The position numbers were made by a program, and so were the translations under genes. The notes under the pieces were generated by a model, which worked only from the letters and a program-made list of their open reading frames with translations, searched no databases and had not been told where the DNA came from. A stretch of 64,000 nucleotides of DNA from Octopus bimaculoides (taxonomy: Eukaryota): the NCBI RefSeq assembly GCF_001194135.2, contig NC_068986.1:5544042-5608041 (forward strand). The letters run 5' to 3'. Below are positions 1 to 64,000 of the stretch, one piece after another. Numbering within the stretch: the stretch's first letter is position 1; each line of letters opens with the position of its first letter.

Positions 1-202
1 ATATATATATATATATATATATATATAATGCGAGAGAGTTAGGGGTTGAGGATTCAACCCACTAAGGGATAGTATCTATCCAATATACTGCTGGGAGGGT
101 ACCCAATTATTGTTACACTAGTGTTATACCAAGTGTAATAAGTGGGTGCGAGTAAAGGGGGGTTATTTTACCCTAAATTTATATAGCAATTCGAAAATGG
201 AA

Positions 203-264
203 CTGTTTCGGCCTAGCATTGACATATGCCCCATGGGGCATATGTCAATGCTAGGCCGAAACAG
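203..264. repeat. Perfect 62-bp spacerless palindrome
   Basis: CTGTTTCGGCCTAGCATTGACATATGCCCCA|TGGGGCATATGTCAATGCTAGGCCGAAACAG. Confidence 0.97.
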
Positions 265-1672
265 CTGTAAGTTTCTGTTTATTCTCAAATTCCTAATGTA
301 CTTTATATTTGTAACCTTGATTGTTAATATAACATGGTATGTCATAAGCATTTGTATAGTGTGGTTTTTGTCATTTTAGTTACAAAATAAATTAATTCAA
401 TGGAATACACTGTCTGCAAGTTGATGGATACCGCATATTCTCCTCCATTTTCTAATTGCTATATATATATATATATATATATCTCCAAAGGGAACAAATT
501 CCATAGGGATGCTGTTTTGGGAAGCAAATGTTTAAGGTGGTACCCGAGACATGACATTGCAGTGTATGTAATAAGATGCGAGGACCTGGATGGAAAGATA
601 TACAGCAAGCTGGTCAGAGGCTATTTGTACTGAATCTTTACTAATTGTTCAAATGGTGATAGGGCAGAGTTTAGCAAACTACTGTCTGAGAACAAATCCA
701 GCCCTTTACATTACATTAAGATATTCTATATTCTCTTTATCTTCAGTTTGTGAACAATAAAATTCTGTACTGAAAAAAAGAGGCCTCAAATTATCCATTG
801 TTTATATTAATTACAAAAAAAGAAAGTGAGATTACTTCACTGTATAAAAAAAAAAAAGTTTCCCCAGATGTGATATTTTAAACAGTAAATATTTTCACCT
901 TCCTGAATGAATAGAGCATCAAAGAGTAACAGCATCTCATATGTTGTTGCAATATAGTTTACAAGATTAATCAATTCTAACAAAGAAGGGAGTGGCAAAA
1001 ATTGTTTACTTGTCCATTAAAAAATTAGGTAAACTAGTTATCATACTTGCCCTAAAGTCACAAACACACACTTCACCGTTAAAGCTACCTGAAAATATTT
1101 CAACTTTTCACCGCATGTCATACACGGCACATACAATTTTTATGTCAGTAAATGTGTAGCAATTCCTTCCTCACAACAGCTAATATCTGAAAGATCTTTT
1201 AAACCAGTTGTTTCTAAAATCTTGTATGATCAAAAGACATATTTTCAAACCAACCTACTCAAAAAATGCTTGCCATCCAGACACTGCTAGAAGATAGAGA
1301 CAGTGAATCAAAAAAGTAGATTTGGAATTATTTGTGTAAACAATACCTACATGGAGAACAAAAGTGAATAGCTTCTGTAAAGACTAAAATAAATTCTTGA
1401 TAAAATTTTAAAAATTAGTAAAGATATTAAAATAGTGAAGAACAGTAATTAAACTTTTATTTCAGATATTTAAAAACAAAATAAAATATTTCAGATCAGA
1501 TGATATGTTGAAACTAATTGAAGTCATGGTTTAAGCTATTTAAAAAGGTCTTTTCACAAACATGATGTGCTTGATAAAAAATAAATTTAAAACCAAGTTC
1601 CTCTGAAGTTCAGATTAAAGTATATAAAAACAAAGTATCTATTTTTCAAAAATAATAATGCTTTTTTTAATG

Positions 1673-1703
<31 letters not shown>

Positions 1704-1859
1704 TTCAATATATATTTCTAATAGCTAATGAGCAAAGCGAGAACCTGAAACCTTTAATATAGCAATTATTTCTAAATTGCATTTAATATTGGTATAACAA
1801 AGTTAAGTTCACTTTGAAGATGTTCGTTTATTACAATGGAAATATAACAATTCCAAGCG

Positions 1860-1979
1860 TTAAGCTTGATATGTAGTTGAAGATACCTGACCACCAGATC
1901 CTGTCCAATTTGTATGAATAAAATGTCCAAGATTGTTACGTAGTTCATATGTGTGAGCACCAAAGTAGTCACGCTGAGC
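1860..1979 (-). CDS. PGD: PGD last exon ([39 protein letters not shown])
   Basis: cag|GCT CAG CGT GAC ... GCT TAA; an AATAAA lies on the minus strand at ~1828-1833. Confidence 0.97.
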   Translation of the reverse strand, partial: AQRDYFGAHTYELRNNLGHFIHTNWTGSGGQVSSTTYQA

Positions 1980-4900
1980 CTGAAATTTAAATTAAAAAAA
2001 TATTAGCTACAAACACACACAATCTCAATCCCATTTCTGAAGTACAAGTTGGATTTTATACTTGGATTTTAATACTACCAGCAGTGCATAAAAGTTACCA
2101 CCTCGTCTGTAAGACAATTATTTCAAAATCCCAAAATAACCTTCAAGCTTTCTTATCTTACAAATGCAGCTGGGTTTTCTGGTCCATTACCAAGAGACTA
2201 TTAATGTTGTAGTATTACCCAACTATCTGTCAGTCTTAAAACAAAATAGTTCTCCAAGTACTATTTTGTTTTAGTACTCATCTCCAATAACATCACTTCA
2301 TTTTTGCCTCCATTGCACACACATACACAAAGAAAAAAACCTCACACCAGTATGTGAAAATTCCCTTCACTGAACCCAGTTAAAGGAGGGTTCCTTATAT
2401 TAACATCAAACAGTACACCGTAATTTATTTTTCTCAATAGGGGACTAACCCAATCTATATATAACCATGATAATCTCTCATTCCATATAGGTATTCTATT
2501 TGACACGGCTAATTATTGACCAATTGCCATCACCCCTAACTCATCTGAAGAGATGGTTATAGTTGTAAAGCACCACCTCAGTTCATTACATTGATTATTT
2601 TACTTTCTCACAGGACCATCAGTACACTTCCCATAGAGCCAGATCTAAAAGAGACTTGTTCTCCTGCATCATACATTAGTTGTCTCTTGTTGTCAACATT
2701 GGGCAGACTGGTCTGTTGCAGCATTCACAGACTGAATACTCAAGTCAGTCTGATGTGTTCAAGGTTTGATTGAGTATGCGTCATAAGGTCTTCCACACTT
2801 TGCTTCCTATACATTAATAACCCACTTGCTGCCATTAGTAACTGCACACATACATACACACACTGTGATCAGGTGACACAACACTTCACTTCCTGATTTT
2901 GTATATACAAATATTATCACACATAACCTGCTACAAGACCTGACATTTGTAAATGACCTAACCACATTTCCTAGATGTATCAATTTATATACTGTTTCAG
3001 ATACGAGTTTCAGACCCATTTCTTTGCATAGTTACTGCAGTGATGGAAAGGATACACGGGAGGGTTTTGACTGCAATATTGTTTTTAAAGGAGAATAAAT
3101 TAGGTTTTGTTATGGAAATATCTTTATAAGGACATTAGGAATATAAATTGAACTCCACCACCATCACTACTACATTTATAAAAGAAAGTAGTTCAAAATG
3201 TAGGCAAATAGTTTTGACATCAACTGCAAAGTTAGTTACTTGAAACCTCCTCTTCAATGTTACAGCAAGAAGCCTAATATACATGATACACTAATGCTAT
3301 GGGATACAACAGCAAGTAATTGAGCATCACATTAAATGTATAATGGTATTAAATTTTATCTGCCTACATCTTGAGTAGAAATAGTGTCAAAGTTTTCAGT
3401 TTTCCAGTGCCAATAAATAATTACCAGTAACTCACTATATATTAACTTCTCTGAAAATATTAGCTTTATTCCTTGACATAAGAAAATCAATATTGTACCA
3501 TATAAAAAAACAATCATTCTGAACTAACCTGAATTAAATTTGCAGGCAGATGTGAAGTCCTGTAGCCATCATAAAAGGCCAATGCTGAGCTGAAAGCAGT
3601 TGTTGGAATTCCAGATGCGACAGCTGTACTGACTACGTGACGCCAAGATTCCTGTAAATCATGCAAGAAAAATATTAAGAAAATTAACATTCGTATAATC
3701 AATAATTTCATTTACCACAGACTTAAAAGTTATAGTAATTGTGACGTTCGTGCCATTAACAAAAACATCAAGAATGTGTTTATTAGTAATGGAGGCAACA
3801 TTAATACTGAGAGGTAATATTTAAACGTTGATGTTTTACTACAATAATATAATATAAACAAGAGTGCATTTGCACCAAAAGCCAATATGAAAGTTTCTTT
3901 CATGGTAACTTCCACAGAATAGTTTGTTCCAACAGAACACCCACATTTAAGCGGGGATAAATATTACCTCTCATTTTGAATGTGAAGTGAAATGATTCTA
4001 ACTAGATATCAATAAAGGGTTACAAATTAACTTCATCAAAAACTTATTGTTAAACCACGAAGTCTGCCAAGTTATTATTGTTAGAAAGGTGATAAGCTGG
4101 CAGAATCAGTAGCATGCCAGACAAAATGCTTAGTGGTATTTCACCTGTCACTATGCTCCGAGTTCAAATTCCACCAAGGTCATCTCATCCTTTCGGAATC
4201 AATAAATTAAGTATCAGCAAAGCAGTAGGGTCGATGTAATAGACTAGTCTCCTCCCCGCAATTTTCAGGCCTTGTGCCTTTAGTAGAAAGGACTATTATT
4301 ATCATTAAAATTACATCTGTTTTCCCTATGTAGTAGGGTTTTGATAAATCAATACATCTGAAAATTAATCCTGAACAGTCCAGTGTTCGAATTAATTGTT
4401 TTGTTTGTATAAGACTGGATGCCCTTATTACTGCTAGCTTAACTGTTGCCAATATCAGAGTAATTCTCTTCCAAGACTTGAAGTCTTCTCTACACTATAT
4501 CAGTTTTATAAGAGGTAATGATATAGTTCACTTCATTAAACCTGCTTCACTCTGATATCATTATAGGAGACATCTTTTCTGTAAATGTATTAAAAGTGGA
4601 AGAGAGATGAAAGTGTTCTAGTGGTGATCTAAGGAGAAAGAGAAGCTGGACTCTAAACACAACTCCTCGTCCATATATANNNNNNNNNNGTGTGTGTGTG
4701 TGTGGGCTTCTTTTAGTTTTTGTCAACCAAATGCACTGACTTTGGTCAACACAGGGTCATGCAGTGGGATTGAACTCAAAACCTAGTGGCTTGAAGTAAA
4801 ATTCTTAATATTACACCTATGCCTATGTGCTATTTAAAAAAATAATAATAATAGGAAGGCAATTATTGATATAAAGTAACAAAAAGATAAATATGTATAA

Positions 4901-7900
4901 AATATTTATAAATATTTTATATAACATTCATCAGAAATAGAAGATAGAATAAAGTTTAGTTCCTAAATATGGTTTTTGCATCATGAGATACGAACCAAAT
5001 AGCTTTACAAAGAAAAAAAAAGAGAAGAAGATGCAAGCTTTGATATCACTAGTAGCAACAGCAACGAGAAGCCGGTAAACTACCAAAGAAAGAATTTGGG
5101 GGATGCGGATTTAAAAAAAAGAAAGAGTACTTATACATATGCACACACACAAATCATTTTCTGTCGGCTTTCCATGCTGGTATGGGGGAAAGGCAAGTCA
5201 TTACGATGTGGAGTCAGCTCTTATATAGAGTTACTGTCCTCTGATGGGTCAGAGAACAATGTCTTGCTCATATGTTCCATTTCTGGCTTGGTTTCTTCAG
5301 CCGGATGTCCCTGCTATTAGCAAGCGCTTTGTAGGATTTTCGAGCGAGATCGTTGCCAGTGCCCCTGGACTGGCTCTTGTGCGGGTGGCACATAAAATAC
5401 ACCATTTTGAGCGTGGCCGTTGCCAGTACCGTCTGACTGGCTTTCGTGCGGGTGACATGTAAAAGCACCCACTACACTCTCTGAGTGGTTGGCGTTAGGA
5501 AGGGCATCCAGCTGTAGAAACTCTGCCAAATCAGATTGGAGCCTGGTGTTGCCATCCGGTTTCACCAGTTCCCAGTCCAACCCATGCTAGTATGGAAAGC
5601 GGATGTTAAACGATGATGATGATGATGATGATATACTAAGTGGATTTGTGTGTGTGTGTGTGTGTGTGTATATATAAATATATATATATGTTTTGAGAGA
5701 GAGAGAGATAGCGGTATCGACACACATAGAATAGTATGTGGAATGTAGCATTTCATACTGTGCAATTAATGGTAGCTATGAATGAAGATAAAAATGCAAT
5801 TGGGTCTCTGGCATGACCGTTTTACTGTTCTCGGGGGACAGCAGAACAATCCATGGAGTTGCACCAAAGTGATACTAGCTTACCCTGCATATCTAACCTC
5901 TTGATTACATAGACAATACTGTAATATTTTTTATTAATTCACAAATTATTTTCTTACCTGACATTTGGAAATAGCTGATTTGAAGAATTCATCTAACAGT
6001 AAACTTTTAAGTTTTGGGTTTTTATCAAAAGCCTCTTTAATATTTCCAAGAAAAACACTACAAATGAAAAGGACATATTTTATGGTTATTAAGGTTCTTT
6101 TTTAACCTCTACTTCTAACAATGTTTCAAATAAAAAAAAATTAATTTATAAATATAGATAAACTCAAGTTTGGTAAGTAGTAAAAGAAATATTAATTCAA
6201 TTATTCAAAATGATGTTTGTAGTTAATAAATTAACACAATGATATGAAAATACTAAATGTTAAACTGACCTGATTGTATTCAAGAGTTGAACTTAAATGT
6301 TACAGCTCTTCATTTGCTCAACTAATCATCTAGTTTTTAAAATTCATTTTACAAATGTTGCATGCTTCTCCATTTCTAACTCATTGAAAAATCTTTTTCA
6401 CTTCACAGCTAATTGATTATTCATGCAGTTTTAATTTTATAACAATAGTTTAAAAATAATGATTTTTATTGAAAATATAGTTCACTATATAAATATAATT
6501 CAACTGTAGTTTTATTTTCCGGTTAACTTCTGGTGATTAATATTTTAAGTTTTGATATTGTTTTACTTGATTTTTTTTCCCCACCATGGTAGCATATGTA
6601 AATGAAAGCTTTTGAAATGTTGCTGACGTAAACTACTGTAAATTACAATAGTTTATTTTTCTATTAGATAGATGTAGACATAGTTGGCTGTGCCCATGAC
6701 TCTCATGAGCCCACTTAAATATTTAAGAGAAATTACATATTAAATATATTAATAGAACTTTTAGTTGATAGTGATAGGAAGGGAATCCAAGAGGGCTGAC
6801 ATTCTGGAAGGAAAGATCAGGGTTATGGAAAGGGATGACAATGTTGATGAAATGTGGGTTGGGTGAAGATAGCACATCTGTGAAACAGAAGTTAGAGCAT
6901 GCATGTGACTTCATGCCAATTAGTCAAGGGACTTTTTATGGAGATGCAGTCAAGATGTCTGGATGTGTAATAGCTATATGAAGTCAGAAGGGTACATTCT
7001 GTCAGCCAGTGAAACTGATGCAAATAAATTGAAATACAAGTGAAGCAGTGTACTTTGTAAAGAAATCATGTAACAGATTTAGAATGGTTTGAAACTTTAC
7101 AGGGCATTTTTGATTTATCTATTACCATATTTAACATTTTACCATCATTATTTTCAGCATCACTTAACACTCTCCAATTAGTGTTTACTTTCCAGTTGTA
7201 AAATATTTGCTGCTGAACAAGTAACTACACTCAGTACATGAATTGCAACCCCACAATGTATATTTCAACCAGATGTTCAGTATACTTTATCTAACTTGTC
7301 TATCAGCTGACACTCAGCAGATTCAGAATAGAAAATGCTTTCAAATAGATGGATTGCAATTCCATGGGAATAATAACAGATTGCACAACAGGACTTCATT
7401 TTATGTCCAAGAATTCAATAAATCGCCCATGGAACATAAATATATTTGACTGGGGTTAAATGAAATGTAGACATATGAGTTTGAAGTAGTACAAAATGAA
7501 ATCAAGATAATTCATTTTGTCAGCAAGGAAATTATATTACAAGTAGAATGCTTTCCTGTAGCACATTTAGCATTTAGATAGTAGTAGAAATAAGATGGTT
7601 GAATGAATTGGGTACTGAATAAAGAAAGGGAGTTTGTAACTTGATTAATATTATAAAGAATCCAACAAGTAAAATTACAATCCTGTAGTTGTTGACTATA
7701 TTTTTTTCTCTTTAGCTTGGGGGCAATTAGCCAAAAAACATATTTACAGCTAGACTAAATATGCCCACATTAATATTTGTGTAGGACTTTATCTAACTTT
7801 TATTTTCAAATCCAGTTCCTAAAGATCAGTATATATCATTTTGTATATGTATTTGGAGCTTATGATTATTTTGCAAAACAATCATTCTATTATTTAAAAA

Positions 7901-10417
7901 AGAAAAAAAAATTATTGAATATCTGTAACTAATAAATAGTAAGCAGATAGATATAACCCAGAGATAGAAAAGGTGGGTATTTATTTACCTACGAATAATA
8001 CAGCCACCTCTCCACATAAGTGCAATCGATCCATAGTTTAGATTCCAACCAAGAGACTTGGCAGCTTCTCGCATTAGCATGAATCCTTGAGCATATGATA
8101 CAATTTTAGATGCATATAATGCCTGTAAACAAGAGAAAATTTGAAGTATAAAATAAATGTGCATCTCTCAAAGGTTATACACAACAATATTTAAATAATA
8201 AACAAAGCACTTTTAAAAAATAAAACAAAACTTTCAAAAACTGTACGGTAGTATTTGTTTTTCCTAATCATTTATTTGATTTATGACAACAATTTAGATC
8301 AGATATGAATATTGAATGTCATATTCCCTTTTACAGAAATATTTTAAACTAATTGTTATCAGTTTTTAAATTACATTTTTGATTCCTCTCTCCAACTCTC
8401 ACTTTTATTTTGGGATCATTTTTCTAAACCACAATCAATATTTATTCAGTTTCTTTGAAGTAAGGACAGTATTAACCAAGAGTTGTAGAATAGATATGCA
8501 AAAAACAATTCAAATGTTGAACTATCACTTCATACAAATATTGATTTATGTTTATTCACCAATGAACAATAAATGTGCACAATCAATCTTATTAAAATCA
8601 TATACATACTGAGAGGCAGGTCAAAGCTCAAAAATAGTCATTATTTGAAACAACCATCATAAATTTTTAGTGGTGAGAAAGTTAAGAACTTAATATCCAT
8701 CAGAAGAAACATCTGACAGTACCTGTTCTAGCACTTTGCACTTTTGGTAGGAAGCCTATGAGAGCACTGGTTCCAAGCTGTATTGGCCCTAAGGTGGTGT
8801 GTGTGTGTGTGTGTGTGTGTAAGGATGAGGGAGATCTCTTTTGGGCAATGTTGATTGTGTGGAAAGGGTAAATTTGCATGCATGGGTAACTTCCAGTCTT
8901 CCACAATCAAACACTGCCCAGACTTGTGCATGCAAATGCAGATACAATGCCAACATTGACTAAAAGAAGCATTATAACAAGAGAAAGTTTTAATTTAGAA
9001 TCTTAACTATTTGTATGTAAGGAAAAAAATTACTGTTCATCTGAACATTTCATAATGAATGATGCATACTTCAATTTACCATCAGTTAATATAAAGGGGT
9101 GCTGAAAAGTTTCTGGCTTTGGGTAAAAGAAAATGCAAGAGGATTCATTAATGATGATTTTATTAAACATATTCTCCTTTCAGATTCACACACTTATTGC
9201 AGCGGTCCTTCAGTTTTTCTAAGCCCTGTAAAAGAACTAGGAAGGTTGGGCCTCCAAACAAACTTCTTGTGCTACTTTTAAAGCCAAGAACTTTTCAGTA
9301 CCCCCTCATAAGTGAGGGTAGGATGAGCAGAAATAAGCCAATTCTTAAGATCTACCATACAGNNNNNNNNNNNNNNNNNNNNNNNNNNNNNNNNNNNNNN
9401 NNNNNNNNNNNNNNNNNNNNNNNNNNNNNNNNNNNNNNNNNNNNNNNNNNNNNNNNNNNNNNNNNNNNNNNNNNNNNNNNNNNNNNNNNNNNNNNNNNNN
9501 NNNNNNNNNNNNNNNNNNNNNNNNNNNNNNNNNNNNNNNNNNNNNNNNNNNNNNNNNNNNNNNNNNNNNNNNNNNNNNNNNNNNNNNNNNNNNNNNNNNN
9601 NNNNNNNNNNNNNNNNNNNNNNNNNNNNNNNNNNNNNNNNNNNNNNNNNNNNNNNNNNNNNNNNNNNNNNNNNNNNNNNNNNNNNNNNNNNNNNNNNNNN
9701 NNNNNNNNNNNNNNNNNNNNNNNNNNNNNNNNNNNNNNNNNNNNNNNNNNNNNNNNNNNNNNNNNNNNNNNNNNNNNNNNNNNNNNNNNNNNNNNNNNNN
9801 NNNNNNNNNNNNNNNNNNNNNNNNNNNNNNNNNNNNNNNNNNNNNNNNNNNNNNNNNNNNNNNNNNNNNNNNNNNNNNNNNNNNNNNNNNNNNNNNNNNN
9901 NNNNNNNNNNNNNNNNNNNNNNNNNNNNNNNNNNNNNNNNNNNNNNNNNNNNNNNNNNNNNNNNNNNNNNNNNNNNNNNNNNNNNNNNNNNNNNNNNNNN
10001 NNNNNNNNNNNNNNNNNNNNNNNNNNNNNNNNNNNNNNNNNNNNNNNNNNNNNNNNNNNNNNNNNNNNNNNNNNNNNNNNNNNNNNNNNNNNNNNNNNNN
10101 NNNNNNNNNNNNNNNNNNNNNNNNNNNNNNNNNNNNNNNNNNNNNNNNNNNNNNNNNNNNNNNNNNNNNNNNNNNNNNNNNNNNNNNNNNNNNNNNNNNN
10201 NNNNNNNNNNNNNNNNNNNNNNNNNNNNNNNNNNNNNNNNNNNNNNNNNNNNNNNNNNNNNNNNNNNNNNNNNNNNNGAAAACAAGGTGAACATCAAAAT
10301 CAAATAATCACAGAATTTTATTGACAAGATTTTTCATTGTACAAAAAAATCATCAGACAAAAGACATTTGACAAAGTGATGTGGGGCGAAAAGATATAGC
10401 ACCATATATATATAGCA

Positions 10418-10458
<41 letters not shown>

Positions 10459-13400
10459 TATTTATTGTGAATATCTTTGCAGCTGCGTTTGACTCCCAGC
10501 ACCGTTTGGCAACTGGTGTTGATTTGTTTACTTCCTCATAATCTAGCAGTTTGGCAAAAGTGACTAATAGAATAAGTGCCAGGTTTTAAAAAAACCTATG
10601 GAAGTCAATTCTTTCAGCTAAAACTTCAAGGCAGTGCCCAGTGTTGCCTTGGTCTGACGATTGAAACAAGTAAAAGATAAAAGACAGCCCATGCTATAAT
10701 GTAGATGATGACAGGGAGAGTATCCAGTCATATAAAGTGCAACAAGAACGTATGACAGATGCAGCAAAGGTGGCTGGTTTTCTATGTTGCAGTTTATGTT
10801 ACATTTGTTATAGATTAGAAATCAGATTTACAATACAATTGTATATGTATTATGCTTACCAATCAAAGAAACTGGAGTTCCATATTGCAGAGCAGCTATT
10901 GCAGTCCATTTTCCAGTGCCTTTCTACAAAATAATAAAACAAAAAAAGAAACCTGACGTACGTGACAAAAATAGATGCAAATTTATAAATTAGATTGGAG
11001 CCTGGTGTTGCCATCTGGTTTCACCAGTCCTCAGTCAAATCGTCCAACCCATGCTAGCATGGAAAGCGGACGTTAAACGACGACGTGATACAAAGAACAA
11101 TAACAGAAGAGACGACAGAATTGATGTTTGTGGATGGTAATTATATAGAGTAGATATTTGGAGTATGGTGATATTGAATAGATATTTGATATACAATGAT
11201 ATCAAGCAGATATTTAATGAACAATGATATTAAATAAGTATTTCAAGTACAGTAGTATTGAGTAGATGATCAAGTTACTGTGCTTTACTGCAATATTAAA
11301 TAAATCAACTCAACCAGAGCCATGTAAATGATCATTAAAAAAAAAAAAAAATTAAATGGTAATCTTTTACCTGACCAGCAGCATCACTGATGTTTCCTAG
11401 TAAAAATTCACCATTTTCCTTGTACTGTAAAATGTCTCGAGTGATCTCAATCAAATAGGAATTCAGTTCCTCTTTATTCCAATCATCAAAAACCTTTAAT
11501 GATAATTTGTATTTTTGTTTTAATAAAATTCGACAAATTACAAGTTTCACAAAAAATAAAGAAATCAAAAAAATTCTAGCATTCAAAACTGACTTTATTT
11601 TAGTCAGGAAAGGTAACTCCTTCGATACTTTACAGGGCTCCAAGATTAATAAAAGAGGGGAAGATATTCTCAAACCAGAAATCTGATCCAAAATGTTTGT
11701 AACAGAGCAGACTCTACTAAAGGTATCCAAAGTGCTTCATAGTTGTGTAAAACTGAGTAACAGATTAAATGACAGGATTTGAACACAGAATACAAAGAGC
11801 TGGAGCAAGGAACCAGATCTGATGTTCTAACAGATCTATGAATCCACTACTTCAGTTTTTTTTTTTTTATCATTATTATTACTATTATTATTATTATTAT
11901 TATTATAGTCCTCTGAAAGGATTATAGACCAAGTTGACTTCAGTGGAATTTGAGCTTGGAGCACAGAAAACTGAACCAAATGTTGCAAGACATTCTATCT
12001 GATGCTCTAACAACTGTCAAATTATAGTTATGTGTTTGTATTAATACATTTTACTTTCAATGGCTTGGATCAACTAACTATAAAGCACCATAACTGTGTT
12101 CCTTATTCTAACAATGATCAAAGAAACTATAACGAAACAACAAGAATTTTCTTGTCATCTTGATATCATAAGAATTAAGAATGGATAATTACTGTTTACA
12201 TTAAAGAAATTCAAACAAACCTGTGCCATTTCTGTTGGAGACAATTCTAGTACATCCTTCATCAAATGGTATGCTTCACAAATTAGTTGCATATCCCCAT
12301 ATTCTATACCATTGTGTACCATCTTTACAAAATGGCCTGCACCTTCTTCTCCAACCTTTAAATAAAAAAAATTGATTCATCTAAAAACAAATGTAAGAAT
12401 TATACAGTCACATTTGTTTTTAAAGACCAGCATACCATATTTTAATGTTAGTTTTATGACCTTCATGATTCTTTTAGAATTCAAACAACAAATAGGAAAT
12501 TAGATATCAAATGAATAGATTAGTGATTTAGCATTTTTCTGCAGTGACACAAACTGACTGAATTTGCACATTTTTATATGGGACGAAGTGGTGAGAAAGG
12601 ATTTTCAGATGTCGGGCCTTGCAGTGGGGATGACATGTCAAGCTAAGCAAAATTGTGGTTGTCCTTACACACAGCCATGTCCCCTGCATCTCTCTTCAGC
12701 TGAGTATTCCTAATCTTACAGGCTCTTGAGTGCTGGTGCTGTGTAAAAGCACCCACTATGCTCTGTAAAGTGATTGGTGTTAGGAAGGGCATGCAGCCAT
12801 AGAAAACATGCCAAAAGACATGGAGCCTGGACAGCTCTTCAGCTGGCCAACTCCAGCAAAACCGTCCAACCCATGCCAGCATGGAAAACAGACATTAAAT
12901 GATGATGATTTTTAACTATCCTCAGTTCATTTATTATAAATCCCTCTTGCAAACAATGATGGATGCTTTTAAACATACAACCATTTCTTTAGTTTGGCTG
13001 AACTTGTCTCTCATATTCACATTGCTTATCTTATAGAATTCAGTATCCAAACATTTTCATATTCATTGGATATTTTTCTAAACTCTTATATCAAGGAAGT
13101 TTAATTCCAAAATAAATGAAAGTTATTTTGTTTGCTGCACAATGGATATTATACGTTCACTGACTCTGCATTTGGCTTTATGATAGCTAAACACCAGAAC
13201 TTATATAATCACAGAATGTATAAGGTTCACTTTCCAGCTGGTATGGGTTGGATAGGTCACCGTGTTCCAAGTCAAATTTTATTGAGATACTTTTTCCAAA
13301 ATGAGTTGGAAGATATATCTCACTTGTATATTTCACTTTTGGCTTTGTTTTTATGGATGGAGGCCCTTACATCAACACTTTATAGTGTGTACTAGTCACA

Positions 13401-16400
13401 TTTCATCATGGTATCATCATTGTCATCATCATTTAGCATTCGCTTTCCATGCTGACATGGGCTAGAAGATACAGTTCTATATTTAAGAGATGAGGAATTA
13501 TGTACATTATTTACACTATTTACATTCGACGGATATTTGTCATCTTGTTTGTTGTTAATACAACGTTTCGGCTGATATACCCTCCAGCCTTCATCAGGTG
13601 TCTTGGGGAAATTTCGAACCTGGGTTCTCATTCCTAAAGTAATTTTTGATGATGGTGTTGTTGTTATTATTATTATTATTGCTATGATTACTGTTAGTGT
13701 TCAGGTCACTGCTTGGAATCGAACTTGGAATCTTGGGGTTAGTAGCCCGGTCTCTTAATCCACGGGCATATGGCATAGTGGTTAAGAGAGCAGGCTACTA
13801 ACCCTAAGATTCCGAGTTTGATTCCAAGCAGTGACCTGAACACTAACAGTAATAATAATAATAATAACATTGAAAAATACCTTAGGAATGAGAACCCAGG
13901 TTCGAAATTTCCCCAAGACACCTGAATGAAGGCTGGAGGGTATATCAGCCGAAACGTTGTGTTAACAGCAAACAAGATGAGGACAAATATCCATCAAATG
14001 TAAATAATGGGCTAGATGGTTTGACATTAGCCAGCAAGTTACAAGACAATGTCAAGCTCTAATGTCTGTTTTGGCACAGTTTCTACAACTGGAAACCCGT
14101 TTATAACACCAGTCTGAATTAATAAAATCATTTAAAAATAATGAAAAAGAATAAAAGCTTACCCAGTTACAGCAAGGTTCATTGCCAACTTTGGCAGATA
14201 TAGACTGAAAAATATCCTTCACATGTGGCCTATAAAGAACACAAGACAAATCATAGAAAGTCAATATATTTTGAAAATTACACACTAGATTTAAAGAAAA
14301 ACATTTCATAGCAAATATTTAAGGAAGTTCATTATTTACATTTGACGGATATTTGTCCTCATCTTGTTTGTTGTTAACACAACGTTTCAGTTGATATACC
14401 CTCCAGCCTTCAACAGGTATCTTGGGGAAATTTCGAACCTGGGTTCTAATTCCTAAGGTATTTTTTCCATGTTATTATTATTATTATTATTATTCAGGTC
14501 ACTGCTTGGAATTGAACTTGGAATCTTGGGATTAGTAGCCCACACTCTTAACCACTATGCCATATGCCCATAGGGAATTATGGAGTGAATTTTAGGGCTT
14601 ATAAATCTAATATTTTTGTATCCTTCCTTAATACCAGTTCCCATATGCTGCTCATATCTGCACTTGGTCTGCTAAGGAGGTTGTTGTGTCCTAGAATATA
14701 TGCTGCTTCGTTTAGTTTTCATATTTCCCAGTGGTGTTCTCTGTCTTATTTTAACTTCATCCACAGCGGGAGGTGGTCTCCATTTTTCTATACATGATCA
14801 GCTATACCCGATTTATCAATATCTCATGTCACAGCTTTGTGATGTTCATCTACCCTTATTTTGAGGGGTGGCATATTTTGCCTTTGTATAACCTACCACA
14901 GCTACATGGGATGGAGTACATGCAGTCTTTGGTCATATTCTCTTCTATTGGTGTTGTATTACTCTTGAATACTGTCCTGATGTCATATGGGCCACATAGT
15001 AGACCGAATGCAGATATGAGCAGCATATGGGAACCGGTATTAAGGAAGGAGACAAAAATATTAGATTTATAAGCCCTAAAATTCACTCCATAATTGCCCA
15101 CGGGCATATGGCATAGTGGTTAAGAGAGGGGGCTACTAACCCCAAGATTCCAAGTTCAATTCCAAGCAGTGACCTGAACAATAATAATAATAATAATAAC
15201 AACATTGGAAAATACCTTAGGAATGACAACACAGGTTCAAAATTTCCCCAAGACACCTAATGAGGCTGGAGGGTATATCAGCCGAAACGTGTTAACAACA
15301 AACAAGATGAGGACAAATATCCATCAAATGTAAATAATGTATATAATTCCTCATCTCTTAAATATTAAGGAAGGAAGTTATTATATATGTAAAGTGATCG
15401 TTTTGAAATGATACTGAAATAAGGCTACACGAAAACTGGATAATAAACTCACCAAGCTGCAGGAGATCCACCAGGCATCATAGAGGGACCATGACGTGCA
15501 CCTTCTTCACCGCCACTAACACCAGTTCCTATGTACAAGAGACCTTGAGCTTCCAAACTTTTGCAACGACGCTAAGAAAAAGAAAAAGATACATGTATAT
15601 ATGTATGTGAAGGCACACAGCCTCGTGGTTAGGGTGTTGTGCTCATTATTGTTAGAGCATGGGTTAAATTTCAGGATCAGGTGGTGTATTGTGTTCTTGA
15701 GCAAGGCACTTCATTTTGTATTGCTCTGTGATCATGTAAAAATATGATGTGTGATACACTATGCACCTGTTCAGGCAACATCGATTAGATGGAGGGGGTG
15801 AGCTAATATACAGGACAAACATTTCATCACTATAAACAAATTATTTGTACAGGTTGTTCAGCAAGAAACTGTGGAACTGTCTTTCAAAAGACTACCACAT
15901 CTTGTACGTGCATACATACATGCACATCTACATACACAAAGGTTGTACCGAAATTAATACAAAAGTGATCATAACATTTTTTATTAACTGACAATAAGCT
16001 ATTCAAATTGTACATGTTGGCCAAGTAACTCTTCCTTTATTTAAAGATATAAAGAGTTACATTACAAGTGAGCATTTGTACCATTATTGAATACAATTAT
16101 TTAATCTTCTTTGAAAATATTCAGCTGTACATTGTTGTATCCATTTCTTCAGAGCCACTTTCATTTTGTGTTATGAAATCAGGCAAAAAGCAGAGGGTAC
16201 TAGATCTAAGTTGCATGGTGGATGGGTGATCACTGATCAGCCCAATTCACCAACTGCCTTATTTGTTGCCAAAGATATATGTGATCATGTATCGTCATGG
16301 TGAACATAGATCACTTTCAGATTCTTAGTCAGCCTCTTCCTCTTAATGGATAGTGTTAATATGCAGTTTGGTGTTTACAGTACAGCCAAGTTTCAGAAAA

Positions 16401-17940
16401 TCAAGGAGAATAATGTCTTTGTCATTCCAGAAAAACAGTCAGCATGACTTTCAGTGTCAATCACTGGCTTTTAAACTCCTCGAGCCTTGGAGAATAGGTG
16501 AGATGTTTGCCAATACATGGACTGAAAGTTTGTTTCAGGATCATAAAGATACACCCAAGTTTCATCCTCAGATCAGAAGGAAAAAAAAACAAAAGAAAAA
16601 AACATTTCTATATAAGCTTCAAATGCTTCCAGCAGATCAGAATAGACTTCTGTCCTTCTCTCCTTCAAACTGAATATCAACTGCCAAGGTACCCACTTTA
16701 TACACATTGTCAAATACCCAAACTTTTCCACCATCTTCTGTCATGCATTTGTGACCACATTCCAGCTGTGCAGCAAGCTCTAGGATTGTGACTTGTTTGT
16801 TCATGCAAATCAATTCATCTACTCACTGAAGATTCATGCCAATGATGTTTATTGATAGTCTCCCTTCAATGTTGGTTTTTTTTCCTTCTTTAAAATACAT
16901 CTCCATTCACCTTTGCACATTGCTCTTGTCAATGGTGTTACTTCCATAAAGAACATGTGACTTGGTCAGCCTGCACACATCTTTCAAGTACTCAATAAAG
17001 GTATGTTGCTTCAGCTTGGAATTTGATATATGCTTGCAATGAAGAACACAATGAAGAATTACCATAGAGGAAGTGTTACTCTATTAACACATTTAGATTG
17101 AATGACCTATATAAGTTATTAAAAACGTTATGCCCACTTCTGTATTACTATAGGTATAACCCATGTGCATGCTTGTATATATGCATGTATGTGTGTGTGC
17201 GCTATGCCCACTTTTGCATTACTATAGGTACAACCCATGTGCATGTGTGTGTGCACATGCACATGTATGTGTGTGCATGTATGTATGTAAATATATGCAC
17301 AAGTGTATGTGCGTGCATGTAAGGTAGGAAGAAATGAGGAGAGTTTTCCAAAAGTTAATAATTTTTTCATAATTAGATTTGTAAATATTATAAAACAGTT
17401 TGACTTAAAACTAAATCTAACTTACAGTTGTGTCCTGATACTCCGAGTTTCCACCATCTATAATGATATCACCTTTCTCAAGCAGAGGCACCTATGATAA
17501 CATTAAAAAAAAAAAAACATTTGTCATATATTCTTCTTGCAATGTTTCCAGACACACATTGAATACAACAATATTTTAGAAACTGGGAGTCAATGTAGAT
17601 CTACTGGTTAAAACATATTTTCTCTTGTATTTAAATTTAAAATATATTTCAGACAATGATAATTGTAATACTAACTGATCTAACATTAATATTCTTGGTG
17701 CAGGCATGACTATGTCATTAAGAAGTTCCACTTCCCAACCAAATGGTTTCAGTCCCACTGCATGGCACCTTGGAAGTATACTATAATAGCTGTGGGTCAA
17801 TCAAACTTTTGTGAGAGGATTTGGTAGATGGAAACTGGAAAAAGCACATTATATATANNNNNNNNNNNNNNNNNNNNNNNNNNNNNNNNNNNNNNNNNNN
17901 NNNNNNNNNNNNNNNNNNNNNNNNNNNNNNNNNNNNNNNN

Positions 17941-17981
<41 letters not shown>

Positions 17982-19945
17982 GTGTGTATAAGAGCAAATG
18001 AGTTTGTGTGTTTCTTCTTGTTTTGACATTGTATGTTAATTGTAAGCAAATGTCACTGTCATAGAAGTGGTGTTGTTTGTTTATGATCTGAGAAAACATG
18101 TCCAGCTGCAATGAGTATCGATCCTTTTTAGAAGTCCAGGAGAAATATTTACTTGATTTGGAAACAGGTGAGAGTTGGTGACAGGAAGAGAATCAGGCTG
18201 TAGAAAATTTGCTTCAACAAACTGAATCTGATCCATGTAAACATAAAAAAAAAAAATCATCATTTAATATTCACTTTTCCGTGGATGGAATTTATTGAGG
18301 CGGATTTTCTATGGCTGGATGCCCTTCCTTTCACCATCCTTCATTTGTTTCCAAGCAAAGTAACATTCCCCCAAGATCAGACATGTTTTTGATGGAAGAC
18401 TAGAAACAAACAGTATTGCTTAAATGACAACGACACTCATTTACACTTCTCATGTGATGTCAAGACAAGAGTACACACACAAACACAAGACAGGCTTCTT
18501 CCAGTTTTCATCTACCAAATTCACTCACATGGCTTTGGTGAGCCCAGGGCTATTATAGAAGACTCTTGCCTGAGGTGCCAAGCAGTGGAACTAAACCCAA
18601 GACCATAGGGTTGGAAAGCAAACTTCTTATTTACACAGCCATACCTGCACCTGTGGATATGAAAATGATGATGATGAAGGTTCTAGCAATTTTGATATAT
18701 TAGTGCAGCCATCTGGCTCGCCAGTCCTCAGTCAAACTGTCCAACCTATGCCAGCATGGAAAGTGGACATTAAACGATAATGATGATGATGATATATTCT
18801 TTCATAACAACCATAAAGATCCTATCATGAAAATTCTTCTTAAACTGATATTTCTATTTTTATTCTGCAGTAATAGTTTCTTTGAATATATATTCATCTA
18901 CTACAAGTAATTAAGAAATTTCATCAAGAGGGTACGTGTTTGTATGAAACATCTTCTCCCTATTATACAATATCTGATTGCATTTAACACACAATCAAAA
19001 CTGAATTTAATAATTTGCTAAATAAAGACATTTTTAAAGCAATTTTCAAATTCTTAATTATTCGTTACATTATTTAAAATGAACTTAAAGATTGCAGTTA
19101 ATATACAATGAAAAAACATTATGAACCAATAAAGGAACAAAATTACTGAATCAGTAGAGCAAAGATTAGCTCTATGATAACAGGACCTTGTAGTAAGAAC
19201 TTTTTTCTAACAAATTGTCAACACACAATTATTATAAATGTTTAACCAGTAAAGATAAAATTTAATTGAAATTAATAAAAATTTAATTAAGAGTAACAAA
19301 GTTATGATACACTGATTGAAAACTTACTAATTTATCAATAAAATCATCAACAGCTTGGCCTGCTTTCACCAACATCATAACTCGGCGAGGTTTCTTTAAT
19401 TTGGACACCATATCTTCAAGTGAAGTTGCACCAATGACTTTAGTACCTTTTGCTTCATTTTCCAAAAAATTAGTAACCTTTGATACAGTTCTGTTAAAAG
19501 CACACACCTAGTATAATAAAAGAAAAGCATAAAATATTTGGTTAATAAAAAAACTCAAATCTATAGCTATATTTCCCTTACTGAGGCGCTTCCATACCAG
19601 CATGGACAATAGACATTAAGTGATGACAATTAATATCAACTATTCTTCTCATTACTTCCAAGAATTTCAATAAACATTTACAAACAGTTTCTAGTTCATT
19701 GTTGGAAATATAAGAATTTTTACTATCATGATTTTAGCCCTTTCCCATCTGCTATACTTGCAAAGACTATACAGTTCTATATTTAAGAGATGAGGAATTA
19801 TGTACATTATTTACATTTGATGGATATTTGTCCTCATCTTGTTTGTTGTTAACACAACGTTTCGGCTGATATACTCTCCAGCCTTCATCAGGTGTCTTGG
19901 GGAAATTTCGATCCCGGGTTCTTATTCCTAAGGTATTTTTCGATA

Positions 19946-19987
<42 letters not shown>

Positions 19988-22900
19988 TCACTGCCCAGAA
20001 TGGAACTCGGAATCTTAACCACTATGCCATATAATATAATATAATACAATATAAATTATAATAATAATAACATTGAAAAATACCCTAGAAATGAGAACCC
20101 AGGTTCAAAATTTTCCCAAGATACCTGATGAAGGCTGGAGGGTATATCAGCCGAAACGTGTTAACAACAAACAAGATGAGGACAAATATCCATCAAATGT
20201 AAATAATGTAGCAAAGACTATTTTCATTTTATTTATTTTTTAGATTTGATACTCTTATTGCTAAATGATTCTACTTAGGCCTGTAAGAACCACTCCTCAG
20301 AACATCCATTAGAGAATTCATTCCTGAAAATCAAAGTAATTCCAATTGAGTTCCTTTTCCTTTATATATGATGTTGTATTAAATTTCTGCTACTCATAGG
20401 CTATCTCAATGAAAAAGCCAGCTACCTGATTATCTTCAATTAATAAACTCTTTAGTTTTTAAACTGGCCATATCCAATCCAAATATTCTACTTGTTTTAT
20501 CTTCAAACTGATCATATCTGGCCTCTCACACCTAACCTACAATGTACTTCACTTACCACTGCATACTGTTTTATTCACTAGTGTCTTGTAAAAAATAGCC
20601 AGAAGGAAGGCAATATGAAACCATCTTTATAGCTTCCAGGAAAATCCATAAGTAGAGTACTTGGAATGGAAGTCACAAGGTTGTCATTTGTTGATCCAAT
20701 GGCACAAGGAAGGTTGTGTGCATGTGTGTGTACAAGTGCACGATTCACGCACACATGCATTGTTGACATTGCAAGAATTTAGAAACATCAAGAACACAAA
20801 ATAATTTCTTTTTTTGAAATGGTAAATCTTGAAGCAGAGAAAGCTATAAACAAGAGCATGCTAATACTGGATTAAAAAACTCTTTTGATAAAAAGAGTCA
20901 AAGGCTGCCAGTGAGATGCAAACCCATGTCTCCTGTAAACGTGTCAGGTATTTTTATTCCCATCAAAAAACCCTTAGCCCTTCAGCATTCACATTACTGT
21001 GTCAAATGTAATGCTTATTTATTCTCATTGTTTTCAACTAATCATTTATCATCCTGTAATGTTGAGATTTCAATGATGTGATTGCATATTTTCAAAATGA
21101 CTTTGTAGGGTAAGTGTGAGAGGTGGGATCTGGTTAGTTTGAACATAAACCAGGTAGAATATTTGGGCTGGATATGACCAAATTAAAACATCTCTGTTCT
21201 TGACACTACTCCTACTGCTCTCATCCCTCATCATTGTTTAACATCCATCTTCTATGTATGCATGGGTAAGATAGTTGACAGGAGACAGCCCAATAGAAAA
21301 CTACCCTAGGCTATTGTGTCTGCTTTGGCAGGGTTTTTACAGCTGGATGCCCTTCCTAACACCAACCACCCTGCAGATGCTTTATTAAACTATTGCCAGT
21401 ACCGCTGGACTGGCTCCTGTGCAGGTGGCACGTAAAATACACCATTTCGAGCATGGCCGTTGCCAGTACCTCCTGACTGGCCTTCATGCCGGTGGCACGT
21501 AAAAGCACCCACTACACTCTCAGAGTGGTTGGCGTTAGGAAAGGCATCCAGCTGTAGAAACTCTGCCAAATCAGATTGGAGCCTGGTGTAGCCATCCTCA
21601 GTCAAATCGTCCAACCCATGCTAGCATGGAAAGCGGACGTTAAACGATGATGATGACTTCTTCAACAGAACAGAAATCCTGAAACCAACTCCCTACCTAC
21701 CAACATGCAAACTTAAGACGTCTTAACACCACCCACTTACATAAACACCAACCCATCCTCAGCTAAAAAAGAAAAAAAAAATTGTATAAGTGTTTTTAAA
21801 CAATTGTCTTAAGATTTTCAGGGTAATGAAACATTCTTTGATAAAATTCATGCAATTTATTCAAAAAACTGGATATTCAGTAGATCTAGTGAAAATATAC
21901 TCACCACATAGCCATTATCATTCATGTTAAGAATAAGGTTTTGACCCATCACGGCTAGGCCAATCAAAGCAATGTCTGCTCTGTAAAATGAATTAAATAT
22001 ATATTAAAATTATAAGATTAAAATCATATTTCAGATTTCTTTTTTTTTTTTTCATTTGACTAGCTAGGCTTATGAAAAAAAAAATATTTATATTTGACAT
22101 AATCATTTATTATATACAAATCATTGAAAGACTAAAACCCAGTTATTCCACCTGATAAAAAGGAAAACAGTAGCCAAATCTCTCTCACATCATGCCTGCC
22201 ATCTTAAAAGGAAAGGGCACATTGACCAATCATCATCATTTAACATCCATTTTCTCTGCAGGAGTTAGATGGCTTGACAGGAACTGGCAAGGCTGGAGAG
22301 CTGCTTCAGGTTCCAGTTGTCTGTTTGGACTTGGCTTCTATGGCTGGATGCCCTTCCTAATGCCAACCACTTTATAGAGTGTACTGGGTGCCTTCTACGT
22401 GTCACCGGCACTGGTGCCTTCCATATGTCACTGGCACAAGTGCCTTCCACGTGTCACTGGCACAAGTGCATTCCACGTGTCGCCAGCACCTGCCATGTGT
22501 TACCGGCACGGGTTTCCATTTACCTGTCACCGGCACGGGTGCCATTTACCTGTCACCAGCACGGGTGCCATTTACCTGTCACCAGCACGGGTGCCATTTA
22601 CCTGTCACCAGCATGAGTACCTTTCACATGTCAACAGCACGAGTTCCTTTCACATGTCAACAGCACGAGTTCCTTTATTATTAAATTGACTAAAGTAATA
22701 CTAGATACAATTTGTTTGAAAAATATAAAAAATTATCATCATGGTTGAATTGCCTTTGAGCCATAGGTCTGTTTACCAAGAAATAATTCTTTTTTGGAAT
22801 GGTGAATATTGAAGCAAATAAAGCTATAAACAATAGCATGTCGATATTGGGTTAAAAAAAATCTTTTGATAAAAGGCTGCCCCTGGGATGCAAACCTACA

Positions 22901-37300: not shown

Positions 37301-40300
37301 AAACTCCAGAAAGATAAAATGTAAAGTTGACCTTACAGAATTTGAACGAAGAATGCAAAATGAATTGACAATGTTGTCTGTCTTATATCAGAAAACTTGA
37401 CTGTTTTACTTGACTAAAAGTGAAAAACCTTAACAGAATATGATTAAAAATTTTAATTGGTTATAAAATGCTGAAGCTTATCAGTGTGTGTGTATGTGAT
37501 CATTATCATCATTTTTCCATGCTGGGATAGGTTGGGAGGTTCCACAGAAGATGGAAAGCCAGAACAGTGCTCCAAGCTCCAATGTCTACTTTGGCATAGT
37601 TTCTACAGCTGGATGCCCTTCCTACCACCAACCACTTTACAAAGTGTACTAGGTGCTTTTTATTTGGCATTAGTGCTATGAGGTCACCAAGTAACTCACA
37701 AGACCCTCAACTGAACAGAGAATAGTATTGAAGGAGATGGTTTTGTGCCAGGTGATGAGAGATTAAAATAGGATAGAGGGACAGAAACAGGTGTCTAGCT
37801 GGAGAAGAGATACATGGTTACCCAGCTGGAAAAGAGAAGGGGAGGAGAGAGAGAGAGAGAAATAATAGTGGTGGAGATTTATCAGGGTGTACCCTTAATA
37901 TGCAATGAGGGGAATATAAGTAGAACAGAGAGTTGGACAGGATGAATAGGTAGGTAAGTAAATTTAGGAGAGTGTGAAAGGAGAGTGGCAGACAGGGATG
38001 GAGAGGAATGCAGTGAGTGGTGAACAGAGGTAGAGAAGATATTAGGAAGAGGAGTTGTGGGAGGAGTAGATATTAAGAAGATGAGTCGTGGAGGAGAGAT
38101 TTGTCAGAGACAGATTTTGTGCAGAAGGCATAGACATTTATATATATATATACTATTCTTATACAAGAATGTTGTTGACAGTGACTTCAAAGTTTTGCCC
38201 AGCTATGCTACCACAGGCAGAAACCTCGAAGTCAATGTCAGCATTCTTGCATAATAATAAATAAATTTGCACATTACAAAAGTACAGAGTAACCCATCAG
38301 ATTAATGTAAAATTATTTTTATTATAACTGAACTTAAAAACAAACATTTATCTATCTACATATATATATATATATATATATATAAGCCACAGAAATGGTG
38401 ATACATCAATGTCCGCCACTCTTGGATGGTACTGAAGGTGGGTTATCTCACCTGTCCATAACTTTCAGGTGTTTTAACACCTGGAACTTTCAGAGAATTT
38501 TCTCTACCACACCAAATCACAGCCTACCAGTAATTACACAAAGCATATATGTTAAGTGTATGTAATTGATAATATATATACATACACACACACATGCACA
38601 TTTGTAAATGTAAAGCATTATTCTAAAACTATATATTCTAATTTATTTTTCTTGCTGCAGATTCACACACAGCAAATTTTAATCAGCTCAACATGCTCAG
38701 TTCTTTTAGTACAAAGTAATCAATCATGAGATTTAAAATCCAATGAAACCAGGTTTTAAAAACAATACTCTTTTTCTCCTTTCAGTCACAGGACTGTAGC
38801 CAAGCTGAAACATCACCTTGTAGGGTTGATCAAATAAACTAAGCCCAGTACCAAGTTTAAGTCTAGTATTTATTCTCCATTTTTTATTTTGTCAAACTGC
38901 TAAGTTATGGGTGTGTAGATAAACCAATATCAGTTGTCAAGCAGTAAGAGGACAACAGAAACATATATATATAAGTATATGACAGATTTCTATTTAATTT
39001 CCATCTCCCAAATTCACTCACAAAGTACTGGTCAGTCCAGGGCTATTGTAGAAGACATTTGTCCAAGGTGCCACACAATGAGACTGAACCCAAAATGACA
39101 TGGTTGCAGTAAAACTTCTTCAGCATCAAAAACTTAAAATTTGTTGATATCAAAAATAATCGACAAACATCCTCTTCTGGTGGGGATGGCTTGACAGCAT
39201 GTATCATGCTTTTTACTAATTAAACAGACATAGGCACCCTCTTGCCCTAGTGGAACATCCATGATGTGAAGCTGGAAAGAGGGCTACACGAGCAACTTGA
39301 AATGAAATGTTTGTTCAAGGGTACAATGTGGCACCTGGTCCAGGAAATGAACTCGTAACCTCATGATAGTGATCCAAATATTCTATCTATCAGGTCACAT
39401 GCATTCACACAGTTTAACCATAAGGTAGGGCTTACTTAAGATCACAGACCCTCTGAGACTGGTGTAAAAACAAATGTAGTTAATGTTTATCTTGAGTGAC
39501 AGATCAACGACCACAGGAAAAATACGAAAGGAAGATAACAAAGTATTCCGGATGAGTGACGCTTTTAGAGGATTGAGGGAAAGTGGTTAAAGTGAAGCAG
39601 GGGTTATAATGATAAGTGGAGAATAGGCGAATGTGTTTGGGTTGGTATACCAGCTTGCTTCGATGAACAGAGGCGATTGTGATAAGTGGTTGAAAAGCAG
39701 AGTGGATAAACAATACGTCTGTGAGAAAAGGTTGAAGTGAATTGGCGGTTGGAAGCTAATATTTGGAATGTAGTGTTGCTATGTTCTGAATAAGATTGCG
39801 AGCCACTGAATTTGTAGATACCTTGCAATCTAAAATTAAGAGCAAGTAGCAATCAAACGGAACCCGGCACCCGACGAACTGCTTCTTGGTTGAAGTTATT
39901 TCACAGCATTCGTAAAAGGCATATCTTAACTTCGCCCCAAATAATATGGGTCAAACATATTGACCCGAGATCAAAAACGAAAAAAAATTAGTGTAATAGG
40001 TGTAAAACAACTTGCTGTGAACGAATATTTTGATTCGGAATTGAGTGCATTCGAAAAGACAACTAGGAAACAGAGAGAGAAGCCGGGAAATACAGATAAG
40101 ATACTCGATAGTTTTACCATCCGTCAGATGGACGCAATAACATGCGTGCGACGTGACAGGGTATATAGGTCCATGGTTACCGGCACTTATAGGCATGAAA
40201 GAAAAAAGGTTGCATTTAAGCTTATTTAATGATTCAGTGGACACCAGCTAATGTCAGGTACTTAAATAGTAATAACCGAAAAGGATTTCATAAGATCGAT

Positions 40301-40739
40301 CACTCTGCTGGAAATAGCAGTGAATATAGTCCTGAATCATCTATGATGAGAAGTTCGCTTGATCAGAGCTGACTTGATGGCTAAGCAACAATATATTGAT
40401 AAAACTTTTATAAAAAGTCAAGTCATAACAGTAGCGCAGGGTGACACCGCAATATTGTGAAGTAATTAAAAAGTGTAAAGCAAATTTGGTTAAATAAATC
40501 AGTCTCATTTCATATCGTTCCAATTACGTGCAAAAGCAAAATACAGCATCGGTAATCCTGGTATAGTACGTCTTTTAACAGAAACCAAAAAGGATTGAAA
40601 GTAAATTATATTCTGTCTTTCTTTATAAATGAAAGTATTCGTGGTGCTAAAACAAGTAAAACTGTAAACTTTAAAAAGTTTAACCTTTTATCCATAATTA
40701 TTAAAAGAAAAAATGTTTAACTTACTTTTGTTCTGACAT
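1860..40739 (-). CDS. PGD: 6-phosphogluconate dehydrogenase, decarboxylating. Spliced: 40726-40739, 21905-21980, 19328-19507, 17426-17491, 15453-15571, 14163-14229, 12221-12355, 11371-11493, 10860-10923, [one exon not visible], 7989-8122, 5958-6057, 3529-3651, 1860-1979
   Basis: Manual translation gives [37 protein letters not shown]...IDGGNSEY...[16 protein letters not shown]...[19 protein letters not shown]...QKGTGKWT...[13 protein letters not shown]...[10 protein letters not shown]...[12 protein letters not shown]. All introns are GT-AG with compatible phases, and exon sizes 76/180/66/119/135/134/100/123 match the vertebrate PGD sizes I recall. Visible CDS is 1321 nt; a missing exon of ~131 nt would restore the frame (~483 aa). 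Confidence 0.97.
3529..3651 (-). CDS. PGD: PGD exon 13 ([17 protein letters not shown]...LPANLIQ)
   Basis: cag|GAA ... CAG|gttagt; 123 nt. Confidence 0.96.
4088..4300 (+). mobile_element. tRNA-headed SINE, second family; copies at ~30545-30722 (-), 44660-44790 (-), 28060-28180 (-), 58620-58770 (-)
   Basis: AGCTGGCAGAATC..GAGTTCAAATTCC..CATCCTTTCGG..GATAAATTAAGTA. The central part resembles my recollection of the MetaSINE domain (unverified). Confidence 0.65.
5330..5632 (+). mobile_element. RTE-3'UTR family repeat copy
   Basis: ...GAGTGGTTGGCGTTAGGAAGGGCATCCAGCTGTAGAAACTCTGCC...CCATGCTAGTATGGAAAGCGG..(GAT)n. Near-identical to 21393-21656, 28666-28838, 45690-46158 and 60015-60300. Confidence 0.8.
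5958..6057 (-). CDS. PGD: PGD exon 12 ([14 protein letters not shown]...SKCQ)
   Basis: tag|T GTT ... CAG|gtaaga; 100 nt. Confidence 0.96.
7989..8122 (-). CDS. PGD: PGD exon 11 ([17 protein letters not shown]...[10 protein letters not shown])
   Basis: cag|GCA ... CGT AG|gtaaat; 134 nt. Confidence 0.97.
9091..9310 (+). mobile_element. Mariner-type MITE; second copy ~48304-48522
   Basis: TIR GGGGTGCTGAAAAGTT.CTGGCTT / AAGCCAAGAACTTTTCAGTACCCCC; ~215 bp. Confidence 0.75.
9363..10277. other. Assembly gap of 915 N, expected to contain PGD exon 10
   Basis: The EAVFAR...IRK segment is not found elsewhere between 8123 and 10859. Other gaps: 4680-4689, 17858-17940, 23378-23477, 25759-25927, 26586-26980, 28550-28624. 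Confidence 0.8.
10860..10923 (-). CDS. PGD: PGD exon 9 ([22 protein letters not shown])
   Basis: tag|AAA GGC ACT GGA AAA TGG ... ATT G|gtaagc; 64 nt. Confidence 0.96.
11371..11493 (-). CDS. PGD: PGD exon 8 ([18 protein letters not shown]...DAAGQ)
   Basis: aag|GTT ... CAG|gtaaaa; 123 nt; lies within ORF 11335..11730. Confidence 0.96.
12221..12355 (-). CDS. PGD: PGD exon 7 ([29 protein letters not shown]...MAQ; catalytic Lys/Glu region)
   Basis: aag|GTT ... CAG|gtttgt; 135 nt. Confidence 0.97.
12580..12909 (+). mobile_element. RTE LINE 3' end (DEVVRKD codons, 3'UTR and GAT tail)
   Basis: GGACGAAGTGGTGAGAAAGGAT followed by the same 3'UTR as 32037-32690. Confidence 0.75.
13557..13602 (-). ncRNA. 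Minimal hammerhead motif, core intact, one helix I mismatch (GUAUU)
   Basis: GACAC CUGAUGA A GGCUG gaggguauau CAGCC GAA ACGU U GUAUU. Confidence 0.65.
13764..13825 (+). other. tRNA-like Pol III A/B-box module inside the PLE-derived arm (also 15102-15163 +, and reverse copies at ~13715-13758 and ~14505-14570)
   Basis: GGGCATA-TGGCATAGTGG-TTAAGAG...CTACTAA...AAGATTCC-GAGTT(C/T)GATTCC. It resembles tRNA-Arg in layout but lacks a proper acceptor stem, so it is not a tRNA gene. Confidence 0.65.
13917..13963 (+). ncRNA. Degenerate hammerhead motif (core CUGAAUGA, 1-nt insertion)
   Basis: Same scaffold as 19851-19896. Confidence 0.5.
14163..14229 (-). CDS. PGD: PGD exon 6 ([22 protein letters not shown])
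   Basis: tag|G CCA ... TGG|gtaagc; 67 nt. Confidence 0.96.
14376..14421 (-). ncRNA. Degenerate hammerhead motif (core CUGUUGA, weakened helix II)
   Basis: Same scaffold with A6->U and CAGCC->CAACU. Confidence 0.45.
15252..15293 (+). ncRNA. Degenerate hammerhead motif (core CUAAUGA, deletion at the cleavage site)
   Basis: Same scaffold with G5->A and ACGUGUU. Confidence 0.45.
15453..15571 (-). CDS. PGD: PGD exon 5 ([40 protein letters not shown])
   Basis: tag|CGT ... TG|gtgagt; 119 nt. Confidence 0.97.
15940..17110 (-). mobile_element. Old near-full-length mariner remnant
   Basis: Reverse strand contains KWVPWQL (WVPHEL motif) and [11 protein letters not shown] (YSPDLAPS motif); boundaries approximate. 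Confidence 0.65.
17426..17491 (-). CDS. PGD: PGD exon 4 ([22 protein letters not shown])
   Basis: tag|GTG ... ACT|gtaagt; 66 nt. Confidence 0.96.
19328..19507 (-). CDS. PGD: PGD exon 3 (VCAFNRT...DDFIDKL)
   Basis: tag|GTG ... TTA|gtaagt; 180 nt; lies within ORF 19283..19507. Confidence 0.97.
19851..19896 (-). ncRNA. Minimal type I hammerhead ribozyme motif, intact core
   Basis: GACAC-CUGAUGA-A-GGCUG(gagaguauau)CAGCC-GAA-ACGU-U-GUGUU: helix I GACAC/GUGUU, helix II GGCUG/CAGCC, palindromic helix III ACGU. Predicted cleavage between 19856 and 19855. Confidence 0.75.
20120..20162 (+). ncRNA. Hammerhead motif with intact core but 2-nt deletion at the cleavage site
   Basis: GAUAC CUGAUGA A GGCUG..CAGCC GAA ACGU GUU. 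Confidence 0.5.
21393..21656 (+). mobile_element. RTE-3'UTR family repeat copy
   Basis: Same diagnostic core and GAT tail. Confidence 0.8.
21905..21980 (-). CDS. PGD: PGD exon 2 ([25 protein letters not shown])
   Basis: cag|A GCA GAC ATT ... TAT GTG|gtgag; 76 nt; NADP-binding GxAxMG motif. Confidence 0.97.
22232..22676 (-). mobile_element. RTE-3'UTR family copy with an expanded internal 26-bp minisatellite (22399-22676)
   Basis: CATCAT tail on the left; tandem units of the CCTGTCACCAGCACGGGTGCCATTTA type. Confidence 0.75.
23090..23260 (-). mobile_element. Non-LTR reverse transcriptase fragment
   Basis: [22 protein letters not shown] corresponds to the GVxQGDPLxPLLF RT motif. Confidence 0.7.
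23330..24032 (+). repeat. Local duplication; counterparts at 26210-26266, 27300-27450 and 29620-30032
   Basis: Shared non-repeat text such as AATACAGTGAACTGTAAAATGCTAAATG.. and GATACTATT.TTGATAGGTATTTTTCTTCTTTCATGA. Confidence 0.75.
24820..25510 (+). mobile_element. Internally deleted mariner transposase remnant
   Basis: [11 protein letters not shown]...[18 protein letters not shown]...W..CWIKC....GDYFEGD*. Confidence 0.85.
26310..26526 (+). mobile_element. piggyBac-type MITE
   Basis: TTAA|CCCTTTGGCATT ... AATGCTGAAGGA|TTAA; 217 bp. Confidence 0.7.
28666..28838 (+). mobile_element. RTE-3'UTR family repeat copy, 5'-truncated
   Basis: Diagnostic core and GAT tail. Confidence 0.8.
29431..29796 (+). 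mobile_element. tRNA-headed SINE with central (TG)n; other copies or fragments at ~4690-4820, 10490-10680, 17690-17960, 18470-18650, 23620-23800, 38785-39120, 53150-53320, 56060-56260, 60806-61190
   Basis: Recurring head GGTTCAGTCCC..CACCTTGGGCAAGTGTCTTCT and tail CAAGGTGGTGCCCCAGCATGGC..GAAACAAGTAAAAGA. Confidence 0.75.
30227..30382. mobile_element. Small TA-flanked MITE-like inverted repeat
   Basis: 27-bp perfect arms ATACAAGTCAATTAAATTCCAGCATTG at 30227-30253 and 30356-30382. Confidence 0.7.
32037..32690 (-). mobile_element. RTE-clade LINE 3' fragment: decayed ORF end, 3'UTR and (GAT)n tail
   Basis: Reverse strand reads [22 protein letters not shown]...LREKLG...[14 protein letters not shown], followed by the abundant AAGGGCATCCAGC...AACCCATGCCAGCATGGAAA...ATGATGATG tail. 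Confidence 0.8.
34696..34915 (-). mobile_element. piggyBac-type MITE
   Basis: Flanked by TTAA, ends ..AATGCTAAAGGG|TTAA; 220 bp. Confidence 0.7.
35195..35658 (-). mobile_element. Mariner 5' fragment, Hsmar1/SETMAR-like N-terminus
   Basis: ATG at 35490 reads [41 protein letters not shown]; terminus TA-TCAGGTTGAGTAAAAAGTAA. Confidence 0.75.
36418..36637 (+). mobile_element. piggyBac-type MITE; further copies ~20975-21190, 33760-34240 (two), 60380-60590
   Basis: TTAA|CTCTTTAGTATT ... GCTAATGGG|TTAA; 220 bp. Confidence 0.7.
40726..40739 (-). CDS. PGD: PGD coding exon 1 (MSEQK, phase 2)
   Basis: Minus strand gcaaa-ATG TCA GAA CAA AA|gtaagtt; the phase fits the leading A of exon 2. Confidence 0.85.
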
Positions 40740-40928
40740 TTTGCTCGCTAAAGTAATCTCTGAAGAGGACGGTGTTGACTAATTGACTGAAAGAAATTAA
40801 ACAAACCAAGGTTGTGGGCAAAGCTGGTTATCTCCCTTAAATCTTAACAGTGCCATCATACGGCTCTGCGGAACAACTAATTAAGGGGAGATCATTTATT
40901 TAACACATTGACTGACTGACTGTCTGTC
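40740..40928. promoter_or_regulatory. Bidirectional promoter and 5'UTRs shared by PGD and SEC62
   Basis: Divergent ATGs at 40739 (-) and 40929 (+). CpG dinucleotides look visibly more frequent around 39500-43200 than elsewhere (not quantified). TSSs are not determinable from sequence. Confidence 0.8.
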
Positions 40929-40967
40929 ATGGCGGAGAAAAGGAAATCACGACGGAAACAGGACGAG
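40929..40967 (+). CDS. SEC62: SEC62 exon 1 (MAEKRKSRRKQDE)
   Basis: gtcATGGCG ... GAG|gtacga; basic N-terminus like vertebrate MAERRRHKK. Confidence 0.88.
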
Positions 40968-43900
40968 GTACGAATTTCACACGTCTTTATTTCAAAGACT
41001 TCTTTTTTTTAAATAAATATTTGTGTCATAATAATTCCCATGGTATATTTTCTTGTAGCATTATCAATTCCTGAATCGCCAGCTTTGCTACATTCCTCTT
41101 TTTTTTCTGCTCCGTTAAATTTACATATGCTTGAAGTTGTAGTTAACTGTTTCTATTTATTTGAAAGGTGTGAAGATCACCAAATGTTTCACTTCACCAG
41201 TCATCTCCCAAGGATATCATAACCCATATCATATTTTCACACTTTAATAACCTGCTTACCTACTATTTTTGTGTGATATATGATTTATATGTTTCTTCCG
41301 ATGACTTCTCATAATAGTGTATGTTGTGTTTGTTTTTAATTTGCATTCATTTAAAATAACGAAAATAAAAGTCTACCTGTTTACTATTAAATGTTGTTGC
41401 AGTTTAGAGGGGACGTTCGTTATAAGTGTGATGTAGTTCACATGTTTCTAATGAATGAACAGTTACTTTGTTTTGCCATCATTTAGTGCCAACACTCAAT
41501 ATGGTATCGTTCTCATCTTCAGAGATAACAAGTCACACATTATTTAACCATATGAATGAGTAATTAAAGTATCTAAATTTATATTCTGAATCTAGACTAT
41601 TTACGCTCATCTGTATTTCCACCAATGTCTATATAACCTACATTTATATCGGCCTTTCTTTAAAAGTCTCAAGTTTCGGTTAAACCGAAACCACTGTTTG
41701 TGATACTCCTCTGACGTGTAAACCCAGTGTAAAGCAGATCAATATTTCTCCAAGAAAAACACAAAGACGTCTTTCTTTGAGGATTTTTTTCTTCTTTAGC
41801 TTAACGATATTTTTAAGAAATAAGCTGTTTTAAACAAAAAAATCCACGCAATTATAGTTAAGAATTTCGTTATTTTGATAAATTTCCGCAAACAATATTT
41901 TGAACTAAATGAATTGCCATCTTTTTTATAAACTTCTTTTCACGTCCCATCTTCAGTTGCTACTTGATTCCTTCAAAACATTGTTTGTCCTATTCATGCG
42001 AAATATCTTCTCAGAAGCACACTTTAGAATTTTTCTTTGAAACAGCAAAATTAACAGGCGTATGTCGAGAAATAAACGCCAAGTAAATATTGTTTCTTCT
42101 GTAGACAACAGGTTTTCAACGGTCCCTTTTGTTGTCGTGATATTTGTTTTATTACATTTTTAAAAATTTCTTTTCCAAACCTTCATTTCTTTTCAATTTT
42201 TTTTCTTAATTCTGAGTTTTTTTAATTTTTTTATTCAAACGTTTTCGGTTTCGAATTTAAAACGTGTAAATTATTATTAAAAATACAATTGTAAATTATT
42301 GGTAAAAGTTTTTTCTGGTTCCTAATGTGATGACTTGTCATTTTTTTCCATTTACGTTTGTATTAGTAGCGAACATAGTCGCAATTTTCATTAATTATAG
42401 TTTCAGTTAATTATAAGTATTATCATTTTACAAACTCCTATTTTTTAAGTACAAAATCATCTCAATTTAAGCAAACCATTTTAGTCTCTCAAACTAACTC
42501 AATATGTTGAATAGCTTGAAAACATTTTTGTTTTAGTTATTTTTATGATTAACATAATTTTTTTAATTGTTTACCGAGACGTAAATATTCAGCATTAATT
42601 ACTATTACGCATCATGGAACAGCTTGTTCACACCACACACATACAAAAAAAAAAATTAGCATTAAACATCCCATTACAAACACTTTACCGTAACAGCCTG
42701 CACTCTTGTTCGTCCCAAGCTGTTTATGATGCACAAAAGTAAGGAATACAAAGGGGTTGGAGTTTTCCCTCATTGGAAAAGAAAAAGGGTAGTTGTTTCG
42801 GTAAATGTTTACCCTTTCACCCCCACCCCCCACACACACACACTATATAATTTTTTTTATATAGTATTTCGATGTTTCATACAATGGAAATTACTGTTCG
42901 GATAAAATTCTTGCAAACATTTTAATTTTGTATACTTACGTTCCCTCCTCTCTCCATACACACACATACGCTTCCATCCCTTTTCTCTTCCTATGAGGTA
43001 GAGGAATTTGAGAGGCCCCTATTCCGAAACCTTCCGGATTTTGAACTGTATGGTTCATAAATCGCTCAATTTATTTGCTTTAAGTGAAGTTTGGAAAAAC
43101 ATTAAAAAAATTTTTAACCAGCTGTTGATATTTATTTAATATTCGGAGGCGCAGGTGTTACTGGAATTGTTTGAAATATTAAGAATATGTTACCTACCTA
43201 AATTCTCTTTTAATGTGTGTTCCTTGATTTTAGTTGGGTGTCTTAACTGGTTTTATAAAATGCAGAATAGTCTGAAAGCTATTTCTATATTTACAGTTTT
43301 TTCTGTAGCGAGAACCAATCACCATCAACATAATAGTTTCCAAAGACGTCCAGCTCTTAAACTCTTATTTCAATAACTGGTCCACAGATGTACTGTTTCC
43401 TCTCTCTGTGTTTTCTACCATTCTTTCAATAGTCTCGTGCCACTTCCATTTAAGTTCTCTTGGCCTGCTCATCTCTCTCTTCTGCTTATCATTCATATTG
43501 TGTCAACCACCTCTCTCTAGATGACCCTCCCTGCCTATGTTTTTCTGGTGGCTGTTCAAGAGGAATTTGAGCCCAGTTGTTTTCACCATTCTCAGAAGTC
43601 CTGTAAAGGCCACGACAATGCCTCTTTCTCTGGACCAGGAGTTCTCAATCATTTTTTATCTATGGACCCCCTTTGACTACTATTTTATTCTGGTGGACCC
43701 CAATAACCATTTGGTGTTTAAAAACTAGTTTTATAGATACTTTCAAAATTTCTATTTTGTTTTTCACTCATTAACCTTTGTAGGTTGAACTATGTAAAAT
43801 GTTAAAGAAACTGAGCTGTTTCTTGTAATGCATGATAATACATATATCTAAAGCAAAATTTTATCAGGGGCCCTTAAAATACTATTGTGGATCCCCAATT

Positions 43901-46900
43901 AACTATTTTGATATGTGGACCCCAGTTGAAAACCACTGCTCTAGACTAAGCTATAGAAAAAAAAATTACAAGAACAGAGCTACACTAAACATCCTAAACT
44001 CCTCACTAAAATCATTAGCAACCTTGACCTTCTTTATCTTATGTTCATATATAACTTGTACTTTTACAAACTATACCTAAATTTGACACCCCCACCAAAC
44101 TACAGAACTTAAGATTCTATCAAAGCCTTCTCAAGGTCAACAAATGCAAATTGTTTTACATCCATTTCTCTCATATTGACATGGGTTGGATGAGTTTTCT
44201 GAAGCAGCGTTTTACAACCAAATACCTTTTGGTCCCATCTCATGATATGCAGGAGCACAGTGTACTTATTCTAAAACTAGAAGAGTTGTTTATTCTTAGC
44301 TAAGAAATTTCTTCTTAGAAATATGACATTGTCATTCTATATCCAGACAAAACAATATAGTATTTTAATGAACTCTCTTGTGCTTATTTCACTATAACTT
44401 TCCCTATCACTTTCAAGATTTGGTCTATCAGCTGCAGCTCTGATCCCCATTGTTACCATAGCAGTGATAAAGATAATGCTCTGACAATAACACCTTCAGC
44501 CTGACCTGATTAACTGAGTAAAGAATGAGAATAGTTTTTACATAGCTTGACATTTTCGACATCTCTTTAACTATTCCTGATAATAATTGTGTATCTTTAT
44601 CTGTTTTATTTAGCTCTTCAGTTCGCCCTCATTTGCACCTTGCTCCCTCTACTTAAATATATTGGTTTCGAATTTTGGCACAAAGCCAGCAATTTGGTGG
44701 GAGGGGATATGTCAATTACATCAACCCTAATGTTCAACTGGTGCTCATTTTATTGACCCCAGAAAGATGAAAAGCAAAGTCTGCCATCAGTTGTAATGAA
44801 AAATTAACCTTGCAACAGGAATTGCTTCTTTAAATTAATGAATTAAATCTGAATGCTTGGATTCATAAAATACAATTAAAAAAAATTATTTTAGAATGTT
44901 AGGAATGAAAGTACATACTACAATGTGTAAGCCATTACATTTTGTAATTAAAGATAAAAACATCTTCATAAAAAGCAGTAAAATCAAGGACCTGATTTTG
45001 AAAAGTATATGAAATTCAAATTCTTTCTCTGAAACCTAGACAGTCTGACAACACTGACTGTCTCACGTTGGTCTACTGACAAACTGTTTTCACTGCCTTT
45101 GTTATGTTGCAATTGAACTGCTTTCCCATCTAATTATCTACTTATGTCTGGTCAGCAGTGTAAACAAAATAAAATGAACTACTCATTAATTCGTTTGATT
45201 TTCTTTAGATGTTTTGTACAAACATTAGATTAGCTAATGAAATGATTATACCAAAACAAAACAAAATTTATATTTGCTCTGTATTCACTTTCTCATTCTC
45301 TCTTATTCTTAGAAAAATAGCTATTTGTTGGAATAACGGAAATGGTAGTGTTGGTTTAAATTCCTTGCAGTATTTAATTCCATTCCCCTACATTCCAGTT
45401 TTGAATTGTACCTGAGTTAACTAATTTCTCTTGGGTCTTTAAGTGTCAGTCACATGACCCTACATCAATATGAGAAACCCTTATTGAAAGTAATAGTTTT
45501 AGCGAAATTAAGAAATGTGTTATTGTTAAATGAAACTTCATAAATTAACAGTTCTTTTTAAGTTTCCGAGTAGTGAAGCTTTTTTCAAAGAAATATAACC
45601 TTCACACCTGATACATGTGTTTAAGTAACTCAATAAGTGTATAATGATGATGTGAAGAGTCATTATTTCAAGTCTTTCATTGAACCATATTCGATGACTG
45701 GCACTTGCACCAGTGGAGCACTAACAGCACTGTCCGAGTGTGTTCATTGCCAGAGCAGATGTCTGGCTTCCGTGCTAGTGGCCCATAAATAGCACCATTT
45801 GAGCGTAATCGTTACCAGCGTTGCCTTCTAGCACTTGTGCTGGTGGCACTTTAGAAAATCATTCGAGCGAGGTCGTTGCCAGTGCCGCTGGACCGGCTCC
45901 CGTGCAGGTGGCATGTAAAAAACACCATTTTGAGCGTGGCCGTTGCCAGTACCGTGTGACTGGCCCTCGTGCCAGTGGCACGTAAAAGCACCCACTACAC
46001 TCTCGGAGTGGTTGGCGTTAGGAAGGGCATCCAGCTGTAGAAACTCTGCCAGATCAGATTGGAGCCTGGAGCAACCGTCTGGCTTGCCAGTCCTCAGTCA
46101 AATCGTCCAACCCATGCTAGCATGGAAAGCGGACATTAAACGATTATGATGATGATGCTGAATAACATATGCTGAAATATCTTCATAGATATTTCCAAAG
46201 CTCTCTTGCTCTGTATAAGGTCTGTCCTACATTGAATCAACTGAGAGCTGATTTTGTTCTCATGTTTGTGTATTTTACAAGTGGACATTACTTTTGACAT
46301 ATTACTGCTTTCTCAACTTACTGTAGGTCTCAGTCTCTGTTAAATCAGTGCATATATAGGTTGTCATTTTACATGCCATGGAGATTTTCTCATTGCCTGT
46401 CCTTCATTCTTCTGCAGCATCACATTTCAGGCACCTGCATCTTGTTGTCTCTAATATGACAACAATTTTTTTTAAACTCTTTTGATACCAACAGGCTTGA
46501 GTCAGTTCCTAATTCTATACTACAAACTTGATGTTTTGAAATGATCAGTATTAAAACTTTCCATCAAAATTTCATGTTAATTTATGTTTCAAGCACCAGC
46601 CTAAAAATAACTTGATTATTTTGATAAATTAATTATTTTTTACAATTAACTGATAATCACAAAAAGGTTAACTATTTTCAATTATTGGATGCTCTGCTGA
46701 TTCTACTTTCAATAAGAATTAGGTCCTCCAGTGTTCACAAAATCTGCAACTACCTTTTAACCCAGTTGCTCATTCAAACATGTTGATTTATGAAATGTTT
46801 TTGTATCATCTTGCAAGAGCTTTCCATTTCCTTTCTCACTACCCAATGGAAATTATCAATTTAGAAGAAAAAGTGAGAATTGCAAATGGACATTTGATGC

Positions 46901-49900
46901 TTCAAGGTTACTGTATGTAGTTGTCAACTTGCAGCAATTTAAGAGGGACATTATGTCAACCTCCCTGGCTTTGAAGGGGTCTCTAAAGGCCACAGATACA
47001 GCTTCTTCTTCCAGATCAAACCAATAAAATAATAATCTTGTTTTATTATCTGTAATAGCATTTTTTTATGAAGTATTGTTTAAATGAATGTTTTGGAATG
47101 GAGCTATGTAAATTAACTAAATTTTTAACGATTTTGTTTAATTTTTTTTTTTTTTATCCTAGGAGAAAGAAACCCCTACAAAAGAAGAATATGCTGTTGC
47201 CAGATATCTTCGCTTTAATAACCCGGTGAAAGAAGGTCGTTTGGCTGGCATAACAGTGACATGTTTTATTGGTGAGCAATATGATTTCTGAAATAAGTTA
47301 AAATGTGTTGAGAAAAATATGATTTCTGAAATAAGTTAAAATGTGTTGAGAAAAATATGATTTCTGAAATAAGTTAAAATGTGTTGAGAAAAATATGATT
47401 ATGCTTATGTAATTAGTAAAGTGTATGTTTCTAAACTTTGCTTAATTCTAAAATTACTAATTTATTTAATAGATTAAGAGGAATCTTTTCTTCTTTTTTA
47501 GGGTGCAAAGCTGTTGATGCTTTAATGCAGTCTAAATGGTCTGCTTCAGAAAATAAGACCAATTCTTTGTTTACCACCAGACAGTCATGTACCAACTATC
47601 TTGGCAGGTAAGAAGTTTAATTCGTTTTATTTGTGTAATGAGAATTGCTTTATTTAGTTGAATATTTTATACAGCAAACATTCAAAGGCTTCATTCATTT
47701 CATCATTACTTTGTTTTTTGTATTCTTTATGACAAGTGGAGGCGCAATGGCCCAGTGGTTAGGGCAGCAAATTCGCAGTCATAGGGTCACGGTTTTGATT
47801 CCCAGACCGGGCGTTGTGTGTGTTTATTGAGCGAAAACACCTAAAGCTCCACAAGGCTCCGGCAGGGGATTGTGGCGAACCCTGCTGTCCTCTTCCACCA
47901 CAACTTTCTCTCACTCTTACTTCCTGTTTCTGTTGTGCCTGTAATACAAAGGGTCAGCCTTGTCACTCTGTGTCACGCTGAATATCACCAAGAACTACGT
48001 TAAGGGTACACGTGTCTGTGGAGTGCTCAGCCACTTGCACATTAATTTCACGAGCAGGCTGTTCCGTTGATCGGATCAACTGGAACCCTCGACGTCGTAA
48101 GCGACGGAGTGCCAACACTCTTTATGACAAGCATAAAACCTATGACATGTAGAGTTAACTAAGCTGTTAATTTCTTGGTTTTAACAAAAACTTTAAATAT
48201 ATTTGTTTCTTTAGTTGACCAGTAAAAGAAATTGAAAAATTTCATCAAAGCACAGAAATTGTCATATTAATCTCTCATTTTTTTGTAGTACACTATTCTA
48301 TGATATGAGGGGGTGCTGAAAAGTTCTTGGCTTTGGGTAAAAGACAATACAGGAGGATCAGTTGATTAAGATTTTATGCAACATATTCCCTTCTCAGATT
48401 CACACACTTATTGCAGTGAACCTTCAGTTTTTCTAAGCCTTGTAAAAGAACTCGGAAGGATGAGCCTCCAACCAAGCCTTTTGTGATACCCTTAAGGCCA
48501 GGAACTTTTCAACACCATGTGTATTTAAATATTTTCAGTTATACATCTTTGATATCCATTTTCCATGCTGGTGTGGGTTAGATAAGTCTACAATAAAACA
48601 TCTCTCTATACTTCACATTCTTTTCTCTCTTTTATGAACTTAAGTTTTCTTGCTCTAACCTAATAATTTTCTTTTAGTTTAGTTTATTTCTATCAGAACG
48701 CTTTTTACTGATTAGGGTATTTAGCCCCCAATCATATGGTCATGGGTTCGATTCCCAACAACGCATTGTGTCCTTGAGCAAGACACTTTATTTTATATTG
48801 CTCCAGTCCACTCAGCTGGCAAAAATGAGTTATGGCTGTAATTCAAAGGGCCAGCCATGTCACATTTTGTGTTATATTGAATCCCCTGAGAACTGCATTA
48901 AAGACACACGTGTCTGTGGAGAGCTCAGCCACTTGCACATTAATTTTTACGAGCAGGCTGTTCCATTAATTGGCTCAACTTGAACACTTGTCATAACTGA
49001 TAGAGTACCAGTTTTATTCATCATTTACGTACATATATTCTTCAACAGACAATGTAGTGAGAATTAGGTCCTCAGAAGTCAAAGTTCTTGTGAATGTCTA
49101 TTCTAGAATTCTTTCATGATTGTTTCAAGATTTGTCTCAAAGCATAACTATGATGAATACAAACTTAGGCAGGGAATTTTTTTTCTTCCTTTTACTTTGT
49201 CTGGAGGAAGAGACTGAGGCCCATGGTCTTCACAGACTAGTAAAATTGAGGCCATCAACATTCTTCTTGAACAGTTGCAAACTGACATGTGCAGGAAAAA
49301 ATTGCAACGGATTGGTGGTGGGACTAGCACCTGTGGTGTGGATACAAGAAGAGAGATTAGTAATTTGAGATTGTTTGACCTGAGATGGTGCAACACTAGC
49401 CAACTTCAAGAAGCATAAGCCCTTGTAGTAGCAGTATAAAATTTAGAGAGAGGTGGCAGCACTTAGAGCCACAACTTGATGTATGTTAATGAGTGATTTC
49501 ATGTTAATCAGTCAAGTGGTCTTTTGTTAGCTGTTGTCTAAGATGTCAGTGCTTACAGCAGCAGCAGCAACACTTTCCCAGATGAAGGCACAGTTGCCCA
49601 TTGTGAGTCTCATTTGAACTTGGTTGCGGGTTGTTGGGGATGAAATATTTTTGTACACTGCAGAGGAAGGCCATTTTTTTATGATGCAGCATTTCCCATG
49701 TCAAGGATGTTTTTCAGCCACAGGAAATCATTAGTGATGAGGACACCTAGCATTTGAAGCTATCACGACAGTTTCAGGCTGTATGCAGTTGATGTTTAAA
49801 GAGGAGCAATGTGTGCAGAAACTGTGTGGTGAACCTAGCAGAGTGAAAATAGTGTTTGAGATTTGCTTAGTGTGTAGAGTTGGATGTAAAGTGTGAGTTT

Positions 49901-52900
49901 TCTCAGCATAAGTACTGCTTACAGAATCCTCATGCTCAAAAAGTGAAGGAAAAGTTGTCAGGGATCCTTTGGCAGGGGACTAAAATAAAAATTGCTGCAG
50001 TTTAGGAGGCAGGAGAATTTAGGGGCTGTGTGATGTGCAAAGGTAGCTTTTGCAGTTTGGATGATGGCTTTGTGGAAGTTGTGTTACTGAGTAAGAGCTC
50101 TTCAATTTGTAAAAGTGGGTGATTGTTGGCAGTATTTTTTTTTATTGAACTGTTATGGTTAGTCTGTCAGCCAATCACTTGGAGAACTTGTGACTGAGTT
50201 TCGTTTGTGAGTGGTTTGTGAGAGACCTGCTTAAGAGGTTGGTTTCATTCGCTCATTTAGTTGTTACTGATAGATCAGTGGTGAAGTGTAAGTGCTGCAT
50301 GAGAGGGAACTCCAACCAGTTGTGAGAGTTGAAATCACCCTCACATGAGACATACCTAAAGACCATCACCTTCCTGCTTTGTAGTCTCCCAGTACAACAT
50401 TAATCTTTATGCTCTCCAACACTATTGACTGTTCACCAATGCATGAAGCTTTTCCTGAAAAAAAGGAGACAAAAAATTGTCAAATTTAACCTAAACAGCC
50501 GGTATATATGTAGAGACACTGTCACTTTTCTCTACTATTTGAGTAAAGAGTGCAACCTGAACAGCAGAGATGCACTGGAGATAAAGATTGAGAGGTTTGT
50601 CTCATATTAGTAAGGAGCAATCTATGGGGTTACGGTTGGGTCAAAATCTATGGATGTTTAAGGGAAGATTGTTCAGCAATTTTAGTTTTTGTCATCTAAG
50701 GAAAGGTAGAGAATGTTGATATTCCATAGGGTCATAATAACCCTTTGGTTGGAGGAGCCTGGTCAAAACACTTGTGACAGTGGACTGTGCTAAAGCCATA
50801 TACATGTCAAAAGTCAGTGTTGAACTGGGCAGTGTTATGTGTTTACCACACAAAAAGATGGGATTTGAGGCTCTATGCCACATGCAACCAAATTAGACAA
50901 ATAATGACCCATAGTCAGTGTGTGTGTATATATCTTGTGTGGCACCATGTAAAAGTGCCCGTCCGGAGCCACATAAAAGCACCTGTATGGTGCCATGTGA
51001 CAACCTGTCTGATCCATACCAGCATGAAATGAATGTTGATGATATAGGTTATTGCTCTACAAAAGTATAAATATATTCCACTCCAACTTTCATAATAGAC
51101 CATGTCATTTTATTATTGTTAATTACAGTCAATTTCCTTAGTCGACACCTTAGGAAAATTAAGACATTCTAGGGTTGATTGTATATGAGAATTCAAACTA
51201 ATGAGTATATAAATGCAACTATTTCAAACTATTAAAATTTTTTTTTTTTACTAAATAGCTTACACTTTGATTACACTTCCAGATTACTAACAAAAGGCCT
51301 CTTTCACCGGGCCATTCGGATAGAAAAGAAAAAATCAGATCGTACAAAAACAAAGAAGAAATCTATCAAGGCTGGAAGTGAAGAAGAGACCAATCTAGAA
51401 GAAGATAAGGTTTGTGCTATAATGATAGAAATTAACTTACGTGTAATCTAAATATGTAATGGTTATTAAAGATACTGGCGATTTTCTCTTTGATATGTAT
51501 ATATGTGTTACTCGTACAAATAATTCTGGTAGTTTACAATAATTGGCAATTAAGTACAGTTTTAATCCATAATGGTTATAATTGTATTTTTAAATTTGAT
51601 TAGTTGTCTACGACTGAAGATAATTTTTGTTGTACATTGATATATATATATATATATTTCTTGCTTATAAAACAAGAAACATCTACATTTTACTGAGTAA
51701 CTATTTCCATTTATATCTACATTCTTTCTGTGTTGTATTTCATAAACTGTTGTAAATGAATAGAACATTGCACAAGTCACTTATTATAATTTTTTTTTAC
51801 ATATTCTTTAGTAAAAAATTGAGCAGTTTGCCTTAGTTCCTATATATGATATATATGGTCTATGTGAAGGCATGTGGTTTAGCAGCTAAGGGTATTCTGC
51901 TCACAATTGTATGGTCATTTGTTCAGTTCCTAGCCTCATGTTGTGTCCTTGAGCAAGACACTTTATTTCATGTTGCTTCAGTTCACTCAGCTGGTAAAAG
52001 TGAGTAGTACCTGTATTTCAAATGGCCAGCCTTGGCACATTTTGTATCATGCTAAATCTCCCTGAGAACTACATTAAGTGTATGCATGTCAGCCGCTTGC
52101 ACATTAATTTCATGTGCAGGCTCAAACTGGAACCCTTGTTGCTGTAATCAACGGAGTGCCACATATATGGTCTATGTACTTTATTTCTCTTGTTACATTG
52201 AAATACAGATTGCTTTTAACATCTAAATACAAAAAGAACAAATAACGTATAAATGTACAAGTCAGTTGAGGATTGCTCACTCTTTCTCTATGTGCTGTGC
52301 AGCAAAACTTTTGCAAGTTCATATTCTCATCAATGAATGACTATTTTATGTACTCTATAGTATGTATCTTTCATGATGGAAAGAGGCGGGGTGGCATGCA
52401 TAACTCTTCATTAATTCTCAGACTGGACACCAGAATTGCTATTTTACAAACATTGAAAATATTCCTATAGCAAAATGACTTGTCATTGACTGATTCATGT
52501 AACACAAATTAGTTAACTATTTATTGTAAATTATTCTAATAGCTAAAGTGAGAATTTAAAAAATTATGTTTCTGTATTCATTTTGTATTTATCAAGGAGA
52601 AACGAAGTAAAAAAGACAAGAAAAGCAAGAAAGAAAAAGAGAAAGAGAAAGAAAGTGACCGTGAAGGTGAAAAAACAGATGACACTGAAAAGAAAAAAGA
52701 AGAAAAGGAAGAAAAGAAGGTTGATATTTTTATCTCTTAATTTGAACAATAAGCAAAATTTACATTCAAATATAACCTCACCATAATGCACTATAGCAGA
52801 TTGTGTCTATTGACAAGGCATTATTGCTGTGTGTGCATGAATTTACCTGTTACATTAATCCTTTTCTAATATAACTTGCAAAATAGCCGATTTGAAAATA

Positions 52901-53812
52901 TGATAATTTGTCAGATTCAACCACCACCATTTTAGCATTCAATTTTCCATGTTTGCATGAGTCAGACGGAGTTTATTGGGGCAGATTTTCTACAGCTTGT
53001 TGCCCTTCCTGTTACCAACCTTCACTTGTTTCCAAATAAGGTAATATTTCCCCATGGCCAGACATGTCCTCATAGAATATTAGAAATGAATGACACTGCT
53101 TGTCTGACAGTGACAATCACATGATATCAAAAATAAGGAGACACAATCACACTCATCTATATGACAGGCTTCTTTCAGTTTCCAACTTCAAAATCCACTC
53201 ACAGGGCTTTGGTCAGCCTGGGGCTGTAGCAGAAAACACTTGCCCAAGGTGCCATGTTGTGGACTGAACCCAGAACCCTATAGTTGGGAAACAAACTTCT
53301 TACCACACAGCCATGCTGATATATTTCTCCATTGATAGTATGTACTAGTTAGGTTCAAAATTAGAGATCTTCTTAAGAGACTCCAGTGTTTCATATTTCT
53401 TAGAGCTATGAAATAGGTGAATATTTTCATAATACATAATTTATATACTTGTGTGAAAACCATATTCAGGGGAAAACCATATTCAGGGATAAGTTTCAAT
53501 CCATATTTTGCATAGAAAAGTTGGTAGAAAGCTTTTATAATGGGAATCTATATAGAAGATAAGACTGCAAAGGCAAGGAAGCTTTCCAACTTATGTTACC
53601 TTTCTATATTATAATAATTCTGTTGCTTAGCCAATCAGAAATGCTTTTATGAGATTAGAGAAAAAGAGGGAGAGAGAAACATCCATGGCGTGAGGTATGA
53701 GAAAAAATTTTTCATTACTGACTACATAAAATAGAGTAAAAGAGTTTATTGTTAATCTATTCACCTTGGTTTTATATACTTGAATAATCTATAATTTTTC
53801 CTTCAAATTTAT

Positions 53813-53849
<37 letters not shown>

Positions 53850-56800
53850 GATGAAGAAAAGAAAAAGAAAGAGAAAAAGCTAAAACTTGGTATGCCAGAT
53901 GACCAAAGATTCATTGATGGAGATGAGGTATTCATTCTTGTTTGTCTGTTGTTTTTATTGAATTTGCTGAGCATTTTCTTACATTTTCTATCATTTTAAT
54001 ACTGCTTAGTGTAAAATGCAGTCTGTGAATGGCAACATTTGAAGTATTGGAAAATGAAGGAACCAGATCTGTAAAAGTGCTAAACTGTCAGATTTGTGGT
54101 TTAAGACTATTTCTATTTAATTATTCTGTGAATGTTTTTAACTGATTAAATAAAAATAACAATAAATATTTAGCAACTAAAAATATTTGTTTACTGGGGT
54201 ACAAACTGCATTTCAAGTTTGTACTGATCATAAATGTTGTTATAATACACTGTATTTTGTCACATCAATGGTAGTATTTAATCAATAATTAAGCTTTTGA
54301 ACTGTATTATAATATGAAGATGTGATTGCCAGATTTATTTATTACAAAAAACCTATAGCTTTGAAATACTTTGTGTATCAATTATATCATAAATCAAATT
54401 CTGTTCAAAAGTAAGAAAAGAGAAATTAAATATAAATGGAGAATTGGTAACAACTTGATGCTGACATTTTAATTTCATTTGATAATATAATTTTAACAAA
54501 TCACAGACTAATAGTTTATGATCCATTTTTTTGGCTATTTAATTTCTCACTCTCTTAGCCACCACTGGCAGCTATGAATAAGTTATTTCATTTTATTTTA
54601 TTCACTACACTTAGCTCTTATTAAATAGTGAACTTGCTACTGACTTAGCCTCTACAGACTAACATCTACAAATTTCAAAGCATGTTATGTGTCTATCTTT
54701 GGCTGCAATCAATTATGCTTGTGAACATTTTGACATTAGGAAAATATGTCTAAACATTTCTACAAACATTATCCCTTTGACTTTTAGCATCTTTTCTGTA
54801 ACAACACACCATAGCTAATTGACTTATGTGTGTATCTTCTTACAAGCACTTACATGTAAACTCTGCCTTGCGTGATATGTAAATTAAGATATGTTTTAAA
54901 CATATGCTTACAAGCCATATGTGTAATTATACCAATAAGATCAGATGAGGTCTTGTTCTTCTTGATGGCAGGTAGGATATAAAGAGAAAATGTGTATATC
55001 CATTATTGTTATCTGTACAACTCATTGACCATGTGGTCAATAAAATAGAGAATATGCAACCATGAAGGAAAAATAGAATCTTTAGCCATGTGAGAAGTGT
55101 GACACTACATGAGGGACAGAATGAGTCATGAATCTGATTTTCTTATGAATCATGCTTTTAAAATAAGATAAGCATGTAGCTAAGCAATTTGAGTTGATAA
55201 TTCAAACCAGTTTATATTGATTGGTACAATACAAAGTTTGTATTGTTGATCTTATATTGATCAATATGGACTTTTTAAGTTTTGATACAGTGAAATAATG
55301 TTCCATGACTCTAAAATTTTATTCTAATAAAAATTTCTCTTTTTAAATTAAAACCTTTTTTTTTTTTTTTTTAAGGTTTATGTTTGGATCTATGATCCTG
55401 TTCCTGTAAAGACTTTCATTATTGGGCTTCTCATGGGTAAGTCTTGCTAACATTTATATTTGAGAAATAATTATTTGATGATTATATTTAAGAAATACAC
55501 AAATACTATGATTTATAGTATTTTGTAATCTTATAACATCAGTGTAATATGTGAATATAATCTCTTATGAAGAATATTGTTTTTCAAGTATTTAAATCTG
55601 TTACCTGTAAAGACAATAGCAGTTATGTTCTTTCAAATAAATGCTCTAAATTGACTGACATTACATAAAATTTTTGCTTTTACAAATTTACAAAATATGT
55701 TTTCTCTTTCTTGGCAGTTCTTGGTGCCATAGCATTGTGTCTGTTTCCTCTTTGGCCAGAGGAAGTGAGAATAGGTGTTTATTATTTAAGTTTGAGTGGT
55801 GCTGGGTTCCTTGCATTCATTCTGGTCCTCTTTGTTGGTAAGCATATTTGTCTTTTGATTTTGTTGCAATTAAAATTGTTTATTTATATTTCTCTTCTTT
55901 TAAATTATATATTACTAGAGGATGATACGTCAAGTTTGCAAAATAGGGAACATACCTCTAGGTTTGCTGTAAATTATAACAATTCAGTTTTTGCATGTCA
56001 GATGTAACAGCATCATTTGTATACATTAATTTACTTAGTTTCAATCAGCACACAAAGTGTTGGTTATAATAAATTTGAATTATAAAGTATGGCTGTACGG
56101 TTTCTAAGTTTATTTTGCAACCATATGGTTTCATGTTCAATTCTATTATGTGACACCTTGATCAAGTGTTTTCTACTATAACTTTGAGCTGACCTATTCC
56201 TTGTGAGTGAAATTTGGTTGGTGGAAACTGTACGAAAGCCTGTTTGTGTGTACTCAAGTGCTTGCTTACAAGGGTAGGCTGACCAAGATGCTCTCATGGA
56301 ATGTGATCAAATGAGGTTTATTTTTCAATGTAGTCCTCTTTGCAGTTCACACACTTCTTCCATAGGTATTGCAGTGCTTGGATCCCATTGGTCAAAAAAG
56401 TCATCAACAGTAGATATGATGTCACCATCACTGCGATACTGGTTCTCAACCAAGTGTTTTTTCATGCTGATAGACAGATGGGCCCAAATTGTGAGAATAG
56501 GGAAGGTGATCAACCAGTTGAAAGCCACAGTCATGCACAGCAGCCATTGAAGCCAAGTACTTGTGTGCTGGAGCATTCTCCTGATGAAATGACCCTTTCA
56601 TCAGTTTTCCTGGGCATTTGGTCTTGATTGTCTTTTGTAACTGCTTCAGCAAGTTTGGCATAGTACTCTCCATTGATGGTGTGGCCCTCTTGAAGATAGT
56701 GGGCAAGAAATGTAAAATAAAGTTTCTTATAAACAACACAAACACTTTGTAATTTAATAGTTTTCAATGTGATGCCTGTTAAACAGAAATTATTTTTATT

Positions 56801-57837
56801 TGATGAAAATTTAATAAAATCTCATCATAAGTAAGTGAAAATATGCTGGGGGTGAATTTTACACGAGTAGAAACTTTTTTTAACAAATTTTATCCTGAAA
56901 ATCACCTGCATAAATTACATGAGTTTTTATGGTATATATAAATTACATGCCATTTCATGTTTTGAGCTTTTGGAATATTAACGTAGCAGTAGTCAAAAGT
57001 GTTAATGCCACTCCCAGTGATGAAGGGAACTAGCCTGCAAGAGCCCTGTGCTACCTAAAAAAAAGCATTCGTGCTGGCGCCACATACAAGCACTCATATC
57101 GGTGCCACATTAATAGCACCTGGCACACATTGTAAAGTGATTGCTATTAGGAAGGGAATCCAGCTGTAGAAACCAAGCCAAATCAAACTGGAACTTGGTG
57201 CAGCTCTCCGGCTTGCCAGTATTGGAAATTTCTGATGATGATGATGAATTCTAACTAATCACATGTGAGTAAATATATGTATGTAATCCAGTGTAAACTG
57301 ACTGTATGTGTTGTATATTTTGTGGTATTGTTTGCTGCAAAACAATTAAAAACTTTCTTTAACTTGACTTAATTTTCTTTCTTATTCATTTCAGTTCGTT
57401 TAATACTGTTTTGTGCTATATGGATGTGTACTCTAGGTAAACATCACTTCTGGTTTCTACCAAATCTCAATGAAGATGTTGGTTTCATTGATTCATTCCG
57501 GCCACTTTATAAACATGAAACTTATGCACCCAAAACTAAAGATTCTGACAAAAAAATAAAAGAAAATGATAAAGATGGTTTAAACAATGGCTCGGGTGAT
57601 GCCACAGTCTCTACAACTGCAACATCACCAGTGAATGAAACTCAGTCTGTCTCAACAGAAAAATCCTATGAAGAAAATAAGACTCCCAGTGAAGGGGGTA
57701 CTGAGAGTGACGCTAGTGATGACCAGGAAGGTTTTGAACTAGTGGATAAAGAGGAGTTGAGTGATGAAGAAGACAAAGAGAAAAGCGAGACAGAAAACAT
57801 GACAGAGGTATCTGAAGAATCTAAGAAAGACAAGTAA
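40929..57837 (+). CDS. SEC62: Translocation protein SEC62, 401 aa. Spliced: 40929-40967, 47163-47271, 47502-47607, 51283-51409, 52597-52719, 53850-53927, 55376-55436, 55718-55837, 57395-57837 (1206 nt)
   Basis: MAEKRKSRRKQDE-EKETPTKEEYAVARYLRFNNP...KAVDALMQSKW...LFHRA, a Lys/Glu-rich linker, DGDEVYVWIYDP, TM1, LFPLWP..RIGVYYLS, TM2, HHFWFLPNL.EDVGFIDSFRPLY and an acidic tail. All introns are GT-AG with consistent phases. Confidence 0.96.
43636..43938. mobile_element. hAT (Charlie-like) MITE
   Basis: Ends CAGGAGTTCTCAA and TTGAAAACCACTG; 8-bp TSD CTCTGGAC/CTCTAGAC matching NTCTAGAN. Confidence 0.75.
45690..46158 (+). mobile_element. RTE-3'UTR family repeat, long copy with internal repeated modules
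   Basis: Several GCACCATTTGAGCG..CGTTGCCAG modules, then the core and GAT tail. Confidence 0.8.
47163..47271 (+). CDS. SEC62: SEC62 exon 2
   Basis: tag|GAG AAA ... ATT G|gtgag; 109 nt. Confidence 0.95.
47279..47400 (+). repeat. Perfect 38-bp tandem repeat, 3.2 copies
   Basis: Unit ATATGATTTCTGAAATAAGTTAAAATGTGTTGAGAAAA. Confidence 0.95.
47502..47607 (+). CDS. SEC62: SEC62 exon 3
   Basis: tag|GG TGC AAA GCT GTT GAT ... AG|gtaag; 106 nt. Confidence 0.95.
47737..48118 (+). mobile_element. Full-length tRNA-derived SINE with 13-bp TSD; related decayed copies at ~48735-49005 and ~51865-52162
   Basis: A box TGGCCCAGTGG and B-box-like GGTTTTGATTCC; TSD TCTTTATGACAAG at 47724-47736 and 48119-48131. 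Confidence 0.85.
49150..50330 (-). mobile_element. Highly decayed LINE, probably CR1/L2-like RT C-terminus
   Basis: Reverse strand SAATSL*ILYCYYKGLCFLKLASVAP resembles the LSLFYRYY.G.CS.ELA motif; extent uncertain. Confidence 0.4.
51283..51409 (+). CDS. SEC62: SEC62 exon 4
   Basis: cag|A TTA CTA ... LFHRAIRIEKKK ... AAG|gtttgt; 127 nt. Confidence 0.92.
52597..52719 (+). CDS. SEC62: SEC62 exon 5 (Lys/Glu-rich linker)
   Basis: aag|GAG AAA CGA ... AAG|gttgat; 123 nt, in frame. Low complexity, so the boundaries are less certain. Confidence 0.8.
53850..53927 (+). CDS. SEC62: SEC62 exon 6 (DEEKKKKEKKLKLGMPDDQRFIDGDE)
   Basis: poly-T aag|GAT ... GAG|gtattc; 78 nt. Confidence 0.92.
55376..55436 (+). 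CDS. SEC62: SEC62 exon 7 (VYVWIYDPVPVKTFIIGLLM)
   Basis: aag|GTT ... G|gtaagt; 61 nt. Confidence 0.95.
55718..55837 (+). CDS. SEC62: SEC62 exon 8 (TM region, LFPLWP)
   Basis: cag|TT CTT ... G|gtaagc; 120 nt. Confidence 0.96.
56290..56780 (-). mobile_element. Mariner transposase C-terminal remnant
   Basis: FHQENAPAHK...DHLPYSHNLGPS and ...KKHL...DDFF; corresponds to the HDNAPAH and YSPDLAPSD motifs. Confidence 0.8.
57395..57837 (+). CDS. SEC62: SEC62 last exon
   Basis: cag|TT CGT TTA ...; includes ORF 57424..57837 (HHFWFLPNL...KKDK*). Confidence 0.96.
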
Positions 57838-60014
57838 AGATTTTGCTATTCTTTAAAACACTAACAACCAAAGACAATGGGGGAAGACATTTTAATGGAA
57901 TGTGCGGTTTTGGGAAACCTCAAAAGGGATGGATAAAGATATTGTATAAATATGTATAAGGAAAATACAAATAAAATTATAACAATATTTTGGTGAAGAT
58001 CGCTAATTATTACAGTATATCTGCTAGAAAATACAGCAAGAAAGTGGAGACAGGTTCAAAATTTTTATTCAACCAATTATAAACTTTATTTTAAAATGGA
58101 GTATAAATTGGAAATAAAAGAGAGAATCTTGGATAAAATATAGCCAAAATCGTTAAATTTCTGAATAGCATATATAACAAAGCTCTTTCTCTCTACATCT
58201 GCTTTCATCATTTCTTATTTTCTCTCTTTCCTTCTCCTTATATCTCTATTTTGGATAGAAATAAATGGATAAGCTTTGCATCAAATGAGTATGCGCATTG
58301 CTATTTAATCAGATATTTATCCAGATGCTTATTGAGGTTAATGATGATACTTGGATTAGTCTAATTTTACTCGATTATTGAAGCATAAATTTATATTCCT
58401 TTACAGATTAATGCACCTAGAAAATAACTATTTTACTTATTTTTTCCCCCTTTAAATATAAAAAGCAGTGTGTAATTACTACATTTTAACCATTTAAAAA
58501 GATGTATAAATTAAAAGGTTTTTCTTTTATTTTTATCTTTAGTTTGACTAAAAAATAAAAATTTTATTAAAAATACTCAATGTGGAGAATAGTAAAATAT
58601 TGTTGATATCTGACATTGGTAAATGTCATTGAGGGAGGTAGGGGATAGATGCTGGATTCAGCCTAAGTGAATAACTGGTTATTTTATCAATCTCAAGATG
58701 GATGAAAGGCAAAGCTGATGCTAGTAGAATTTGAAATCAAAGGCTAGATATACCGAACTGAATACTGATAATCATGTAAAGCAAATTATAATGTTATTTC
58801 CTAAACATATTTTATTAATATATGGCTTTAGAAGTTTTCCATAACCATGTTCACTGGAGAGTTGAAATATCTTCATACTGTTGAAATTATTCCATTTCTC
58901 TTAGAAAAACCATGTATTTTATTTCAGTTCAATTTTATTTCTTTAGTAGATAATGTTTTGTTTATAGCAATTTTTTTGTTAAATATTCATATCTTTCTCC
59001 AATTATCTTCTTCCACTTAGTAAATTCTACCTAATCACCGTTCTAGGTGTCTGACTTAAATCAGCAGTAGCAAATACTGTTCTTTGTCCAACACTATATA
59101 TATATACAAAATCAAACGTATGACAATTGCACATGAACTTGCTGAATGTGTTGTACATGCTTTCTTTCTATGTACGTATTTAAACAAAACAAAAAACATG
59201 AGCTATCTTAGCAAGTCATCAGTGTTGTTTTGGCTGATTCCCATAATCAGATCATTATCTTGCCTTATATTACTTTTCCATTGTTTTTATTTTTTGTTTG
59301 TTTGGTTTGTTTTTTTTACACATTACTTCATAACAATCCCTTGGAATGTTCATCATCTTCACATTTTGTAAAATCATTTACATCTTCATTTGTTTAAGAA
59401 TCAAAATTTTACCAGGGGAAAACTTGCCTTTATTTATATCTGATAGTATATTATACAAGTTACATATATTTCTTTTTTTTCTTTTCCTTGTAGACCACTA
59501 AAATAAACATTTTTTTTTTCTTGTTTCAAAATTCTTTTCTGTCTATTTTACATTTTAGTTATTTTTTTCTTTTTTTTTTAAATTTTATTTTCACTCAATG
59601 GAAAAAAACATTTCACTCTTTCATTCTGTTTTACATTTTAGTTCAAGATAATCTTTTCATTTATACTGAAAAGAATTATCTAAATTTGACTTTTTTTTTT
59701 GTGTGTGTCATCAGTACTTTGTTTCAAAATTTCATTTCATGAAATCCATGTCTTAATCTGTAAGTTTCTTAAAATATTAAAAAATATTTACGTTTATAGA
59801 TGCATTTTTAAAAAAAAATTTACACTCATATTTTATAGCAAATTACTTCCGGTATCTGATCATCTACATATAGCTTGATTTAAATTACAAATTTTCAATT
59901 TTCCCATTTATTTAACTATCTCCCATAGAATGAGTGATCAAGGATCAGTTACTTTAAATGGCTACCATCAGTCATTAGAATGAAGTAGCTTTGAAAAGTT
60001 AAATTCAGGGGAAT

Positions 60015-60300
60015 CATCATCATCAGTTAACGTCCGCTTTCCATGCTAGCATGGGTTGGACGATTTGGCTGAGGACTGGCAAGCCAGAAGGCTGCATCAG
60101 GCTCCAATCTGATCTGGCAGAGTTTCTACAGCTGGATGCCCTTCCTAATGCCAACCACTCCGAGAGTGCAGTGGGTGCTTTTACATGCCACTGACCAGAG
60201 GGCCAGTCACACGGTACTGGCAACGGCCACGCTCAAAAAAGTGTGTTTTACGTGCCACCTGCATGGGAGCCACTCCAGTAGCACTGACAACGACCAAGCT
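60015..60300 (-). mobile_element. RTE-3'UTR family repeat copy
   Basis: Reverse complement of 45900-46158. Confidence 0.8.
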
Positions 60301-61995
60301 CTGGCAGGTGATATATATAGTACATATGCTATAGTCTTCAAGCTTTTGTTGTCATATCTCTAGTAATTATCGTAATCTTTTAGTATTTAAACTGGCCATA
60401 TCTGGCCTAAGTATTCTCCCTGTTTTATGTTAAAACCAGCCTCTTACACCTATGCTCCAATGTCATTCTTAAAAGAAACAATCACATTATCAACATCTTG
60501 AAGCAATGAAATAATACAGGGTTTCTTCAAAAAAATGTGAATAGATATGTATTAACATTTGACAGAATAATCCGAGTGCTAGAGACATAAACATTGCCCT
60601 GTAAATATTGAATTAGTGATTCAAGCCCACCATCATTTTAATTTGTGTTGGAAGATTTGCAGCACACATTTCTGTATGCATCTCAGTCCAACATCAATTC
60701 TGATTGAAATATGTAAATGTGCTTGCTGTGTTTTCATCATACTACATATATCCTCAACCACCAAATTGTGGCATACACACAATCCGTACACATACTCTTT
60801 TACTCATTTCAATCATTTGACTGTGGCCATGCTGGAGCACCACCTTTAGTCGAAGAGATCGATCCCAGGAATTATTCTTTGTAAGCCTAGTATTTATTCT
60901 TATCAGTCTCTTTTGCCAAACTGCTAAGTTTCGGGGACATAGAACACACCAACATCAGTTGTCAAGCAATGGTGGAGGGACAAGCAAAAACACACACACA
61001 CACATATATATATATACACATGTATATATACATGATAGGCTTCTTTCAGTTTCCATCTACCAAATCCACTCACAAGGCTTTGGTAGGCCTGAGGCTATAG
61101 TGGAAGACACTTGCCCAAGGTGCAATGCAGTGGGAATGAACCCCGAACCATGTTGTTGAGAAGCAAGCTTCTTACCACACCTGCACCTATAACATGTTCA
61201 CTTCCATTTAGATCAGGATAGTTTTTCTTTGCTACTTGGACCAATGCCTTGGATTTCTGATTGCACATTAATGTTACTCATTAAATAGGCTTTCCTCAAC
61301 TCATTTCTTTAATCCCTACATTCACTCCTGATGTTTCACTATAGAACCTATGCATTGACTCATGATTCACAACATTTAGCATATTTATACATACTTTATT
61401 TTTATTTTCATAATGATGGCAAAAAATTTGTCTTAAAATTTTTTTTTCTACTTCTGTCTAGCCACTAGGTTATTTACAAGTTCCACTTAACTGCATTAAT
61501 AGTGTTAACCAGATGCTAGGACTTGTCTGTTTTTAGCAAGCATTTTGAACAGTCTCCAGTTTTCAAGCAACTCCAGATCTGATGCATTTGAGTTTTGGTT
61601 TCTTGTCACTCTATCATAGAAGCCAGTGCCTTTTTGAGCAATCCTTTTCAAGCCATTCCCTTTCTGGTATTATTATTCTAACCTGTAGAATTACATATCT
61701 TATATTGTTTCATGAGACTCTTGGCCATCTTAATTTTCATTTTGTCTGACTGAAGTCCCTTCAATTTCAAGTTTTCATAGTTCAGATTATACATTGAGAA
61801 CCAATTAATCAGCTTAATAAAAAACTGTGCATCCATGAGAACTTCTTTATAATGAGCACAGGTATTGGTATATGCCATGTCCACCATTACATTAAATTCT
61901 TCAGTCGAGTACTGGTAATTTAAACTTCATTTTGTTAAATCATGCTTTTAAAATAACTAAAACACTATATTCTTCATCTATTAATAGCTAAAATA

Positions 61996-63207
61996 TTGGA
62001 TCATCCCATAAATAATGTGGTTTTTTATACTTCTTTTGTTTTTCAAAATTAAGATAAGCTAATATCTTTTTTAATCTAAAATATACTCTCCTTCATTTTC
62101 TACAATGCTCTTCCATCTATCTGGTTTATTTGCAAGGCCTCTCTTCCAAAATTTACTTGTCCATGACGAAAAATACTCCTCCAGTACTGTTCAGACCTTG
62201 TCTACAGAATTCATAATCTTTCCGTCCAAATGATTTTGAAGACGAGCAATGTCCAGCGAATATGGTGAGTGGGGCATTGTTTCCCATTCAAACTGCTCCA
62301 GCCTTTGGAATGTCATTCTTGCTATATGTGGCCAAGCATTATCCTGATGGAAGAGCACATTTCATCTTGAAACCAAAGATGGTCGTTTTTCTTTTAGCAC
62401 TGACTTAAGCTGCTCGCAGTAGATTTCCTTTGTTATCATTTGGTTTGGGTTTAAAAGTTCAAAGTGGACTAAACCTTTCATATCCCACCAAACAGATAAC
62501 AACATTTTATGTGGGTGAAGACCTTCTTTAGCCTGGGGTGCTGGTGTTTCTACTTTCCCTACCCACTGTCTTCAGCGTTTGACATTTTTACAGAGAACCC
62601 ATTTCTTGTCACCAGTCACTATTTGGTCCAAAAAAAAAAAAGGTTCATTCGTGAGACATGATAGTAACTCTATGCACGCAATTAGACTCAGAAAGTTTGT
62701 GAAGAACCCATTGACCCAATTTGCTTACTTTTCTGATGGCACACAGGTGTTGATGACCAAATTCAAGCTTCTCTGCTAATTCCTCAACAGTTATAATGGG
62801 TTTGCAGAACATCCTCATCGAGCTCTACAGATCTTCCAGGATGAGACTTGTCTTCTAGTCTGGTTTCCAGCTTGGAATTTCTGGAACCACTGTTGACACT
62901 GGCTTACACTTATTGTCTGATCCCCATATACTGCATTAATATTCCTTGCACTTTCCATTGCGTCGCTACCTTTATTGAACTCATAAAGCAAAATATGCTG
63001 AATATGCTCCTTTGTCACTTCCATTATAGCTTTGGAAAAATAACTGTTAAAATTGAATTGCACTCTTCAAAACTTGCACTAAGAATAAGCACAAGGTAAA
63101 ATTACTAACTGCTTTTATAGAGAGTTGATACAGGTAGTTTATCCCGTGCCCCTCTGAGTTTTAGTTCATGCAATTGAAAAAACTGCATTATTTAAGGGAT
63201 GACCCAA
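61996..63207 (-). mobile_element. Full-length decayed mariner (Tc1/mariner) element
   Basis: 21-bp imperfect TIRs TTGGATCATCCCATAAATAAT and ATTATTTAAGGGATGACCCAA, each flanked by TA. ORF 62815..63063 reads MEVTKEHIQHILLYEFNKG..ARNINAVYG...WFQKF, a mariner HTH. Confidence 0.85.
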
Positions 63208-64000
63208 TAAAACCAATGCATTACAAAAATAATTGATCTTTAAAAGTGTTTAGTAGATAGAATTAGAAGTGACAAAAAGTTATTTATATAAACTTTTTTC
63301 ACCAAAATCAATATTAAAATTAAGGGTGCAATTTTTTTTTTTAAAGATAATTTAGGCCCTAAAATCAAGATGTATTATTCATGGACCTTCATGATAGTTT
63401 TAAATTTAGCTACTTCAGAACATGATTTGTGTTTATACTTTTTTTCTTTTTTTCCTTAAATTCTTTTATTAATTTCAAACATTTGACTGTTGGGGCATCA
63501 CCTTCAAGGGATTTTGTGAATGATATTGATCCTTTTTGTCAAGTACTTATTTTGTAAGGGAAGGAACTAAATATCAAAACATATTGGTCATCCCTGACAA
63601 TTATATACATTTAGATTCCATATTGATGCCCAAAACCACTTTGTTGCAAAGCAAACATTTAACAATGAGAAGTTATCTACATAAGAATCTGGGTTTTGCT
63701 CAATTGTGTGTGAATTGCAGAGAACAGACCAATTGTGGGCAAAATGCAGCACAAGGCTTTCTGAATGGCATGCCAATGAAAAAATTGCCTTGATTTCTTT
63801 TTAGTAATGCAGCCTGCTTGATGATGAACCATATTTCATGTGGCCAGCTTCTTGCAAAAGATTGCTCATGCCTGGAATAGACTATACACAAATCGGTCGA
63901 TATAACAACTCATTATATTGGTATTGACCTTAAACCTGTGAAAATCAAAATGACTTGTGTTACCAGTTAAATATAAAACTGATCAAGATGGTTTCTATGG

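What the first reader, a model, noticed from the sequence alone, without database searches (positions are those of the whole stretch)
13467..20210. Three independent fold-back, hammerhead-carrying Penelope-derived insertions in one housekeeping gene
Seen: 13467-14006, 14330-15370 and 19771-20210 are built from the same ~240-340 bp arm in inverted pairs. Each has its own 9-11 bp TSD, so these are separate insertions. Every arm carries GACAC-CUGAUGA-A-GGCUG-loop-CAGCC-GAA-ACGU-U-GUGUU or a decayed version. Ends are asymmetric: one arm stops at ..TAAATAATG, the other runs ~25-35 nt further. Established: PLEs carry minimal type I hammerheads with palindromic helix III that cleave as dimers, and form direct or inverted pseudo-LTRs; small non-coding hammerhead retroelements (retrozymes) exist in animals. 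Inference: this is a non-autonomous, palindromic, ribozyme-bearing family mobilised by a PLE. I do not know of it being described in cephalopods, but could not search.
Basis: partly seen in the sequence, partly recalled or inferred. Interest (0 to 1): 0.88.

Follow-up and report, generated by a model that had tools for sequence, protein, structure and literature searches.

The report
Truncated Penelope retrotransposon fold-backs in octopus PGD
Three introns of an octopus 6-phosphogluconate dehydrogenase gene each hold a dead, 5'-truncated, head-to-head copy pair of the 3' end of an ordinary Penelope-like retrotransposon, hammerhead motif included; this is the textbook insertion signature of these elements, not a new kind of mobile element.

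Summary
Three fold-back insertions lie at 13467-14009, 14330-15365 and 19770-20210. Their six arms are 90-96% alike over the shared body. Each insertion has its own 9-11 bp target-site duplication, and one end runs 26-38 nt further than the other. Every arm carries a minimal type I hammerhead motif or a broken version of it.

The centre of the second insertion (14599-14996, minus strand) is a decayed GIY-YIG endonuclease C-terminus, stop codon included. It runs straight into the arm. So the arm is the 3' end of an autonomous, canonical EN+ Penelope-like element (PLE), not a dedicated non-autonomous family.

The same ORF-plus-arm unit occurs in Octopus vulgaris and O. sinensis, again as fold-backs with a tail at one end. 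The 5' break points of 13 copies are scattered.

Fold-back, one-sided 30-40 bp tail, variable duplication and pseudo-LTR hammerhead are all published hallmarks of PLE insertion.

Across three PLE families the hammerhead is the best-conserved part of the UTR and shows compensatory changes. In the window it decays at the same rate as its flanks, and only one of six copies is intact.

The assembly gap is intronic and irrelevant. This is an ordinary finding of low interest.

The parts
13467..14009 (.). Insertion i1: head-to-head fold-back of two 5'-truncated PLE 3' ends. The minus arm is about 13467-13763 and the plus arm about 13764-14009. It lies in the PGD intron downstream of the exon at about 14160-14232, at the edge of another SINE-like repeat (13412-13461).
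13457..13466 (.). i1 target-site duplication, left copy ATGGGCTAGA. The right copy is at 14007-14016. The first 3 nt are ambiguous with the element end.
13467..13504 (-). i1 tail: a 38-nt distal 3' extension, present on the minus arm only.
   Evidence: tail concept from PMC8557442 and PMC11167929
13557..13602 (-). Hammerhead motif of i1L. The core is intact; helix I has one mismatch (GUAUU).
13917..13963 (+). Hammerhead motif of i1R. A 1-nt insertion in the core (CUGAAUGA) breaks it.
14330..15365 (.). Insertion i2: a minus-strand copy (14330-14996, 667 nt, no tail) joined head-to-head to a plus-strand copy (14997-15365, with tail). It lies in the PGD intron between the exons at about 15437-15575 and about 14160-14232.
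14599..14996 (-). Decayed C-terminal coding remnant of the PLE ORF, i.e. the GIY-YIG endonuclease. Readable motifs are [41 protein letters not shown] and SSIWELVL, ending at stop codon 14599-14601. It carries one frameshift and four in-frame stops.
14997..15072 (+). The last 25 or so codons and the stop of the same ORF, in the shorter plus-strand copy (..[17 protein letters not shown]).
14376..14421 (-). Hammerhead motif of i2L. The core is broken (CUGUUGA) and helix II is damaged.
15252..15293 (+). Hammerhead motif of i2R. The core is broken (CUAAUG-) and a 3-nt deletion removes the cleavage site.
15340..15365 (+). i2 tail: a 26-nt distal 3' extension on the plus arm only. The duplication copies are at 14320-14329 and 15366-15379.
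19770..20210 (.). Insertion i3: fold-back with a minus arm at about 19770-20016 (with tail) and a plus arm at about 20048-20210. It lies in the PGD intron upstream of the exon at 19330-19497. The duplication GCAAAGACTAT is at 19760-19770 and 20211-20221.
19770..19804 (-). i3 tail: a 35-nt distal 3' extension on the minus arm only.
19851..19896 (-). Hammerhead motif of i3L, the only copy with the complete consensus: GACAC CUGAUGA A GGCUG-loop-CAGCC GAA ACGU U GUGUU.
20120..20162 (+). Hammerhead motif of i3R. The core is intact, but the 3-nt deletion puts G at position 17, so there is no permitted cleavage site.
17858..17940 (.). Assembly gap inside a (TA)n/(CA)n microsatellite. It is intronic and is not part of any insertion or exon.

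Best explanation
These are three independent, dead-on-arrival insertions of one family of canonical, endonuclease-bearing Penelope-like retrotransposon (PLE) of octopuses. They sit in three introns of the 6-phosphogluconate dehydrogenase gene.

Layout of the arm (shown). The arm is simply the 3' end of the autonomous element. In order it holds the last codons of the RT-EN ORF, a 3' UTR with an (AAT)n run, the minimal hammerhead of the pseudo-LTR region, and then the 3' end.

How the fold-back arises (inferred from published biochemistry).
- The GIY-YIG endonuclease makes staggered cuts about 7-11 bp apart, which gives the duplication.
- Both cut strands prime reverse transcription on the 3' region of PLE RNA.
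- One strand starts at the distal start site and so includes the 26-38 nt tail. The other starts at the proximal site, ..TAAATAATG.
- Both cDNAs stop early, at arbitrary points.
- They are joined head-to-head, which makes a fold-back with one long end and one short end.

Role of the hammerhead. It serves the active master element, presumably by processing its transcripts as a dimer. In these fold-backs the two motifs lie on opposite strands, so no transcript carries two sense copies. Any transcript folds into a near-perfect long hairpin. The motifs are therefore inert passengers and have decayed neutrally.
For: (1) Coding remnant.
- The minus strand at 14599-14996 translates to a GIY-YIG domain with the PLE-specific pair of cysteines between GIY and YIG ([14 protein letters not shown]). 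RVDEHH, ADHV, NEAAYIL and a stop codon follow, and the arm continues directly from there.
- The remnant hits 11 proteins at E values from 6e-47 to 4e-11. These include O. vulgaris and O. sinensis products, one of which extends into the RT C-terminal/HTH_animal region.
- The defining CCHH feature is described in PMC8557442.

(2) Same unit elsewhere. Loci L001 (O. sinensis) and L002 (O. vulgaris) carry the same ORF-end-plus-arm unit at 78-85% identity. They too form head-to-head fold-backs with duplications.

(3) Scattered 5' ends. The break points of 13 copies spread over positions 1-630 of 667.

(4) Paired ends. Six of six fold-backs pair one proximal 3' end with one distal end carrying the tail. 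This matches the published '30-40 bp tail often only at one end', the 'inverted 5'-truncated copy' (PMC8557442), the two adjacent RT start sites, and the cleavage and extension of both strands (PMC11167929).

(5) Hammerhead form. [quoted passage not shown]

(6) Hammerhead covariation. Across 13 sequences from three PLE families, 85% of cells pair, against 13-50% when the partners are slid. Compensatory changes occur in helix II and helix I. The motif is also the best-conserved UTR block between families.

(7) Neutral decay in the window. Deviation from consensus is 16/277 in the hammerhead against 36/576 in the flanks, Fisher p=0.88. Arms of one insertion (91-93%) are no more alike than arms of different insertions (90-96%).

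(8) Hairpins. Transcripts of i3 and i1 fold into long hairpins, with z-scores of -29 and -40.
Against: - No RT domain and no full-length intact master copy was recovered. Autonomy of the source element therefore rests on the EN remnant and on partial octopus ORFs.
- i1 and i3 themselves hold no coding sequence. Three of the six window arms break within about 25 nt of the A-box-like motif, which a SINE-like start would also explain.
- i2R and i3R share a 3-nt deletion that their partner arms lack. The simplest one-template-per-event picture does not explain this.
- The two-strand priming mechanism is taken from in vitro work on a lizard PLE. It has not been shown for this family.
- The Rfam hammerhead models do not score the motif.
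Confidence: 0.85

Rival explanations
1. A dedicated short non-autonomous element, SINE-like or retrozyme-like, is built from a PLE 3' end with a hammerhead. It is mobilised in trans by a PLE and is palindromic by design.
For: - i1 and i3 are short and have no coding sequence.
- Arm starts in i1R, i1L and i3L cluster at unit positions 428-470, near an A-box-like motif.
- Non-autonomous derivatives of PLEs are a published idea (Chlamys non-autonomous elements in PMC8557442).
Against: - i2, L001 and L002 show the arm contiguous with the PLE ORF end.
- The 5' ends are scattered over positions 1-630.
- No tandem direct copies were found.
- The two hammerheads of a pair are on opposite strands, so a single transcript cannot form the dimer or release a circle.
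- Neither Rfam nor ARAGORN recognises a tRNA head.
- The palindromic layout is fully explained by ordinary PLE insertion.
Confidence: 0.1
2. A MITE or foldback-type DNA transposon with long terminal inverted repeats.
For: - Each element has long inverted arms flanked by short duplications.
- A plant miRNA hairpin model gives a sub-threshold hit.
Against: - The termini are not inverted copies of each other. One end carries a 26-38 nt tail that the other lacks.
- The inner junctions differ in every copy.
- The duplication length varies from 7 to 11 bp.
- One copy contains a retroelement ORF remnant in register with the arm.
- The arms hold a strand-specific hammerhead motif that is conserved across PLE families.
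Confidence: 0.02
3. An assembly artefact, or a rearrangement after insertion, created the inverted duplicates.
For: - PLE inverted structures are known to disturb shotgun assemblies (PMC8557442).
- The window has seven gaps.
Against: - The arms of each pair differ by 7-9%, including indels. They are therefore old real copies, not collapsed or duplicated reads.
- The same architecture recurs in two chromosome-level octopus assemblies.
- No gap lies inside an insertion.
Confidence: 0.03

Closest known systems
Canonical EN+ Penelope-like elements (Penelope/Poseidon type) and their typical genomic insertion structure (Evgen'ev & Arkhipova 2005; PMC8557442; PMC11167929)
   Same: - A C-terminal GIY-YIG endonuclease with two cysteines between GIY and YIG.
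- Heavy 5' truncation.
- An adjacent inverted 5'-truncated copy that gives inverted repeats.
- A 30-40 bp tail at one end only.
- A target-site duplication of variable length.
- A hammerhead in the terminal repeat region.
   Different: - No direct or tandem pseudo-LTR and no RT domain is present in the window copies, because all are too truncated.
- The clade assignment is only inferred. It rests on the absence of the CX2-5CxxC linker upstream of GIY in the related octopus proteins.
Minimal type I hammerheads of metazoan PLEs (Cervera & De la Pena 2014, PMC4209133), e.g. Schistosoma Cercyon
   Same: - The CUGAUGA / GAA core.
- An unpaired nucleotide 5' of stem II.
- A G10.1-C11.1 pair.
- A 5-bp helix I.
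- A 5-6 bp helix II with a roughly 10-nt loop.
- No helix III hairpin; instead a palindromic ACGU that can pair only between two copies.
- That paper also reports paired motifs on opposite strands 100-700 bp apart.
   Different: - This is a sequence family of its own.
- Cleavage has not been tested.
- The Rfam hammerhead covariance models do not detect it.
Animal non-LTR retrozymes (tandem hammerhead repeats giving circular RNAs)
   Same: A PLE-related hammerhead in short non-coding DNA. PLE-dependent mobilisation has been proposed for retrozymes.
   Different: - Retrozymes are head-to-tail direct repeats, so one transcript carries two or more sense ribozymes.
- Here the copies are head-to-head on opposite strands, one copy carries ORF remnant, and none is tandem.
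- The preprint reports retrozymes as excluded from introns, whereas these insertions are intronic.
Helenus / 'TRIMp3' LTR elements with tRNA-like sequences in their LTRs (PMC10886601)
   Same: This is only a possible analogy for the A/B-box-like module seen in the PLE 3' UTR.
   Different: - Those are LTR elements with recognisable tRNA-derived sequence.
- Here no tRNA model recognises the module.

Membership tests
Canonical EN+ Penelope-like element | GIY-YIG endonuclease with the PLE-specific CCHH motif (two Cys between GIY and YIG) and the R, H, E, N catalytic residues | tested here: met
   The translation of 14599-14996 on the minus strand reads [39 protein letters not shown]. Homologues at E down to 6e-47 keep the motif. 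The definition is in PMC8557442.
Canonical EN+ Penelope-like element | PLE/TERT-related reverse transcriptase upstream of the EN | tested here: inconclusive
   It is absent from the window because all copies are 5'-truncated. The related O. sinensis product P0008 extends into ..LAFLDVLI.. and the HTH_animal region (PF26215) upstream of the EN. No core RT motifs were examined.
Canonical EN+ Penelope-like element | Insertion architecture: 5' truncation, adjacent inverted 5'-truncated copy, 30-40 bp tail at one end, variable duplication | tested here: met
   Found in three of three window insertions and three more in L001 and L002. Described in PMC8557442 and PMC11167929.
Canonical EN+ Penelope-like element | Pseudo-LTRs formed by partial tandem copies | tested here: not met
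   The window has no direct or tandem arm copies. This is expected for short truncated copies and does not argue against PLE origin.
Minimal type I hammerhead of PLEs | Core C3U4G5A6N7G8A9 ... G12A13A14 ... A15.1-U16.1, H17 | tested here: met
   The core is complete in i3L and i1L and is mutated in the other four arms. It is also present in relatives from three families.
Minimal type I hammerhead of PLEs | Unpaired nucleotide between 9 and 10.1, G10.1-C11.1 pair, and palindromic 15.2-16.2 | tested here: met
   The motif has A, then GGCUG...CAGCC, then the ACGU palindrome. The criteria are in PMC4209133.
Minimal type I hammerhead of PLEs | Helices I and II supported by covariation | tested here: met
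   One search used 13 sequences from 3 families. In all, 85% of cells pair, against 13-50% when slid. Three pairs show changes on both sides: U-A/C-G and G-C/A-U in helix II, and A-U/U-A in helix I. The sample is small.
Minimal type I hammerhead of PLEs | Match to the Rfam hammerhead covariance models | tested here: not met
   No hit at gathering score or at E<=10, even on stretches of 190-311 nt. The likely reason is that the motif has no helix III hairpin; I did not check whether the Rfam models require one.
Minimal type I hammerhead of PLEs | Self-cleavage, as a dimer | not testable with these tools
   This needs in vitro transcription of dimeric constructs. Thermodynamic folding recovers helices I and II.
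Animal non-LTR retrozyme | Head-to-tail tandem repeats of a non-coding hammerhead unit | tested here: not met
   Only head-to-head inverted pairs were found, and i2 holds ORF remnant.
Animal non-LTR retrozyme | Circular RNA products | not testable with these tools
   No transcriptome data were available.
tRNA-derived SINE | Recognisable tRNA-related head with pol III A and B boxes at a fixed 5' end | tested here: not met
   A-box-like and B-box-like strings exist. However, Rfam tRNA gives no hit at E<=10. ARAGORN finds nothing at its default or 90% thresholds and gives inconsistent calls at 70-80%. The 5' ends are scattered.
MITE / foldback DNA transposon | Symmetrical terminal inverted repeats reaching both ends, with a fixed duplication length | tested here: not met
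   One end has a 26-38 nt tail that the other lacks, and the duplication is 7-11 bp.

The most novel reading that the evidence does not exclude
The A-box-like and B-box-like module sits between the ORF stop and the hammerhead. It appears at the same place in PLE families only about 50% identical in protein. It could be a degenerate tRNA-derived internal pol III promoter built into the PLE 3' UTR or pseudo-LTR. In that case the element would make its own short SINE-like transcripts (module, hammerhead, 3' end), which the PLE machinery then copies. This would be a PLE counterpart of the tRNA-bearing LTRs of Helenus. It would also explain why three of the six window arms begin within about 25 nt of the module.

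A weaker alternative is that the intact sense hammerheads of i3L and i1L in the PGD pre-mRNA, or the roughly 160-340 bp intronic hairpins, affect PGD RNA processing or A-to-I editing.
Probability: 0.06. Interest if true: 0.55.

Novelty: new member of a known kind. Interest (0 to 1): 0.15.

Why it matters
It matters little beyond annotation. It shows that the striking fold-back hammerhead structures in this octopus gene are routine by-products of Penelope-like element insertion and should be masked as PLE fragments.

There are two modest points of value.
- Six of six fold-backs pair one proximal with one distal reverse-transcription start. This is genomic support, from a mollusc, for the two-start-site, both-strands-primed model derived in vitro from a lizard PLE.
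- It documents a minimal hammerhead with helix covariation in cephalopod PLE families. I found no description of this in the searchable literature.

Tried and rejected
- **Rfam at gathering thresholds, whole window:** no hits.
- **Rfam at E<=10:** run on 7.6 kb and on stretches of 190-500 nt. There was no Hammerhead or tRNA hit.
- **MIR7533 hit:** the only strong Rfam match was to this plant miRNA hairpin model, 98 bits against a gathering score of 230. I rejected it as an effect of the long inverted repeat.
- **ARAGORN:** no tRNA on the window or on five loci. Local reruns at lowered thresholds gave nothing at 90%. At 70-80% they gave inconsistent anticodons, so I did not adopt the tRNA-head idea.
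- **PDB sequence search:** the octopus PLE fragment P0008 had no hit at E<=1.
- **More copies in the window:** there are none beyond the six arms.
- **MITE/foldback DNA transposon, retrozyme, SINE and assembly artefact:** I considered and rejected each, for the reasons given under the rival explanations.
- **Gene conversion between arms:** rejected, because arms within an insertion are no more similar than arms of different insertions.
- **Orthologous PGD introns in other octopus species:** these could not be fetched with the tools available, so the insertions were not dated by presence or absence.
- **Repbase and Dfam:** these could not be queried.

Full report
**Observation**

Reading 13200-15600 and 17700-20500, together with the repeat finder, confirms three fold-back insertions: i1 at 13467-14009, i2 at 14330-15365 and i3 at 19770-20210.

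A BLAST of the arm against the whole 64-kb window finds exactly six arms and nothing else. In a six-way alignment the arms are 90-96% identical over the shared body.

Each insertion has its own target-site duplication:
- i1: ATGGGCTAGA
- i2: TAAGGAAGTT, with a 4-nt slip in the right copy
- i3: GCAAAGACTAT

One arm of each pair stops at ..GTAAATAATG(TA). The other continues for 26-38 nt (..TACATAATTCCTCATCTCTTAAATATAGAACTGTA).

**Gap and host gene**

The exons on the minus strand translate to 6-phosphogluconate dehydrogenase, with E=3e-56 to human and sheep structures. The exon that encodes ..[16 protein letters not shown] lies at about 17400-17480.

The gap at 17858-17940 sits between (TA)n and (TA)n(CA)n repeats inside an intron. 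It touches neither an exon nor an insertion. The three insertions occupy three different introns.

**What the arm is**

The 322 nt between the inverted arms of i2 are not spacer. On the minus strand, 14599-14996 translates to [85 protein letters not shown], with one frameshift and four stops. This is a GIY-YIG nuclease with two cysteines between GIY and YIG, which is the hallmark of Penelope-like element (PLE) endonucleases (PMC8557442).

The last 25 or so codons and the stop codon also appear in the plus-strand arm (14997-15072). So the arm is the end of the PLE ORF followed by its 3' UTR.

A search with the remnant returned 11 proteins at E values from 6e-47 to 4e-11. They include uncharacterised products of Octopus vulgaris and O. 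sinensis, one of which continues upstream into the RT C-terminal/HTH_animal region.

The two genomic loci behind those proteins are L001 (O. sinensis CM016859.1) and L002 (O. vulgaris OX597819.1). Both carry the same ORF-end-plus-arm unit at 78-85% identity. They again form head-to-head fold-backs with duplications of 9-11 bp.

Across 13 copies the 5' break points range from position 1 to 630 of the 667-nt unit. This looks like random 5' truncation, not a defined non-autonomous element.

**Match to the literature**

[quoted passage not shown] A purified lizard PLE protein cleaves and extends both DNA strands. It starts reverse transcription at two adjacent internal sites, and the interval between them is the tail (PMC11167929).

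In the window and in L001 and L002, six of six fold-backs pair one proximal 3' end with one distal end. The fold-back, the asymmetry and the variable duplication are therefore the ordinary footprint of PLE integration. The mechanism I propose is staggered cuts, priming on both strands from different start sites, premature termination, and head-to-head joining. It is inferred from that biochemistry and has not been shown for this family.

**Hammerhead**

The consensus is GACAC CUGAUGA A GGCUG-GAGGGUAUAU-CAGCC GAA ACGU U GUGUU. It has every trait that PMC4209133 lists for metazoan PLE minimal hammerheads: an unpaired base between positions 9 and 10.1, a G10.1-C11.1 pair, a short helix I, and no helix III hairpin but a palindrome that can pair only between two copies. 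That paper already reports pairs of motifs on opposite strands 100-700 bp apart.

The Rfam hammerhead models do not score the motif. The likely reason is that they model a monomeric helix III, which I did not check.

Six further loci come from an ENA assembly of unknown host (L003-L008, about 50% protein identity). They carry two more PLE families with the same UTR layout.

In an alignment of 13 motifs from the three families, 85% of cells pair, against 13-50% when the partners are slid. Compensatory changes occur in helix II (U-A/C-G, G-C/A-U) and in helix I (A-U/U-A). The motif is also the best-conserved block of the UTR between families. The ribozyme is therefore under selection in the active elements.

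Inside the window the motif decays like its flanks, at 16/277 against 36/576 deviations, p=0.88. Only i3L is fully intact.

The two motifs of a pair lie on opposite strands, so no transcript carries two sense copies. Transcripts of i3 and i1 fold into near-perfect hairpins, with z-scores of -29 and -40. The inserted motifs are inert passengers.

**Rivals**

The ORF continuity, the scattered 5' ends and the lack of tandem copies all count against it. I leave it 0.1, because i1 and i3 are ORF-less and three arms start near an A-box-like motif.
- A DNA transposon is excluded by the asymmetric ends and the retroelement ORF remnant.
- An assembly artefact is excluded by the 7-9% divergence between paired arms and by recurrence in two chromosome-level assemblies.

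**Novelty**

PLEs are annotated in octopus genomes (PMC13282606, PMC8967140), and hammerheads are reported in all PLEs examined (PMC4209133). My literature searches found no explicit description of a cephalopod PLE hammerhead. This is therefore a new member of a known kind, possibly already present in repeat libraries that I could not query. Interest is low.

The least ordinary loose end is an A-box-like and B-box-like module in the 3' UTR, shared by diverged families. No tRNA model recognises it.

Noticed in passing
window 13771-13825 (+), 15109-15163 (+), 14508-14562 (-), 20019-20029 (-); L003-L005 around 6650-6760: The PLE 3' UTR holds a pol III A-box-like motif (TGGCATAGTGG) and a B-box-like motif (AGTTCRATTCC) between the ORF stop and the hammerhead. 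A comparable module sits at the same place in PLE families of about 50% protein identity. Rfam and ARAGORN at default settings do not call it a tRNA. In one L004 copy (5400-6000, reverse strand) the module is inverted within the UTR.
   Followed up: partly
window 18481-18800, 13412-13461, 5575-5637, 11010-11080, 46071-46157 and others: A second, unrelated SINE-like repeat (..CCAGCATGGAAAG..GACATTAAACGATRATGATGATGA) occurs as 17 fragments across the window. Insertion i1 sits at the edge of one of them.
   Followed up: partly
window 15280-15293 and 20149-20162: i2R and i3R, which are arms of different insertions, share the same 3-nt GTT deletion at the hammerhead cleavage site. Their partner arms lack it. 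This could reflect two source subfamilies, two templates per insertion event, or recurrent slippage in GTTGTGTT. It remains unexplained.
   Followed up: no
window 13467-20210 against the rest of the window: All three PLE insertions lie within 6.7 kb and none lies in the other 57 kb. My own rough scan-statistic estimate, not a tool result, gives p of about 0.03. This could be chance, or PLE endonuclease preference for existing PLE tails or AT-rich sites.
   Followed up: no
window 19840-20173: A sub-threshold Rfam hit to the plant miRNA family MIR7533 (98 bits, gathering score 230). It is caused only by the long inverted repeat.
   Followed up: yes
window 17126-17330: A TG/CA-rich low-complexity stretch with a 51-nt direct repeat (17126-17176 and 17200-17250, 88% identical). 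It produces mir-297-like and mir-466-like sub-threshold hits.
   Followed up: no
window 13486-13515 (-); L001 5174-5218: A short tandem duplication of the proximal 3' end (GTAAATAGTGTAAATAATG) lies just before the tail in i1L, and a similar one occurs in an O. sinensis copy. It may mark slippage or re-initiation at the proximal reverse-transcription start site.
   Followed up: no
window 4680-4689, 9363-10277, 23378-23477, 25759-25927, 26586-26980, 28550-28624: Six further assembly gaps lie elsewhere in the window. None is near the three insertions.
   Followed up: no
L003-L008 (ENA ERZ21867824 contigs): Contigs of 33 kb to 1 Mb filed under an ENA assembly accession (ERZ) carry PLE, RVT_1 and other animal-type transposon genes. 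They look like animal host DNA, possibly from a cephalopod or another mollusc, rather than microbial sequence. The host was not identified.
   Followed up: no
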